Positions 1 through 64,000 are shown, numbered from the stretch's first letter. The stretch: DNA of 64,000 nucleotides from Gammaproteobacteria bacterium (GCA_049282355.1 JBAPTW010000152.1:1224-65223), one strand, 5' to 3'. Numbers and translations: made by a program. Notes: generated by a model from the letters alone, not told the origin.

Positions 1-447
1 CTTCGTCTGATGGCTGTCGAGCTGATCGCTGATAGCATCAATCTGGGCGCGGACGTCCTCGTAGCGTCGCAGGAACTTCATTACCGGCTTCTTAGCGCCA
101 AATAGACGCGCAAAAAAGCCGGGCTTCTCCAGATCATCGATGCCAAAGCCCCGCAGCGTCGCCACCATTTCGTTTAGAGCCTCCCCGGCCGGCCCTACTT
201 CTTTGTTGCGCACGCCTTCCAACATTCGATCGGAAATGTCTGTGAGCCGTTGTTGCGCCTTACTGCCGAAAAAAACGATCGAATTACTATCCTTCAGGTC
301 GATTTCAGCCATGGCTTTCTCGATGCGCGCCCGTCGTTCGGCATCGGCGTCGGGGTAAGGCACCAAGTCACCCTGAAGAACCTGCCGTAGGGCCATCGCT
401 GCGTCGGCAGTCGTTGCCGCGGGCACCGAGACATCGGAATCTCTCAT
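1..447 (-). CDS. TelA-like toxic anion resistance family protein, N-terminal part (3' end beyond window start)
   Basis: Own minus-strand translation from the ATG at 445-447 (AAGGAG about 10 nt upstream): MRDSDVSVPAATT...IEKAMAEIDLKDSNSIVFFGSKAQQRLTDISDRMLEGVRNKEVGPAGEALNEMVATLRGF... The frame stays open to position 1. The pattern matches TelA/YaaN N-termini. It lies downstream of an xpaC-like gene, a known pairing. Confidence 0.7.
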   Translation of the reverse strand, partial: MRDSDVSVPAATTADAAMALRQVLQGDLVPYPDADAERRARIEKAMAEIDLKDSNSIVFFGSKAQQRLTDISDRMLEGVRNKEVGPAGEALNEMVATLRGFGIDDLEKPGFFARLFGAKKPVMKFLRRYEDVRAQIDAISDQLDSHQTK

Positions 448-575
448 CACCGCATCACTCCTTGGTTCCTTCATACGCTGATTCAATTAGAGGCCATGGT
501 CATCATTTCGAGCGCATCACCATTCAGAGAGTACAAGCGTGCCCAGAATCAGCGGAAACGATGCCCATGGCCCCT

Positions 576-1409
576 TTAAACCACGCCTTCCTGCTTAAGG
601 CGCTTTGAAAGCACCTCGATTTGAATATCCAGATCCTCCACATCATTTTGCATGAGTTTCTCGTGCTGCTCCCTGCAGACGCTCTCCATGTCAACGAGCA
701 GCGCGCGATAGTTTTGCTCCAACTGGTAGGACTGGGTTTGCGGATGGGTACGCACGTACTGTCGGGTAACCCTTAGTATGCCGTCGAGATAGACATTCAG
801 GAACCTGCGCGCACGACGCAGGTCCCGTGGGTCTTCCTCTATCGCTTTGAGAATAGCTTGCGACTGCGTCACGATGGCGCTCAGTCGCTGTTGGAATTCG
901 AGGGAACGGATACTCTGACGAGCTTCATTGATGCCTTCAAGCCTGGCATAGGCTTCTTTGAGCACGGCCCTGAGCTCATCTGCACCGATGCCTCGACCCG
1001 GAACCGCCAACGGCCTTGGCTCGGGATCAAGGCCATAATAAAATAGGGCTCCCACCGCCGCGCCCATTCCGAAAAGAAGTGAGATTGCGACGCCATGCCC
1101 GACAGCGGCGAAAGCCGCAACGGCCGTAGCAACCCCAATGACAGCCGCGCCGGTCGCTTTCAGCGGCGGTGATCGGCGAAAGGCAAGCGATTGCTCAGCA
1201 TAGCGCTTTTCGGCAATGAGACCACGGCGCAAAAGCACAGCGCCTAGCACGAATAGGCCGTAGGCGGTGGCATTGCCGACAAAGGCACCCAAATGGCCGC
1301 CCCAGAGGCTAATGAACGCTTTGAAGAGCAACGGAAAGGCGAGAACAAATATCAACAGGCCTTTTAACCCGCCACCGACGGACAAACGCTGAAATTGAGT
1401 ACCGGACAT
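576..1409 (-). CDS. XpaC-like (5-bromo-4-chloroindolyl phosphate hydrolysis family) membrane protein
   Basis: 277-aa ORF. The N-terminal half has several hydrophobic helices. The C-terminal half is helical (AILKAIEEDPRDLRRARRFLNVYLDGILRVTRQY), typical of the XpaC family. It sits next to the telA-like gene. Confidence 0.65.
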   Translation of the reverse strand: MSGTQFQRLSVGGGLKGLLIFVLAFPLLFKAFISLWGGHLGAFVGNATAYGLFVLGAVLLRRGLIAEKRYAEQSLAFRRSPPLKATGAAVIGVATAVAAFAAVGHGVAISLLFGMGAAVGALFYYGLDPEPRPLAVPGRGIGADELRAVLKEAYARLEGINEARQSIRSLEFQQRLSAIVTQSQAILKAIEEDPRDLRRARRFLNVYLDGILRVTRQYVRTHPQTQSYQLEQNYRALLVDMESVCREQHEKLMQNDVEDLDIQIEVLSKRLKQEGVV

Positions 1410-1412
1410 CGC

Positions 1413-1556
1413 TCAGGATCGCTCACCGGCCGACCACATGAAAAAGTTCGGTAGCTCCGAGGAACGGGTGAATAAAGCCTGACAGCTCGCCACACCCACG
1501 GTCCACACCAGCAGAAACCAGCCGAGGAATTTAAATAGCCATCGCTGTTTAGACAC
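1413..1556 (-). CDS. Possible small single-pass membrane protein (47 aa) coupled to xpaC-like gene
   Basis: GTG at 1554-1556 is preceded by AGGAG 7 nt upstream. It encodes VSKQRWLFKFLGWFLLVWTVGVASCQALF... The stop lies 4 nt before the xpaC-like ATG. No family recognised. Confidence 0.3.
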   Translation of the reverse strand: MSKQRWLFKFLGWFLLVWTVGVASCQALFTRSSELPNFFMWSAGERS

Positions 1557-1962
1557 TACGGCACTCCTGTAACACAACGTTTCCCTTACTGACCCGTGCA
1601 ATGGGTTTGAAGTTCTTCCCGCCCAAGCGGTTTGTGAGCATAACCTTGCACCGCATGCTCATCCCTCATGTGAGGTGCATGAAAGCCGCATCCCTCGACC
1701 GTCGGCGAGCTTTACTGTACCGAGGTTAAGCGCCTGCCCCGATCCTACCTCATACCGGAGACTGTCTGCCGAAGAGGTTTCTCACAGCACCTCCGGAAAC
1801 GTGTGCGCCGCGTCGAAGATTTTTACAGCCTCCCGCCAGAGAACCCCACTACCTTTCATAAGGCCTTGAATCGGTTTGCAATTGTCGGACTGGTACAGCG
1901 CTTGCCCAATGCCGATGGCCCGCGTCGTGGGCGCCGGTTGTTACAAGTGGTTGGAGATTGAA

Positions 1963-2523
1963 ATGAAAAAATTCGTTTTTCTTGCCCCGCTGATGCTGCT
2001 CGGTGGTTGCGCAGCGATGCCCCCCCCTCCTGAGGCCAGTGCACCTGCGAAGCCGAGCTTCACCTCAACAGAATTGCAGGTTGCCATCGATCAGGCTGTC
2101 GTACAGGCGCTGGCAGCCGAGCAGGCAAATGACATCGATGTTGACGCAACGATCAATCGAGCCGTGGAGAAGGCGGTCGCTCAAGCGGCGCGCGAAATGC
2201 GGGTACTCGAGGACGAAAGAAAACAACTCCAAGCCGCACAGGCAGGTAACGTCGACCACCTCACAGCGCCCCCTGCCGCAAATACGGAGCGAGAGGCAAT
2301 GAATACCCAAGTGAGCACACGAGTAGGGGTGACTCGGCCGATGGCGATGCACCCGACGGTGACATTAAAGCGAGAGATCCGAGACTGCGCGCTGGAGCTG
2401 TTGATGTACGATACCCATGTCGCCGATGCAACCGACGCTTGTCTTCGAATCTACCGTTCTCAGCATCTTCGCGATCGCTGGCGCAATGACGCCAGCACCG
2501 TGCGCACGAGCACCGTTCCTTAG
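1963..2523 (+). CDS. Hypothetical lipoprotein
   Basis: An internal ATG at 1963 gives MKKFVFLAPLMLLGGCAAMPPPPE, a signal peptide plus lipobox (LLGGC). An Ala/Gln-rich helical region follows. No family recognised. Confidence 0.6.
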   Translation: MKKFVFLAPLMLLGGCAAMPPPPEASAPAKPSFTSTELQVAIDQAVVQALAAEQANDIDVDATINRAVEKAVAQAAREMRVLEDERKQLQAAQAGNVDHLTAPPAANTEREAMNTQVSTRVGVTRPMAMHPTVTLKREIRDCALELLMYDTHVADATDACLRIYRSQHLRDRWRNDASTVRTSTVP

Positions 2524-2580
2524 CAAGTTGTTTTAGAAACTACGGCGCTTGTGCATAGCGGCGTTGCGCGGTGGCTCGCC
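2524..2580 (-). repeat. Partial copy (right-arm type, inverted) of the GAAGCTGTTTTAAAA MITE-like family
   Basis: CAAGTTGTTTTAGAAACTACGGCGCTTGTGCATAGCGGCGTTGCGCGGTGGCTCGCC aligns to the reverse complement of the right arm of the 40195-40337 copy. It starts directly after the TAG stop of the lipoprotein gene. Confidence 0.7.
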
Positions 2581-2628
2581 ATAGCTGGAGGGCTCCGGTC
2601 CCGGGGCCCTTTCCAGCGGGAGTTCGAC

Positions 2629-5073
2629 TCACGCTGCAGTCTGGAAGGCAATCGCCGGCACTTCCGGGTACTGGCGCACGAAATGAACCTTGAGTCCTTC
2701 GCGCAGATATTGCGGCAACTCGTCGAAGTCTCTGCGGTTCGCCTCCGGCAGGATCAGCTCCATCAGTTTGTTGCGCCGCGCGGCAATCACTTTCTCGCGG
2801 ATCCCACCGACAGGCAATACCCTGCCGGTCAAGGTCAGCTCACCGGTCATCGCCATCGGTCGCTTGATTCGCTCCCGGCGAGCAAGGGATAAAAGCGCCG
2901 TCGCCATGGTGATGCCGGCGCTTGGCCCGTCTTTCGGTGTCGCACCCTCCGGCACATGCAAGTGCACCGAAGCATTATCGAAAAACGCCGCATCGCCATG
3001 AAACGCTGCAACGTTGGAGGCAATGTAGCTGTAGGCGATTTCCGCCGATTCGCGCATCACCTCTCCTAATTTACCCGTTAACCTCAACTCACGGCGCTTC
3101 TCGTGGATGCGTGTGGCCTCGACATCCAACGTCGCGCCCCCCAGGGGCGTCCAGGCCAAACCCGTGACGATACCGACGCCGGTCACCGGACGTTCTTGAC
3201 GAAACAGCGGCTTACCGAGATAGGACTCAACCTCCTGGACGCCGGTGCGCACCGGTGGCTTGGCGCCGTTTAGCAGCTCGACGACGGCCTTGCGGATAAT
3301 CCGGCCCAGCTGCTTCTCGAGGTTACGCACGCCGGCCTCACGGGCATAGCCTTCGATGATGTGGCGCAGCGCCGCATTGGTGATTTGCACTTGCGAGCGC
3401 TTGACCCCAGCCCTTGCCAACTGCTTTGGCCACAAATGGTGTCGCGCAATCTCAACTTTTTCGTTGGTCACGTAGCCAGCGAGGTGGATAGTCTCCATCC
3501 GATCCAACAGTGCTCCGGGAATGGTATCGAGCTGGTTTGCGGTGCAGATAAACAGCACTTTGGAGAGATCGAAACGCAGGTCCAAATAGTGATCGAGGAA
3601 ATCCGTATTCTGCTCAGGATCCAGAACTTCCAGCAGTGCAGAGGCGGGATCGCCATGATAGGAGGCACCGATCTTGTCAACCTCATCGAGCATCAGAACC
3701 GGATTGGCCACCCCGAGGCTCTTCATTGCTTGAATGAACTTGCCGGGCATCGCACCGATGTAGGTACGCCGATGCCCTTTGATCTCGGCTTCATCGCGCA
3801 TGCCTCCGAGGCTAAAACGGTAGAACTTACGCCCCAATGCGTCGGCGATAGAACGACCGATGGAAGTTTTGCCAACGCCCGGGGGACCCACCAACAGCAG
3901 GATGGAACCGGTGACCTCGCCTTTGAGAACACCAATAGCCAAGAATTCGATGATGCGATCTTTGACGTCGCCGAGTCCGTCGTGATCACGGTCGAGAACA
4001 GCGCGTGCGACCTTCAAATCAAGCTTCTCTTCAGAGTAGATTCCCCAGGGCAGCGAAGTTATCCAATCGAGGTAGTTGCGTGTCACCGCGTATTCCGGCG
4101 ATCCCGTTTCCAGCACCGACAGCTTTTCCATCTCATCGTCGATCTGCTTCCGGGGACCCTCGGGCACATGCAGGGCTTCCAGACGTTCGCGAAAGCGCTC
4201 GAGCTGAGCTGTGCGATCGTCCTTCGAGATGCCGAGCTCACGTTGGATCTCTTTGAGCTGCTCCTTGAGAAAAAACTTGCGTTGCTGATCCGTCATCCGA
4301 TCCTGCACGCCCTTGCGGATCTCAGACTGGATTCTGGCCACCTGCAGTTCTTTTTTGATCAGCACCAAAACCTTTTCCATGCGCGGCAAGACCGGCACGG
4401 TCTCGAGCACATCCTGCAACTCTTCCTTGCTCGCAGTAGTCAAGTTGGCAGCGAAATCGGCAAACGGCGAGGGTTCATTGGGACTAAAGCGGGAGAGAAA
4501 AACCTTTAATTCTTCGGCATACAGTGGATTCAAGGGCAACAGCTCTTTGATGGTGTTAATGATAGCCACGCCGTAGGCCTTTAGGGTGTTGGTGTCTTCC
4601 TTGAGCGTCGGCGGGTATTCCACTTGCGCCACGAATGGCGGCTCGTGGGTAACCCACTCATGGATGCGAAAACGCTCGATCCCCTCAGCCATGAACTGGA
4701 TCTGTCCGTGCTGTCGCCCTGGATTGTGCATTCGCACCACGGTGCCGATAGAGTAGAAGCTTTCCGGCCTAGCCTCGTTGGTATTTCCTTTTAGCAGTAC
4801 CAAGCCCGCCATTCGATGCGGCGCTTCCCCAACCTGCTTCACGGTTTCCAACCACTGCTCCTCGCTCACCAGAATAGGCATCACTTGACCGGGGAAGAAC
4901 GGGCGCTCGGAAAGGGGCAACAGGTGCAGGGTTGGAGGTAACACATCTCCCGGCAGGACAAGCTGGGTGTGGCTGTCGGGCGTTTCTTTTTTCGTCTTGC
5001 GCGGCGCCCGGCGGGTGCGCGGTGTGTCTTGCGCTGCTGGCGACTTGTCTTCCTCTTTCATCTTGGTTCCCAA
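2629..5073 (-). CDS. lon: ATP-dependent Lon protease
   Basis: 814 aa. Walker A is GPPGVGKTS. The motif GGMRDEAEIKGHRRTYIGAMPGK and the catalytic Ser motif PKDGPSAGITMATAL are present. The start may instead be the ATG at 5061 (MKEEDK); 5073 is TTG. Confidence 0.97.
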   Translation of the reverse strand: MGTKMKEEDKSPAAQDTPRTRRAPRKTKKETPDSHTQLVLPGDVLPPTLHLLPLSERPFFPGQVMPILVSEEQWLETVKQVGEAPHRMAGLVLLKGNTNEARPESFYSIGTVVRMHNPGRQHGQIQFMAEGIERFRIHEWVTHEPPFVAQVEYPPTLKEDTNTLKAYGVAIINTIKELLPLNPLYAEELKVFLSRFSPNEPSPFADFAANLTTASKEELQDVLETVPVLPRMEKVLVLIKKELQVARIQSEIRKGVQDRMTDQQRKFFLKEQLKEIQRELGISKDDRTAQLERFRERLEALHVPEGPRKQIDDEMEKLSVLETGSPEYAVTRNYLDWITSLPWGIYSEEKLDLKVARAVLDRDHDGLGDVKDRIIEFLAIGVLKGEVTGSILLLVGPPGVGKTSIGRSIADALGRKFYRFSLGGMRDEAEIKGHRRTYIGAMPGKFIQAMKSLGVANPVLMLDEVDKIGASYHGDPASALLEVLDPEQNTDFLDHYLDLRFDLSKVLFICTANQLDTIPGALLDRMETIHLAGYVTNEKVEIARHHLWPKQLARAGVKRSQVQITNAALRHIIEGYAREAGVRNLEKQLGRIIRKAVVELLNGAKPPVRTGVQEVESYLGKPLFRQERPVTGVGIVTGLAWTPLGGATLDVEATRIHEKRRELRLTGKLGEVMRESAEIAYSYIASNVAAFHGDAAFFDNASVHLHVPEGATPKDGPSAGITMATALLSLARRERIKRPMAMTGELTLTGRVLPVGGIREKVIAARRNKLMELILPEANRRDFDELPQYLREGLKVHFVRQYPEVPAIAFQTAA

Positions 5074-5135
5074 AAAAGTCTCCGTGGTCTGATGGCGGCC
5101 CTCACTGGATCCCGATGATCATGCAATAAACATTT

Positions 5136-8100
5136 TTATGAGAGTCCTCGGCTGGCACTCCCATTGTCGCTACCAGCGTGCTCAATCGAACTGTATCCGG
5201 ATGTGTCTGCAATGGCCGCCGGAAGAGGTTGCAGCACGAGTGCCGTCAAGGGCGGCAGCGGCAATGACAGGGAGAAGCGGTAGCCGTGCCAAGCTTTCTC
5301 CTCGGCTGTCGCTCCCTGTGCCGGCAACCCGCGCCCGCGACCGCCATAGGCTACGGCATCGCTATTGAAAAGCTCCCGATAAAAAGTAGGGAAGGGAACA
5401 CCTATCCGATAGCTGGCGTAGGACACTGCAGAGAAATTCGCCACGAACAGCACCGTGTCACGGGGATCCCGGGCTTTCCTCAGGAAAGCAATGACATTTT
5501 GTTCGGGACTATCCAGATCAATGCCCTCGAAGCCCTCACGCCCGAAATCAACCTCGTGAAGAGCCGGCGCCGACCGGTACAAGCCGTTCAGATCAGCGAC
5601 GAAGCGCGACAGGCTGCGGTGCAACTCAAAATCCAGCAGCTGCCAGTCGACACTGGCGGCGTGGTTCCACTCCCGCCTTTGGCCAATCTCCCCTCCCATA
5701 AACAGCAACTTCTTTCCAGGATGAACATACATGAAAGCGTAAAGGAGCCGAAGATTGGCAAATTGCTGCCACTCGTCCCCCGGCATTTTTTCCAGCAGCG
5801 ATCGTTTTAGATGCACGACTTCATCGTGGGAAAGGGACAGCACGAAATTTTCTTCGAACGCATAATGAAAGCCGAAGGTGAGCCTGCGGTAGTGCTGCCG
5901 GCGGTGCTCCGGGCGCTCCTGCATGTAGGTCAACACATCGTGCATCCAGCCCATGTTCCACTTGAACCCAAAACCAAGACCGCCGTCCTCTACCGGCCTC
6001 GACACCCGAGGCCAAGCCGTTGACTCCTCGGCCATCAGCATCACTCCTGGAAACCGCGCATGCACAATGGAGTTGGTATGCTTTAGGAACTCGATCGCCT
6101 CCAGATTCTCGTTACCCCCGAACCTATTGGGGATCCACTCCCCCGGCAGTCTCGAATAATCGAGATACAACATGGAAGCCACGGCATCGACCCGCAAGCC
6201 ATCGAAATGATAGGTCTCGAGCCAAAAAAAGGCATTGGCGATGAGGAAGTTCTCGACCTCGTGACGACCATAATTAAAGATCAGCGTCCCCCAATCTCGG
6301 TGCTCACCCTTGCGCGGATCGGCATGCTCGTAGAGGCTGGTCCCATCGAACCGACCGAGCGCATGGGCGTCCTTAGGGAAATGCGCCGGCACCCAATCCA
6401 GAATGACGCCAATGCCTTCTTGGTGGCAGCGATCAATGAACGCCATGAGGTCTTCTGGCCTGCCAAAGCGCGACGTCGGCGCATAGAAGCTCGAGATTTG
6501 GTATCCCCACGAGGGCTCATACGGATGCTCGGCAATAGGCAAGAGCTCGATATGGGTAAATCCCAGGCGTTTGACATAAGGCACCAGGCGCTCCGCCAGG
6601 GCGGTGTAGAAGAGGCGCTGGCCATCGGCAGTACGCCTCCAGGAACCCACATGCACCTCATAGATAGCGACCGGGCTCTGCCACATGTCGTTGGCGGCGC
6701 GTTTCTCCATCCAGTCCTGATCTTGCCATCGGTACCGACCCTGGACCTCGCAAACGATGCTGGCCGTTTGCGGCGCAACTTCGCAATAGAACGCATAAGG
6801 GTCGGCCTTCAGACACAGTCCGCCGTGGGCAGTACGAATCTCGTATTTATAGAGCTCACCTTCATCAAGGCCCGGCACAAACAGCTCCCAGACACCAGCA
6901 TCCTCGTGTAACTTCATTTGGTGTTGGCTCCCAGTCCAGCTGTTGAAGCTACCGACGACACTCACACCCTCTGCATTGGGCGCCCATACGGCAAAGCTGA
7001 CACCGGTTTCGCCTTCTCTGACGTGTGGATGGGCGCCCAATTTGCGAAACACATGATAGTGGTTGCCTTCATGAAAAAGCTGACGGTCATAAAGCGTGAA
7101 TAGCCACGACCGGTAGGCATAGGGATCGCGATAGGTGTAGCTGCTCCCGCCCGGCTCCAGCACCTGCACTTGATACTTCGGCTCGGCGCCGAGCGGTGCG
7201 ATGGTCCCTGCAAACAGTCCGCGAGCATCCACCTTGGCCAGCTGGTGGCGCAGCCACGGATAGCCGTCCATGACCACATAGGCCTGCTCAGCTCGTGGCA
7301 GGAAGGCACGAACGATCTGCACGTTGTCATCCGTCCCTGCATGGGGACCGAGGATGGCGAACGGATCGCGATGGCGTCCGTGAACGAGCCGTTGAATCTC
7401 GTGCTCTGGAAGGCGCTCCGGGTGCCGCTCGGCGCGGACGATGAGCAACATAGGAGCAGGCCGCTCATGCCCTTCGCGCCAGCAGTCGGCGTGTAGAGCT
7501 GCCGTCAATGGATCCACGAGCACGGCATCGACGTGGTAGTGGTGCTGCCAGAAGGTGACGCTCGACAGCACAGCACTCTTGATTTCACCGCGAGCAAAAT
7601 CGAACCTGACCCGCGGTCCTGTACGCTGTGTATCGTCTTCGTACAGCCGCGTTCCATCAAACCAATTAAGCGCAGTGCCGTCCACCGGCATAGACGAGCC
7701 CATCCCCGGCACCACGACACCGAGACCGCTTTGATGGCAGAAGTCGATCAGTGCCATCAGATCGGCCGGCGTGCCGCAGGAACGGCTGGGGGTATAACCG
7801 AACCCGTCATGGCTCGACGGATTTGCCGAGAGCGGGATGAATACATGGGTGAAACCCTTCCCTTTCACCTCGCTGATCAAGCGTGGCGTCGCCAGCGATC
7901 GGTAGTGCGCCCCTTCTGCCCCCTCACCGGCAATGCTTGCCCACGCTTTCAAGTCGATCTCGAAAAGGTAGATGGCGCTCTCAGCTTTCTGGACAACATC
8001 GCGTTCGAAGCGAGAAGCGAGCCAGGAATGATCTTTCCAATGGTGGACTTGCGCCAGGCTGCACACGATGGCAGCGGCGTTTGAGGAGGCCTCTATCGAG

Positions 8101-8795
8101 GTAGCGTAAGGGTCGGTTTTTAGGAAAACGTTTCCCGCCGGGGTCTTGATCTCGTACTTGTACAGCGCGCCATCGGCTACCCCGGGAATAAACAGCTCCC
8201 ATATTCCCGAGAGCCCCAGGAGCCGCATTTGATGTACTCGTCCGTCCCATTGGTTGAACGTTCCAACGACGCTTACTCGCGCTGCATTCGGGGCCCACAG
8301 CGAAAACCGCACGCCGTCCACGCCCCCCGCTCGTCGCGGGTGGGCGCCAAAAAGGTGGAACGCCTGGAGGTGCTCACCCGCCGCGAGCTTCGCCAGATCC
8401 TCTTCGGTGAAGGCCGATATCTTGATGGCATAGGGATCGTGTAACGTGTGCTCCGCACCCTGCTCATCGGTGACGATCAGGCAGTAACCGCTGCCGTTGA
8501 TGAGTCCTGGTAAGCTGCCCTCAAAGAGCCCTGAGGGGTGGATTTTCACCAACTGATGTTTGCGCGTCCCCTTTCCTTCTGTCCCCTGTGCCGCAAACAC
8601 CTCCTTGGCCTGGGGGAGGAAGACGCGAATGACCGTCCTGTCATCTTGCTCCGAATAGTGAGGACCCAGTACCGCGTGCGGTGCCTGATGCCGCGACTCG
8701 ATGATCCGTTGAACCTCTTCTTCAGCCATGCTCATCCTTACGCTGTGCTCCTGTCGTCTAAAGCGATCCTTCATGCGCGCCAGCCGCCTGCTCAT
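5136..8795 (-). CDS. glgB: Tandem-duplicated 1,4-alpha-glucan branching enzyme: degenerate truncated GlgB-like N-half fused to an intact GlgB
   Basis: 1219 aa. The C-half (about nt 5136-7417) has all GH13 regions: [32 protein letters not shown]. The N-half (about nt 7418-8795) aligns residue-by-residue to the GlgB N-domain, CBM48 and first half of the barrel. However DWVPAH is replaced by VVPGMG, GLRVDAV is altered to HVDAVLVD, and regions III/IV are absent. An alternative start is the ATG at 8735 (MSMAEEE). Confidence 0.9.
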   Translation of the reverse strand: MSRRLARMKDRFRRQEHSVRMSMAEEEVQRIIESRHQAPHAVLGPHYSEQDDRTVIRVFLPQAKEVFAAQGTEGKGTRKHQLVKIHPSGLFEGSLPGLINGSGYCLIVTDEQGAEHTLHDPYAIKISAFTEEDLAKLAAGEHLQAFHLFGAHPRRAGGVDGVRFSLWAPNAARVSVVGTFNQWDGRVHQMRLLGLSGIWELFIPGVADGALYKYEIKTPAGNVFLKTDPYATSIEASSNAAAIVCSLAQVHHWKDHSWLASRFERDVVQKAESAIYLFEIDLKAWASIAGEGAEGAHYRSLATPRLISEVKGKGFTHVFIPLSANPSSHDGFGYTPSRSCGTPADLMALIDFCHQSGLGVVVPGMGSSMPVDGTALNWFDGTRLYEDDTQRTGPRVRFDFARGEIKSAVLSSVTFWQHHYHVDAVLVDPLTAALHADCWREGHERPAPMLLIVRAERHPERLPEHEIQRLVHGRHRDPFAILGPHAGTDDNVQIVRAFLPRAEQAYVVMDGYPWLRHQLAKVDARGLFAGTIAPLGAEPKYQVQVLEPGGSSYTYRDPYAYRSWLFTLYDRQLFHEGNHYHVFRKLGAHPHVREGETGVSFAVWAPNAEGVSVVGSFNSWTGSQHQMKLHEDAGVWELFVPGLDEGELYKYEIRTAHGGLCLKADPYAFYCEVAPQTASIVCEVQGRYRWQDQDWMEKRAANDMWQSPVAIYEVHVGSWRRTADGQRLFYTALAERLVPYVKRLGFTHIELLPIAEHPYEPSWGYQISSFYAPTSRFGRPEDLMAFIDRCHQEGIGVILDWVPAHFPKDAHALGRFDGTSLYEHADPRKGEHRDWGTLIFNYGRHEVENFLIANAFFWLETYHFDGLRVDAVASMLYLDYSRLPGEWIPNRFGGNENLEAIEFLKHTNSIVHARFPGVMLMAEESTAWPRVSRPVEDGGLGFGFKWNMGWMHDVLTYMQERPEHRRQHYRRLTFGFHYAFEENFVLSLSHDEVVHLKRSLLEKMPGDEWQQFANLRLLYAFMYVHPGKKLLFMGGEIGQRREWNHAASVDWQLLDFELHRSLSRFVADLNGLYRSAPALHEVDFGREGFEGIDLDSPEQNVIAFLRKARDPRDTVLFVANFSAVSYASYRIGVPFPTFYRELFNSDAVAYGGRGRGLPAQGATAEEKAWHGYRFSLSLPLPPLTALVLQPLPAAIADTSGYSSIEHAGSDNGSASRGLS

Positions 8796-9003
8796 GGCGA
8801 CCGGATGGCTTTCGCACTCTCATGTGCTTCACAGCTGCTGCCGTCTGCCTGCAGTCCTTAATTCCGGTGGTTAGCGCCGCTGGCACCACCTCGAGCCGAG
8901 CTTCTGGCGCAGCAACGTCAGCCTCAAGTGCCAAAATGGAAGGGTCGACCCTGCTTCCGATCCTCGCCGCTATGTCGAGCGAAGTCGTCTTCGCAACAGT
9001 TGT

Positions 9004-9651
9004 TTAGCGCAGACTCTCTCCCACTCGGCTTGCTTGATAGATGACATTGCCGGCAGTCATCGCTGTGTCGACATTCATTGGCACCCCCGCCCGTCGCAAG
9101 CCTTCGGCAACCCAATGGTTGCAGTTGTAGAAGACAGAATACCTGCCTTTAGCGGGGTAAAACCAGCTTTCACCATACAGCCCGGGCCCCAAAGGCTGAG
9201 CTCGCTGGCCATGGGGCCGCACCAGGCTGGTATGGATGAAGCGAACAAGATCCACAGCGCCCTGCACCGACACTCGCAGCGCCACGATGTCGCTGTTTAC
9301 AAAATATTCGGATACCGATCGGTCAAAGCCTACCACATGCAACACACTTTGCGTCGGCATCAACGCCGCTCGCAGTGCCATCCCCAATGTGACCTTTGGC
9401 GCACGATAGAAGGCCTCGTCCCCCCACCCCACCTCCAGATAGGCTCGGCCGACGAAATCGCTTTTCTCCGGCCACAGTTGCGCCGGAATATCGGCATAGC
9501 GAAGGGCGATTCCCGTGTGCCAGCCATGGCTGAGCACATAGATGGTGCGCTCAGTGCTCGGCGCTTCGGCGCTTCCCGCCACGCTCGGGAGCGCCGCCTG
9601 AAATAGGGACGTGGTGAGCAACAAGAAAACCCATCGATATATAGCGGGCAT
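9004..9651 (-). CDS. DUF2459 / TIGR02117-type secreted conserved hypothetical protein
   Basis: The internal ATG at 9651 gives a signal-peptide-like MPAIYRWVFLLLTTSLFQAALPSVAGSA. The core YVLSHGWHTGIAL...EVGWGD..FY matches my recollection of DUF2459. Confidence 0.65.
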   Translation of the reverse strand: MPAIYRWVFLLLTTSLFQAALPSVAGSAEAPSTERTIYVLSHGWHTGIALRYADIPAQLWPEKSDFVGRAYLEVGWGDEAFYRAPKVTLGMALRAALMPTQSVLHVVGFDRSVSEYFVNSDIVALRVSVQGAVDLVRFIHTSLVRPHGQRAQPLGPGLYGESWFYPAKGRYSVFYNCNHWVAEGLRRAGVPMNVDTAMTAGNVIYQASRVGESLR

Positions 9652-9922
9652 TGCGGGCAGTGATGTTCGACAATCGAGGCGAGGAGCTGAATACGAACCG
9701 AGGGAAAACTTCACCGAGCCCTATAAGCACCTCAGAGCTGCCTTAAAGAATGTCGCGAGTGCCGGCAAAGCCAAAGTGGGCGGCAAACAATCGGAGTCTA
9801 TGAAAAACGCCCATGAAGGCAACTCGTTACCCCCATGTCAGGTGAGCATTGCCCAGCCAACGAGAGTGACGCTGCCGAAGGTCCTTAGCAAGTCACTCCG
9901 AGAGGCTTGGAGCCTTTCAGTA

Positions 9923-10930
9923 TCAGCCACCAATATAGGACATCTCTATTCTCGGAAGCGCCGCCGTCTCAGCCGAGCGCCTTTCGGAATAACGATCGTG
10001 GCGCCGCGACCAAATAGCCGCTATCGCCTGCGCGATGTAATCATCAGCGGCACCGCCGCGAACGAGGTACCTTAGATCATGTCCCGCGGATGCAAATAAA
10101 CAGGTATAGAGCCGCCCCTCAGCCGAAAGCCGCACGCGCGTGCAGTTGCCACAGAATGGCTGGGTAACTGAGGTGATGATGCCGATCTCACCTTGTCCAT
10201 CTTGGTATTTCCAGCGGCTGGCGACTTCTCCCGGGTAGTTGGGAGACACCGGCGCGAGAGGCCACTCACGGTGAATGCTGTCGACAATCTCTGCACCTGC
10301 GACAACCTCGTCAAGCCGCCAACCGTTGGACTTTCCAACGTCCATATACTCAATGAAGCGCACGATATGGCCGGTCCCGCGAAACCGGCGTGCCATCGGC
10401 ACGATACTATGATCATTGACGCCGCGTTTGACGACCATATTGATCTTCGCAGGGGGAAATCCAACGTTGGCCGCGTTGCTCAGGGCCTCCTCGACACGGC
10501 TTACTGGAAACCCCACGTCGTTCATTGCTCTGAATGTCTGATCATCGAGCGCATCCAAGCTCAAGGTCAAACGCTTCAGCCCCGCATCCCGCAGTGCTCG
10601 AGCCTTGGCCCGTGTCAAACACGCTCCATTGGTCGTCAGGCTTAGATCGCTCAAGCCCGGAAGCGCCGCGAGCATTTCCACCAGCCGCTCGAGCTCTCGG
10701 CGCAGCAACGGCTCTCCGCCGGTTAGCCGAATTTTCCGCACGCCCATGGCTATGAGGACGCGAGCAATGCGGGCGATCTCTTCGAAGCTCAGCAGAGCCC
10801 GTCGTGCGAGAAATGGGTACCCAGCGCCATAGGTCGCTTTCGGCATGCAATAGATGCAGCGAAAGTTACAGCGATCGGTAACGGAGATCCGAAGGTCGCG
10901 GATGTGTCGTCCGCATACGTCCGTAGGCAA
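9923..10930 (-). CDS. moaA: GTP 3',8-cyclase MoaA (molybdenum cofactor biosynthesis, radical SAM)
   Basis: 335 aa with [18 protein letters not shown] radical-SAM cluster motif and C-terminal [13 protein letters not shown] motif. TTG start with GAGGAGG upstream. Confidence 0.95.
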
Positions 10931-11020
10931 AACCCGCAGCGCCTCCTCAAATTGTTATTTCTTGGTTGTGGAGAGTGCTTTGTGCCACACCGTGAGCCAG
11001 CCGCCCATTGCTGCCCCTCG

Positions 11021-11497
11021 CTAGCGTGCGATGGTATTGGTACGCCGTATTTTCTCGTGCAGCTGCAAAATACCGTACAGGAGCGCCTCCGCGGTTGGCG
11101 GGCAGCCCGGCACGTAGATATCCACCGGAACGATGCGGTCACATCCCCGAACGACCGCATACGAGTAATGATAATATCCGCCGCCATTGGCGCACGAACC
11201 CATGGAGATGACCCATCGCGGCTCTGCCATTTGGTCGTAAACCTTACGCAACGCGGGCGCCATTTTATTCACCAGCGTCCCCGCGACAATCATCACATCA
11301 GATTGGCGCGGACTTGGGCGAAATATCATGCCAAACCGATCCAAGTCATAGCGAGCCGCACCCGCATGCATCATCTCAACTGCGCAACAGGCAAGCCCGA
11401 ACGTCATCGGCCACATAGAACCCGTGCGCGCCCAGTTAATCAGCTTGTCCGCACTTGTCGTTACGTAGCCCTTCTCGAAAACACCTTCTATAGACAT
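11021..11497 (-). CDS. nuoB: NADH-quinone oxidoreductase subunit B homologue (stand-alone)
   Basis: 158 aa. [26 protein letters not shown] and YVPGCPP are present, so all N2 cluster cysteines are retained. No nuoA or nuoC ORF flanks it. Confidence 0.9.
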
Positions 11498-11811
11498 GGG
11501 GGTGATAATCTCCTACACCAGCGGCTTATCGTTCATCGGCATTTCCGCTCGTGCGCAAGCGCCATCCCCGCACGGCGCCTTCGAGGCGGTTCTAAAATGC
11601 CGCGACCGCCGGCACCACAGCAAGGCCACATGTACGCAAAACCTACAGTTCCCGACAGGATCAGTCAACTCTTCTCATCGAAAAGGCGCTACTGGTGATG
11701 CTATTTCACCATCCCGGTATCGTATCGACTCAATACATTTCTGGCAAGGCAAGATTTCCTGTGGTAGACCCCGAACGAAAAGTGCTGGAAACTCTCAAGA
11801 AGTAAAGTCGC

Positions 11812-12090
11812 TTATTTATCCGAGTGCCCAAGAGGTTTTTCCGGTGCTATTCGATCGCGAACTCGTTGCTTTAGCTCCTTGGACTCGGGAAAACGCTCCT
11901 CAGTCTTTCTCGACCAAATCAGGTCACCATCTACTCGAACCTCGAATATGCCACCGGTTCCCGGAGCGAGCGCCACCTCGCCAAGCTCGGCCTCGAAGGT
12001 CGTAAGAAGCTCCTGCGCCATCCACGCAGCACGCAGCAACCATCGGCATTGGGTACAATATCGAATCTCCACCCGCGGTTGATTCACCAT
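11812..12090 (-). CDS. SelW/SelT/Rdx family thioredoxin-like protein
   Basis: MVNQPRVEIRYCTQCRWLLRAAWMAQELL, with the CxxC motif (CTQC) near the N-terminus typical of the Rdx family. The ATG at 12090 has AGGGGA 8 nt upstream. Confidence 0.8.
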   Translation of the reverse strand: MVNQPRVEIRYCTQCRWLLRAAWMAQELLTTFEAELGEVALAPGTGGIFEVRVDGDLIWSRKTEERFPESKELKQRVRDRIAPEKPLGHSDK

Positions 12091-12163
12091 TGCTAACATC
12101 CCCTAGATTGACTCTCAAGATTAACCAAACTTATTCATACCAAACCCCATAAGGAGGCTTGCC

Positions 12164-12814
12164 ATGGCGCCCAGTGGCTCGGCCCCAGTGCCCACTCAAC
12201 TCAATCTTCATCGGCAGTCAAAAACCCTCGAGCTTAGTTTCGATGAAGGCTCACACTTTATCCTGCCCTGCGAATACCTCAGAGTATTCTCCCCCTCCGC
12301 CGAGGTACGGGTTGCCGAAAGCCGGGGCGAAGCTGTCATCGGTAAAGAAAATGTGAATATCTCTCGAATAGAGCCCGTAGGCAATTATGCCGTCAGGCTA
12401 GCCTTTGACGATGGCCACGACACGGGCGTTTTCTCCTGGGAAACACTTTATGAGCTCGGCCGCAGCTATGAGGAAAATTGGCAGAATTACCTCGATCGTA
12501 AACAGGCATTGGAAGCGCAGCGGACAAGGGAACAAAAACCAGGCTCGATGATCCATCGAGTTAAGCTGCGACTACTTTTTTTTGAGCGCCTCGTCGATCA
12601 CCTGGGATATGAGACAGAGGATATGATCCTTGAGAGTGCCACGCCGGACGTGCGCGCACTGCTTGCCAGCCTTCGCAGCCGTGATTCTGCTCTGAGCGAA
12701 GTGCTTGCGGACCAGGCGGTCAAGGTAACCATAAACAAACAGTTCGTATCACTGGATACATGGCTACGCGACGGCGATGAGGTTGCCATTGTGCCGGTTC
12801 GGCCACTGCGTTGA
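12164..12814 (+). CDS. DUF971 domain fused to a MoaD/ThiS-like beta-grasp domain lacking the C-terminal GG
   Basis: AAGGAGG lies 7 nt upstream of the ATG. The N-half (LELSFDEGSHFILPCEYLRVFSPSAEV...GNYAVRLAFDDGHDTGVFSW) is DUF971-like. The C-half (KLRLLFFERLVDHLG...VTINKQFVSLDTWLRDGDEVAIVPVRPLR*) parallels MoaD but ends RPLR rather than GG. Confidence 0.7.
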   Translation: MAPSGSAPVPTQLNLHRQSKTLELSFDEGSHFILPCEYLRVFSPSAEVRVAESRGEAVIGKENVNISRIEPVGNYAVRLAFDDGHDTGVFSWETLYELGRSYEENWQNYLDRKQALEAQRTREQKPGSMIHRVKLRLLFFERLVDHLGYETEDMILESATPDVRALLASLRSRDSALSEVLADQAVKVTINKQFVSLDTWLRDGDEVAIVPVRPLR

Positions 12815-12960
12815 TCCTTATCCACACACCGACAAACGCAAGAGGCAGAGGGATACGCGAGGAAGGCAAAGTGTCGCTACTGAGCAGCATGGCGCAACAG
12901 GGATAGTGGCGTCACCGGATATCTCGTCTCGGGAGGTGGAAACTGGCTGGTTAATTGCGG

Positions 12961-13707
12961 CTAACCAACGGTGCCCTGCAGCTCTTCCATCAGTCGCCCC
13001 ATGACATAATCCATGATCGCCTCTTGCTGGGCGCAAAATTCCCGGGATCGTTGGGAATCGAACTGCAAAGCATACACGATCGAGTTCCCCTCCAGCGCCC
13101 GACTCCGAATCCAAGCGACAAGCGACAAGGCAGTATCATGAGTGGGCAAACGGATCTTCGCGCACACGCACTCCACATCGGTCAGCAAATAGTCCGCCGC
13201 GCCATCGGCAACAATGCCCATGCCGGTGGCGGAGATATCCTTAAGGGACACGGTCAATGGCGAACGGCCGTGGCGCTGCTCAAAGACCTCAATTTGAACC
13301 TCCACACGTTTGTCGAGCCGAGGCTCGACGCGGTCAGCGTTACGCCGATTGAATAGACGGTAAAATTCCTTTGCCACCTCGCGACTGTACGCTGCCTGGC
13401 CATTGAACTGAAAGCTGTAACGCCGGAACCCATCCCCCTCCTCCCGTGAGAGAACCATCGCTGGCAGCTCGACCGTCTTGCCTAGGTAGGCAGAAGTCAA
13501 TGCCAAGACCACTTGCTTGCCAATGGGCAGCTGGGGAACATGAGGCTGTGGAAACCGCATGCCTACACCGCCTCTAGGCACGTCTGTCACCTCTCCCGCA
13601 TGCGCTTGCCCGCAGCCCGCCCGTACTTCAACACCGAGCTTGACATCCGTCTCTGGAGCGATGGGAATGATGGTGCGACCACTTCTTCTAGATTCCTGTG
13701 GCGGCAT
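12961..13707 (-). CDS. Tandem PilZ-domain protein (putative c-di-GMP receptor)
   Basis: Two RxxxR ... D/NxSxxG motif pairs: RRSGR...DVPRGGVGM and RRNADR...DISATGMG. The ATG at 13707 has AGGAG 8 nt upstream. Confidence 0.8.
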   Translation of the reverse strand: MPPQESRRSGRTIIPIAPETDVKLGVEVRAGCGQAHAGEVTDVPRGGVGMRFPQPHVPQLPIGKQVVLALTSAYLGKTVELPAMVLSREEGDGFRRYSFQFNGQAAYSREVAKEFYRLFNRRNADRVEPRLDKRVEVQIEVFEQRHGRSPLTVSLKDISATGMGIVADGAADYLLTDVECVCAKIRLPTHDTALSLVAWIRSRALEGNSIVYALQFDSQRSREFCAQQEAIMDYVMGRLMEELQGTVG

Positions 13708-13972
13708 GGTCAATACTCCTGGAAACAGAAGTTAGCATTGGAACAGGCGATGAAAGACCTATGAGGAAGCCCCGCCCCTGAATCGGCGAAAGTAAGCGGT
13801 TCCTTTAGGACTTGCGCGTAAGCAGGAGTGGTGTCTCAAGCGCTGAGCCTTCAGACCCAAACTAACGCAGCCAATATTGGTAAAATGACTGGTTAGAGAA
13901 AGTAGTTACGTAGACTAAAGATCAGGCTGTGGCCGAGACGAACTCGGGCCGAATGTCTAGGAGGTAATCTCC

Positions 13973-15070
13973 ATGCGAGCCAAAAATATTTTCAACGTTT
14001 GGCCGACGCGATACTGGCAACGACTCGCTGACGACCGTGTGCAGTGTAATGTGTGTCCGCGCTTTTGCAAGCTGCACGAGGGGCAGCGGGGGCTTTGCTT
14101 TGTCCGCGCCAATCAGAACAACCGGATTGTGCTTACCTCTTATGGCCGCTCCAGCGGTTTCTGCATCGATCCCATCGAGAAGAAACCGCTCAATCACTTC
14201 CTCCCCGGAACGCCGGTTCTATCGTTTGGAACAGCAGGTTGCAACTTGGCCTGCAAGTTCTGTCAGAACTGGGACATCAGTAAGTCCCGCGAATTCGATA
14301 CCTTAGCCGATGAGGCGCCGCCTGAGATAATCGCCCGTGCTGCCCACGAGCTGGGATGTCGAAGCGTGGCTTATACCTACAACGACCCAGTCATTTTCAT
14401 GGAGTACGCTATCGACGTCGCTAGAGCTTGCCGAGAATACGGCATAAAGTCAGTGGCGGTCACTGCGGGCTACATGTGCGAGGAGCCGCGTGCGGAGTTT
14501 TACCAGTTCATGGACGCGGCAAATGTAGATTTAAAGGCGTTTACTGAGCGCTTTTATTGGAAGCTCACCGGTGGTCATTTGCAGCCGGTACTGGATACTC
14601 TGCTATACCTCAAGCACCATACCGATGTCTGGATCGAGCTCACTACGCTGCTCATTCCAGGCGAAAACGATTCGGACGAAGAGCTTGAGGCGGCAACCCA
14701 GTGGGTTGTGGAGAACCTAGGGCCCGATGTGCCTATGCATTTCACAGCCTTCCATCCAGATTGGAAAATGCTCGACAAGCAAGCTACCCCAGCTCAGACT
14801 CTGAGCCGAGCGCGCAGGATTGCGATGAGAAACGGCGTTCGGTATGCGTACACTGGAAATGTGCACGACGAAGAGGGCGGAAGTACGTACTGTCACCGCT
14901 GCGGCACGAAACTTATTGGGCGCGACTGGTATACCCTCACCCAATGGGGTCTAAGCGAAGACGGTCGATGCAACTCCTGCGGCACGGCATGCGTCGGTGT
15001 ATTCGAGGCAAAACACGGCAATTGGGGTGCCGCTCGACGCCCGGTGCGCCTTAAGGACTTTGCCGCCTAA
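13973..15070 (+). CDS. AmmeMemoRadiSam system radical SAM enzyme (AmrS-type)
   Basis: AGGAGG RBS. CNVCPRFCKLHEGQRGLCFVRAN auxiliary motif plus the GCNLACKFCQNWDIS radical-SAM motif. A C-terminal CHRCG...CNSCG is also present. Confidence 0.85.
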   Translation: MRAKNIFNVWPTRYWQRLADDRVQCNVCPRFCKLHEGQRGLCFVRANQNNRIVLTSYGRSSGFCIDPIEKKPLNHFLPGTPVLSFGTAGCNLACKFCQNWDISKSREFDTLADEAPPEIIARAAHELGCRSVAYTYNDPVIFMEYAIDVARACREYGIKSVAVTAGYMCEEPRAEFYQFMDAANVDLKAFTERFYWKLTGGHLQPVLDTLLYLKHHTDVWIELTTLLIPGENDSDEELEAATQWVVENLGPDVPMHFTAFHPDWKMLDKQATPAQTLSRARRIAMRNGVRYAYTGNVHDEEGGSTYCHRCGTKLIGRDWYTLTQWGLSEDGRCNSCGTACVGVFEAKHGNWGAARRPVRLKDFAA

Positions 15071-15124
15071 GAAGTTGTTTTAAAAATGTCGCGAGCGCCG
15101 GAGACGCTGGCGCACGATAGCGCG
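15071..15124 (+). repeat. Left-arm partial copy of the MITE-like family
   Basis: GAAGTTGTTTTAAAAATGTCGCGAGCGCCGGAGACGCTGGCGCAC begins immediately after the TAA stop (15068-15070). The remainder to about 15176 is degenerate. Confidence 0.75.
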
Positions 15125-15293
15125 AATTGTGCGACTCACATGACAGCTGCAGTGCATTTTGTTACTTTTGTAGCTTGTCCTCGGAAGGTTGCTTGCGGCG
15201 AGGACAAACAATAGGAGATTTCTACAGGGGGTGATCGGCTATATCATGATCAATGCGCTTAAAAGTCGGCGCGCGCATGGAGAACAATGAAAA

Positions 15294-15485
15294 ATGGACA
15301 TCTTTACCATTCTGATCATACTCGCCCTACTTGCGACTATCGGGGCACTTGGAACCGGCATAATTGATATGATGCGCGGGCGTCAGTTCGAACAGCAAAG
15401 TAGCCAAGCGATGTGGGCCCGCGTCGGATTCCAAGGGATCGCCATAGTGCTCATGATGATCGCCCTATTTCTGTACTCGGGGTAA
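15294..15485 (+). CDS. Twin transmembrane helix small protein (HIG1-like)
   Basis: 63 aa with two hydrophobic helices separated by MMRGRQFEQQSSQAMWARV, typical of this family. Confidence 0.7.
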   Translation: MDIFTILIILALLATIGALGTGIIDMMRGRQFEQQSSQAMWARVGFQGIAIVLMMIALFLYSG

Positions 15486-15707
15486 ACGCTTCGGAGAGGC
15501 TACCGAAAACAGAGACACAAGACGAACGAAGTCGTCGGGAAAGCCCGAACGTGCGTCAGAGGCTCGCTTGGCGCGAGCCTGGAAAGCATGCGGCTTCAAG
15601 CGTCAGGGACAGAGGCGCAGTGTGCTTTTTCGTGAAGACTGCTATTGCTTGGGCGCTGGGTGCAATAGTGAGGGAAATGTTGTGGCTCGCGCCTAGGCGC
15701 TGACTCA

Positions 15708-15792
15708 GAGGTTGTGAAGAAACCGTAGCGAGAGCACGGTGAAGAGCCCTATCTGATAAGATAGTTATGAGAGGGTGTTTTCAAACAGCCTC
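15708..15792. mobile_element. Short variant (85 bp) of the MITE-like family, GAGGTTGTGAAG...CAAACAGCCTC subtype
   Basis: GAGGTTGTGAAGAAACCGTAGCGAGAGC...GGTGTTTTCAAACAGCCTC. Flanks are TCA (left) and TTA (right). The right TTA is the pcm stop codon. It is closely similar to the copy at 60581-60676. Confidence 0.7.
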
Positions 15793-16470
15793 TTAGTGGG
15801 TCGTCACCAGCTTGGAGAAACGCACCCGGAGAATTTCTTGGGTGGATGTCAACCCTTCCGCATCTTTTCGGACAAGCATTAACTGCTGCGCATCTTCGAC
15901 GCCGGCCGGAATCACCATTCTCCCACCCGCACTCAGCTGATGGAGCAGAGCCGTTGGAATTAGCTCTGGTGCGGCCGTCACAATCACTTTGTCGAAAGGT
16001 GCTTGGGCAGCCCAGCCGTGCGAACCGTCGCCGATCCTGTGCTCGACATTCGTACAACCCTGCTTGAGCAGGCGCGATGCCGCCTCGCGCGCCAGCTCTC
16101 CAATAATATCAACCGTGTAGACAGTTTTCGCCAGCTTAGACAAGATGGCTGCCTGATAACCAAGTCCGGTCCCAATCTCCAGAACGCGATCGTCCGGGTT
16201 TAGCTCCAAAAGATCCGTCATCAAAGCGACGATGAAGGGCTGCGATATGGTCTTTCCAAAGCCAATAGGCAGAGGATTGTCCATGTAAGCAAAGGCACGC
16301 AATTCCTCAGGAACAAACTCGTGCCGCGGCACGGTTCCCATAACCGCCATGACCCGATCGGCCAGCTCCGTTTTGCCGATCTCAGCACTTACGAGACTGG
16401 CGTGGAATGCAATCTGCTCCACCATAGCCTGACGCAGCGCGCTGAAATGCACATCCTGTGAATCGATCAT
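15793..16470 (-). CDS. pcm: Protein-L-isoaspartate O-methyltransferase
   Basis: 225 aa with the SAM motif VLEIGTGLGYQAAILS and the ISQPFIVALM motif. Confidence 0.95.
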   Translation of the reverse strand: MIDSQDVHFSALRQAMVEQIAFHASLVSAEIGKTELADRVMAVMGTVPRHEFVPEELRAFAYMDNPLPIGFGKTISQPFIVALMTDLLELNPDDRVLEIGTGLGYQAAILSKLAKTVYTVDIIGELAREAASRLLKQGCTNVEHRIGDGSHGWAAQAPFDKVIVTAAPELIPTALLHQLSAGGRMVIPAGVEDAQQLMLVRKDAEGLTSTQEILRVRFSKLVTTH

Positions 16471-16719
16471 GGCAGACCGGTTACTGGGTGAGTAGCCAAC
16501 ATGACATCATCAGAAGTAAAGAACTCTTCCCTCAGTAGTTAATCACATTTTTGTTGAGAGGGCGAGCCTCCCTAAGCCACCAGCCGGACAATCGAAACGG
16601 CGATTACGCTCGAGGATACTCTTAGGAAAACACCAGGAAAGAGAAGATGTGCAGCAGCGCGAGTTTTGGCGCGAGCTACAAGGAAAGTGGGACCGAGGGA
16701 AACCGCCGTTGATGGCTTA

Positions 16720-16933
16720 GAAACTGTTGAAAAACCGTCACAAGCGCCGGCAGAGCAGGACGTACGGCGGCGAAACAAAATCATCAGGAACGATTTCGGA
16801 CAGTGACACGAGGCCCGAAGGGGCAAGTCCCAGAAATAGGGCGAGTAACCCAGACTGAGCCTGAGAGTATCAGGATTCCGAGCCGCCTCGCAATGCCGCT
16901 AGGGCACAAGCGCAGTCGTTCTTAAGCCAGCTC
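16720..16933. mobile_element. Long variant (214 bp) of the MITE-like family
   Basis: GAAACTGTTGAAAAACCGTCACAAGCGCCGG...GGAACGATTTCGGACAG...GAGCCGCCTCGCAATGCCGCTAGGGCACAAGCGCAGTCGTTCTTAAGCCAGCTC. Flanked by TTA on both sides (16717-16719 and 16934-16936). Same length and architecture as 35485-35698. Confidence 0.75.
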
Positions 16934-17306
16934 TTAAATGGATACTAGCCGACAGAGGAGATTAGAATCGTAGGATCGCCGTGATGACCAGCAGGGAAAT
17001 TAAGGACATCACTATTAGAGTCGCCACACCCGTCCCCTCAGTTCAGAAAAATCACATCCCTTGAATGCTCTGACCTCAACCCCCAGCGCATCATCCCCAA
17101 TGCACAGCGTTCAGGCCAGGCTCCTTACTGAGGCATCGGCAAAATCACACGAAAGTTTAAACAAAAGCGGTCGCCGATAGGGCTTTCTCCGGACAGCATT
17201 GCCCTAACCGGGGTTGACCAACCTCTTTTCGCAGGCGCTTCAGAGGGTGTTTTACTGAGAACATCGTAAGTAATGCCACGTGGTCCGCAATGGGCTCGTG
17301 GGGACC

Positions 17307-17415
17307 GGGTGCCGCCAGGGCGGCGGCACCCGAGCTTACAGGGGTAAGACCGATCGAGCAGAAGTGCCGGTGACACTTCTGCCGGTCGCACGGGCTCGCC
17401 CCGGATGGCGAGCCC
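17307..17415. other. Cluster of three perfect GC-rich hairpins in a 1.2-kb non-coding gap
   Basis: GGGTGCCGCC/GGCGGCACCC (17307-17331), GCAGAAGTG/CACTTCTGC (17358-17382) and GGGCTCGCC/GGCGAGCCC (17392-17415). No credible ORF spans them. Confidence 0.6.
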
Positions 17416-17664
17416 TGGGCCTGCGAGCGAAGCAGGATTGCGTCGCGATGCAGGTATTCACGGCGTGTCCCCACAAAGCCTATCCGGGACCACTCCCCTC
17501 AAGGATGATTCTACTAACGACGGTGTTAGCAATCCCGGCAAGCGCAACAGATTTTAAAATCTCCTCTCACGCCCGGTCGCGCATTGGCGCCGGACTTTAC
17601 ACACGACGTCTCTCCAGCGCATTGCAGCAAGCCGGATTTATAGAACGGTGGAAATGCAGTATCC

Positions 17665-18324
17665 CTAGCTGAGGGGAGATAGCGTTAACTCGACGCGCCG
17701 GTTGCGCTGTCTCCCGTCAAACGTATCGTTGCTCGCAATGGGATCCAACTCACCGCGACCAGCGCTCTGGATCCGAGAAGATGCTAAGCCCTGAGCCATG
17801 AAGTATTGGCTTACGCTCGCAGCACGTTGCTCGGAAAGCCGCCTGTTGTAATCTTCACTGCCGGTGCTGTCGGTATGGCCCGTCACCTGGACGACAGTCT
17901 TGTCGTATTCCTTGAGAACTAACGTCACCGAGTTGAGCACATCGAAAAAGTTTGGATTGATTTCCGCTCGGTTTGTGGCGAAAGTAATCTGCCCTGGCAT
18001 ATTGAGTACTACTCGATCTCCCACCCTAGAGACACTGACGCCAGTTCCCTCTAACCGCTGTCGTAGCTTCGCTTCCTGTACGTCCATGTAATAGCCAACG
18101 CCCGTGCCTGTTAGAGCACCGGCACCTGCCCCTATCAGGGCTCGTTTGCCCCGCTTCCCGCCCGAGAGGGCACCGACTGCAGCGCCCGCCGCCGCACCGA
18201 CTGCAGCACCCGTCGCGGCCTTGCTTACCTGTTGCTCCTGAGTATAGGGATTCGTCGTACATGCAGTAATAAGCGCAATCACGCTAACTGCGGTCAGCAT
18301 ACGAACACATGGGGCCGAATGCAT
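17665..18324 (-). CDS. OmpA-family lipoprotein with glycine-zipper region
   Basis: MHSAPCVRMLTAVSVIALITAC lipobox. Gly/Ala zipper GAAVGAAAGAAVGALSGG. OmpA C-domain motifs: TGHTDSTGSEDYNRRLSEQRA and NRRVEL. AGGAG lies 8 nt upstream of the ATG at 18324. Confidence 0.85.
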   Translation of the reverse strand: MHSAPCVRMLTAVSVIALITACTTNPYTQEQQVSKAATGAAVGAAAGAAVGALSGGKRGKRALIGAGAGALTGTGVGYYMDVQEAKLRQRLEGTGVSVSRVGDRVVLNMPGQITFATNRAEINPNFFDVLNSVTLVLKEYDKTVVQVTGHTDSTGSEDYNRRLSEQRAASVSQYFMAQGLASSRIQSAGRGELDPIASNDTFDGRQRNRRVELTLSPLS

Positions 18325-18430
18325 ACCAGTGTCTCCTGAAACGGTGGGTATATATAAATAAGCAACGGGATTGCTCGAAGCCTCTCCCGCGAGCCCGTCG
18401 GCTGTCGAGTCGCATCAGGCTGCTGTTCGG

Positions 18431-18500
18431 CAATGAGGCCGATTTCTTGAGCCGCCGCCCACATCGCCATGCCAAGCACAGTGGGTTCTTAAACAGCTTC
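18431..18500 (+). repeat. Right-arm partial copy of the MITE-like family
   Basis: ATGAGGCCGATTTCTTGAGCCGCCGCCCACATCGCCATGCCAAGCACAGTGGGTTCTTAAACAGCTTC aligns to the right arm of the 40195-40337 copy. Confidence 0.7.
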
Positions 18501-18527
18501 TCAAGATCAGGAATGACAGAAAAACGA

Positions 18528-19850
18528 CTACTCCGCCGATAGCGCTTGACGGGGCCGAGGAACCGTGAGCATTAAGACAAAGCCAGTGGCCAGCAACACA
18601 ATGATGGGGCTCATGCCAATGCGCTGACTTCCCGTGAGGTGCGTCAACCATCCTACCGTTAGCGGCCCAAGAAAGGAGGTCGCCTTTCCGGATAAGGCAT
18701 ACAAACCAAACATTTCAGCGCGCAAGGCTTGGGGCGCAGCACGCGCAAGGTAGGAGCGACTTGCCGCCTGCACCGGTCCAATAAAAACCCCGATGATAAT
18801 TCCCAGTAGCCAGAAAGCGGATTCCGAGTCAACCAACAGGATGAGGATGCCGGGGACAATAAGCCCGACGAGCGATAGCATGATGGTGGCTTTGGCACCG
18901 ATCCAGTCGTCCACCCAGGCGAACGCCACCGCCCCCAGGCCAGCTGACACATTGAGCGCGATCCCGAACTTCAAGACATTCGCCTGGGACATGTCGAAGG
19001 TTCCCGCTGCATAGACACCCCCAAACATGAAAAGCGTGAGCAGCCCATCGGTGTAGAGCATCCGTGCGATCAGGAAGTGGATGATATGTCGGTAGCGTCG
19101 AGCCTGGCGAACGGAGCTCAGGAGTTGTCGAAAGCCGTCCAAAACGGCTTGCGAAAGCGCTTTACCGGTACTTGGTGTATCCGGAGTTAGAAGGAACAAC
19201 GGCACCGAAAATACCAATACCCACGCCGCGGTCAAAAGGAATGTTGCCCGCACATCTTCCGAAGCGCCGCGATCAAAAGTAAACCACGGATTCTCGGCCT
19301 CTATGAAGCCCAGCAGGGCCACCACGAGGCACGCCAAACCGCCCGCATAGCCCAATCCCCACCCCCATCCGGACCATCGGCCAATACGTTCGGTGGAGGC
19401 AATATCGGGAAGCATAGCGTTATAGAAAACGCTGGCAAACTCAGCCCCGAACGTACCCACCGCAACCACGATAAGCGCCAGCAAAACAGAGTCGGGCGAT
19501 GGTGCGACAAACCAAAGGCCGGCCGTCGCAATCACGCAAAGCAAGGTAAATACCGCGATCCAAGGCTTGCGACGACCGCCTTGATCAGCCATGGCGCCAA
19601 GGACCGGTCCACCGAGAGCAATGACGAATCCCGTAGCCGCCGTCATATAGCCCCACAGAGCGGTGCCCACCGTCTCGTTTTCGGCCACCACACGAACGAA
19701 GTAGGTGGCGAAAACGAAGGTTTGAATCAGGGTGAAAAACGCGCTGTTGGCCCAATCATACAAGGCCCAGGCGATTAGTCCGGAACGTTTTTTGGGATCC
19801 GAACGCGCTGTCAGGCGACCCGTGCTTGTTGCCTGCTTAGAAGGGCTCAT
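18528..19850 (-). CDS. MFS transporter (UMF1/Atg22-like family)
   Basis: About 12 predicted TM helices. The N-terminal WALYDWANSAFF motif is typical of UMF1. Start is uncertain: ATG 19850 (MSPSKQ) or TTG 19925. Confidence 0.8.
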   Translation of the reverse strand: MSPSKQATSTGRLTARSDPKKRSGLIAWALYDWANSAFFTLIQTFVFATYFVRVVAENETVGTALWGYMTAATGFVIALGGPVLGAMADQGGRRKPWIAVFTLLCVIATAGLWFVAPSPDSVLLALIVVAVGTFGAEFASVFYNAMLPDIASTERIGRWSGWGWGLGYAGGLACLVVALLGFIEAENPWFTFDRGASEDVRATFLLTAAWVLVFSVPLFLLTPDTPSTGKALSQAVLDGFRQLLSSVRQARRYRHIIHFLIARMLYTDGLLTLFMFGGVYAAGTFDMSQANVLKFGIALNVSAGLGAVAFAWVDDWIGAKATIMLSLVGLIVPGILILLVDSESAFWLLGIIIGVFIGPVQAASRSYLARAAPQALRAEMFGLYALSGKATSFLGPLTVGWLTHLTGSQRIGMSPIIVLLATGFVLMLTVPRPRQALSAE

Positions 19851-19942
19851 TTGGCTGGCGCGCTCAGCCACATAACCGCCACCAGGGTCTCTGGGTAAAC
19901 CCTCCAGCGCTGATTGGTGCTGCAAAAGCGCCGCAAGTTAGT

Positions 19943-21352
19943 TTACCGAATGACCAGAAATAAAGCCGTATCACCACGAACGATGTTCAGCAAGAGCCGG
20001 TTGGGGAAGTGCGCAACGGCCGGAGAAACGTCGGCGATTGAACTTACCTTTTGGCGGTTAATCGCGACAATCACGTCCCCCTGCCGCAATCCAGCCACCC
20101 AGGCGGGACTGCCCTGTTCAACTTGCTCGACCGCTATCCCTTCCATGCGCCCAGCCAAAGAATGACCCGGGTGAATAGGACCGAATATCGCCCCCATTAA
20201 CTGCCCGCTCACCTTTCCGGCGTCCAGCCTATGTCGCTCAGGCTCGACTAAGACTGTCCGAACACTCCGGCGGCGGCCGTTATGTACAGTGTCCAATGTA
20301 AGCTCGGTGCCCACACGCAATATCCCAATGGCATTGCGAAGCGCGCTGGCGTTGCGAATCGGCCGCCCGTTCAGCGCTGTCACAACGTCACCAGCCCGCA
20401 GCCCGGCAGCGGCAGCCGGCGAGCCGGGCTCCACGCGTGCCACCACCGCCCCTGCGGATAACTTAAGGCCGAAGGCCTGAGCGAGCTCCGGGGAAAGGTC
20501 TTGAAGTTCCACGCCGAGCTGGCCACGTCGCACTTCTCCGTATTCGATGAGTTGGGTCATAATCGCTTGGGTCATGTTGCTAGGAATGGCAAAGCCTATG
20601 CCGATATTGCCACCGGACCCACCAACGATCGCCGTATTGACACCGACCAATTCGCCTCGAAGATTAACCAGCGGACCACCGGAGTTGCCCAAATTTATCG
20701 AGGCGTCCGTCTGAATAAAATCTTCATATCTTTCTATCCCTAGCCCGCTTCGACCAAGTGCGCTCACGATCCCTGAGGTCACGGTTTGTCCCAGACCAAA
20801 GGGATTGCCGATGGCCACGACAAAGTCACCGACCCGCAACTGACTGGAGTCTCCAAGTGGCACTGCAGTGAGACGCTCCGGTCTTATCTTGAGCACGGCG
20901 AGATCCACCTCGGAGTCCGCGCCGACGAGGTCGGCGCTAAAGCGACGACCATCGTTCAGAGTGACCAAAATCTCCTCTGCCTCCTGAATGACATGATAAT
21001 TCGTGACCACATAGCCTGCCTTGGCGTCCACGATCACGCCGGAGCCCATACTTTGGGTTTCTCGCTGTTGAGGAATTCCCTCGAACTCAAAAAAGCGGCG
21101 GAAAAACGGATCGCTAAGCAGGGGATTTTGCTGCACTCGAATTCGAGCGCGGGTCGCAATATTCACCACTCCCGGCACAACACCTTCGAGCATCGGCGCA
21201 AGCGTAACGTCGCGGCCCGCAGCTGCTATCAGCGACGCGGCCCCGTGAAGCACGGGAGTCCATATCAAAAAAGAAATAACAACGAAAGCGCTAGCCCACT
21301 GACGCTTGACGTTCGGAGGCACAGCTGTCTGAGAACACATCGTGAATAACAT
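19943..21352 (-). CDS. Periplasmic Do-family serine endoprotease (DegP/DegQ type) with two PDZ domains
   Basis: 469 aa with a signal peptide. Catalytic motifs: TNYHVI, DLAVLK, GNSGGPLVNLRGELVGVNTAI. Two PDZ-like segments follow. Confidence 0.93.
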   Translation of the reverse strand: MLFTMCSQTAVPPNVKRQWASAFVVISFLIWTPVLHGAASLIAAAGRDVTLAPMLEGVVPGVVNIATRARIRVQQNPLLSDPFFRRFFEFEGIPQQRETQSMGSGVIVDAKAGYVVTNYHVIQEAEEILVTLNDGRRFSADLVGADSEVDLAVLKIRPERLTAVPLGDSSQLRVGDFVVAIGNPFGLGQTVTSGIVSALGRSGLGIERYEDFIQTDASINLGNSGGPLVNLRGELVGVNTAIVGGSGGNIGIGFAIPSNMTQAIMTQLIEYGEVRRGQLGVELQDLSPELAQAFGLKLSAGAVVARVEPGSPAAAAGLRAGDVVTALNGRPIRNASALRNAIGILRVGTELTLDTVHNGRRRSVRTVLVEPERHRLDAGKVSGQLMGAIFGPIHPGHSLAGRMEGIAVEQVEQGSPAWVAGLRQGDVIVAINRQKVSSIADVSPAVAHFPNRLLLNIVRGDTALFLVIR

Positions 21353-21360
21353 CTACCTTG

Positions 21361-21410
21361 AGAAGCTGTCTTAAAATCACAAGCGCCGGAGTCGCAAGGC
21401 GTGCGCTGAC
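21361..21410 (+). repeat. Left-arm partial copy of the MITE-like family, abutting the degP/Q-type start region
   Basis: GAAGCTGTCTTAAAATCACAAGCGCCGGAGTCGCAAGGCGTGCGC lies 8 nt from the protease ATG on the other strand. Confidence 0.7.
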
Positions 21411-21928
21411 CAACAATTGGCCGATGCAGCTATTTCACCAGGCACAACAGCCATCGCCTTCGCCGCACCATCGCTCCTCGCAAGCACTTTAGACATTGGT
21501 GTCCTTAGCGCGCGTGATGTAGCCCTGCCCTTGCCGCCCTCAGCACGGTGCGCCGAAATAGCCCTCCAGTAAAGGTGGCGCTAGATTACCACGGACGGCA
21601 ACATCAGCTTACACGAAAACCTGTCGTCAAAGAGCTATCCATAGTCATAATTGTTTAATGTCATCCTCTTCGCGTCAGCCCGTTTCGTCCTGAACCTGGA
21701 CTTGCCAGCCATGCGATCGCCAGCGGCGAAATCCTGCGCCATTGCCCGGCCGTTTGATCTTTTCAAAACCGCCTATTATCAAATCGCTTATAGTTTGGGT
21801 GCGGTGCTAACGTCATTCATTTAGCGACTCTGGAATCTGCACTTTTCGACGTAAACCGATATCATTTCCGACTGTCTTGTAATATCATCATCACACTAAT
21901 ATTGGTTGTTAACCGCATCAGGCACTAA

Positions 21929-22068
21929 GAAGCTGTTTAAGGAATATCGCAAGCGCCGGGGTCGCAAAGCTCACGATGGCAAGCCGACCGAAGTGTACAG
22001 GAAGTGCCGGGCATGGGTTGCGCCGCGCGGCACCATTATGACAACAGAGATGATTTTTAAACAGCTTC
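21929..22068. mobile_element. Complete MITE-like element (140 bp)
   Basis: GAAGCTGTTTAAGGAATATCGCAAGCGCCGGGGTCGCAAAG...GATGATTTTTAAACAGCTTC. Flanked by TAA on both sides (21926-21928 and 22069-22071). Confidence 0.8.
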
Positions 22069-22150
22069 TAAGATTGCCGCAACAGCCTTAAAGATAGGTT
22101 GCGGTAGCCAATCAGAATCCAAGCAAACGCGCAGAAGGAGGCTGAGAGCT

Positions 22151-22501
22151 ATGTTATCTTCCGCCAAACGCTATCAGCAAACTCATCACCGTGCTCAAGC
22201 ATCTAATGCGGCGACGCGGCTGCTCGAACAGCATGCAGAAGGCCTGCAAGCGAGCGTTGATGAGAGCATGTTTTCCATCGACACGCGCCCCGATCCCACT
22301 GGGCGAGTCATTATTATTGGACGACCGACGCGAAAGCGCGCTGAGGCGTTCCTCAATATCCCCATCTCCGATCACACGCGCAAGCGCTTAGATGAGCAGG
22401 TCATAGGCTCTCTGGCAATGGGCACAAGCGCTCTTTTGGAGTGGGCGCTTCAAGAGTTGCAGCGTCGGGGAATCACTGTTGAAGCGCGCCTTCAGGAGTA
22501 A
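22151..22501 (+). CDS. Hypothetical protein (116 aa)
   Basis: Strong RBS (GAAGGAGG) upstream of the ATG. No family recognised. Confidence 0.5.
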   Translation: MLSSAKRYQQTHHRAQASNAATRLLEQHAEGLQASVDESMFSIDTRPDPTGRVIIIGRPTRKRAEAFLNIPISDHTRKRLDEQVIGSLAMGTSALLEWALQELQRRGITVEARLQE

Positions 22502-22560
22502 AACCAACCCCAAGCCGACCCTCGCGAAAATGCTGACGTCATGCTTCGGTCGCTAAGCTG

Positions 22561-22604
22561 CGCCGAGGCGCTATGACAAGCCCAGTAGTTTTTTCAAAAG
22601 CTTC
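22561..22604 (+). repeat. Degenerate right-arm fragment of the MITE-like family
   Basis: CGCCGAGGCGCTATGACAAGCCCAGTAGTTTTTTCAAAAGCTTC compared with CGCAACGCCGCTATGGCAAGCGCAGTAATTTTTAAAACAGCTTC. Confidence 0.55.
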
Positions 22605-22612
22605 GAAAGGTA

Positions 22613-23176
22613 TTACATGGGCTGGCGAATCGTGAAGGCGCCGCGCAAATCTCCCACCGAGAAGCCTGTAGCCTGGTCCTGGGGATATAAATCCTCGAGC
22701 TTTGTAGCGATAGGGGGTGCCAATTCCTTTCCGTGGCAGGTCAAGCATACTTGATCCATGGGAATGGCCTTCATGTATCGAAAGTAGCGTTGCCCATTCA
22801 CGGACACGATCTCGTGACGGTCGATCTGTTGCGGATCTTCGCCGCGTGCCACCCGTTGCTTAAATTCCTCGAGCACGCGCCGCTCCCAAGCATCTGGCGC
22901 GTTGCTCGGATTACGCAGCTTAAGGCTGGTCCGAGCAATATCCCATCCTCTGTCCTCTGAGATCGCGGCCGCGATAGCGGGTGCGGTTTCTTTACATACT
23001 TCGATAGCATGCGCTGGCCCACCAGACGCTATTGCCGTCTTGAGTGCGCTCTTAAGAGACATGGAAAACTCTTTAATGACAGCCCGGCTGGCAGCAACCC
23101 GATCCTCGATCTCACTAGCGAATGCTGAGCTCAAAGCTAGGATACCTGCAATGCCGATAACAGTCAGCGAGCGCAT
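22613..23176 (-). CDS. DUF3365 (Tll0287-like) haem c-binding periplasmic protein
   Basis: Signal peptide, a CLTCHG haem-binding motif near the C-terminus, and YFRYMKAIP...VGDLRGAF typical of DUF3365. Confidence 0.8.
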   Translation of the reverse strand: MRSLTVIGIAGILALSSAFASEIEDRVAASRAVIKEFSMSLKSALKTAIASGGPAHAIEVCKETAPAIAAAISEDRGWDIARTSLKLRNPSNAPDAWERRVLEEFKQRVARGEDPQQIDRHEIVSVNGQRYFRYMKAIPMDQVCLTCHGKELAPPIATKLEDLYPQDQATGFSVGDLRGAFTIRQPM

Positions 23177-23180
23177 ATTG

Positions 23181-23438
23181 CTACTCCCAATGATTATTTA
23201 CCTCACTGCCCGCCCCCCGTAAGCCGGGCTCTGCATCGCTAAAGAAAATGTTACCACAGAAGCTCTGCGGCCGGCTGTAAGCGATAAAGTGCCTAAGTAC
23301 TCGGTCTGGGCGGGTGCTCACAGGGGGAGGCGGCACAAACCAGAGGTAGGTGATGGTGCAGCCACCGGCAAAGTCCGCACCGCATCCAGCGAGCACCACC
23401 ACCGAGCATGCGGGAGAAACGTTCTGATAATTGACCAT
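23181..23438 (-). CDS. Uncertain ORF, possibly the 3' part of a frameshifted small membrane protein gene
   Basis: The stop lies 5 nt upstream of the DUF3365 ATG, an operon-like position. An overlapping ORF (23293-23541) in another frame begins with a clean TM helix, MVIDNLTLVGIGVLTFVVGFYFGI. No family recognised. Confidence 0.25.
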   Translation of the reverse strand: MVNYQNVSPACSVVVLAGCGADFAGGCTITYLWFVPPPPVSTRPDRVLRHFIAYSRPQSFCGNIFFSDAEPGLRGAGSEVNNHWE

Positions 23439-23723
23439 ACCGGCGATCGCACTGCGGACTCGTCAGGCAGATCCCAAAATAGAAGCCGACCACGAAAGTC
23501 AGCACTCCAATACCGACAAGAGTCAGATTATCGATGACCATTCTCTGTTCCTCAATATATAAACTATATTCGAATATACTTATATACTATTTGCGGTCAT
23601 CTTGTCCAGTCGAATAGACATCGAGAGGGGCTTGTTATTCCTTTATTCGTATATCGTAGGCTAAGGACCTCAATGAGGCCGCGCCTTCAGAGCCTGCCGA
23701 AGAAACGCATCAATCCATCATAG

Positions 23724-24086
23724 TTCGAGCAGGCCCGCAGTAAAGCCCCGGCGATCATCTTTATCGACGAACTCGACGCCCTCGGGCGGGCGCGCGGCGC
23801 CTTTCCCGCTGCCGGCGGCCACGACGAGCGAGAGCAAACGCTCAATCAGCTGCTCTCGGAACTCGACGGCTTCGACCCGTGTGAAGGGTTGTGTTGCTCG
23901 CAGCGACTAACCGGCCGGAAATTCTCGATCCCGCGCTGTTGCGTGCCGGGCGGTTCGATCGCCAGATCCTCGTTGATCGACCGGACAAGCAAGGGCGTGT
24001 CCAAATCCTCAAGGTTCATATGAAGAAGGTCCGCCTCGGGAACAACGTCGACGCGGAAAAGATCGCGGCGCTGACAACCGGCTTCT
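23724..24086 (+). pseudogene. ftsH: FtsH AAA-domain fragment, truncated at both ends with an internal frameshift
   Basis: Reads [25 protein letters not shown]....[25 protein letters not shown], then a -1 frame change near 23885, then [47 protein letters not shown] stop codon precedes FEQ. Homology is lost after ...TTGF at about 24086. Confidence 0.85.
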
Positions 24087-24099
24087 GGGATCAATGGAT

Positions 24100-24154
24100 G
24101 GATCAATGGGGTCAGACTCGATTGAACTTCAATCAAGTCTGACCCCATTGATCC
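24100..24154. repeat. Near-perfect 55-nt palindrome at the 3' break of the ftsH fragment
   Basis: GGATCAATGGGGTCAGACT (24100-24118) pairs perfectly with AGTCTGACCCCATTGATCC (24136-24154). The 17-nt loop is itself palindromic (GATTGAA.TTCAATC). It is preceded by a direct repeat of GGATCAATGG. Confidence 0.85.
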
Positions 24155-24306
24155 CGAGAGGGGGCACGCACGTTGCCCTTATTGCAGTGCCGAGTTTGTG
24201 CTCGAATCCCCTGATGGAGAACAGGAGAAGGCACTGTGAAACTCAAGCTCAGCTATAACGGTATACTTACCGCTGCGCACCCTGGAGGTATGAGGGTTAG
24301 TCCATC

Positions 24307-24693
24307 ATGACCAACGAATCACTGCACGTCGTTTGTCCGCATTGCGATGCGGTAAACCGAATTCCGGCTGCTCGCCTAGGCGAAGGGGCGAAGTGCGGCA
24401 AGTGCCATCGCCCGCTGTTCAGCGGTCATCCCATTGAGCTGACCGGTGCTAACTTCCAAAAACATGTCACCCGCAGCGACATTCCGCTGCTGGTGGATTT
24501 CTGGGCGCCCTGGTGCGGGCCCTGCGAGGTGATGGCCCCGGCATTCGAACAGGCGACTCGCCAGATCCCTTGGCGTGCCCGCGGTTACGGGCATAGCGGA
24601 TGCCACACAGACCCGAATCTGGGTGTGCGGGGACTGCGGCTGTCGCTTTCGACCGCACGAAACCTATTCTGGACACAGCTTGCGGCGTTGTAG
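24307..24693 (+). pseudogene. trxC: Thioredoxin-2 (TrxC-type) gene, 3'-truncated/chimeric
   Basis: The N-terminal zinc finger CPHCDAVNRIP...CGKCHRPLF and active site DFWAPWCGPC are intact. After ...APAFEQATRQ (about nt 24555) the frame continues with unrelated sequence, and the expected ...VNTE...IRSIPT... is absent in every frame. Confidence 0.7.
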
Positions 24694-24947
24694 AACCAGA
24701 GGCGATCGTTGAACTGGTCAATAGAGGTGTTTTGAAGCCCACCGGCGGGCGCGCAGTCCACTGGCGTTTTTCATCCGCAAATGTTTCGCGTGCCTACACA
24801 GCAACGCGTTTGCAGAAGGAGTTTGGGATGAACGCGGCTGGTGTCGCTTATACTATGGAGCTTCTGGATATGAACGAAGCGCTCCGCACCAGGCTTCGAG
24901 AGCTGGAGCGAATGCTAGACGGGAATGCCATCGGAATAGGGTATTGA
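24600..24947 (+). CDS. CbpM-like (MerR-type) chaperone modulator, without an adjacent cbpA
   Basis: ...ACGVVEPEAIVELVNRGVLKP...WRFSSANVSRAYTATRLQKEFGMNAAGVAYTMELLDMNEALRTRLRELE parallels CbpM. The 5' end overlaps the trxC remnant, so the true start is uncertain. Confidence 0.55.
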   Translation: MPHRPESGCAGTAAVAFDRTKPILDTACGVVEPEAIVELVNRGVLKPTGGRAVHWRFSSANVSRAYTATRLQKEFGMNAAGVAYTMELLDMNEALRTRLRELERMLDGNAIGIGY

Positions 24948-25233
24948 GCGTACCTGCCTTAGAGTTACCAAACGTCTCTGTCGTAAAGTGAGTGTTTTTG
25001 TAGACCTTGTAGATCGCGCCGCGGCTCAACAAAGCGCTCCCGGCGCTCTGTGCTCTCGGACCAGGTGACAAAATTTTACGGATTGACGAGCATTGCGTTC
25101 ATGATATGCATAGCGGCCAGGCCGGACTGGCGTAGTCGAGTGACAGCCCGTCCGCTCACAATCCTTTCATCAACCCTTGGTAATTGCGTTCAATGATCCA
25201 TCACACTGAGTGAAACCAAGAGGCGTACCAGCA

Positions 25234-25821
25234 ATGGCAAGCAAGAAAATCTTGATGTTAGTCGGTGACTTCGTAGAAGACTACGAGGCTATGGTTCCTT
25301 TCCAAATGCTGCTGATGGTCGGACATGAGGTTATTTCCGTCTGTCCCGGGAAAAAGCCGGGTGAAACCGTGCGCACCGCCATCCATGACTTCGAAGGTGA
25401 TCAAACCTACAGCGAAAAACCCGGGCACAGGTTTGCGGTCAACGGTGATTTTGACGACATCGATGCCTCGAGCTTCGATGCGTTAGTCATTCCTGGTGGT
25501 CGGGCTCCGGAGTATTTGCGCCTAAATGACCGTGTCCTCGACATCGTGCGCCAGTTTGACGCGGCCCAAAAACCTATCGCCGCCGTCTGTCATGGCGCTC
25601 AGATCCTCGCAGCAGCTGGCGTTCTGGAGGGCAAGCGCTGCAGTGCCTATCCCGCGGTAAAACCTGAAGTGGAACGTGCCGGCGCAAACTGGGGTGAACC
25701 CAATGAGAATTACAGTAATGCTTACGTGGATAATAATTTAGTCACCGCGGCAGCGTGGCCCGGGCATCCCGAATGGATGCGTAAGTTCCTCGACGTGTTG
25801 GGAACACGGATAGAACCCTGA
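25234..25821 (+). CDS. DJ-1/PfpI family protein
   Basis: [18 protein letters not shown]...[14 protein letters not shown]...[11 protein letters not shown], with the nucleophile-elbow Cys-His present. Confidence 0.9.
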
Positions 25822-25832
25822 TAGCTATCTTA

Positions 25833-25890
25833 GGCGCTGTTTTAAAGAGATCGCGAGCGCCGGAGTCGCAAGGCGGGACGAAGCACCTAC
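25833..25890 (+). repeat. Left-arm partial copy of the MITE-like family
   Basis: GGCGCTGTTTTAAAGAGATCGCGAGCGCCGGAGTCGCAAGGCGGGAC, preceded by TTA. Confidence 0.7.
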
Positions 25891-26006
25891 CCGAGCACAG
25901 CCGCGGACGTAACCAGGAGGGATCTTAGCTGCGCGAAATTCGACTGGAGCATTTCTCCTTCCTCAATCGAGTTGAGAAACACACCTGCACCGAACGCGGC
26001 GTGGAA

Positions 26007-28328
26007 ATGATCGTCGATGGGGAGCGGCTGCGGGTGGAGGTTCTACGCAGTGACATCGTACGCTTTCAGATCAGTCGCCAGCAAAGCTTTGATGAGAGAC
26101 CGACGTTCTCAACCACCCCTGACATTGATTCCGTGGCCGTATTTAAGGTAACGGAGACAGCAAAAAACCTGTGGGTTTCGACCGAGCAGATCGATGTCGT
26201 CATCGGCAAGGCGCCTTTCACCATCGACATTTATCGGCGAAATGGGCCACCCATTCTTGAGAGCCATCGCATTGCGCCTCACCGTGGACAAGCTTACGGT
26301 ACGCTCAATGACATGTTTGCCGTGGTGCGCCGTTGCCAACCCGATGATGCCATCTTTGGGCTCGGTGAAAAAACCGGCCGCCTCAATCGCAAGGGCCGTA
26401 CGTTCTTGCTTTGGAACACCGACGTCCTGGGGCTTGATGAACAGGGTAACGCACCCAGAGATCCAGGCGGTACGGCGTTTGATCCCTACTATATCTCTAT
26501 TCCTTTTTTCTGCCGCTTGGACCGAGCCAGTGCCGCAATGGCTGGTTTTTTTCTGGACAATACCTTTCGGGCTCAATTCGACTTTTCACGGCCCGATCAG
26601 TACCGGATTTATTTTTTCGGCGGTCATTACCTCGAATATGTGCTGGCCGGACCCTCCCTAACAAGCATACTGGAGGGTTTCAGCTGGCTTACCGGCCACA
26701 TGCCGCGCCCCCCCGTTTGGGCTCTCGGCCACCATCAGTGCCGTTGGCACCCCTACACCAGTGCAAGTCTCCTCGATCTTGGGAAACAGTATCGGGACCG
26801 CGCCATCCCCTGTGACGCTTTGTGGCTCGATATTGACTACATGGATGGCTATCGCGTCTTTACCTGGGACAAGGCACGATTTCCAGCTCCTGCCGAAACC
26901 GTCTCGAGACTCAAGCTGGATGGTTTCCAGGTCGTGCCCATCATTGATCCCGGAGTCAAGGTCGATCCCGGTTATCACACCTATGAGCAAGGCTGTACCG
27001 GCAATCATTTTTGCAAAACCGAAGGAGGCGCTACCTACACCGGCCAGGTATGGCCCGGAGCGAGCGCCTTTCCAGATTTCCTGCGAGCGTCGACCCGGCA
27101 ATGGTGGGCGCAGCAGATCGCCGAGCAGGTATCAGCAACCGGCGTCGCTGGCATCTGGAATGACATGAACGAGCCCGCAACGGGCGCCATTGACCCGATG
27201 CCAATGAGGTTTGACGAAGGTCGGCAATCTCATCTGCGCCATCATAATCAATATGCGCTCCTCATGGCCCTTGCCACTGCAGACGGCTGTCGTCAAGCAC
27301 TACCGGATCGCCGTCCCTTCATGCTCAGTCGCGCCGGTTGCGCGGGTATCCAACGCTATTGTGCAAACTGGTTAGGCGATAATTTCGCCCGCTGGGACCA
27401 CTTGTGGATGAGTATGCCAATGAGCATGGGGCTCGGACTGTCGGGACAGCCCTTTGTCGGAGCCGATGTGGGCGGTTTTGCTGGGAATTGTTTTCCAGAG
27501 CTCCTCGTGCGCTGGTACCAGTGTGCGGCATTTAGCCCCTTTTTGCGCAACCACAGCGCTACCGGCATGCCCGACCAGTACCCCTGGTCGTTCGGCAGCA
27601 CGGTGGAAACCCTATGCCGCCGAGCGATTGCCATGCGCTATCGGCTGATGCCTTATATCTACGCCGCATTCGTTGAGGCCTCTGCACATGGAACACCGAT
27701 CCAAAGACCGCTTATCGTTGATTTCCAAGCAGACAGCATGGCTCATGACGTCGATGATGCCTATTTGTTTGGAGAGCACCTACTGGTGGCACCCATTTAC
27801 GCCCCGGGCCAGCGCCATCGAACCGTTTATCTCCCGCAAGGAAGTTGGCATCACTGGCACACAGGCGAAATTTTCCGCGGGCCACAGGTCATCGACACTG
27901 CCGCACCTATTCACTACATCCCGGTTTTTGCACGCGCTGGCAGTGTCATTGCCACCTGGCCAGAGGCGCCTCTGACCACGGCCGGTTATCAGCCCCGAAT
28001 CATCGACCTGCATGTATTTTTGCCCGATGACGCCAGCGAGCGGCGCACGACGTTATATGAGGATGACGGATCGAGCTTTGCCTATCAGCGAGGAGAATTT
28101 CAGCGAACCGAATTTGTGCTTGAGCGACGCAGGAACCGCTTTCGCCTTCACGCAGCCGTTGAGGGCAACGGCTTTGCCGAGTGGCAACGTGCTCTGTTCC
28201 GGCTGCGCTTTTACGGCACGATTGGGGATACGGTCGAGCTCAACGGCAGGCGGCAAACGCTTGTCGCTAATAAGCTCATACTCCCCAATGCTCACAAAGC
28301 TTTTATACTATCAGGAAGCGTTGCTTAG
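26007..28328 (+). CDS. GH31 alpha-glucosidase
   Basis: About 773 aa. Catalytic nucleophile motif GIWNDMNEP and acid/base region GADVGGF, with an N-terminal beta-sandwich. A GTG at 26001 is also possible. Confidence 0.9.
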   Translation: MIVDGERLRVEVLRSDIVRFQISRQQSFDERPTFSTTPDIDSVAVFKVTETAKNLWVSTEQIDVVIGKAPFTIDIYRRNGPPILESHRIAPHRGQAYGTLNDMFAVVRRCQPDDAIFGLGEKTGRLNRKGRTFLLWNTDVLGLDEQGNAPRDPGGTAFDPYYISIPFFCRLDRASAAMAGFFLDNTFRAQFDFSRPDQYRIYFFGGHYLEYVLAGPSLTSILEGFSWLTGHMPRPPVWALGHHQCRWHPYTSASLLDLGKQYRDRAIPCDALWLDIDYMDGYRVFTWDKARFPAPAETVSRLKLDGFQVVPIIDPGVKVDPGYHTYEQGCTGNHFCKTEGGATYTGQVWPGASAFPDFLRASTRQWWAQQIAEQVSATGVAGIWNDMNEPATGAIDPMPMRFDEGRQSHLRHHNQYALLMALATADGCRQALPDRRPFMLSRAGCAGIQRYCANWLGDNFARWDHLWMSMPMSMGLGLSGQPFVGADVGGFAGNCFPELLVRWYQCAAFSPFLRNHSATGMPDQYPWSFGSTVETLCRRAIAMRYRLMPYIYAAFVEASAHGTPIQRPLIVDFQADSMAHDVDDAYLFGEHLLVAPIYAPGQRHRTVYLPQGSWHHWHTGEIFRGPQVIDTAAPIHYIPVFARAGSVIATWPEAPLTTAGYQPRIIDLHVFLPDDASERRTTLYEDDGSSFAYQRGEFQRTEFVLERRRNRFRLHAAVEGNGFAEWQRALFRLRFYGTIGDTVELNGRRQTLVANKLILPNAHKAFILSGSVA

Positions 28329-28509
28329 CTCGCGCGATGTGTGCGCTCCCATAGAGGTGCCGGAGGAACACTGGGTGTTCAATCCCTTGGTATCAGCAGG
28401 ATCAGCTCACGCCGCTTTGAGCACGTGTGGTGTCGTTATGGAAGCACGCCAAATAGGATCGAGCTGAGCAACAGCAAATCGGCATAAAAAATGCTCATTC
28501 CAAATGATT

Positions 28510-28566
28510 GCGCGCCACCGCGTAACGTCACTGGGGCAAGCGCAGTAATCTTTAAAGAACAGCTTC
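28510..28566 (+). repeat. Right-arm partial copy of the MITE-like family immediately upstream of rfbA
   Basis: GCGCGCCACCGCGTAACGTCACTGGGGCAAGCGCAGTAATCTTTAAAGAACAGCTTC is followed by TAAGGAGAGAGGCATG, the rfbA SD and start. Confidence 0.75.
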
Positions 28567-28579
28567 TAAGGAGAGAGGC

Positions 28580-29455
28580 ATGAAGGGTGTCGTTCTGGCG
28601 GGCGGTTCTGGAACCCGCCTCTATCCCCTAACCCGTAGCGTCAGCAAACAGCTGCTGCCAGTCTACGATAAGCCTATGATCTATTATCCCCTTTCCACCC
28701 TCATGCTCGGGGGACTGCGGGAGATCTTGATCATCTCAACTCCCTGGGACCTTCCCAGCTTCCAGCGCTTGCTCGGCAGCGGCGAACAGTGGGGGCTCGA
28801 GCTGCATTATGCCGAACAGCCGCAACCGCGGGGTCTTGCGGAAGCTTTTCTCATCGGCCAGAAATTCATTGCTGGTGAGCCGTGCTGTCTGATTCTCGGA
28901 GACAACATTTTCTATGGCCATGGGCTTACCGAAGTGCTGCAACAGGTCGCGACACGTACCCAAGGAGCCACCGTCTTCGCCTACCGTGTCAACGCCCCCG
29001 AGCGCTATGGCGTAGTGGAATTCGACGAAGCCGGAAAACCTCTTCGAATTCAGGAAAAGCCCATCGCTCCACCGTCTCACTATGCGGTCACCGGCATCTA
29101 TTTCTACGACGATCAGGTGGTTGATATCGCCCGCTCACTTCGCCCCTCCGATCGCGGCGAGCTTGAAATTACCGATATTAATCAGACCTATCTCGACCAG
29201 GGTCAGCTCCAGGTCGAGAAGCTGGGTCGCGGTATTGCGTGGTTGGATACCGGCACCCATGAATCTTTGCAGCAAGCTTCGAACTACATCGCGGCTATCG
29301 AAGTGCGACAGGGGCTCAAAGTCGCTTGCTTGGAGGAAATCGCCTATCGCATGGGCTACATATCGCGCGAGCAGCTCGAATACCTGGCCGCTGAGCTGAT
29401 GCAGAATGGTTATGGCCGGTATCTTATGGAAATTCTCGAGGAGGATGAGACGTGA
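28580..29455 (+). CDS. rfbA: Glucose-1-phosphate thymidylyltransferase
   Basis: [18 protein letters not shown]...[17 protein letters not shown]...GLAEAF. Confidence 0.95.
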
Positions 29456-30348
29456 GCGCTCAGCCCGTCCCGGAAAAAATACTCGTTACCGGTGCGGACG
29501 GGCAACTGGGTCAAGCCTTAGTGCCGGTACTGCGAGCGCGAGGATACGAGGTGATCACTCCGACTTACCAGGAGCTGGATCTGGCTGTCCTGGACCAGAT
29601 AAGGGATAAGCTAGTGGCGCTTCGACCGGCCTGGGTGGTCAATTGCGCTGCCTATACTCAGGTCGACGAGGCGGAGTCCGAGCCCGAGCTCGCGCTGCGC
29701 ATCAACCGGGATGCGGTAGGACAGCTCGCGCAGGCTTTGGGGAGCTATGGCGGGCGCCTACTCCACCTATCGACCGATTACGTCTTTGACGGCCATCACT
29801 ATCAACCCTACCGAGAGGATGATCAGGCAAGTCCGCTCAGCGTCTACGGCCGTTCTAAATGGGAAGGTGAAGAGCTGGCGCGAACGTACCGTCCCGATAC
29901 GATAATCGTGCGCACGGCATGGCTGTACGGTATTGCAGGTCGAAATTTCGTCAAAACCATGCTGCGCCTCGCCTGCGAAAGGGAGCACCTGCGCGTTGTC
30001 GACGATCAATTCGGTACTCCGACTTGCACCGCAAGCCTCAGCCACGCGCTCGCTGATCTGCTCGATCAAGCGCTCGCCGGCACCTTTCACTATACTGACG
30101 AGGGCGTTGCGTCCTGGTACGACTTAGCTGTTGCCACCGCCGAAGAAGGGCGCCGTCTCGGCTTTCCCGTGAAGGCCCGACGCATCGAGCCAGTACCCAC
30201 CGAGGCATTCCCGCGGCCAGCACCACGACCCGCGTTCAGCCTACTGAGCAAAGCTAAGATCAGATCGCTGCTCAGCTTCCCAATCCCCCATTGGCGGGAG
30301 AGTCTAATCACCATGCTGAGGGACTTTAAGCGATGCGACAGCTGCTAG
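29452..30348 (+). CDS. rfbD: dTDP-4-dehydrorhamnose reductase
   Basis: [11 protein letters not shown]...[12 protein letters not shown]...STDYVFDG. The GTG start overlaps the rfbA stop (GTGA). Confidence 0.9.
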
Positions 30349-31391
30349 TCACCGGTGGAGCCGGGTTCATTGGGAGCAATTTCGTGCGCTATTGGCTAGC
30401 GCATCACACTGACGATCGCTTGGTGGTGCTCGATGCACTTACCTACGCCGGCAATCTGGAGAGCCTGAGTGGGCTCGAGTCATTAGCAAACTATCAATTC
30501 ATCCATGGCGATATCTGTGACGTCGAGCTCGTTGAAGAAATCCTTTTTGAAAACAACATCGATACGATTGTTCATTTTGCCGCCGAGTCACACGTCGATC
30601 GATCGATTCTCGGACCAGAGGCATTCATCCGCACTAACGTACACGGAACCTTCACCCTGCTTGAAGCGGCCAGAAAAGCCTGGGTAAACGTGCGGCGCGA
30701 GCAGCGCTTTCTACATGTCTCAACCGACGAAGTATTCGGCAGCCTGGAACGCCACGAACCGCCTTTCACCGAGATCAGTCCCTATCGACCGAACAGCCCC
30801 TATGCGGCTTCCAAGGCCGGCGCAGATCATCTAGCGCGGGCTTATTTCCACACCTATGGACTGCCAGTACTGACCACCAACTGTTCAAACAATTATGGCC
30901 CCTACCAGTTCCCTGAAAAGCTGATACCGCTTACTATCATCAACGCCCTTGAGGGCAAACCGATTCCTGTCTATGGCGATGGACGCAATGTGCGCGACTG
31001 GCTGCATGTCGAAGATCACTGTCGCGGCATTGAAGCGGTGCTCGGCGCCGGCGAGAAGGGTCAGACTTACAGCATCGGCGCGAGCAACGAGCGGGAGAAC
31101 TTAGACATTGTCCAGCAGATCTGCAATTGCCTCGACCGCCTGTTGCCCAGCGAGCAGCCCCGTCGAGATCTCATTACCTTCGTCACCGATCGGCCTGGTC
31201 ATGATCGGCGCTATGCCATTGATGCCTCAAGGATGCGCAATGAGCTTGGATGGCAGCCACAATACGCCTTCGCCGACGGTCTCGAACAGACGGTGCGTTG
31301 GTACTTAGAGCATCGCCGCTGGTGGGAACGGGTACGTCGTGGCGACTATCGCCAGTACTACGCACAACAGTACGGTGTCAGCGAGGCGTAA
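30333..31391 (+). CDS. rfbB: dTDP-glucose 4,6-dehydratase
   Basis: [15 protein letters not shown]...HFAAESHVDRS...STDEVFG...PYAASKAGADHL. Confidence 0.95.
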   Translation: MRQLLVTGGAGFIGSNFVRYWLAHHTDDRLVVLDALTYAGNLESLSGLESLANYQFIHGDICDVELVEEILFENNIDTIVHFAAESHVDRSILGPEAFIRTNVHGTFTLLEAARKAWVNVRREQRFLHVSTDEVFGSLERHEPPFTEISPYRPNSPYAASKAGADHLARAYFHTYGLPVLTTNCSNNYGPYQFPEKLIPLTIINALEGKPIPVYGDGRNVRDWLHVEDHCRGIEAVLGAGEKGQTYSIGASNERENLDIVQQICNCLDRLLPSEQPRRDLITFVTDRPGHDRRYAIDASRMRNELGWQPQYAFADGLEQTVRWYLEHRRWWERVRRGDYRQYYAQQYGVSEA

Positions 31392-31397
31392 GAAGCT

Positions 31398-32399
31398 TTG
31401 AAAGCGGCTGTAAGATCCTCTCTCGGAACCCCGCAAGTCCTGCAGCTTGAAGACGTGCCGCAACCTTCACTGCGCGCCGACCACGAAGTCCTTGTGCGCC
31501 TCAAGGCTGCAGGCGTTAATCCGCTTGATACCAAGCTTCGCGCCAAGCCAAGCCCCTATCCATTGCCAACCCCCGTGGTATTGGGCTGTGACGGCGCGGG
31601 TATCGTGGAAGCTGTTGCCACATCCGTAGACAAGTTCAAACCTGGCGACGAGGTTTACTTTTGCCGATGCGGTTTTGGTGACAGCACAGGAACCTACGCC
31701 GAATACGTCGTTGTTGAGGAACATTTGCTGGCAAAGAAACCAAAACGGCTCGACTTCGTAACGGCAGCGGCGGCGCCACTCGTACTCATCACGGCTTGGG
31801 AATCCCTACACGACCGGGCTCATATCGCACAGCAGCAGGCTGTGCTCATTCACGGCGGAGCCGGTGGCGTAGGTCACGTGGCGGTGCAACTCGCCCATCA
31901 GGCAGGTGCTCGCATTGCCACTACCGTCGGCTCTGCCTCAAAAGCCACCTTTACCGAAAGCTTGGGGGCTGAGCGATCAATCCTCTACGAGACTGAGGAT
32001 TTCGTTGAAGTCATTATGACATGGACCAAAGGCCAAGGCGTGGCCATGGCGCTCGATACCGTTGGCGGCGCCACATTTCAACAGACCTTTGCGGCAGTGC
32101 GCTGCTATGGGGATGTGGTGACGCTACTCCAGCCAGGAAATGATGTCGACTGGACGGTAGCAAGACAGCGTAATCTTCGTATCGGATTCGAGCTTATGCT
32201 GTTGCCATTGCTCATCGATATACCGGACGCTCAGCAACATCAGGGCGAAATTTTAAGGCAGTGCGCCGAGCTAATCGATGCGAGGAAACTCAACATCCAT
32301 GTCGCCGAGGTATTTCCCCTCGCCGAGGCGGCTAAAGCCCATGAATTCCTGGAGCGAGCAGCTCCCATGGGGAAGGTGGTATTGAGCATCGATGACTGA
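31398..32399 (+). CDS. Zinc-type alcohol dehydrogenase / quinone oxidoreductase (MDR) family protein
   Basis: MKAAVRSSLGTP...GVNPLDTKLR...VLIHGGAGGVGHVAVQLA. TTG start at 31398. Confidence 0.85.
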   Translation: MKAAVRSSLGTPQVLQLEDVPQPSLRADHEVLVRLKAAGVNPLDTKLRAKPSPYPLPTPVVLGCDGAGIVEAVATSVDKFKPGDEVYFCRCGFGDSTGTYAEYVVVEEHLLAKKPKRLDFVTAAAAPLVLITAWESLHDRAHIAQQQAVLIHGGAGGVGHVAVQLAHQAGARIATTVGSASKATFTESLGAERSILYETEDFVEVIMTWTKGQGVAMALDTVGGATFQQTFAAVRCYGDVVTLLQPGNDVDWTVARQRNLRIGFELMLLPLLIDIPDAQQHQGEILRQCAELIDARKLNIHVAEVFPLAEAAKAHEFLERAAPMGKVVLSIDD

Positions 32400-32450
32400 G
32401 AAGCTGTCTGAAGAATGCCGCGCGCCGGAGCCGCAAGGCGCACTCAGCCC
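32400..32450 (+). repeat. Left-arm copy of the MITE-like family starting directly after a TGA stop
   Basis: GAAGCTGTCTGAAGAATGCCGCGCGCCGGAGCCGCAAGGCGCAC. A degenerate right arm may extend to about 32508. Confidence 0.7.
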
Positions 32451-32620
32451 ATTGCGCGGGAGTCGCCCCGGCGGGATTTAGCCTGCGGCTATGCAAAAAG
32501 ACTTTGAGACATTGGGTGCCGAGCCGTCGCTCGACACCGCTGTGCAAGGATGCTTGTTTTCTGGAATGGCCTTGGAAACATCACAACCATCGCGGACGAT
32601 GCCACCATCGCCATTGCGGT

Positions 32621-35071
32621 TCAGGCTTTTGGCTTGCGGCCCTTCGTTGTCGGTGAAGCTGCCACCTCTGCATCATCAGATTTCGTCTGCGCCACTCCGC
32701 TTGTCGGGGGCTTATCAGCGCCTTCTTGCGTCTCGTGGTCTTCCTTCAACTGCGACCGCAATTCAGCCAGCTCAGAGCGCAGCACTTCGACCTCTGCCTC
32801 TGCCGGGGTGTCTGCTAGGTGCTTTTGTTCGGCAGGGATCGCTTCCGGCTCCCGTTGCAGGACGATGCCGGCCAGTGGTGGCAATGTAATCGACAGCGAA
32901 TAGGGCCGGTCCATCCACGGCATCTCCTCGGCGATGAGCGAAACTCCACCGTTTCCAACATTGCTGCCGCCATAGAACTCCGAGTCGGAATTGAAGATTT
33001 CTCGATAGGTGCCGGGACTTGGTATCCCGATACGGTAGCCATAGCGGGGTACCGGCGTGAAGTTCACCACCACGACCAAGAATTCATTATCGCTTTTGCG
33101 CAGATAGCTGAGAATCGACTGTTGACCGTCATGACAATCGATCCAATCAAATCCTTGCCACTCGAATTCATAGCAATAGAGCGCCACTGAGCGGTGATAG
33201 AGCGCATTCAGATCTTTGACCAGCCGCTGTACTCCACTGTGGAACGGGTATTGGACCACGTACCAGTCGAGGACCCTGGCGCTGTCCCACTCCGTCCCTT
33301 GACCAAACTCTGTGCCCATGAACAGTAGCTTCTTTCCGGGATGGGTGAACATGTACGTGTAGAGCAGGCGTAAGTTGGCAAAGCGGCGCCACTCATCCCC
33401 GGGCATTTTATTGAGCATAGACGCCTTTCCGTGCACCACCTCATCGTGAGAAAAGGGCAGCAGGAAATTCTCCGTAAAAGCGTACAGCATGCTAAACGTC
33501 AGCAGGTCGTGGTGGTACTGACGGTACACGGGATCGTGAGACATGTACCGCAGGGTGTCGTTCATCCAGCCCATATTCCACTTCAGGCTGAACCCAAGTC
33601 CCCCCACATAGGTGGGACGGGTCACTTGCGGCCAAGAGGTGGACTCCTCGGCCATCACCAATACCCCGGGATGCTGCCCATGAATCACGGCATTGAGCTC
33701 GCGAAGAAACTCCATCGCCTCAAGATTTTCCCGGCCGCCGTATTTATTGGGAATCCACTCTTCCCGCGAATAATCGAGATACAGCATCGACGCTACGGCA
33801 TCCACTCGCAGCCCATCGAGATGAAATTCCTCCACCCAAAACACGGCACTGGAAAGCAGAAACCCGCACACCTCGTGGCGTCCGTAGTTATAAATCAAGG
33901 TGGACCAGTCCAAGTGCTCGCCCTGGCGCGGATCCGCATGCTCATAAACGGGCTCACCGTCGAACCGGGCGAGACCATAGGCATCTTTGGGAAAATGTGC
34001 CGGTACCCAATCGAGGAAAATCCCGATGTCATGCTGATGACAGTAATTAACGAAATAGCGGAAATCATCCGGCTTACCAAAGCGGCTTGTGGGTGCGAAA
34101 TAGCCGGTGCTCTGATATCCCCAGGAAGCATCAAAGGGATGCTCCGTGATGGGCAGCAACTCAATATGGCTGAATCCCAGGTCCTTGACATAGGGTACGA
34201 TCTGTTCGGCAAGCTCCCGGTAGGTCAAGAATTCGCCTTCCGGGCCTCTTTGCCACGATCCCAAGTGCACCTCATAGATTGACATGGGCGCGTGGAGCCA
34301 ATCGCGGGATGCGCGTTTTTCCAGCCACGCCTCATCGGTCCAGGCAAACGAGGTTTCATCTACCGCGATTGAGGCTGTGCTCGGACGCATCTCAAACCGC
34401 TGACCGTAGGGATCGGTCTTGAGAAACACCATACCTGAATTGCGGTTACGAATTTCGAACTTATAAATAAGCCCCGCCTCAAGTTCAGGTATAAAGAGTT
34501 CCCAAACACCACTGCCTCCGCGCACTCTCAAGGGATGTGCACGACCATCCCAGTGGTTAAAATCACCCACCACGCTGACCCGCTCCGCATTGGGAGCCCA
34601 TACGGCAAACCCGATGCCGGCTATGCCGTCCACCACTCGCGGGTGTGCCCCAAGGAATCGATAGGCATGCCAGTGGCGTCCCTCGTTGAAAAGGTGCAGA
34701 TCAAAATCGCTCACCTGCGGCAAGAAAGTGTAAGGATCGTGGACGATGTGCTCATGATGTCCCGCGTCCCGCCAAATGAAGCGATAGTGAGCAGGAAGCC
34801 CATCGGGATCACCGCGCCACTCGAAAATGTCGGTATTGGGAATGCGTTCCATCGGCAACATCCCCTCGGCGATGGTCACATCGATGCAGTTTGGGATGTT
34901 GGCCCTGACCACGATGCCATCGCCTTCTTGATGGCGACCGAGCACCTCGAACGGATCGTGGTGCTTCGCTTCTGCGATTCGTCGCAAGTCTTCTGTGAGG
35001 TTGGGAATGTTCATTCGTTGGATCTCTATTGTGTTTTCGCGCTGCTCCCTCTGCAGATGCCTCGAGAGCAC
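32621..35071 (-). CDS. glgB: 1,4-alpha-glucan branching enzyme with a 77-aa charged C-terminal extension
   Basis: GH13 regions [25 protein letters not shown] and SHDEVVH, plus a CBM48 segment. The tail [10 protein letters not shown]...[21 protein letters not shown]...KGRKPKA maps to nt 32621-32854. The likely true start is the ATG at 35014 ([10 protein letters not shown]). Confidence 0.95.
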
Positions 35072-35484
35072 AAGACAGCCCGCAAGCTCCTTATCCGCTC
35101 ACCCATCAATGGTCATGGCAACAGCCCGCGCGCGGATTTGCCAACACGTCCTCTGGTCGGGAGAACTTGATCTATGGCGCAAGTTTCGTTGCGCCTGCGA
35201 CCCAAATAGCGACGTTTTGCCCCGCCCACACAAAAGGTAAAGTCTCGCCTTCGATAGGTGTCAGCCACCTCTTGCAACCCGGCTGGCGACTCAACTGTCT
35301 TATGCGCGTCCTTTCTTGTTGTGACAAACCCACAAATGGTATTGAATTAACAGTATTTTATTCGGTATGATGATTTGCTGCAATCATTGCATCCGGCATG
35401 TTCCTGAGTTGCACCATTTAGGGAGTGGACTGAACGATAGGTTAAGCTAGCTTGCTCGTTCCTATCGCAAACGTCACAAGCTAA

Positions 35485-35698
35485 GAAGCTGTTCTAAAAA
35501 TATCGCAAGCACCGGAGTCACAAGGCACACGGTGGCGACAAAATCGTCTGGAACGATTTCGAACAGCTGTAAGCTGGCCCTGAAGAGGTGAGCCCCAAGG
35601 AGGGGGCGAATAACAACCGGTGTGTACGTGGGGTTCATGAGCTTGTGAGCCGCCACGCCATACCGCTATGGCAAGCGCCGTAAATTTTGAAACAGTTC
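35485..35698. mobile_element. Long variant (214 bp) of the MITE-like family
   Basis: GAAGCTGTTCTAAAAATATCGCAAGCACCGGAG...GGAACGATTTCGAACAGCTG...GAGCCGCCACGCCATACCGCTATGGCAAGCGCCGTAAATTTTGAAACAGTTC. TAA on both flanks (35482-35484 and 35699-35701). Confidence 0.8.
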
Positions 35699-35981
35699 TA
35701 AGCAGGCAGGCGTTAGATTCGACGTCGAGGTGTCGAGGTCAGGGACCGCGGGCATGTTGGTTTGGCGCACTGCCATAGGCTAGGCCCACACCGGCTAATC
35801 TAGTTAGGTGCAAAAAGGACTGAAGCGGCGCGGCAGCGGAAAAAACATGAGGTCAGGCAGCAAACCTTCTTGAGCTGCCGATGACACCAACAACAAATCC
35901 TGTACCCTGTACCCCACCGGCAGCATGCGCCCGTGGGCGGCGAATCCCCACGATGAAATCAGAAAACCTGGAGTATGGTGC

Positions 35982-37253
35982 ATGAAGATATACAACCTCT
36001 TCCCGCCGCTTGCCGGCAAGTTTGCCAATTGGACCCCCCACCTCGATCGGGCGGCCAAGATGGGGTTCGACTGGATCTTCGTGAATCCCATCCACAAGCC
36101 TGGCGGATCAGGAAGCCTTTATTCCGTGGCAGATTATTTTGAGCTCAATGATCGCTTCGTGGATCCGAAATCGAGCAAATCGCCCGAAGCGCAGATAAAA
36201 GAAGTCATCCGCAAGGCGGAGCGCCGGGGATTGCAACTGATAGTGGATCTGGTCATTAATCATTGCGCATCGGATTCACCTCTCGTTTCCGCGCACCCTG
36301 AATGGTTTCTGCATAACGAAGACAACAGCATCGCCCATCCCTTCTGTATCGAAAATGGCAAAAAAACGGTCTGGGGGGATCTTGCACGTTTCGATCACCG
36401 AAATAACAGCGATCCGAACGGCCTTTATCGATATTGCTTCAAAATCGTGGATTATCTGATCCGGTTAGGCTTCGAGGGATTTCGCTGCGATGCCGCCTAC
36501 CAGATTCCAGGTAAGCTATGGCGACGCCTCATTGGGGAAACAAAAAACCAACACCCCGACGTGCTTTTTCTTGCCGAGACCCTCGGGTGCACCGCGGACC
36601 AAACCAAGAAAACCGCTGATGCCGGTTTTGACTATGTCTTTAACAGCTCCAAATGGTGGGACTTCTCCAAGCCCTGGCTGTTGGAGCAGTATGATCTCAT
36701 CCGCGAGCGAGCGCCCTCCATCAGCTTTCCTGAGAGTCACGATACGGCGCGGCTTATGGAAGAGATGCACGGCAATGTAGAGGCGCTGAAGCAACGTTAC
36801 TTATTTGCTGCGGTATTCTCGAGCGGAGTCATGATACCCATCGGCTTCGAGTTCGGCTTCCGTAAGCGCCTACATGTGGTGAAAACTCGACCAGAGGACT
36901 GGGAAGAAACGGACGTCGATTTGACCGACTTTATCGCCCGTGTCAATACCATGAAGTCGCGCTTCCGAATATTTCAAGAGGAGTGCCCCACACAGGTATT
37001 GCGCTACGATAATCCCGCCGTTTTGTTGATGTGGAAAGCTTCAGTAAAAACGTCCGAGGAAGCCCTGATCATTCTCAACAAGGATCCATGGAACCGACAG
37101 CATTTCCATGCGGAAAGCCTCGGGGGATTCATCCAAGGGGGCGCAGCACTGATGGATGTCTCTCCCGATGATCCCATGGACTACGTTCCCGTGCCTTTTT
37201 CCTATGAGCTACGCCCAGGCGAAGGCCGGGTAATGGTCACAACGCGAGAATAG
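35982..37253 (+). CDS. GH13 alpha-amylase-family enzyme, GlgE-like catalytic domain only
   Basis: MKIYNLFPPLAGKFANW...MGFDWIFVNPIHKPG resembles the start of the GlgE catalytic domain. Motifs present: DLVINH, GFRCDAAYQIP, FLAETLG, FPESHDT. GGAG lies about 9 nt upstream of the ATG at 35982. Confidence 0.7.
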   Translation: MKIYNLFPPLAGKFANWTPHLDRAAKMGFDWIFVNPIHKPGGSGSLYSVADYFELNDRFVDPKSSKSPEAQIKEVIRKAERRGLQLIVDLVINHCASDSPLVSAHPEWFLHNEDNSIAHPFCIENGKKTVWGDLARFDHRNNSDPNGLYRYCFKIVDYLIRLGFEGFRCDAAYQIPGKLWRRLIGETKNQHPDVLFLAETLGCTADQTKKTADAGFDYVFNSSKWWDFSKPWLLEQYDLIRERAPSISFPESHDTARLMEEMHGNVEALKQRYLFAAVFSSGVMIPIGFEFGFRKRLHVVKTRPEDWEETDVDLTDFIARVNTMKSRFRIFQEECPTQVLRYDNPAVLLMWKASVKTSEEALIILNKDPWNRQHFHAESLGGFIQGGAALMDVSPDDPMDYVPVPFSYELRPGEGRVMVTTRE

Positions 37254-37332
37254 GCTCACTGCCAAGCAGGTCGATGAGCAATAAGCCCGCCACATCGGAG
37301 CAACTCAGAACTGGTTTCGTTTAGGAAGTTCT

Positions 37333-38805
37333 ATGTACATTGCGATGATTTCCCCGGAATGTGCTCCCGTAGCCAAGGTGGGCGGTTTAGCCGATGTTGT
37401 GTTCGGACTGAGCCGCGAGCTGGAAATCCGGGGGAACGAGGTTCACATCATACTCCCCAAGTATGACTGTATGCGTTATGACCACATCTGGGGCCTGAGC
37501 ATCACTGTCACAGATCTGTGGGTTCCTTGGTACGGGACTAGTATCCATTGCACAGTGTGGTTTGGTTTCGTACATGGCCGAAAGTGCTACTTTATCGAGC
37601 CGCACTCAGAGGACAACTTCTTCAATCGCGGACATCTCTATGGATTTTCGGATGACACCGCCCGATTCTCTTTCTTCAGTAAGGCCGCCCTGGAATTTCT
37701 GCTGAAAGACAGTCGTCGTCCAGACATCATCCACTGTCACGATTGGCAAACGGGTCTCGTGCCGGTGCTTCTATATGAAATTTACCAGCATATCGGGATG
37801 CACAACCAACGGGTCTGTTACACCATTCATAATTTCAAGCACCAAGGCACTACCGCGGAATATATCCTGCGCGCCACGGGATTGATACGCCCGGAGCATT
37901 TCTTTCACTATGATCGACTGCGGGATAATTTCAATCCGTTCGCCCTTAACCTGATGAAAGGCGGCATTGTCTATTCGAACTTCGTCACCACCGTGTCGCA
38001 ACAATATGCCCATGAAGCACGTTACACGGACCAAGGCTATGGTCTCGGACACACCTTGGAGGTCCACCAGGGTAAATTCGGCGGAGTGCTCAATGGCGTG
38101 GATTACGACGTTTGGAACCCGGAGATCGATCCCTTTATCCCGGTTCGGTACAGCGCCGCAGATCTCGATGCTAAATACGGCGACAAAGAAGCCCTTCGGG
38201 ATCGATTATGGTTGCAGAAAGGTTTCAAACCGATCATCGCCTACATCGGCCGGCTGGATAGCCAGAAAGGTGTCCACCTTATCCGTGACGCTATTTTCCA
38301 CGCGCTGCATTCCGGCGCCCAATTCGTTCTCCTCGGCTCCAGCCCCGACGAGGCCATCAGTCGAGAATTCTGGCACCTCAAGCACCATCTAAACGACAGC
38401 CCAGATTGCCATCTTGAGCTGGGGTTCAATGAGGAGCTTTCCCATCTCATCTATGCGGGCGCCGACATGATCGTGATGCCAAGCCTGTTCGAGCCCTGCG
38501 GCCTGACCCAAATGATCGCCTTGAAATACGCAACTGTGCCTATCGTGCGGGCCGTGGGAGGTCTGGTGGATACGGTCTTTGATCGCGACCACTCGTGGAA
38601 GCCTTTGGAAGAACGCAATGGTTATGTTTTTCATGAGGCGAGCCTGCCCGCGCTCGAAGCAGCCATGCATAGGGCGATCGGTCTTTGGTACGGTTACCCC
38701 GATGAATTCCGTAAGCTCATGATTCAAGGCATGCGCTACGATTATTCTTGGAACCGCCCAGGTCAAGACTACCTGAATATCTACAACTACATCCGGCCGA
38801 AGTAG
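37333..38805 (+). CDS. glgA: Glycogen (starch) synthase, ADP-glucose type
   Basis: MYIAMISPECAPVAKVGGLADVV (KxGGL motif). 490 aa with a GT5 layout. Confidence 0.95.
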   Translation: MYIAMISPECAPVAKVGGLADVVFGLSRELEIRGNEVHIILPKYDCMRYDHIWGLSITVTDLWVPWYGTSIHCTVWFGFVHGRKCYFIEPHSEDNFFNRGHLYGFSDDTARFSFFSKAALEFLLKDSRRPDIIHCHDWQTGLVPVLLYEIYQHIGMHNQRVCYTIHNFKHQGTTAEYILRATGLIRPEHFFHYDRLRDNFNPFALNLMKGGIVYSNFVTTVSQQYAHEARYTDQGYGLGHTLEVHQGKFGGVLNGVDYDVWNPEIDPFIPVRYSAADLDAKYGDKEALRDRLWLQKGFKPIIAYIGRLDSQKGVHLIRDAIFHALHSGAQFVLLGSSPDEAISREFWHLKHHLNDSPDCHLELGFNEELSHLIYAGADMIVMPSLFEPCGLTQMIALKYATVPIVRAVGGLVDTVFDRDHSWKPLEERNGYVFHEASLPALEAAMHRAIGLWYGYPDEFRKLMIQGMRYDYSWNRPGQDYLNIYNYIRPK

Positions 38806-38827
38806 GTTACTTTCATCCGCGGATCGA

Positions 38828-38901
38828 GAAGCTGTTTTAGAAATGTCGAGAGTGCCGGGCAATGCCGCTATGACAAGCGCACTCGTTTTCAAGACAGCTT
38901 A
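38828..38901. mobile_element. Internally deleted (74 bp) copy of the MITE-like family
   Basis: GAAGCTGTTTTAGAAATGTCGAGAGTGCCGGGCAATGCCGCTATGACAAGCGCACTCGTTTTCAAGACAGCTT. Left and right arms are joined without the central segment. Confidence 0.7.
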
Positions 38902-38989
38902 TAGGAAGCGGTATGAGCTTGGAGATCTGGCGACCAACTGATGATATGCTCTGCCGCTGCCGAATAGAAAGCTGCGTAGGACACCCGCC

Positions 38990-40171
38990 ATGGCCGAAAT
39001 CTTCCATGCCTTAGCCCTGAACCTGCATCAACCCGAAAACAATCTAGCCACACTTTGGGCACAAAACCAAGCGGAAGCCCTGGAAATCTTACGCGCCCTC
39101 GATCGGCTCTCGAAGGTGCTCGCATCCCATGACGATCGCGCACAAGTTCATCTCGCCATCTCCGGCACGCTGTTAAACTCGTTGGCCAGTGCCGACTTCC
39201 AGGAGCTTGTCTCTGAGTATCTCGACTGTCACGGGTTCCTGCGGGCAATCCAAAACCGGCGGATTTTCGAGATCCTCGGTACCGCCTATTATCACCCCGT
39301 GCTTCCCATCATTCCGCCCATTGATTGGGATGAGCACCTTACCCGCTGGGTTAATCTCGCACGCTACCTATTTGGCCGCACGCGCTTTGAAGGATTTTGG
39401 CCACCGGAGATGGGTTTCTGCATGGAGCTCATTCCACATTTGAAGCGCCTAGGCTATCGCTACGCGCTAGTGGACAGCGAGCACGTCGAGCCACTGACGC
39501 CGATGAACCGAGCAGAGCTACGCTACCTTCCCCACATCGCCGAGTTTGGCGGCGATGAGATGGTGGTCATTGTGCGTGACCGAGAGCTTTCCAACGCCAT
39601 CTTAGCAGACATGAGCTGTGATCAGTTCCAAGAGACGGTCCGCAAACAGACGAGCGAATGCTCAGCACCGGCAATGGTAACGCTGTGCGCCAACGGCGAT
39701 AACGGTGAGCGGTTTCGAAGCGCCGATCCGCAGGTAAATTTCTGGAGCAGCTTTTACCTGCCACTGTTGGAAAGTAGCGACACCCGCTCTCCCCTGCGGG
39801 CAGTTTTTGTTCACGACTACCTGAATCGCTATGGTACTTACGGCCGCGTAAAGGTCGGACCCGGCGCCTGGAATACGCCCTGGCACGACGGCAAAGATTT
39901 CGTGCAGTGGACGGGATCGGCGGCACAGCGAGAGGCATTAACTCGCTTGGATCAGGTCAGCCAGGCATTCCACACCGCAAGGGCAAACGTGATCGGCATA
40001 AGGGCAGAGAGCGACGAGATTCGCCACCAGCTTGAGGAGGCCCTCCGGCGAATTTTGAGAGCAGAGACAAGCTGTCATTTTTTCTGGGGCGAAGCTTGGG
40101 TCCCGCGCTGCCACCGCGATCTGGATGAGGCCTGTGCCTGCTTGGAACGCGCTTGGAACGCGCTCCGCTGA
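38990..40171 (+). CDS. GH57 family glycoside hydrolase
   Basis: LNLHQP, GTAYYHPVLPII, FWPPEMG (nucleophile Glu region) and CANGDNGERF motifs, in the order typical of GH57. Confidence 0.8.
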   Translation: MAEIFHALALNLHQPENNLATLWAQNQAEALEILRALDRLSKVLASHDDRAQVHLAISGTLLNSLASADFQELVSEYLDCHGFLRAIQNRRIFEILGTAYYHPVLPIIPPIDWDEHLTRWVNLARYLFGRTRFEGFWPPEMGFCMELIPHLKRLGYRYALVDSEHVEPLTPMNRAELRYLPHIAEFGGDEMVVIVRDRELSNAILADMSCDQFQETVRKQTSECSAPAMVTLCANGDNGERFRSADPQVNFWSSFYLPLLESSDTRSPLRAVFVHDYLNRYGTYGRVKVGPGAWNTPWHDGKDFVQWTGSAAQREALTRLDQVSQAFHTARANVIGIRAESDEIRHQLEEALRRILRAETSCHFFWGEAWVPRCHRDLDEACACLERAWNALR

Positions 40172-40194
40172 TATTTGCAAGTAAGTGACACTTA

Positions 40195-40337
40195 GAAGCT
40201 GTTTTAAAAATGTCGCGAGCGTCGACAGAGCAAGGCGCACGGCGGCGAGAAACCGGAGTGTACAAGGGAGTACATGAGGATTTTGAGCCGCCGCGCAACG
40301 CCGCTATGGCAAGCGCAGTAATTTTTAAAACAGCTTC
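40195..40337. mobile_element. Complete MITE-like element (143 bp), reference copy
   Basis: Perfect 16-bp termini GAAGCTGTTTTAAAAA / TTTTTAAAACAGCTTC. TTA lies on both flanks (40192-40194 and 40338-40340). The right TTA is the stop codon of the debranching enzyme gene. The element sits between convergent genes. Confidence 0.85.
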
Positions 40338-42248
40338 TTAACCCTGCCACAGCGCACAACTGAGTGGCGGAAGCTCGAGCCGACCACCCGTGCAAGGGAG
40401 TCGGGCACTGGTCAGTCCTCCGGGCTCGAAGCGCTCATGGTCGGCAAGTTGCCGCCACTGAGTCACATCGATATCTTCCAACGAGAGATGGACCGTCTCA
40501 TGGTGCGGATTAATGGCGAACAACAGCCGGTGCTGTCCCTTGCTGTAATCAGCATTGAACAAGACAGCCATGGCTGAACCCTGGGCGGCACCAAAGTAGC
40601 GGAAATAGTCATCCGAGGGGGGAGAATCCAGGCGAAACAGCCTGCCACTTTCCGATAGGCGGAATCGTATCCAGCGTCGAAAGTACTCGTGCGAGCCGGA
40701 GAATACGAGTAACCGATGATAATCGATGGCGTTCTCCTCCGGCGCGCGATAGCTGTTGTTTATGCCTCGCTTCGTACGCAGAGTATCTTGCCCGGCGGAC
40801 AACATGGGTATACCTAACGAGCACATCAAGACCGCCAACATGAGGTGAGTACGCCGCCGATCGTTCGCAGTGGGGTGGTCGCCCCGATGATGAGGGTTTT
40901 CCGTGATCTTGTCGATCCAGCAGAGATCGTCGTGGGATTCCACGTAATTGACGCTCTGTGCCGGCCAGGCGCTCAAGTGCGCGAGGCTTCCGGCCATGAA
41001 ATAGCGCAGTCCTGCCTGATTCCCCTGTCCCATGATGTAGTCGCGCAAAAACTCGCGATAGCCGTCGTTCCAGGAAGCGAAACCGCTCGATTTCAATGCC
41101 AAGGCAATATGACCCCTGAAGCTCCATGGCTCAGCGATGAGGATGACTGAGGGTTTGACACTCTTGAGCGCGGCCTCGATTTCCTTGAGCACCTTGACGC
41201 CGATTAGCTCGGCCAGATCGAAGCGAAATCCATCGATGTCGTAGGTCTCAATGAAATGAATGAGGCTGTCTATGATGAGCCGACGCCCCATTGGGGTATC
41301 ACAGCGCAAATCATTGCCACAACCGCTCCAGTTGCTAAGGTTCCCGCTCTTATCGAGTTGGAAGTAATAATGCTTATCGATGAACAAGAGGTGGTTTGGG
41401 TCACCGCTGTGGTTGTAAACTACATCCATGATGACCGCTATTCCTTGGTGATGAAAAGCGGCCACTAAGGCTCGGAATTCCTCCACCTGTGAGCCAAGCT
41501 CCGGTACCATTGCATAGCTGCTTTCCGGAGAAAAAAAGTTCACAGACATGTAGCCCCAGTGATAGTCATCCCGGGAATCGCAGCCTCCGAACTGCTGGAC
41601 CGGCAGCAACTCAACGGCGTTTACACCGAGGCTGCGCAGATAGGAACCCTGCGCCTCTACCCATCGCTGCAATCCGGTGAAACCGAGGCGCTCCTCGTCC
41701 TCCAAGGGTACGGGCGCATAGCGGATGAGATCGCGAACGTGCGCTTCTAGCACCACAAGATCGTGCCAGCAGGGCGGTTGGAACGACGGTTCGTCACGCT
41801 TCAGGCGCCGCCGATCCCAGATGATGCCTGGGCCACCCGGTCCCACGGTTGCCACAGCATAGGGATCGAGTATCCGGAACTCACCGTCAAAATGGCTAAA
41901 GGCATCCTGATCCAATGAATCCAAACGATAGTAGTAATACCAACCATGGAGGTTGGCGGGATAGCTTGCCTCCCAAACTCCGCTGTCGAGTCGGCTAAGC
42001 CGCTGTACCTTGGGCTCCGGACTATCCAAGTGTCTGAAAAAAAATACTCTGACGACCGCCGCCCGCGGTGCAAAGAGACGAAACACGGTGGTGTCTCCCC
42101 TCACGGAGGCACCAAGCCAACGATCGCTTCCTAGCCTTAATAGCGCCCCGCTCTCATCGAGCAGTTCTGCCTGCTCAACAAGCTCGGACAGCGATATTTT
42201 CTTGTCCACCTTAGCTCGCTGGCGTTCGTCCATCGACACCTTAGCCAT
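40338..42248 (-). CDS. Pullulanase-type GH13 debranching enzyme with N-terminal CBM48
   Basis: DVVYNHSG, GFRFDLAELIG, LIAEPWS, VNYVESHDD. The ATG at 42248 (MAKVSMDERQ) has AGGAGG 9 nt upstream. The ORF track's longer start at 42269 is GTG. Confidence 0.85.
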   Translation of the reverse strand: MAKVSMDERQRAKVDKKISLSELVEQAELLDESGALLRLGSDRWLGASVRGDTTVFRLFAPRAAVVRVFFFRHLDSPEPKVQRLSRLDSGVWEASYPANLHGWYYYYRLDSLDQDAFSHFDGEFRILDPYAVATVGPGGPGIIWDRRRLKRDEPSFQPPCWHDLVVLEAHVRDLIRYAPVPLEDEERLGFTGLQRWVEAQGSYLRSLGVNAVELLPVQQFGGCDSRDDYHWGYMSVNFFSPESSYAMVPELGSQVEEFRALVAAFHHQGIAVIMDVVYNHSGDPNHLLFIDKHYYFQLDKSGNLSNWSGCGNDLRCDTPMGRRLIIDSLIHFIETYDIDGFRFDLAELIGVKVLKEIEAALKSVKPSVILIAEPWSFRGHIALALKSSGFASWNDGYREFLRDYIMGQGNQAGLRYFMAGSLAHLSAWPAQSVNYVESHDDLCWIDKITENPHHRGDHPTANDRRRTHLMLAVLMCSLGIPMLSAGQDTLRTKRGINNSYRAPEENAIDYHRLLVFSGSHEYFRRWIRFRLSESGRLFRLDSPPSDDYFRYFGAAQGSAMAVLFNADYSKGQHRLLFAINPHHETVHLSLEDIDVTQWRQLADHERFEPGGLTSARLPCTGGRLELPPLSCALWQG

Positions 42249-42290
42249 TCGCGCTAACCTCCTGTCCACCTGCCTAAATGCATCCGTTGA

Positions 42291-43130
42291 TCAGCCAGCA
42301 GTCGAGACATCCATCAGGCCGAGCACTTCACCCGGAGGCACCTCGAACAAACGCCCGGCATGACTTAACCAAACGGATCGATGGGCATCGTTTCGTACCT
42401 GCCCGGTACCCGACAAGCCCATGAGCGCCCTAGCCGCCGTCAAATAATCCAAGACATCGAGAGTCGTGGCATAATAAACATCCGGGTTCCCATGCAGCAA
42501 ACGGCAGAACGCCTCCAAATAATCCCAATCTTTAAGTCGATCGGCACTCAGAAAACCATCAAACTCAAAGCTGTGTCCCCAGACATAGAGCAACGCCATC
42601 TCCCCGGCGTCATACCTCAGGAACCGTTCTCCCAGTTCCAAAGCTTGGTTGTGATGACAAGAGGTAGTTAGTGTCAGTGGCCGCTCTGGAAGCCCGAACC
42701 ATCCCGTGGTGTGAGTCGTTCGGCCATAAGCAAGGTCGAGCGCTGACAAGCGACCCATGACGCGCTCGTCGTAATCTCCAAATGGGTAGGCGAAACCGCG
42801 CACGGGAGCGCCTACCAGGTCCTCAAGAGCCTTCTGATCGTCAACAACTTCTCGGTCGATTCCCTCATTTGAGAGGGTGGTCAGATCAAGATGATTCGCC
42901 CCGTGGGCCGCCACCTCGTGGCCTTGATAAAGTGCTTGAACCTCGCCCCTCGCGATATGGTGAGGTATCCCGAGTCTTCCTGAATTGAGATGAAAGGTTG
43001 CCCGAAGACCATACTCATTGAGCATCGCCACCAGCCGGCGATCGTGCTCGCTCCCGTCGTCGTAGCTCATGATCAGGGCTTTTCGCTTTCCTTTCGGAAA
43101 GCGCACAACGAAATTGGCTTCTGTCTTCAT
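42291..43130 (-). CDS. CE4 polysaccharide deacetylase family protein
   Basis: NodB motifs MSYDDGSEHD and HEVAAHGANH, so the metal ligands are retained. Confidence 0.8.
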   Translation of the reverse strand: MKTEANFVVRFPKGKRKALIMSYDDGSEHDRRLVAMLNEYGLRATFHLNSGRLGIPHHIARGEVQALYQGHEVAAHGANHLDLTTLSNEGIDREVVDDQKALEDLVGAPVRGFAYPFGDYDERVMGRLSALDLAYGRTTHTTGWFGLPERPLTLTTSCHHNQALELGERFLRYDAGEMALLYVWGHSFEFDGFLSADRLKDWDYLEAFCRLLHGNPDVYYATTLDVLDYLTAARALMGLSGTGQVRNDAHRSVWLSHAGRLFEVPPGEVLGLMDVSTAG

Positions 43131-43217
43131 CGGACTACAGAACTCCCCATCAGTCCGTTACGAATCACCCTCGCAGCAATGGGCATAACCGTCCGAGCGG
43201 CCATCGCTGAATAGCGC

Positions 43218-44261
43218 TTAACCAGACCGCAGAGACAGGGCACAGGCATCTCTTAGCAACACGCCATTGTCGAGCAATCTGTCGAGCCAATAATTCATAC
43301 GCTCCGCAAAATATTTATCCTCCCAATGGCTGAACAGGTGGGCATGCTCTCCAAGCGGTGACCGCCCCTCCTGGGGATGGATCTCAAGCAGGCACGAAAG
43401 GTGGTCAGCAGTCAGCTCCGTCATGGCCGCCCGCATCAGGGCACGCAGTCCCGAAATCCCGAAGATTCCAGCGAGGAGCTGCCGATCTTGATAGGGAAAC
43501 GGAATACGAATGTGTTGAAGAAAGCTCAAGTGGTCTGAAACGCCAAATGCACTTAAGGTCGATAACGGATGGCCGTCGTGCAAGTGCAAATGCAGAGGCT
43601 TGCGCAGCCGGGCCAGGCGCTGCACCAGCTCAACGACTGCCGCCTTTGCCGAGGCTACCGCCGCCTGCACCGCTGCGATGCGATCCATGAGCTCTGGACT
43701 ATCGGGACGCAAGGCGCAAACGTCATCGCCCTGCTGCTGTGCTGCATACGTTTGCCGGCAACAATGGATGGCAACGTGGGATACATCAATGGCGGCACAG
43801 ACGTGCTCTAGCGCGGCGGTTTGCTCAAAGAGTGTGGCAAAAAACTCCAGTGGGAGCCCCGCGGCATACTCCACAAACAACAACGGCGCCTTCGTGATCC
43901 CTTGAAGCCGTCGCTCCACCTCCTCGAAAGCCAATACCGTTGCCTGTGGCTGGGTCTCAAAGACTTTCTGATCGTGCACCAAGATGCCATAGAGCTCTCC
44001 GGCAGCGCAGATCGCATAGTCACAAATAACGCTTTGGCCGGCGTCGCTCAAGAGATCGACGTCACGCGGCAGATGGGCCGTAGAGGCTTGCCCATCTGGC
44101 CTGTAGGCCATCAGCATCGCCAAGTGTTCCGGGCTGTCCGGGTAGAGCTCGCCTCCCAAGCCTGCTTCAGCAAGGCGCGCCTGTGCCAACCGCAGCAACG
44201 CCTCGTCACCACAAATCGGCGGTTGAATCGAAAGCATGGCAAGGAGCTTGGGAGAATTCAT
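43218..44261 (-). CDS. Hypothetical protein with xylose-isomerase-like TIM-barrel (AP endonuclease 2 superfamily) ligand pattern
   Basis: The ordered motifs LFVEY, IDVSHV, HLHLHDGHP and LLEIHP match the E / D..H / HxH.D / E metal-ligand spacing of that fold. No closer family recognised. Confidence 0.5.
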   Translation of the reverse strand: MNSPKLLAMLSIQPPICGDEALLRLAQARLAEAGLGGELYPDSPEHLAMLMAYRPDGQASTAHLPRDVDLLSDAGQSVICDYAICAAGELYGILVHDQKVFETQPQATVLAFEEVERRLQGITKAPLLFVEYAAGLPLEFFATLFEQTAALEHVCAAIDVSHVAIHCCRQTYAAQQQGDDVCALRPDSPELMDRIAAVQAAVASAKAAVVELVQRLARLRKPLHLHLHDGHPLSTLSAFGVSDHLSFLQHIRIPFPYQDRQLLAGIFGISGLRALMRAAMTELTADHLSCLLEIHPQEGRSPLGEHAHLFSHWEDKYFAERMNYWLDRLLDNGVLLRDACALSLRSG

Positions 44262-44309
44262 GGAAAATGCCTGGGACGATTAGGGATCATCTACAGCGGG
44301 TACCTTTTT

Positions 44310-47300
44310 CTACGAAAGGCCCTGCTGAGGACGGCTCTGAACCAGGTAGACTGTGTTGTTCGCAATAACCCCCTCAACGTCCTGGGGCGAGCCAAAGCGG
44401 GCTTCCAGAAATGCGGCGATGTCAATAAGGCGAGCGCCGAGCTGCTCGGCGTTTGCCGCATCGACTGACCACGGTACCAAAGTGTAATCGATTCGCTCCG
44501 TCGTCGGTATCTGAGGGCCCGGACGCAAAGCGAAGCTGAAACTGGCGAGTCGCGTAAGCCGCGCCTGCCCCTTCTTGCGATCGCAAAGCAAACGATAAGG
44601 ACTCCCCGACTGCACCGCCGACGCCAGTGTCTCGCCGAGCCCAACCGCCAACTCCACAGCAGCTTGCTCGCGACTGCCGGTAATGGGATCGGCGGTGTGC
44701 ATGATGAAGGACAGCTCCGGGTGCACCATCTCTTGAACCAACACCGCCATACGCACCTGTTCGTGGGCAATGCCGCAGGCCATGCGGCTTAACGCCGCGC
44801 GCCACGTCCATAATGATGCCCAGACCGACCGCACCGCTTCGGCAAGCCCTTCCCGGCTAACGCCGATCACTGAGTCGTAAAGCCCCGCACCGGCAAAATC
44901 CTTTAGATCCTCGCCGTTGGCGCTAGAGCGCACCGCCAGCCGCCGATCTTGGGCAAAAAGCTCTCCGAGCTCAGAGAACAGATGATCCGGTATCGGTACC
45001 GTTCTCAGCAGTGCCCGTAATTCCCCGAGACGTTGTTCTTGCTCTTCGGACGAAGCCCTTTCCAAGGCCTGCTGAAGCCGCTGATATCGCGCCTCCAATG
45101 CAGGATTCAAGGACAAGCAACCCTCCATCACGCCAAAGGGCAGTACCCGCCCGCTGGGCGCCCGAAACAAGCCGCTTTCTTCGGCCAGGGCCAGTAACCG
45201 GCCCGCGGCGGCGGCCTTTGCGCCACAAGTCGAGGTTTCGGCGACCGGCAAAGGAAGCGACTGAAGCTCGGTGGCGAGAGTGGTCGCCAGTAGCGCAGGC
45301 GGAGCGACGGGCAACCGCTCGGCCGGGTGGGAATTATCCTCGGCTCGCTCTAACAAGAGTTGCTCGGCCGCGACGCTAAGCTTCACCCAACTGTTGACCA
45401 GCGTCTGGAATTGCTCCAGCTGATCGCGCGCATCGGCAGTTACAAAGGGCACGCGGGCCTGACGTGCGCGCACACCCAAATGGGAAAGATGGGGAATGGG
45501 ATGGGCAAGCAAAATACCCCTCACATGGCGCGGGATTTCCTCGTCTCCGTCCGCACGCCCCAGCAGTACGATCAGTGGCGCGGACGGTGAAGCCAAGGCT
45601 GCCAGCTCATCCGTGCGCACCAGCCGCCCGTAAGCCTCCCCGGCAACCAGCGTCTCCCACGGCGGTAGACCAAGGGCCGTTCGTAGCGCCGTCCGCGCCA
45701 TGTCCACGAGCTTGGAGAGCTGAAATACAATGTTGCCGCGAATATCCCCTTCGCAAAATACCTCGATGGCGTGTTGGGGAACCCCCAGCGCCGTGCCAAG
45801 TAAGCTCACCCGATCGGCAAACAACCCAACCACTTTGTCGCTGTAGCCCTCTCCTAAGCGCTGCGCCCGTTCCAAGGTCGCCAATAGCCGCCGAAGCTGA
45901 AAATCACTGCTCGGATCGAAGGCCTCTGACCACCGCGCCAGTTCCGACTCGATGACGGCACACTCCTGCGCTTCTATCTGGCTCAATCGAACATTGGCGA
46001 CGAGATAACGCAGAGCACTGAGCACATCTTGCCAATAATCGGTTATCGCGAGCGGCTCCAGCTCATTGGCGAGCTCACTGGTTAACACAAAGGCGTAATC
46101 TTCAAGACCAATGTCGGCGAGATGCAGGCGCTGCCTTGCGACACCCGTCACCGCATCCCGGTACTTAACCAGAGCTTGGCGCAGCTCAGTGAGCATCCCT
46201 AAGAGTACCCCACAATCCTCCAGGTTTCGTCCCGCAGCCGCTTTCCGATCGAGAAACGCACGGGCACGCTCGGCATCAGCCGTGCTGAGCGACGGTTGCA
46301 GCTCGAGCACCCGCTGTTCCATGCCGGTGGCGTTGAAAAACTCGCTGAGCTCTTGGTGAAAGATCTCGAACTGATTGACGAAATCAGGCGAGTAATCGCT
46401 GCCGGGCAGGGTGATCCTTGCCAGAATTTCCTCCGAAGTCTTGAGGTCCTCGGGGCCTGCGCAGCGATGCAGCTTGTTTTGCAAGCGGTGCTTGATCTCG
46501 TGCTTTAGCTCCTTCGGGATATCATTGCGGTGGGCGATGTCGCGGATACGAGTCAGCGGTTCGCGCCGGAAAAATTGATCGCTATGAGAGGGCAGCCAAG
46601 GCAGAATTTTACGCACAATCCAGGCATTATCCTGGGACTCCAGAGCGTCCAGCGCCTTTTCGATGGCGAGCGCCGCGCGGGCATGGTGATTGGGACGAAA
46701 GTGTCGCCCATCCTCCGCACAGGAAACCTCCGCGGTTCCCAGGAAGCGCAGATACGCCGCGATGGTGGCAAGCTCGCCTAAGGAAAGCGGCGAGTCTTCT
46801 CGTGTCAGGCGCTCGCCCACCCAAACCAGCCGCTCCCGCCAACTGGCGTGTCTCCGGTGAGCCGCGACTAACTCGGCGATGAACGGATCGCTGATGGCCT
46901 CGGGGTCGAGCGTGGTGCGGCTCGCAACCGCTTCCTCGGTACCGCCAGCCGGTTGCTCGGGCGGCGAAACCGGCTTTTCTCCAGTCACTGGTCGACGTTT
47001 TTCGGGGCGCCGTTTCTCACCGGCCCGCCCGAGCAGCGGGCGCAGCCGCTGCTCCGCTTGCAACAACAAATCGCGAGGCTCCGGCCACTGCTCAAGAATG
47101 AGAGCCCCGCTGAAGCGCCGCCTGCGCAAACGTTTGATGAATGCGCGGATCCCGCCATCGTTGTCGCCCGCCGGACCGCTGAAAACAGTCAGGTGACTAT
47201 CGGCATCGCCATAGTTCTCATGCACGTGGGCGTGAATGATCGGCACTTCGGGAGCCAGTTCATCGATATAGCGGATATAGTCGTTGCGTGTTGGCGCACA

Positions 47301-47840
47301 AAGGTTCGCATGGCCTAGATCCAGGCAAAATCCCACGTGCGCCGCACCACCATTGAGATGGCGCAGTGCGGCAAACGTTCGGTTGATGTCGTCAGGAGTG
47401 GTGTGCGGTGTGTTCTCGATACTGATGCTCACACCAAGCGCGGCAGTGCGGCGAATGACCGGTTGCAATGCGTGCACATAGCCTTGTGCTCCCTCGTCCA
47501 TGTACAGATGCAGATTAACGATATCAGCGCCGATAGAACGGGCGAATTCGAGGCTTTCCAGCAGTAGATTATTCCCGTCTGGCCAGAGCGGATTGGCTTG
47601 CCAGGGGGCGTGGACGCTGTAACGGATGTCCCGCGCTTCACCGAGTTGCCGGATCTCGTCGCGCATCGGGTCATCCATATCGCCGCTATCCCAGCCCGAA
47701 ACACTGCCGTCCTCATAGACTTTCTTATCCACGAACCACTCAAATGCATCGAACCCATGAGCGAGCGCGAATTCGAAGGGTTCCAGTGGGGTCGTGGCAG
47801 AAAAGGCTGTTTGGTTACCAATGCGAATGCGCCGAGTCAT
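44310..47840 (-). CDS. Phosphoglucan water dikinase (PWD/GWD3)-like protein with N-terminal xylose-isomerase-like TIM barrel
   Basis: N-terminus (about nt 47025-47840): HAPW, VNLHLY, ISIENT, CLDLGHAN, HAHVHEN, ILEQW. Centre: RIRDIAHRNDIPKELKHEIKHRLQNKLHRCAGPEDL. Phospho-His motif PHLSHLGVRARQARVPFVT (His codon 45480-45482). C-terminal nucleotide-binding domain: CGAKAAAAGRL...SSANGEDLKDFAGAGLYDS...VLVQEMV. Confidence 0.8.
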   Translation of the reverse strand: MTRRIRIGNQTAFSATTPLEPFEFALAHGFDAFEWFVDKKVYEDGSVSGWDSGDMDDPMRDEIRQLGEARDIRYSVHAPWQANPLWPDGNNLLLESLEFARSIGADIVNLHLYMDEGAQGYVHALQPVIRRTAALGVSISIENTPHTTPDDINRTFAALRHLNGGAAHVGFCLDLGHANLCAPTRNDYIRYIDELAPEVPIIHAHVHENYGDADSHLTVFSGPAGDNDGGIRAFIKRLRRRRFSGALILEQWPEPRDLLLQAEQRLRPLLGRAGEKRRPEKRRPVTGEKPVSPPEQPAGGTEEAVASRTTLDPEAISDPFIAELVAAHRRHASWRERLVWVGERLTREDSPLSLGELATIAAYLRFLGTAEVSCAEDGRHFRPNHHARAALAIEKALDALESQDNAWIVRKILPWLPSHSDQFFRREPLTRIRDIAHRNDIPKELKHEIKHRLQNKLHRCAGPEDLKTSEEILARITLPGSDYSPDFVNQFEIFHQELSEFFNATGMEQRVLELQPSLSTADAERARAFLDRKAAAGRNLEDCGVLLGMLTELRQALVKYRDAVTGVARQRLHLADIGLEDYAFVLTSELANELEPLAITDYWQDVLSALRYLVANVRLSQIEAQECAVIESELARWSEAFDPSSDFQLRRLLATLERAQRLGEGYSDKVVGLFADRVSLLGTALGVPQHAIEVFCEGDIRGNIVFQLSKLVDMARTALRTALGLPPWETLVAGEAYGRLVRTDELAALASPSAPLIVLLGRADGDEEIPRHVRGILLAHPIPHLSHLGVRARQARVPFVTADARDQLEQFQTLVNSWVKLSVAAEQLLLERAEDNSHPAERLPVAPPALLATTLATELQSLPLPVAETSTCGAKAAAAGRLLALAEESGLFRAPSGRVLPFGVMEGCLSLNPALEARYQRLQQALERASSEEQEQRLGELRALLRTVPIPDHLFSELGELFAQDRRLAVRSSANGEDLKDFAGAGLYDSVIGVSREGLAEAVRSVWASLWTWRAALSRMACGIAHEQVRMAVLVQEMVHPELSFIMHTADPITGSREQAAVELAVGLGETLASAVQSGSPYRLLCDRKKGQARLTRLASFSFALRPGPQIPTTERIDYTLVPWSVDAANAEQLGARLIDIAAFLEARFGSPQDVEGVIANNTVYLVQSRPQQGLS

Positions 47841-47947
47841 AGGAGCTATCCAAGCTATGCGGGAGTGACAAATGTTGCCGGCGATTGTACCTCCAACCCA
47901 CCGCGGCCACGACCATCCGCCGGCAGCTTCCCGTTACCCAAGGGTCC

Positions 47948-50900
47948 TTATAGCCCCACCTGGGGACGTGTTTGCACCACGTACAACTCCCCCTGCTGCA
48001 CGGCGCCTTCAATATCTTGCGCTGACCCCAGGGTTTGTTCTATTTCGCTTCCAAGGCGGGCGATCTTCGCCAGCAGATCCTGGCGAAACCCACGATCGCA
48101 AACCAGCGGCTCGTCGCAGTAGTCTACCAAGCGCTGGCATGGCGCCTGCGCCAAAAAGCTATCGTAGAGCCCGGCGCCGGCAAACCCCTCGAGATCTTCG
48201 CCGTTCGAGTCAGAGCGAAAGATGACTCCCTGGCCATCCAGAGCAATGCTCTTGCTCGGGTATGATACGGGGGATAGCGCCAAGCTGTCTTTGCGACAGA
48301 TAAAACCCAACGCCCGTCCAGGATAATTTCCCACCAGCGTCTCGCCCATGCCGACGACCACCTCGGCGAACAGCTCGTCGGTGGCGCCTGTTAACGGATT
48401 TACCGTATGGATCACGAAGGCATACTGCGCCTGCACGACTTGTTGAATCAATACCGCAAGCATCAAATCCTCGTGGGCAATCTTGAGCGTCGTGCGCGAA
48501 TAATAAGCGCGCTCGTTCCACTTTGATGCCCACACTCGACACAATGCTCGCCACACAGAGGTCCATTCGTTGTCCGGCAAACCTGCTTGCCTCCATACTT
48601 CGCCGAGAGCATCCCGAAACGCCGCCGGCGCCTCGAGCGCGAGCAGAGCCTCCCTTAACTGCGCTAACACGCGCTGCGGATCGCGCTCCAACTCGCCCAG
48701 CAGCTGCTCATAGCGCTTCGCCAGCGGCGAGTTCTGCCGACACTGCAGGATTTCCTCAAAGACCCCAAAGGGCACAGCGATAGAAGTGGGAAATCGGATC
48801 CAGCTCGATAGCCGGCCCTGCAAATCCACCAGGTGGCTAGATTTGCCCCCGACCAATTCGTCGCGGAATGACGCCGACCCGATCGCCCAGGTAGAGAATG
48901 GCCGCCGTCGCACCTCGACTGCGGGCCGTCCGCGCGGCGCCACATCACCGGGCGCGGCCTCTTGCGCTTCCTCAAAGGTAACGTCTCCCCCGGCGTTCAC
49001 GGCAAAACGCAAGCGATGATGCTCTAGCGCCTTTAGCTGCTCATAGGTGACCTCATCGAAGCAAGTCGCGAACAGTACATGGGCGTTTCGTGCTCGCACC
49101 GCCACGTGGGACACTAAGTCAGGGGTATCACGGGTGATCACGGAGGTAACCCCGTCCGGGATTTCTTCGTCGCCCGCCACGCGATCGCTGACTAACACGG
49201 TCGGCTCCGGGTAACGCTGCCCCTGAGCGTTCAGCAGGCTATTGAGGACACATACCCGACCCGCCGCCAAGGAGGCGGGACTGATGATCTGCCATCCTCC
49301 CGTGCCGCAGCGGGCTCGCAGCACGGGATCCAACCGCCGCAGTAGCGCCGACAACACGAACGGCAGATTGCCACGAATAATCTCCTCACTGAAAACCGCA
49401 ATGGTCCATTGAGCGACACCGAGCGCCTCTCCCAAAAACTCGGCCTGTGGCTGCAGACGACGATAAAGTGCATCGCTCCAATCACCGGTAACACGGGCAG
49501 CCCGGTCGGTGACACTCTTGACCTGCAGAGCCCAATCAACATCCCGCTCCCGCGCCCTGGCAAGGCCACCGAGCTGGCGAGCCACGAAAGCAAACTCTGT
49601 CTCGCCGAACGACAGGCCCATATTGTGCGCTGTCGTCGCCGCGAGCGAGGTCAGGGCCTGCACATCGACATCGCGTAAGGCCTGACGTTCAATGGCAGCG
49701 CGTAGCGCCTGCTCAAGTGCCAGATCGAGATAAAGCATGTCCCGCAAGACCCGCGGCTCATCGGTGGCATCGATACGGCGGGCAAGCAACTGACGGGTCT
49801 CGGTTAGGAGCTCCGCCCACCCCGGCAAAGCGCTGCTATCGGTAACACCCGCCCGCAATCGATTCAGCAGTTCTCTCGTGCGCTCGTCCAACCTCGCTTC
49901 CGCAGCGGCGATGGCAGATTCCATGTCGGTCCCCGAGTGCACCGAGCGCAGTAACCGCAGGAAACCCTGAAAATCACCTACCAAGCCTTGCTTCTTCTCG
50001 GCGTAGAACTGAGGGTCAGTTTTTATGGGACGTTCGAAGCTTGCCAGACGCTCCCGGCTCACACCACCGCGCTCCAGGGTGCGGTAAAAAGCATCCAGCG
50101 CACCGTCAGCCTGAAGAAAGGCAAGGTAGGCCTCGCAAATAACCACGTCGTCGGGGGTGGTATTGTTGTGCAGCTTCTGATGCCACTCTTCCAGAAAGGT
50201 ACCGTGCACTTCCTTGATATGGTGGCTATGCATGATGTTGAGGATCTCATCCCTGACCCGCTGTCCTTCCCCACCAGGACCAAGGGTGGTCAACATCAGC
50301 CGCACAGCGGGCCGACTCGTTGGATAATCTTTGTAGATACTCGCCAGGCGCAAGGTCAAGCGATCCTGGGCGTGCGCGAGCTCACGGGGTTGGGTGTTGT
50401 ACCGGCGCTGCCAGTCCAGCTGACGAATGGCCGAATAGCGCAGCCACGTATAGATCAGCGCCAGTGCCTCGTCATTCTCCTCCGCCCCCTCCAGCACCTC
50501 GTAGCACAGATTGAAACGGTGCATGAGGGTCCAAGACTGTCGCCCCGTCTCGGCGCCGATGATCCGCTGTGCGAGCTGTTCCAAATTCCCCGCCGCAAGG
50601 ATCTTCTTGCCGGCTGAGACCACGCGCAACCGCAGCTCCATGTCACCCCTATCCGCCTTAATCCAGCGCTCCTGCGAAGAGGCATAAAGCACGAACTGTA
50701 TGGCGGGGGGCACATTCGCCTTGGCGAAGCTCATTTCCAGCCAACGCAGCCTATCTTGATCGCGAAACGGCGTCTGCAGCGCCTTATTCTGAAAATCTCG
50801 ACTTCCTGGAGGCCATATTGTCTTCGGCGGCATCTGCCAGCCATCGTCAGAGCCCCCGACAATACCCCAGTGCAGCCACACGGGCGCATCGACATCGGTC

Positions 50901-51430
50901 ACGAAAACCATCTCCGTTCCGGTGTCGCTCTTCAGCGTTGCCGCCGCCAAGCTCTCGCCTGTGTCAAGGTGGAATGTTTGCCGACCCCAATCCGCGCCCC
51001 TGATCCGTCCCTCGATCGCTTCCACGGGGCTTGGGGCTTGCTTTTCGGCAGGAAGGGTGAGGCAAAAATCATCCTTACCATCCTTTATCCAACGCCGTTC
51101 TTCCGGCAGGTATAACACGAACGGTAAAGCGTTCCAGCTCAGCGGCCGGTCGAGCCGCACCGCCAGTGTCGCCCGACCCGGTGCACTCGGCTCTAGCGGG
51201 CTTTGCACCGCATGATGGTCAACAGCGACGGTCTGCGGCGGCCAAACCGAAGGAGGTGGCAGATGCCAGTTGCGATCCCGGTGACGCCGCAAGCCCCAAT
51301 GCAAGCAGCACGGCTTATCCGTTTCTATGTCAAAAATTAGGGTTAAATGCCGATCCGAGCACTGCTTGGTCACTCGAATAGCGATCTCACCGGCCCGGTA
51401 AGTTTTCTCAACCCATTCTTCATTATTCAT
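47948..51430 (-). CDS. Alpha-glucan water dikinase (GWD1)-like protein with two N-terminal CBM45-like modules
   Basis: Two repeats carry LHWG..W..PP..WPP and FVLY...ERWIK (about nt 50624-51391). Other motifs: EEWHQKLHNNTTPDDVVICEAY, the phospho-His motif LVSHVAVRARNAHVLFATCFD (His codon 49106-49108), and the C-terminal VGGKSSHL...DSNGEDLEGFAGAGLYDS...VLIQQVV. ATG at 51430; the longer TTG start at 51463 is possible. Confidence 0.85.
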   Translation of the reverse strand: MNNEEWVEKTYRAGEIAIRVTKQCSDRHLTLIFDIETDKPCCLHWGLRRHRDRNWHLPPPSVWPPQTVAVDHHAVQSPLEPSAPGRATLAVRLDRPLSWNALPFVLYLPEERRWIKDGKDDFCLTLPAEKQAPSPVEAIEGRIRGADWGRQTFHLDTGESLAAATLKSDTGTEMVFVTDVDAPVWLHWGIVGGSDDGWQMPPKTIWPPGSRDFQNKALQTPFRDQDRLRWLEMSFAKANVPPAIQFVLYASSQERWIKADRGDMELRLRVVSAGKKILAAGNLEQLAQRIIGAETGRQSWTLMHRFNLCYEVLEGAEENDEALALIYTWLRYSAIRQLDWQRRYNTQPRELAHAQDRLTLRLASIYKDYPTSRPAVRLMLTTLGPGGEGQRVRDEILNIMHSHHIKEVHGTFLEEWHQKLHNNTTPDDVVICEAYLAFLQADGALDAFYRTLERGGVSRERLASFERPIKTDPQFYAEKKQGLVGDFQGFLRLLRSVHSGTDMESAIAAAEARLDERTRELLNRLRAGVTDSSALPGWAELLTETRQLLARRIDATDEPRVLRDMLYLDLALEQALRAAIERQALRDVDVQALTSLAATTAHNMGLSFGETEFAFVARQLGGLARARERDVDWALQVKSVTDRAARVTGDWSDALYRRLQPQAEFLGEALGVAQWTIAVFSEEIIRGNLPFVLSALLRRLDPVLRARCGTGGWQIISPASLAAGRVCVLNSLLNAQGQRYPEPTVLVSDRVAGDEEIPDGVTSVITRDTPDLVSHVAVRARNAHVLFATCFDEVTYEQLKALEHHRLRFAVNAGGDVTFEEAQEAAPGDVAPRGRPAVEVRRRPFSTWAIGSASFRDELVGGKSSHLVDLQGRLSSWIRFPTSIAVPFGVFEEILQCRQNSPLAKRYEQLLGELERDPQRVLAQLREALLALEAPAAFRDALGEVWRQAGLPDNEWTSVWRALCRVWASKWNERAYYSRTTLKIAHEDLMLAVLIQQVVQAQYAFVIHTVNPLTGATDELFAEVVVGMGETLVGNYPGRALGFICRKDSLALSPVSYPSKSIALDGQGVIFRSDSNGEDLEGFAGAGLYDSFLAQAPCQRLVDYCDEPLVCDRGFRQDLLAKIARLGSEIEQTLGSAQDIEGAVQQGELYVVQTRPQVGL

Positions 51431-51498
51431 TTTGATACCGCCTGGGAACCTCAGGCAAAGCAACTAGGTATACCTCCAATGGCTTTAGGGATACCCCC

Positions 51499-51527
51499 TT
51501 GACAGGGCCATTAGCGTAGGATAATTT
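51499..51527 (+). promoter_or_regulatory. Candidate sigma70-type promoter for the phasin gene
   Basis: TTGACA (51499-51504), a 17-nt spacer, then TAATTT (51522-51527), about 50 nt upstream of the phasin ATG. It lies in the divergent intergenic region shared with the GWD-like gene. Confidence 0.4.
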
Positions 51528-51577
51528 GTTCTTGTTGCAGTGCAGCATTCAAACACAGACCATTGCGGAGCCCGGAC

Positions 51578-52069
51578 ATGCCTGAGAAAGCCCAATCCTT
51601 TAACCCGTTTGATATGAGCAAAGTACTCTCCGAATTCGACCCAAGCAAGATGATGAACCAGGTCACAAAGGCCTTTTCCGATTATAAAGTACCCGGATTA
51701 GATATGAGCGCGGTCATCGAACATCAGCGCAAGAACATCGAGGCGTTAACCACCGCGAATCGACAAGCCCTTGAGGGGCTGCAAGCAATCGCCATGCGCC
51801 AAAGCGAAATCCTACGCCAAACCATGGACGAAGCGGTAGCAGCGTTGAAAGATCTCTCCTCTTCCGAAGGCCCAACCGAGGCAGCCTCGAAGCAGGCTCA
51901 ACTCTTGGGGAAAGCCCTCGAAAAGGCGCTGACCAATATGCGCGAGCTGGCCGAAATGGCGACCAAATCCAATACCGAAGCATTTGAAGTCGTCAAGACT
52001 CGCATGACAGAAAGCGTCGAGGAGATCAAGCAACTCGCCAGAAAGATGCCCGGTCAACAGAAAGCCTAA
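51578..52069 (+). CDS. Phasin family protein (TIGR01841-like)
   Basis: MPEKAQSFNPFDMSKVLSEFDPSKMM...IEHQRKNIEALTTANRQALEGLQAIAMRQSEILRQTMDE, the typical phasin helical repeat. GGAG lies 7 nt upstream of the ATG. Confidence 0.8.
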   Translation: MPEKAQSFNPFDMSKVLSEFDPSKMMNQVTKAFSDYKVPGLDMSAVIEHQRKNIEALTTANRQALEGLQAIAMRQSEILRQTMDEAVAALKDLSSSEGPTEAASKQAQLLGKALEKALTNMRELAEMATKSNTEAFEVVKTRMTESVEEIKQLARKMPGQQKA

Positions 52070-52099
52070 GATCTCGCTTCTCAGCGGGTAAATTGATTT

Positions 52100-52129
52100 G
52101 GGGCCAGGCTAATTCACTGGCCCCTTTTT
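52100..52129 (+). terminator. Rho-independent terminator after the phasin gene
   Basis: GGGGCCAG-(9 nt loop)-CTGGCCCC followed by TTTTT. Confidence 0.65.
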
Positions 52130-52150
52130 CGTGCCGGGAAGTTGCCGGCA

Positions 52151-52180
52151 GACCAAGTGCAGTAGTTTTTAAAACAGCTT

Positions 52181-52181
<1 letters not shown>
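52151..52181 (+). repeat. Right-end fragment of the MITE-like family overlapping the pgi stop codon by 1 nt
   Basis: ACCAAGTGCAGTAGTTTTTAAAACAGCTTC compared with GGCAAGCGCAGTAGTTTTTAAAACAGCTTC at 59379-59408. Confidence 0.75.
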
Positions 52182-53830
<1,649 letters not shown>

Positions 53831-53902
53831 CTCAATTCCCCCCTCATGGTGGTGTTATTAACTTTTGTTTTGCTCGGCTATGGCAATTGATAAAACAGCC
53901 TC

Positions 53903-55420
53903 CTAGCCCACCTCACGGCCATAGAGCCGCACCGCGCGACGCATCCGCGAGGCCAAGTCCGCCGGTATCTCTTGCCAGCTAAAGCGCCATCGCCAATTTC
54001 CCTCATCCACTCCGGGAGTGTTCATCCGCCCGCCTGCGTCCAGACCGAGCACATCCTGCATCGGCACAATAGCGAGCTTTGCCACGGACATGAGCGCGGT
54101 GCGAATCATTGACCACGGCATGTCGGCAGCCGCATCTCCGAGATAGTCGAGTACATAGCTTCGCTCTTCCTCCGCGAGCTCCTGATACCACCCAAGTGTG
54201 GTGTTATTGTCGTGGGTGCCGGTGTACACCACACTATTCGGAATATGGTTATGGGGCAGATACGGGTTGTCGTGGTTTCCGTCAAAAGCGAATTGCAGCA
54301 CCCTCATCCCCGGAAACTTGAACTGATCTCGCAGGGCTGTGACTTCCGGTGTTATGATTCCAAGGTCTTCTGCCACAAGGCGCAGCGGATCGAAAGCTTG
54401 CTGTAGGGTGCTGAACAGCTCCAGCCCCGGTGCTTTCACCCATTGACCTTTAAGTGCTGTGTCCTCTGTACCGCAGATCTCCCAGTGCGCCTCAAAACCT
54501 CGGAAGTGATCGATGCGCACCAGATCAAACAGCATCAAATGATTTTTCACCCGCTCGCGCCACCACCAGTAATCGTCTTGCCGCATCCGGTCCCAATCGT
54601 ACAACGGGTTGCCCCAGCGCTGGCCGGTAGCGGAGAAGTAATCGGGCGGTACGCCCGCAACGACCAACGGCCGCCCGACATCGTTGAGTCGAAAATAATG
54701 GCGACGGGCCCACACGGCGGTGCTATTCTCGGCCACGAAAATGGGCATATCGCCAAACAGCAAAATCCCACGGTCATTGGCATAACGTTTCAGCGCGCGC
54801 CATTGCCGAAAGAACACAAACTGTTCAAAGCGCTGCTGTTCCATCGCATCGGCCAGCCGGGCGCGCGCATCCTCCAGTGCCCGCGGCTCCCGGTCCCGTA
54901 ATGACGCCGCCCAGTCCCACCAGGGAGCGCCGCCATATTCTTCTCGAAGCGCCTGAAACAGCGCATAGTTCTCCAGCCAATAAGCAGACTTAGCCTTGAA
55001 CTGCTCATAAGCTATGCGGTCGGCTGCACTGGCCCTCGTCAGAAAGCCGAAGCACCCTTGGGCAAGCCGCGAGCACCTATAAACACACGCTTCCGCCGCT
55101 GCCTTTCGCGCCTCGGGCTCGTCGTCTTTATCAAGCCATCCTTCGGACTCGAGCAGCTCAAGGCTAATCAGCCGATCATTGCCCGCATGAATGGATTGGC
55201 AAGCATAGGGAGAGAGATTTCCATGGGTAGGGTTGACCGGGAGCATTTGCCACACGGTACAGCCGCTAGCGGCAAGAAAGTCGACGAACTGATACGCGCT
55301 CGGCCCTAAATCACCATTATCGAGGCGTCCTGGAAGTGAGGTGGGATGTAGCAGGACCCCGGCCCGGCGCCGATCGAGCACCGGCGAAGGTGCTCGGCTC
55401 GCAACTCTCGAGCTACCCAT
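53903..55420 (-). CDS. malQ: 4-alpha-glucanotransferase (amylomaltase, GH77)
   Basis: RRAGVLLHPTSLPG, GDMPIFVA, GVPPDYFS..GQRWGNP, RIDHFRGF and YTGTHDNNT. The ATG at 55420 has GGGAG 8 nt upstream. The longer start at 55471 is TTG. Confidence 0.92.
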   Translation of the reverse strand: MGSSRVASRAPSPVLDRRRAGVLLHPTSLPGRLDNGDLGPSAYQFVDFLAASGCTVWQMLPVNPTHGNLSPYACQSIHAGNDRLISLELLESEGWLDKDDEPEARKAAAEACVYRCSRLAQGCFGFLTRASAADRIAYEQFKAKSAYWLENYALFQALREEYGGAPWWDWAASLRDREPRALEDARARLADAMEQQRFEQFVFFRQWRALKRYANDRGILLFGDMPIFVAENSTAVWARRHYFRLNDVGRPLVVAGVPPDYFSATGQRWGNPLYDWDRMRQDDYWWWRERVKNHLMLFDLVRIDHFRGFEAHWEICGTEDTALKGQWVKAPGLELFSTLQQAFDPLRLVAEDLGIITPEVTALRDQFKFPGMRVLQFAFDGNHDNPYLPHNHIPNSVVYTGTHDNNTTLGWYQELAEEERSYVLDYLGDAAADMPWSMIRTALMSVAKLAIVPMQDVLGLDAGGRMNTPGVDEGNWRWRFSWQEIPADLASRMRRAVRLYGREVG

Positions 55421-55726
55421 CGCCGCAACTCCCGGCACTGCACCCGAGACAGCGAAATTCGCTAAACCCAAGCAGCCGCCCGACGTTAAGGCCGGTATCC
55501 TTGGGCGATATGGGATCAGGCATGATGGAAACTTGGCCTATTTTTGCTTATTGGTAGAGGCTTACGTGGCCGGCCACGTAAGCCTCAGAGAAACGCCATC
55601 CCTTCACCCACCGACTATGCTGGCTAAGGGAAAGTGACTACGCGGAGTTCCTTTAGTCGGCGCCTCGCAGCCTCCAAACGTCGTGCGACAATACTCTCTT
55701 GCCCATGACTGCCGCGTTGGACGCGG

Positions 55727-57022
55727 CTACCGAAACTGATGGATCGTTTGCCCCAACATCTCGGGCGTAACCAACACCACGCCTCTTTCCGTAACATAAA
55801 ATCGCCGATTGTCCTCCTCTGGATCCTCGCCGATAACAGTTCCCTCGGGGATAACACAGCCCTTGTCAATCACCGCTTTCGAGATGCGGCAATTTCGCCC
55901 AATGTCGACCTCGGGAAGCACGACGCTATCCGCCAACCAGGAGTAAGAATTGACTTTCACATCGGAAAACAACAACGATCGACGTAATGACGCGCCGGAG
56001 ATGATACACCCGCCGGAGACCATGGAATCCACCGCCATACCTCGGCGCCCTTCGTCATCGAAGATAAATTTGGCCGGCGGCAATTGTTCTTGGTAAGTCC
56101 AAATCGGCCATTCGCGATCATAGAGGTTCAAGGGGGGGGTAATCCCGATGAGCTCCATATTCGCAAGCCAGAAGGCGTCTACTGTGCCGACATCGCGCCA
56201 GTAAGGCTGTTTCCCTGCTTGCACATCCGTAAACGGATAGGCAACCACCCGATGATCGCGGATTCCCGACGGAATCAGATCCTTGCCGAAATCATGGCTC
56301 GATGTAGGCGAGTCGGCATCCTTGATCACCTGCTCATAGAGGAACTCCACGTTAAACACGTAGATCCCCATGGAAGCGAGCGCCACATCGGTACGTCCCG
56401 GCACCGGCTTTGGATCGGCGGGCTTTTCTTGAAACGCGATGATATTGTCGTCCTTGTCGACCGTCATGACCCCAAAACCCTGGGCTTCGTCGAGCGGCAC
56501 ATTCTGACATGCCACAGTCAAATCCGCACCCGTTTCCACATGGTGCGCGAGCATCGGTCCGTAATCCATCTTGTAGACATGGTCACCCGCCAACACCAAC
56601 ACATACCGCGGGTTTTGCAGCCTTATCAGGTCCAGATTCTGGTACACCGCATCACTGGTTCCGGCATACCAGGATGTCTCAACCCGTTGCGAGGCAGGGA
56701 ATACCTCCACGAACTCACCAAACTCGCCACGAAGGAAGCCCCATCCTTTATGGATGTGGCGGATGAGCGAATGTGACTTGTATTGAGTCAATACCCCAAT
56801 CCGGCGAATGCCGGAGTTGATGCAATTGGACAACGGGAAATCGATGATCCGGAACTTTCCCCCAAAAGGGACCGCCGGCTTGGCGCGCCACATGGTGAGG
56901 TGTTTAAGCCGCTCACCCCGGCCACCAGCAAGGATCAGTGCCACGGTATCCCGAGTAAGGCGGCTGACAAAGCGTGGCGTTCGTGGAGCAGTGGATTGGG
57001 GAATAGTTTCGTCGGTAATCAT
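55727..57022 (-). CDS. glgC: Glucose-1-phosphate adenylyltransferase
   Basis: [49 protein letters not shown], and a C-terminal left-handed beta-helix. Confidence 0.95.
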
Positions 57023-57455
57023 CGGCTCGGCACCTATTATGATAATGGTCTCCGCCGCACGCGCACCCCGATATTACGCTTCCCAAGCTTCACCTTGCGA
57101 GTGTAGCTCAGATCTAGCGCGTCAATGTTAACACATGCCCATAGGGACTCAACGCGTGCCTCGGAAGTTGCCTCGCCCCGCCTTCATCTTCGTGTCGCGG
57201 CGGCGGCTCGGCGGTCTTAATCGTTCACCATCGCTCATCTGGACAGTGATGGGCAACGATTGATTGGTTCAACAACGGCCCAGCTCAGAGGCTAGGCTAA
57301 AAGCGAGTATGACTGCCAGCACTGGCGGCATTCCTCAACATAGCCTCCCAAGCAGCGGCTCAGCCACTTACAAACTTTTTGTTTCCGGAAGACAGGGCGA
57401 AGCTCTGAATAACGTTTCTAGACTTTGTCTAAGAAGTCTCTTTATACTCCGCATC

Positions 57456-57899
57456 ATGGGTATATCAGCAGACGCCACCCCCCCTCGCCTGGATTCCACA
57501 CAGGCCATCATTTTGCTCCGACAGCATGAAATTACCCCGACGCCGCAGCGCGTCGCCATTGCCCGCATCCTCCTCGCGCGTGCACAACATCTATCGGCCG
57601 ACCAGCTACGCGAAGCGGTAAATCGAAGTGAACCTCGAGTGTCCAAAGCTACGGTCTATAATACCCTCGGGCTTTTCCTGCGCAAAGGATTGGTTCGTGC
57701 GGTCGTTGTCGACCCGACTAAAATTTTCTATGACTCGAATACTCGCTTTCACCATCACTTCTACGACCTCAAGAGCGGTACTCTGACCGACATCGAAGAA
57801 ACCGAGATCGGTATGCCCGCGCTGCCCAACCTTCCAAACGAAAGCATCGTCGAGTCCGTTGAGATTATTGTGCGCTTGCGAAACCGATCCACGCCGTAG
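57456..57899 (+). CDS. Fur-family transcriptional regulator lacking CxxC zinc motifs (Irr-like)
   Basis: TPQRVAIARILL....HLSADQL...VSKATVYNTLGLF (winged helix) and an HHH triad (RFHHHFYD). No Cys pairs in the C-terminal domain. The ATG at 57456 was chosen over the long upstream ORF. Confidence 0.75.
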   Translation: MGISADATPPRLDSTQAIILLRQHEITPTPQRVAIARILLARAQHLSADQLREAVNRSEPRVSKATVYNTLGLFLRKGLVRAVVVDPTKIFYDSNTRFHHHFYDLKSGTLTDIEETEIGMPALPNLPNESIVESVEIIVRLRNRSTP

Positions 57900-58115
57900 C
57901 CGACCAGCAGGCGGGAATGTAGCAAGTCGAGAATGCCGATCGGGCTCCAACTGGCTCGGCCTCCTACGAAAAGGTATACTGCAGGCGGGTGTCGGGGGAA
58001 AATCAAGCGTCACCAATCGCGATTGCCGACATTGATAACCTGTTCGGCTAGCCCGCCCCTCATGCTCTTTATAAGACGCGAATAAGTTTAAAGAAAGTGA
58101 AGAAGAGGGAAAATC

Positions 58116-58445
58116 ATGAGAGTTCGCAGCTCTGTCTGCGTCGTCGCCCTGCTGCTCAGTAGCGGGCTCACGCTGGCTAATCCGCTCACCGGCGACGTCT
58201 ATGCAGGAAAGATCAAGTCACAGCCGTGCGTAGGCTGTCACGGCATTCCAGGATATTTCAACGCTTATCCGAGCTATCACGTTCCGAAGGTAGGGGGTCA
58301 GCATCCAGAGTACATTGTCGCTGCACTCAAGGCCTACCAGTCCAAGCAACGTGCCCACGCCACCATGCAGGCTCAGGCAGCAACGCTAACCGAGCAAGAC
58401 ATGGCGGATATCGCAGCCTTTTTTGCAGGCGAGCAAAAAAAATAA
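58116..58445 (+). CDS. Monohaem class I cytochrome c (c4-half type)
   Basis: Signal peptide, CVGCHG haem motif, and a distal Met region (HATMQ). Confidence 0.85.
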   Translation: MRVRSSVCVVALLLSSGLTLANPLTGDVYAGKIKSQPCVGCHGIPGYFNAYPSYHVPKVGGQHPEYIVAALKAYQSKQRAHATMQAQAATLTEQDMADIAAFFAGEQKK

Positions 58446-58485
58446 CCCCGCACCCGCGGCGAACATCAGGCTAGGGAGTTACCTT

Positions 58486-58824
58486 ATGACGCGATTGGTA
58501 TTGTTATTCATCACCTCTATCATGGTGCTCATGAGCACGCCAATAATGGCGGCGGGTGATCCTGTGGCTGGGCAGGAGAAATCGGCACCGTGCCAGGCTT
58601 GCCATGGGCCGGATGGCAACAGCACCGACCCGCAATTTCCCAGACTAGCGGGTCAATACGCGAACTATCTCGTGCGGGCGCTGGAAGAGTACCAGACCGG
58701 CATTCGCAAAAATCCGATTATGGCAGGCTTCGCCGCGACCCTGACCGCTCAAGACCGCCAGGATCTGGCGGCCTTTTATTCAGGTCAGCCCAATGGACTC
58801 TATGTTATCGGGCATGGACCGTAG
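58486..58824 (+). CDS. Monohaem class I cytochrome c (c4-half type)
   Basis: The ATG at 58486 follows AGGGAG. Signal peptide MTRLVLLFITSIMVLMSTPIMA, a CQACHG motif and NPIMAG (distal Met). Confidence 0.85.
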   Translation: MTRLVLLFITSIMVLMSTPIMAAGDPVAGQEKSAPCQACHGPDGNSTDPQFPRLAGQYANYLVRALEEYQTGIRKNPIMAGFAATLTAQDRQDLAAFYSGQPNGLYVIGHGP

Positions 58825-58963
58825 ACGGACCCAGGTTTGACTTTAACCGCATGGCTATGCCGTTGCCTCCACGGTGACCTCTGGCGCCTAGCCTAGAGGT
58901 GGAAGCTATAGGGATTTCAAGGCGCCGCTCTACAAAGATGTTGCCCGAGAGCGGCGTGGAAAT

Positions 58964-59221
58964 CTATTCGCGTAGCGTACCGTGAGTACCGTCACAATAA
59001 GGTTGATCGGCTGTATGCTTACAGCCGCACAACCAAACCGTTTTCGCCTCCGTCACGGAAAACTCCACCGGGGTGAACTCGGTCCCTTTGTGAGAGCCGT
59101 CGCAAAAGGGCTGATTGCCCGATCGACCGCACCGGCACCACCAGTAACGGCCAGGTTCAAGGTCGATTGCAAAGGGCGAGCGTTGCGCAATTACCGGTTC
59201 GGCCATTCTTTCCCTCCACAT
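58964..59221 (-). CDS. CDGSH-type iron-sulfur domain protein (two CDGSH motifs)
   Basis: CRCGRSGNQPFCDGSH and CGCKHTADQPYCDGTH. Confidence 0.9.
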   Translation of the reverse strand: MWRERMAEPVIAQRSPFAIDLEPGRYWWCRCGRSGNQPFCDGSHKGTEFTPVEFSVTEAKTVWLCGCKHTADQPYCDGTHGTLRE

Positions 59222-59265
59222 TCAGGGATTTTGTCTTTTCGGGGCCAAGGCCGCCCCCCGCATCA

Positions 59266-59408
59266 GAAGCTGTTTTAAAAATGTCGCGAGAGCCGGGAGA
59301 CGCAGGCGCACGGCGGCGAGCAACCGGAGTGTACATGGGAGTACATGAGGATTGCGAGCCAGCGCGCAACGCAGCTCAGGCAAGCGCAGTAGTTTTTAAA
59401 ACAGCTTC
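59266..59408. mobile_element. Complete MITE-like element (143 bp)
   Basis: Same length as the 40195-40337 copy and collinear with it along its whole length, with scattered substitutions in the arms (by-eye alignment; identity not computed). Flanked by TCA on both sides (59263-59265 and 59409-59411). The right TCA is the stop (TGA) of the Sel1-repeat gene. Confidence 0.85.
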
Positions 59409-59837
59409 TCAGGCGTTGAATCCTGCCTCATCATAAAGGCGCTTGGCTTGCTCCGGATCCCGTTCAACTCCGCGGCCCTGCTCGTACATGATAGCAAGTG
59501 TCGTCATGGAGCCGACCAAGCCCTGGTCCGCCGCCCGGCGAAACCACACGGCAGCCTCCGCCTCGTTTTGCTCGGTGCATTCACCTTCCAGGTACATGAA
59601 GCCAAGTCCATGTTGAGCAAGCCCATATCCTTGCTTCGCCGCAGCTCGCATCCACTGGTACGCCATCGCTTCGTTTGGTACGACACCGAGGCCATTTTGG
59701 AACATGATAGCCAAGCGAAACTGCGCTTCCGGGCGACCGCTTTCCGCAAGCGGTGAAAGCAGTTGCATGGCCCGCCGAAACTCCTTCGCCTCAAAGGCAG
59801 CGACGCCACTGGCAAAGTCCATATCCACATCAGGCAT
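59409..59837 (-). CDS. Sel1-repeat (TPR-like) protein
   Basis: Repeated A..W...AA.QG...AQ..LG.MY..G.GV modules. ATG at 59837 (MPDVDMDF). Confidence 0.85.
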   Translation of the reverse strand: MPDVDMDFASGVAAFEAKEFRRAMQLLSPLAESGRPEAQFRLAIMFQNGLGVVPNEAMAYQWMRAAAKQGYGLAQHGLGFMYLEGECTEQNEAEAAVWFRRAADQGLVGSMTTLAIMYEQGRGVERDPEQAKRLYDEAGFNA

Positions 59838-60067
59838 AATTGCTTTCCGCTTATCTGTATTGGAACTCTGTATTGAGACAGCAGGGCACTTAAGATCGCG
59901 CCATACCACGCCTATTTTTTGTTTTATTTTGCCAGATTTGGGCAACCCGTGCGAATTGATAAAGATTGTAAGGAATGAGAAGCTGACTGTACCTTCACGC
60001 GCATGTCACGGCCTGTCCGAAAAGCGGCTAAAGCGACTCCTGCTACAATGCATGCGGTTTACGCGAC

Positions 60068-60505
60068 ATGGAAACTGGCAAAGATTATGAGCATCGCCGC
60101 GTCGTAACGGCCTTTTTGCGTCGCGACGGCAAACTGCTCCTGGTACGACGTAGCCCACGTGTGGGTACCTATCAAGGCCGTTGGTCGGCGATAAGCGGCT
60201 ATTTGGAAAGCTCTGCCTACGAACAAGCGTTACAGGAAATCGTCGAAGAAACCCGCTTGAGTGAGGAAGACGTGAAACTGATGGCGGCAGCCGATCCCCT
60301 TGAGGTGATCGATGCAACCCTTGGCATCTGCTGGACTATCCATCCCTTTCTCTTTGAGGTATCTACCTCAGCCAGGATCCGACTCGACTGGGAAAATACC
60401 GAATTTCGTTGGGTGACTGTCAATGAGCTGGATAGCTACGCCACCGTTCCAGCCCTCAAGGATGCCCTGGCACGTTGCCTTGAGACCGCTGAAAATAGCC
60501 GGTAA
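60068..60505 (+). CDS. NUDIX hydrolase
   Basis: The Nudix box region GRWSAISGYLESSAYEQALQEIVEETRL fits GX5EX7REUXEEXGU loosely. Confidence 0.8.
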   Translation: METGKDYEHRRVVTAFLRRDGKLLLVRRSPRVGTYQGRWSAISGYLESSAYEQALQEIVEETRLSEEDVKLMAAADPLEVIDATLGICWTIHPFLFEVSTSARIRLDWENTEFRWVTVNELDSYATVPALKDALARCLETAENSR

Positions 60506-60580
60506 GTGGATTATCTTGAGCGCACTTCCCAACGAAACCAGATTGGACTGCGTTCCGTGGGGCCGATATACCCGCCACCT

Positions 60581-60676
60581 GAGGGTTGTGAAGGAACCGT
60601 AGCAAGCAGCCCGAGAGCAAGACCGATGGCGGCGCGCCCTTCTTCTGCCAAGCAGAGTAATTTCTCAAACAGCCTC
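60581..60676. mobile_element. Short variant (96 bp) of the MITE-like family, GAGGGTTGTGAAG...CAAACAGCCTC subtype
   Basis: GAGGGTTGTGAAGGAACCGTAGCAAGCAGC...GTAATTTCTCAAACAGCCTC followed by TAA. It lies between the convergent NUDIX and EF-G genes. Confidence 0.7.
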
Positions 60677-60696
60677 TAAAGTCACGAGGGTGGCCG

Positions 60697-62748
60697 CTAC
60701 CAAAGCCCCTTTAATATCCTCTCCATCAGCTCCCGGGGGACCGGTGCAAAATGGTCAAACTCCATAGTGAACGACCCGCGACCATGGGTTGCAGAACGCA
60801 GCTCCGTCGCATAACCAAACATCTCGCTCAAAGGCACCATACCACGAATGGCCTGGATCCCTCCTGGACCCGGTCTGGTACCGAGAATATCGCAACGCCG
60901 GGCCACCAGCTGCCCTAGAGTCTCTCCAGTGAACTTCTCTGGCACCAACACCTCCAGCTTGCAAATTGGCTCCAACAACACCGCAACCCCCTGGCGAAGT
61001 CCCTCGCGGAAAGCGAGCGCGGCGGCGTTGTAAAAGGCTTGCTCGCTCGAGTCCAACTCGTGATATGCACCCCCTTTAAGGATGACGACGATGTCGTCGA
61101 CCTTGTTCCCTGCGAGGAAGCCGCTCTCGGCCGCATCCCGCATCCCCTTTTCCACGCTCGGGAGATAGACCGAAGATACGCTGGTACCGTTGGTTTCATC
61201 CCGAAACTGGATCCCGACACCGCGCTCGGCTGGCGATAGTGCAAGCACGACCTGAGCGAAGTGTGAACGCCCTCCGGCATGTCGATCGAACAGCCCCTCC
61301 ACGCGTGGTACCGGCCGTGTAATGGTTTCCTTGTAGCTTACCCGAGGCTTGCCGGTGCGAACGGCTACCCCGTAATCGCGGTGCAGGCGATCCACCAACA
61401 CCTCAAGGTGCAACTCCCCCATTCCGGACAGGATAGTCTGTCCCGTGTTCTCATCGACACTGACGCGGCAAGTGGGATCCTCCTCCGCCAGGGAGCGAAG
61501 TGCCTGCTGTAGACGCTCTTCATCGGCCGTCGCCTTCGGCTCCAGTGCGAGATTGATCACCGGCTCCGGAAAGGTGATGGATTCAAGCACCACCGGCGCG
61601 TCCGCTGTACAGAGCGTATCACCGGTAAAGACACTCTTCATGCCAAGGACCGCCGCAATGTCACCGGCCCCGATCCGGTCGATATCCTCTCGACGATCGG
61701 CGTAAATGCGCACCAGCCGCCCCACACGTTCGCGCCGGTCACGAACCGGGTTTAGCACCATGTCACCAATATTGAGCGCCCCCGAGTACACTCTTAGGTA
61801 GGCGAGTCGGCCGACGTAGGGATCGGTGACTACCTTGAAGGCGAGCGCCGCCAGAGGGGCCTGCTCGTCAGGCGGACATTCAATGTCGGCGCCCGTGCTC
61901 GGGCCTTTAGCGTATACGGCGCCCACGTCGCGAGGCGACGGCAAATAGTCGACCACCCCATCCAGAACGGGTTGCACACCTTTGTTACGCAACGCCGCGC
62001 CGCAGTAAACCGGAAATAACCGATTTTTCAGTGTCGCCCGGCGAAGCGCCTCCTTAATCTCGACGAGATCAAGCGCACACCCCTCCAAATACTGCTCGAG
62101 CAAGCGATCATCAGTTTCTACGATCCGTTCCAAGAGTTCCGTTCGCGCCTGCGCCGCCGCGGTGCGGTAATCCTTTGGGATAGGCTGAATGTCACGTCTG
62201 GCGCCGAACTCATCCGCCCAGCGAATCGCTTGCATCGTCAGCAAATCGATAACGCCCTCGAAACCTGCCTCTGCGCCAATAGGCAGCTGCAACGCCACCG
62301 CGTTGGCGCCGAGACGCTCACGCATCATTCCCAGCACGCGCGCAAAATCGGCGCCGATGCGATCCATTTTATTGATGAAACAAATGCGCGGAACACGGTA
62401 GTGGTCGGCTTGGCGCCAAACGGTTTCGCTTTGGGGCTCGACCCCGTGCACCGCATCGAACACCACGATACCGCCATCTAGCACGCGCATCACTCGTTGC
62501 ACCTCGGCCGTAAAGTCAATATGGCCCGGGGTGTCGATCAAATTAATTTGCTCGTCTCGCCAAACGGCGGTAATGGCGGCGGACACAATGGTGATGCCGC
62601 GCTCTCGCTCCTGAGGCATCCAATCCGTCACGGTCGTGCCAGAGTCCACTGACCCCAGGCGATGAGTTCGCCCCATGTAATAGAGCATACGTTCCGTCGT
62701 GGTGGTCTTGCCGGCGTCGATATGCGCAATGATGCCAATGTTACGCAC
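60697..62748 (-). CDS. Elongation factor G paralogue (stand-alone)
   Basis: NIGIIAHIDAGKTTTTERMLYY, DTPGHIDF and NKMDR. 683 aa. Not flanked by rpsG or tuf. Confidence 0.92.
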   Translation of the reverse strand: MRNIGIIAHIDAGKTTTTERMLYYMGRTHRLGSVDSGTTVTDWMPQERERGITIVSAAITAVWRDEQINLIDTPGHIDFTAEVQRVMRVLDGGIVVFDAVHGVEPQSETVWRQADHYRVPRICFINKMDRIGADFARVLGMMRERLGANAVALQLPIGAEAGFEGVIDLLTMQAIRWADEFGARRDIQPIPKDYRTAAAQARTELLERIVETDDRLLEQYLEGCALDLVEIKEALRRATLKNRLFPVYCGAALRNKGVQPVLDGVVDYLPSPRDVGAVYAKGPSTGADIECPPDEQAPLAALAFKVVTDPYVGRLAYLRVYSGALNIGDMVLNPVRDRRERVGRLVRIYADRREDIDRIGAGDIAAVLGMKSVFTGDTLCTADAPVVLESITFPEPVINLALEPKATADEERLQQALRSLAEEDPTCRVSVDENTGQTILSGMGELHLEVLVDRLHRDYGVAVRTGKPRVSYKETITRPVPRVEGLFDRHAGGRSHFAQVVLALSPAERGVGIQFRDETNGTSVSSVYLPSVEKGMRDAAESGFLAGNKVDDIVVILKGGAYHELDSSEQAFYNAAALAFREGLRQGVAVLLEPICKLEVLVPEKFTGETLGQLVARRCDILGTRPGPGGIQAIRGMVPLSEMFGYATELRSATHGRGSFTMEFDHFAPVPRELMERILKGLW

Positions 62749-62790
62749 GTGCTGGGTCCCGCTTTGGCTCTGTTGGATTTCTTAACTTAT

Positions 62791-63420
62791 TCACTCACGC
62801 ACGTCGAGGTTGAGACTGTAGGTGCCCGTGATTTTCGCCTTCGCCAGCACCTGCCCTTCGATTGCCTTAAGAACATCGGCTGCAGTGAACTTCTCACCCA
62901 CAGGGCAACGTGCCAAATCGAGGGCATAAAGGGTGAAGTGGTAGTGATGGACAATGGAATCATTCCACGGCGGGCAGGGACCGTCGTAGCCGAAATAGTC
63001 GCCCGCCATATCGGGGTCATTGGCAAACCACTCCGTATAGCTGTTAATACCCTGGCGCGTGCCCCGCGGCGCCGCAGGCCCAGTCTTTCCTTGCGCCGTC
63101 ACGCCCTCGGAAAACTCCCCGGCTTGAATGGCGACGGCATCGGCAGGGAGATCCACAAGGACCCAATGATAGAAATCAACGCGCGCCAGCTCTGGCGGCA
63201 CCACTCGGCCTTCCTTGTTGACATCGTCTGGCTTACTCGGCACATCGCTATCATGGCAAATCAGCACCAACGATTTGGTCCCTTGCGGGACTTCTTCCCA
63301 GGAGAGCGCAGGATTCTGGTTGGCACCCAAGGCGACGTGCTTTTCCCGATCGGGAACACAGAACGCGTACTGCGCTGGAATCGGGCTGTTGTCGCTGAAG
63401 CTCGCGCTTTTTAATTTCAT
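62791..63420 (-). CDS. YbhB/YbcL (PEBP / Raf kinase inhibitor-like) family protein
   Basis: The ATG at 63420 has GGAGG upstream. MKLKSASFSDNSPIPAQYAF...SWEEVP.GTKSLVLICHDSD...HWVLVDLP...YDGPCPP...HHYHFTLYALD. Confidence 0.85.
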   Translation of the reverse strand: MKLKSASFSDNSPIPAQYAFCVPDREKHVALGANQNPALSWEEVPQGTKSLVLICHDSDVPSKPDDVNKEGRVVPPELARVDFYHWVLVDLPADAVAIQAGEFSEGVTAQGKTGPAAPRGTRQGINSYTEWFANDPDMAGDYFGYDGPCPPWNDSIVHHYHFTLYALDLARCPVGEKFTAADVLKAIEGQVLAKAKITGTYSLNLDVRE

Positions 63421-63563
63421 GATTACCTCCTTATTTCGGTATGATGACATGCCATTGCTAATGCCATAACCATCGCCTAAAGTTCGAGTCACTTAGGGGG
63501 GACCGTTGCGGTGTCATACGGCACTTGCAGATGCTGACGGCCACGAGAGGAAAAGGTTACAAG

Positions 63564-64000
63564 ATGAGACGCATCACCATCATCGGCGCAGGTTTTGCCG
63601 CGCTGACGGCAATTCGCACCCTGCGTGCAAAAGACAAAGCGATACACCTCACTGTGATTGCCCCCCAGCCGGAATTCCTGTTCTATCCGAGCCTCATCTG
63701 GATCCCCTCCGGATTGCGTTCGAGCAGGGACGTTGTCGTACCCTTGGAAGGATTCTTCCAACGCCTGCGCGTTCACTTTCACGCGGGCGCAGCGCTCGGG
63801 CTCGAGGACGCAGGTCGTACCGTTCTCACCTCCCAAGGTAAGGTGCAAAACGACGGCCTCATCATCGCCTGCGGCGGGCGTTATATCAAGAAACTCCCCG
63901 GCATCGAACATGCTATCACTCCGTGCCAGGGGGTCGCAGAAGCGGAGGCTTTTCGTGACCGCCTGCAGGCGCTTGACAGCGGTACCATAGCCATTGGCTT
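63564..64000 (+). CDS. FAD-dependent pyridine nucleotide-disulfide oxidoreductase (SQR / NDH-2-like), N-terminal part, continues beyond window
   Basis: Own translation from the ATG at 63564: MRRITIIGAGFAALTAIRTLRAKDKAIHLTVIAPQPEFLFYPSLIWIPSG...LIIACGG. This frame is open to the window end and is not in the ORF track. Confidence 0.7.
   Translation, partial: MRRITIIGAGFAALTAIRTLRAKDKAIHLTVIAPQPEFLFYPSLIWIPSGLRSSRDVVVPLEGFFQRLRVHFHAGAALGLEDAGRTVLTSQGKVQNDGLIIACGGRYIKKLPGIEHAITPCQGVAEAEAFRDRLQALDSGTIAIG

Follow-up and report, generated by a model that had tools for sequence, protein, structure and literature searches.

The locus described here raises the question of what a xylose-isomerase-like TIM barrel does at the N-terminus of a phosphoglucan, water dikinase (PWD). 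Reversible glucan phosphorylation governs the mobilisation of storage polyglucans (GWD/PWD with SEX4/LSF2 in plants, laforin in animals), and defects in this cycle lead to starch-excess phenotypes and to Lafora disease. Plant PWD carries a CBM20 at its N-terminal position and needs a glucan that is already phosphorylated. The window, a stretch of 64,000 nucleotides from a Gammaproteobacteria bacterium (GCA_049282355.1), holds a gene in which a barrel precedes the dikinase. A sequence-only reading had suggested that this barrel stands in place of a carbohydrate-binding module (CBM) and could act by epimerisation, dehydration or phosphoester cleavage.

The ORF at 44310-47840 on the minus strand begins at the first start codon that follows a stop, is open throughout and encodes 1176 aa; its features and neighbours are listed in Table 1. 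All the motifs quoted in that reading were located in the ORF, namely ISIENT (aa 139-144), CLDLGHAN (aa 172-179), HAHVHEN (aa 203-209), ILEQW (aa 248-252) and KRRPEKRRP (aa 276-284), and the nucleotide span it had given for the barrel translates to exactly the residues in the table. The basic, proline-rich linker that it placed before a dikinase body was likewise found. The linker shows no conservation in an alignment of 120 sequences, it has pLDDT below 50 at aa 284-289 in the AF2 model, and the span from EQWP to SWRxRL in homologues ranges from 34 to 180 aa with a median of 72.

Table 1. Features of the fusion gene and its neighbours (coordinates of the window)
Feature	Coordinates	Strand	Residues and evidence
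Upstream GWD1-like alpha-glucan, water dikinase	47948..51463	-	1171 aa; Pfam, JGI source names
N-terminal xylose-isomerase-like TIM barrel	47025..47840	-	aa 1-272; Pfam PF01261, AF2, Foldseek
Putative trinuclear-metal ligands of the barrel			H77, H111, E142, D174, H177, H207, D214, H216, E250
Basic, Pro-rich, non-conserved linker	46866..47024	-	about aa 273-325, includes KRRPEKRRP
Conserved central region of the dikinase	45660..46865	-	about aa 326-727; conservation profile
Phosphohistidine domain	45333..45659	-	aa 728-836; Pfam-A PF22973 (GWD1_pHisD), E 9e-20
ATP-binding domain (PPDK_N / PEP-utilising)	44322..45227	-	aa 872-1173; Pfam-A PF01326, E 1.2e-37
347-aa 'hypothetical' protein (unk347), second very divergent TIM barrel	43218..44261	-	AF2, hhalign

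The comparison with other genomes shows that the gene product is a natural fusion of two enzymes. PF01261, pHisD and PPDK_N occur together in 119 of the 120 best protein clusters, down to 42% identity; these three-domain proteins are mostly 1124-1250 aa long (up to 1311), and the sole exception, 805 aa long, is a fragment from a contig of 2.8 kb. The recurrence that the sequence-only reading had proposed to survey is thus widespread, with the fusion present in more than 100 clusters from Proteobacteria, Desulfobacterota and Planctomycetota, and the barrel and dikinase body share one continuous frame in 44 of 56 related loci. Although split versions of both genes exist in other lineages, we consider it practically negligible that assembly or annotation mis-joined two genes in this MAG, a case the earlier reading had named against itself, since, besides the shared architecture and the continuous frames, the same 1176-aa protein occurs unchanged on two contigs, its 4-member cluster is drawn from NCBI, ENA and Logan assemblies, and the window sequence has neither a stop nor a frame change in the ORF.

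For the C-terminal about 850 aa, the profile matches in Table 1 and the conserved His787 show a PWD-type glucan dikinase with ATP-binding and phosphohistidine domains, as had been proposed. PF22973, PF01326 and His787 together are the domain content of a glucan, water dikinase (GWD/PWD; EC 2.7.9.4 / 2.7.9.5). The putative catalytic His787 lies in HLSHLGVRARQ and is nearly invariant (at least 90% of 45 sequences), and the ATP domain matches PDB sequences of the PEP synthase / rifampin phosphotransferase type (E 6e-29). The central region contains a near-invariant EPLTRIRDIAHRNDIP...LQNKLHRCAGPEDL block and aligns with the neighbouring GWD (EEWHQKLHNNTTPDDV), the local alignment having 28% identity overall. 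The JGI source names also agree, with 'phosphoglucan, water dikinase' for the fusion family and 'alpha-glucan, water dikinase' for the upstream neighbour.

By domain content and source names, the two bacterial dikinases resemble plant PWD/GWD3 and GWD1 in having a GWD-type phosphohistidine domain and PPDK_N, and the adjacency of their genes mirrors the sequential action of GWD and then PWD in plants. The source names and the conserved gene order, GWD before PWD, are at most indirect pointers to a plant-like C3 specificity and need for pre-phosphorylated glucan in the bacterial PWD. Unlike plant PWD, the bacterial fusion has an enzyme-type barrel (PF01261) at its N-terminus and no CBM20; no CBM of any kind was found by Pfam in its 1176 aa. 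The description of the barrel as replacing a CBM was not supported as worded. In Isosphaeraceae and other lineages, a separate barrel gene of 277-295 aa stands directly before a separate PWD gene of 824-893 aa, and these split PWD genes also have no CBM. The barrel is encoded by a gene of its own that became fused, which makes the wording misleading.

The fold of the barrel was examined by the checks that the earlier reading had proposed, and a TIM fold was confirmed. The AP_endonuc_2 profile (PF01261) matches aa 22-258 with E 1.3e-21 and 77.8 bits, where the curated cut-off is 31.1, and spans profile positions 1-237 of 249. For aa 1-290, AF2 predicts a (beta/alpha)8 barrel of eight strand/helix units with a mean pLDDT of 91.0 and a pTM of 0.89. 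In Foldseek, this model falls with the xylose-isomerase-like barrels (best E 1.5e-12); the search gave 286 PDB matches at E<=1e-3, and the best 50 of these 286 all belong to the xylose-isomerase-like superfamily. The profile match and the model together show a xylose-isomerase-like TIM barrel at aa 1-272, predicted to be a metalloenzyme.

In the model, the putative ligands are found at the C-terminal ends of strands 3-8 or shortly beyond them, the strand spans that end near them being 73-77, 107-111, 138-142, 169-174, 201-207 and 246-250. All nine, which match those of endonuclease IV (Endo IV), are invariant in 89 of 89 fused and standalone sequences, so the ordered metal-ligand pattern noticed earlier is intact and the feared absence of ligands was not borne out. 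H203, H205, E208, E34, W35 and W252 are invariant as well, and several invariant Trp/Phe follow just after the strand ends of the catalytic face. In the HMMER register, H111, E142, D174 and H177 fall on LLNFH/VIENT/CIDTCHA of E. coli Nfo (H109, E145, D179 and H182), and the remaining ligands fall on the ASFV AP endonuclease (FHLND...GIDRH) and MJ1311; their counterparts in Nfo we take to be H69, H216, D229, H231 and E261.

By profile comparison, the nearest characterised relatives of the barrel are MJ1311p, endonuclease IV and CbiR, not the sugar epimerases, while Foldseek ranks epimerases and AP endonucleases alike. Against PDB sequences, the E values were 7e-13 for MJ1311, 4e-5 for M. tuberculosis Endo IV and 2e-3 for the ASFV AP endonuclease, and weaker for UlaE (6e-3), Nfo (1.5e-2) and D-allulose 3-epimerase (0.31). 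Among the 18,950 NCBIfam models scanned, the CbiR cobamide phosphodiesterase ranked first (1.6e-9, and 1.3e-12 when a standalone orthologue was used), followed by deoxyribonuclease IV.

MJ1311p of Methanocaldococcus jannaschii (PDB 3WQO, 'D-tagatose 3-epimerase-like protein') is the top match by profile and also by structure (Foldseek E 1.5e-12, TM 0.68/0.73). It shares VHAP / VVHPG / LENMP / FDIGHAN / IIHVHAHDNNGxDDEHL / SIE with the barrel at about 19% identity, and the nine Endo IV zinc ligands were reportedly noted as conserved in its 2014 structure paper. It is, however, a standalone archaeal protein and, unlike the barrel, has no known link to glucan dikinases. Since its substrate and function are unknown, no function can be transferred from it.

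Endonuclease IV (E. coli Nfo, M. tuberculosis End, ASFV pE296R) has the fold and the ordered nine-ligand constellation in common with the barrel. It acts on the sugar-O-phosphate bond and removes 3'-phosphates from deoxyribose. The barrel differs in its extra invariant His203/His205, its aromatic-rich face and its neighbourhood, which is that of glycogen/alpha-glucan metabolism and not of DNA repair. With 17.7 bits against an NCBIfam deoxyribonuclease IV cut-off of 244, an E of only 0.015 to Nfo in the PDB search, and this neighbourhood, membership in the Endo IV family was rejected.

CbiR identity was rejected in the same way, with 37.7 bits (47.8 for the standalone orthologue) against the NF041277 equivalog cut-off of 105; its partner genes differ, and no cobamide gene was found in any locus examined. 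CbiR of Akkermansia muciniphila, likewise an AP_endonuc_2 barrel, hydrolyses the phosphodiester linkage to a sugar hydroxyl in a substrate other than DNA, which means that the superfamily contains phosphodiesterases acting on the sugar-O-P bond outside DNA. The function of CbiR, like the one proposed here, was first deduced from the gene neighbourhood (PMC7733943).

The genomic linkage of the barrel was evaluated in dereplicated loci. In the window, the GWD1-like gene, whose product has Ig_N_CWD1 in two stretches followed by pHisD and PPDK_N (Pfam), is separated from the fusion gene by a 107-nt gap, and the surroundings include GlgB (two copies), GH13, GlgA, GH57, pullulanase/GlgX, MalQ, GlgC and PGI. 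The barrel subfamily is small (420 matches at E<=1e-3 among 1.84 billion representatives). A GWD1-like gene lies immediately upstream in 28/35 fused and 10/11 standalone loci, that is, the barrel is directly downstream of it in 38 of 46 decidable loci; the partner is absent nearby in 7/35 fused loci and in one GWD locus (L091). Three layouts are known, namely fused, split and lone. Lone barrel genes of 270-330 aa are found in many bacteria directly downstream of a GWD1-like dikinase, and in 11 dereplicated loci this occurs with no PWD, so the most constant partner of the barrel is GWD and not PWD. When the sampling of contigs started from GWD and disregarded the barrel, a 273-284-aa AP_endonuc_2 gene directly followed GWD in 5/6 long contigs, sometimes with no other glycogen gene nearby.

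Downstream of the fusion gene, unk347 has no Pfam match even at E 10. Its AF2 model is nevertheless a TIM barrel (pLDDT 96.4) and hhalign relates it to the N-domain profile with a probability of 91.9% and E 7e-7, the aligned ligands being in register through the H224-H228 strand. Its invariant residues show the same ordered ligand pattern: H63, H96/D97, E131, D159, H162, H224/H226/H228, D243/H244 and E293. Its gene directly follows PWD in 22 of the 25 decidable dereplicated loci and is present in 0 of the 11 lone-barrel loci; unk347 is the conserved partner of the PWD module and co-occurs only with it. One dikinase goes with one barrel, and two dikinases with two barrels.

From the ligand set and the gene context, we infer, with about an even chance of being right, that GWD, barrel, PWD and second barrel form a reversible glucan phosphorylation module in which the barrels are metal-dependent phosphoglucan phosphoesterases comparable to SEX4/LSF2. 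The active site of the barrel resembles that of an enzyme that cuts phosphate esters, and the barrel may thus be an undescribed kind of glucan phosphatase. It would hydrolyse the sugar-O-phosphate ester placed by the glucan dikinases on the alpha-glucan or on released phospho-oligosaccharides, and the operon (GWD, barrel::PWD, unk347) would encode a full phosphorylation/dephosphorylation cycle. Phosphorylation by the dikinases would loosen the storage polyglucan, the barrels would strip the phosphate, and nearby exo-acting enzymes (pullulanase/GlgX, MalQ, GH13, GH57) could then complete the degradation, with the flexible linker tethering phosphoesterase and dikinase on one polymer surface. Somewhat more tentatively, the two related Endo IV-like barrels may constitute an unrecognised glucan phosphatase class, each paired with one dikinase in a complete bacterial module. 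In the literature searched, no paper was found that describes such a module with barrel phosphoesterases.

In function, the module would correspond to plant GWD/PWD together with SEX4/LSF2, although its phosphatases would have an unrelated fold. The proposed removal of dikinase-installed phosphate from a storage glucan recalls SEX4, LSF2 and laforin, and two phosphatase candidates beside two dikinases parallel the count in plants. These phosphatases are, however, Cys-based and of dual specificity, whereas the barrel is a predicted metal-dependent TIM barrel, so the likeness is one of function only and itself conjectural. A dual-specificity phosphatase fold with a CX5R loop was rejected for the barrel, whose fold is a TIM barrel by AF2 and Foldseek, and no dual-specificity-phosphatase match was obtained in the 25 larger window ORFs scanned against Pfam. 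A kinase and a phosphatase fused on one polymer would look futile unless their positions or times of action differ.

Of the three chemistries named by the sequence-only reading, phosphoester cleavage probably fits best, given the nine Endo IV-type ligands and the CbiR and Endo IV matches, while epimerisation or dehydration appears less favoured. Its main suggestion was a sugar isomerase, epimerase, dehydratase or lyase. Such an enzyme would alter the phosphorylated glucose unit, or a sugar phosphate set free from the glucan, at a single Mn/Co site of the kind found in ketose 3-epimerases, UlaE, IolE or the 3-keto-glucoside lyases. The residues alone would allow such chemistry because E142, D174, H207 and E250, the E-D-H-E set of ketose 3-epimerases, and the D..H pair are present. 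Databases label the standalone form 'sugar phosphate isomerase/epimerase', Foldseek finds D-psicose/D-tagatose 3-epimerases, DgpB-C and a 3-keto-glucoside lyase at TM 0.55-0.66, and there are weak matches to L-ribulose-5-P 3-epimerase (4e-5, NCBIfam, standalone orthologue) and to UlaE in the PDB search. However, five more invariant ligands (H77, H111, H177, D214 and H216) complete the nine-residue Endo IV site, and we know of no counterparts of H77, H111, D214 and H216 in epimerase active sites. The profiles favour CbiR, Endo IV and MJ1311 over D-allulose 3-epimerase and over psicose epimerase (5.6e-3 in NCBIfam, with 16.5 bits where the cut-off is 300). In addition, C3 epimerisation would find no keto group on a glucosyl unit within a polymer, and across the loci examined the module has no conserved oxidoreductase that could produce a 3-keto intermediate. 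We therefore regard this chemistry as unlikely.

It is more doubtful still that the barrel is a non-catalytic or regulatory module whose metal site binds the phosphate ester placed by GWD and targets the PWD body to pre-phosphorylated glucan, which would make it a functional CBM substitute. Its location where plant PWD has CBM20, the requirement of plant PWD for pre-phosphorylated glucan, the lack of a detected CBM in the fusion, the flexible tether and the invariant Trp close to the strand ends all fit such targeting. On the other hand, lone barrels accompany GWD with no PWD in the 11 dereplicated loci and in the 5/6 GWD-sampled ones, an unattached targeting module beside a separate PWD gene is hard to explain, and the retention of all catalytic-type residues in 89/89 sequences is typical of an active enzyme.

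An equally doubtful reading takes the barrel not as a monoesterase but as a phosphodiesterase of glucan phosphodiester cross-links, cyclic phosphates or a nucleotide-linked or other small diester of the pathway. Endo IV and CbiR, its nearest characterised relatives, are indeed phosphodiesterases, but GWD/PWD chemistry is established to give monoesters, and no diester-forming enzyme is conserved in the module. This reading is a variant of the phosphoesterase explanation and not its true opposite.

A bacterial pathway of reversible glucan phosphorylation and its enzymes appear to be undescribed in the literature searched. The locus shows that bacteria of several phyla carry GWD- and PWD-type dikinases within glycogen gene clusters, that these dikinases are constantly accompanied by a specific metal-site TIM barrel, in some cases as a fusion, and that the PWD module comes with a second, unannotated barrel family that has no Pfam match. 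If the two barrels are indeed a glucan phosphatase class, the starch-type phosphorylation cycle would not be a eukaryotic invention, and its phosphatase arm would have been solved twice by evolution. As phosphoglucan phosphoesterases, they would give starch and glycogen biotechnology a new class of enzymes with which phosphorylated starch could be dephosphorylated or tailored, would assign a function to the orphan MJ1311-like branch of the AP_endonuc_2 superfamily, and would offer a simple bacterial model of the phosphorylation cycle and its evolutionary origin. Whether or not the chemistry proves to be another, the tight linkage between dikinase and barrel marks an unknown step in bacterial polyglucan metabolism.

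The fusion ORF (1176 aa, open from the first possible start codon) encodes an N-terminal barrel and a dikinase body, and all the motifs quoted by the sequence-only reading were located in its translation, as listed in the table together with the other features. The xylose-isomerase-like TIM barrel proposed in that reading was confirmed by the Pfam profile search, by AlphaFold2 and by Foldseek: aa 1-290, modelled with 45 homologues, form a (beta/alpha)8 barrel with a pLDDT of 91, and the top matches of the N-domain model in the PDB are exclusively xylose-isomerase-like barrels. The ordered metal-ligand pattern is borne out as well, since H77, H111, E142, D174, H177, H203, H205, H207 and E208 are invariant in 89 fused and standalone barrels, likewise D214, H216, E250, E34, W35 and W252. 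In the AlphaFold2 model, the invariant residues are found at or just past the C-terminal ends of strands 2-8.

Features of the window and of related loci (L numbers) and a library protein (P0324)
Source	Feature	Position	Strand	Remarks
Window	Branching-enzyme-like GlgB, 1219 aa	5136-8795	-	Three matched stretches each of GlgB_N and CBM48 before the GH13 catalytic domain
Window	GH31	26001-28328
Window	GlgB, 816 aa	32621-35071
Window	GH13/hDGE-like gene	35925-37253
Window	GlgA	37333-38805
Window	GH57	38990-40171
Window	Polysaccharide deacetylase (NodB-type)	42291-43130	-	Between unk347 and pullulanase/GlgX-like gene, co-oriented
Window	unk347, 347 aa	43218-44261	-	No Pfam match; TIM barrel in AlphaFold2 model
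Window	Fusion gene	44310-47840	-
Window	GWD1-like dikinase	47948-51463	-	Ig_N_CWD1 (two matched stretches), GWD1-type motifs
Window	Phasin (PHA-granule protein)	51563-52069	+	Between GWD gene and PGI
Fusion protein	AP_endonuc_2 (xylose isomerase-like TIM barrel)	aa 22-258		Pfam E 1.3e-21, 77.8 bits, cut-off 31.1
Fusion protein	ISIENT	aa 139-144
Fusion protein	CLDLGHAN	aa 172-179
Fusion protein	HAHVHEN	aa 203-209
Fusion protein	ILEQW	aa 248-252
Fusion protein	KRRPEKRRP	aa 276-284
Fusion protein	GWD1_pHisD	aa 728-836		Pfam
Fusion protein	PPDK_N	aa 872-1173		Pfam
L012	Split barrel / PWD	9995-10828 / 11014-13488		277 aa / 824 aa
L013	Split barrel / PWD	7812-8699 / 8686-11367		295 aa / 893 aa; barrel ORF overlaps PWD ATG by 14 nt
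L029	Split barrel / PWD	10001-10867 / 11052-13586		288 aa / 844 aa
L033-L035, L044, L048, L049, L061, L066, L067, L079-L084, L092-L094	Lone barrel			Directly downstream of GWD1-like gene, without PWD or unk347
L063	Stretch similar to PWD	4590-4943		Between barrel gene and GH13-like gene
L090	unk347 homologue and preceding gene	7791-10041		Riflebacteria
L094	Second AP_endonuc_2 gene, 303 aa	15450-16361		About 4 kb downstream of GWD+barrel pair
P0324	Barrel copies	aa 3128-3327, 3763-3981
P0324	GH13-like region	aa 1865-2143

A profile built from 17 N-domains was searched against all PDB sequences. MJ1311p was matched best (7e-13), followed by M. tuberculosis endonuclease IV (4e-5), the ASFV AP endonuclease (2e-3), UlaE (6e-3), E. 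coli endonuclease IV or Nfo (1.5e-2), TTHB071 (0.09) and D-allulose 3-epimerase (0.31). In Nfo, LLNFH (109), VIENT (145) and CIDTCHA (179/182) align with VNLH, SIENT and CLDLGHA of the barrel, while FHLND...GIDRH of the ASFV enzyme and IIHVHAHDNNGYDDEH of MJ1311 align with its HxHxHEN...DxDSH. On these alignments, the barrel carries the nine-ligand constellation of the trinuclear site of endonuclease IV, with the remaining Nfo positions placed by the standard numbering of that enzyme. Among the 18,950 NCBIfam models, the best was that of the cobamide phosphodiesterase CbiR (domain, 1.6e-9; standalone orthologue, 1.3e-12) with deoxyribonuclease IV next, and every match was under the family cut-off. 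The barrel is inside the PF01261 superfamily but below the cut-offs of the endonuclease IV, CbiR and epimerase families proper, and it belongs with the orphan MJ1311-like branch. A DNA-repair AP endonuclease accidentally fused to the dikinase was rejected on account of these scores and the tight linkage to GWD.

The ligand set and the nearest relatives point to phosphoester hydrolysis as the probable chemistry. Endonuclease IV also acts on deoxyribose as a 3'-phosphatase. A precedent outside DNA is CbiR, an AP_endonuc_2 barrel hydrolysing a phosphodiester to a sugar hydroxyl on a non-DNA substrate (PMC7733943). Of the options raised from the sequence, phosphoester cleavage is favoured by ligands and relatives, and epimerisation less so. 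The four-ligand set of the ketose 3-epimerases is a subset of the invariant barrel residues, as expected if the barrel were an isomerase, epimerase or lyase of sugars or sugar phosphates; however, H77, H111, D214 and H216 go beyond this set and are not known to have a role in epimerase chemistry, and we regard such an enzyme as unlikely. A diesterase variant of the phosphoester chemistry is considered quite improbable.

The window proteins were mapped with tblastn in 88 related loci, and dereplication at 90% barrel identity left 62 representatives. The collection is redundant in part, and contig ends truncate many of its loci; the counts use decidable cases. Three layouts were found: GWD, fused barrel-PWD and unk347, as in the window; the same order with separate barrel and PWD genes; and GWD followed by the barrel alone. 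Of the 40 representatives in which barrel and PWD are fused or adjacent, 35 could be decided for GWD, and it lies directly upstream in 28 of these. The frame from barrel to PWD is discontinuous in 12 of 56 loci, 10 of which look like genuinely separate adjacent genes, with L071 and L063 (short PWD remnant) as odd cases. The stretch in L063 has weak similarity (36%) to the central PWD region and may be the leftover of a deleted PWD gene. Split versions occur in many independent Isosphaeraceae/Planctomycetota assemblies. Those of Isosphaeraceae fall in clusters of 129 and 147 sequences whose listed members come from NCBI, JGI, ENA and Logan, and therefore they are not sequencing errors.

Eleven representatives show the lone-barrel layout. 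Their barrel ORFs, taken from stop to stop, span 267-333 aa, except in L067, where the frame stays open back into the last part of the GWD gene and reaches 426 aa. In 10 of the 11, GWD lies upstream, and the gene after the barrel is usually GH13/hDGE-like. Sampling from the GWD side gave the same picture, with a 273-284-aa AP_endonuc_2 gene directly downstream of five out of six GWD homologues, which had been chosen solely by the length of their contigs; in two of these five barrel loci, the 7-kb flanks contained no further called gene related to glycogen. Since some loci, such as L094, have no other glycogen gene nearby, GWD and the barrel look like the minimal conserved pair. L094 also carries a second AP_endonuc_2 gene.

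The barrel subfamily is narrow (in 1.84 billion representatives, 420 matches at E<=1e-3, of which 103 reach E<=1e-30), and its matches are a mixture of proteins of about 1150-1200 aa and about 265-330 aa. In a neighbour-joining tree that lacks bootstrap support, standalone barrels are scattered among fused ones, and this pattern suggests that fusion, fission or loss took place repeatedly. As a gene product the barrel is autonomous, and its constant partner is GWD. The earlier description of a barrel in place of a carbohydrate-binding module therefore misses the situation, as the standalone and split forms make it a dikinase-accompanying enzyme gene fused to the next gene of the operon. The same forms, together with the full conservation of the catalytic-type residues, speak against a non-catalytic phosphoglucan-recognition module, to which we also assign a low probability. 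In a giant multidomain protein of 5557 aa from the representative library (P0324), local BLASTP located two barrel copies and a GH13-like region resembling the GH13/hDGE-like protein of the window; adenylate-kinase-like, HD and metallophosphatase motifs were also seen by eye.

The fusion itself recurs in other genomes, a survey that the sequence-only reading had suggested. The same three Pfam domains are present in 119 of the 120 best protein clusters, with identity down to 42% and lengths mostly of 1124-1250 aa (up to 1311), the remaining one being a fragment of 805 aa from a contig of 2.8 kb. Named sources of the clusters include Planctomycetota and Deltaproteobacteria, and the loci groups comprise Gammaproteobacteria with Thiotrichales, a 'Methylobacillus' MAG and Desulfobacterota. 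The exact protein is MFZ0255710.1 of a Gammaproteobacteria MAG and is present on two contigs; its cluster has 4 members from NCBI, ENA and Logan assemblies. With this architecture in 119 clusters and the exact protein on two contigs, a mis-joined ORF was rejected, and an artefact is hardly conceivable. The public annotation names are 'PEP/pyruvate-binding domain-containing protein', 'TIM barrel protein', 'phosphoglucan, water dikinase' and 'sugar phosphate isomerase/epimerase'. Between EQWP of the barrel and SWRxRL, the first conserved dikinase motif, homologues have 34-180 unconserved residues, and aa 284-289 have low modelling confidence in AlphaFold2. The joining segment is a flexible tether.

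By domain criteria, the dikinase body is a member of the GWD/PWD family. The JGI family names are 'alpha-glucan, water dikinase' for the upstream GWD and 'phosphoglucan, water dikinase' for the fusion. The two bodies share 28% identity over the local alignment and differ in their motifs, which are EEWHQKLHNNTTPDDV and VSHVAVRARN in GWD compared to LQNKLHRCAGPEDL and LSHLGVRARQ in the fusion; we take these to match plant GWD1 and PWD, respectively. Our putative assignment of the body as PWD-type rests on the source names, these motifs and the lack of the Ig/CBM45-like domains that GWD1 has at its N-terminus. Unlike plant PWD, the fusion protein has no N-terminal CBM20. More than 1500 homologues of the window GWD were found in metagenomes. 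A full-text search, whose scope took in a minority of the subscription journals, found no literature on bacterial GWD/PWD or on a dikinase-barrel association, the matches being to pyruvate, water dikinase or plants. In the genome paper of Desulfotignum phosphitoxidans (PMC4046663), the neighbouring genes Dpo_3c01990 and Dpo_3c02000 are both listed as 'pyruvate water dikinase'. As Desulfobacterota carry the pair of GWD and barrel-PWD, these may be mis-annotated glucan dikinases.

The downstream hypothetical protein unk347 had zero Pfam matches even at E<=10 and nothing significant against the N-domain with BLASTP; the relation was revealed only by profile-profile comparison with the N-domain family (91.9% probability, E 7e-7). 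Its AlphaFold2 model has a pLDDT of 96, and its invariant residues follow the same order as in the N-domain: H63, H96/D97, E131, D159, H162, H224/H226/H228/D229/H231, D243/H244 and E293/H295. In the profile-profile alignment, the aligned ligands keep their register from H63 up to and including the H224-H228 strand; the alignment ends before D243/H244 and E293. The unk347 protein is a second TIM barrel, a paralogue of the fused N-domain that has diverged very far. Its profile gave no relative among the PDB sequences, only spurious matches, and Foldseek matched its model to generic TIM barrels (TM<=0.5), which provide no functional lead. It has about 1000 homologues, and all the source-named ones among the best 120 listed are called hypothetical. 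The gene tracks the PWD module, being directly downstream in 22 of the 25 decidable fused or adjacent representatives compared to none of the 11 lone-barrel loci. A Riflebacteria homologue with 45% identity (L090) has no dikinase nearby, and thus the family has at least one other context; just ahead of this homologue, 1 nt away, is the gene of a 402-aa protein without Pfam match whose N-terminus looks hydrophobic and signal-like by eye.

As a whole, the window is a large region of alpha-glucan metabolism. The order on the minus strand is GlgC, MalQ, PGI, [phasin on the plus strand], GWD, fusion gene, unk347, polysaccharide deacetylase and pullulanase/GlgX-like gene. The position of the phasin gene is kept in the related loci L001 and L002, and that of the deacetylase solely in L002, a close relative. 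The unusual 1219-aa GlgB comes on top of the normal one. A promoter and terminator scan of 40000-52200 gave counts not above those of shuffles and is therefore uninformative on the operon limits. No Pfam match to a dual-specificity phosphatase was found in the 25 larger window ORFs scanned, and the flanks examined likewise gave no such call.

Two dikinases of unlike subtype and two related metal-site barrels are part of one co-oriented gene string within a glycogen gene cluster, and across the layouts there is one barrel per dikinase. We propose that the barrels would take off the phosphate esters that the dikinases put on the polyglucan, or on phospho-oligosaccharides freed from it. That they constitute a new class of glucan phosphatase is a tentative proposal, to which we give somewhat less than an even chance. 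Phosphate removal by the barrels would close a cycle of phosphorylation, loosening, degradation and dephosphorylation, similar to that of plant GWD/PWD with SEX4/LSF2, and we put the chances at about even that the barrels are the removers of dikinase-installed phosphate esters which complete this glucan phosphorylation cycle.
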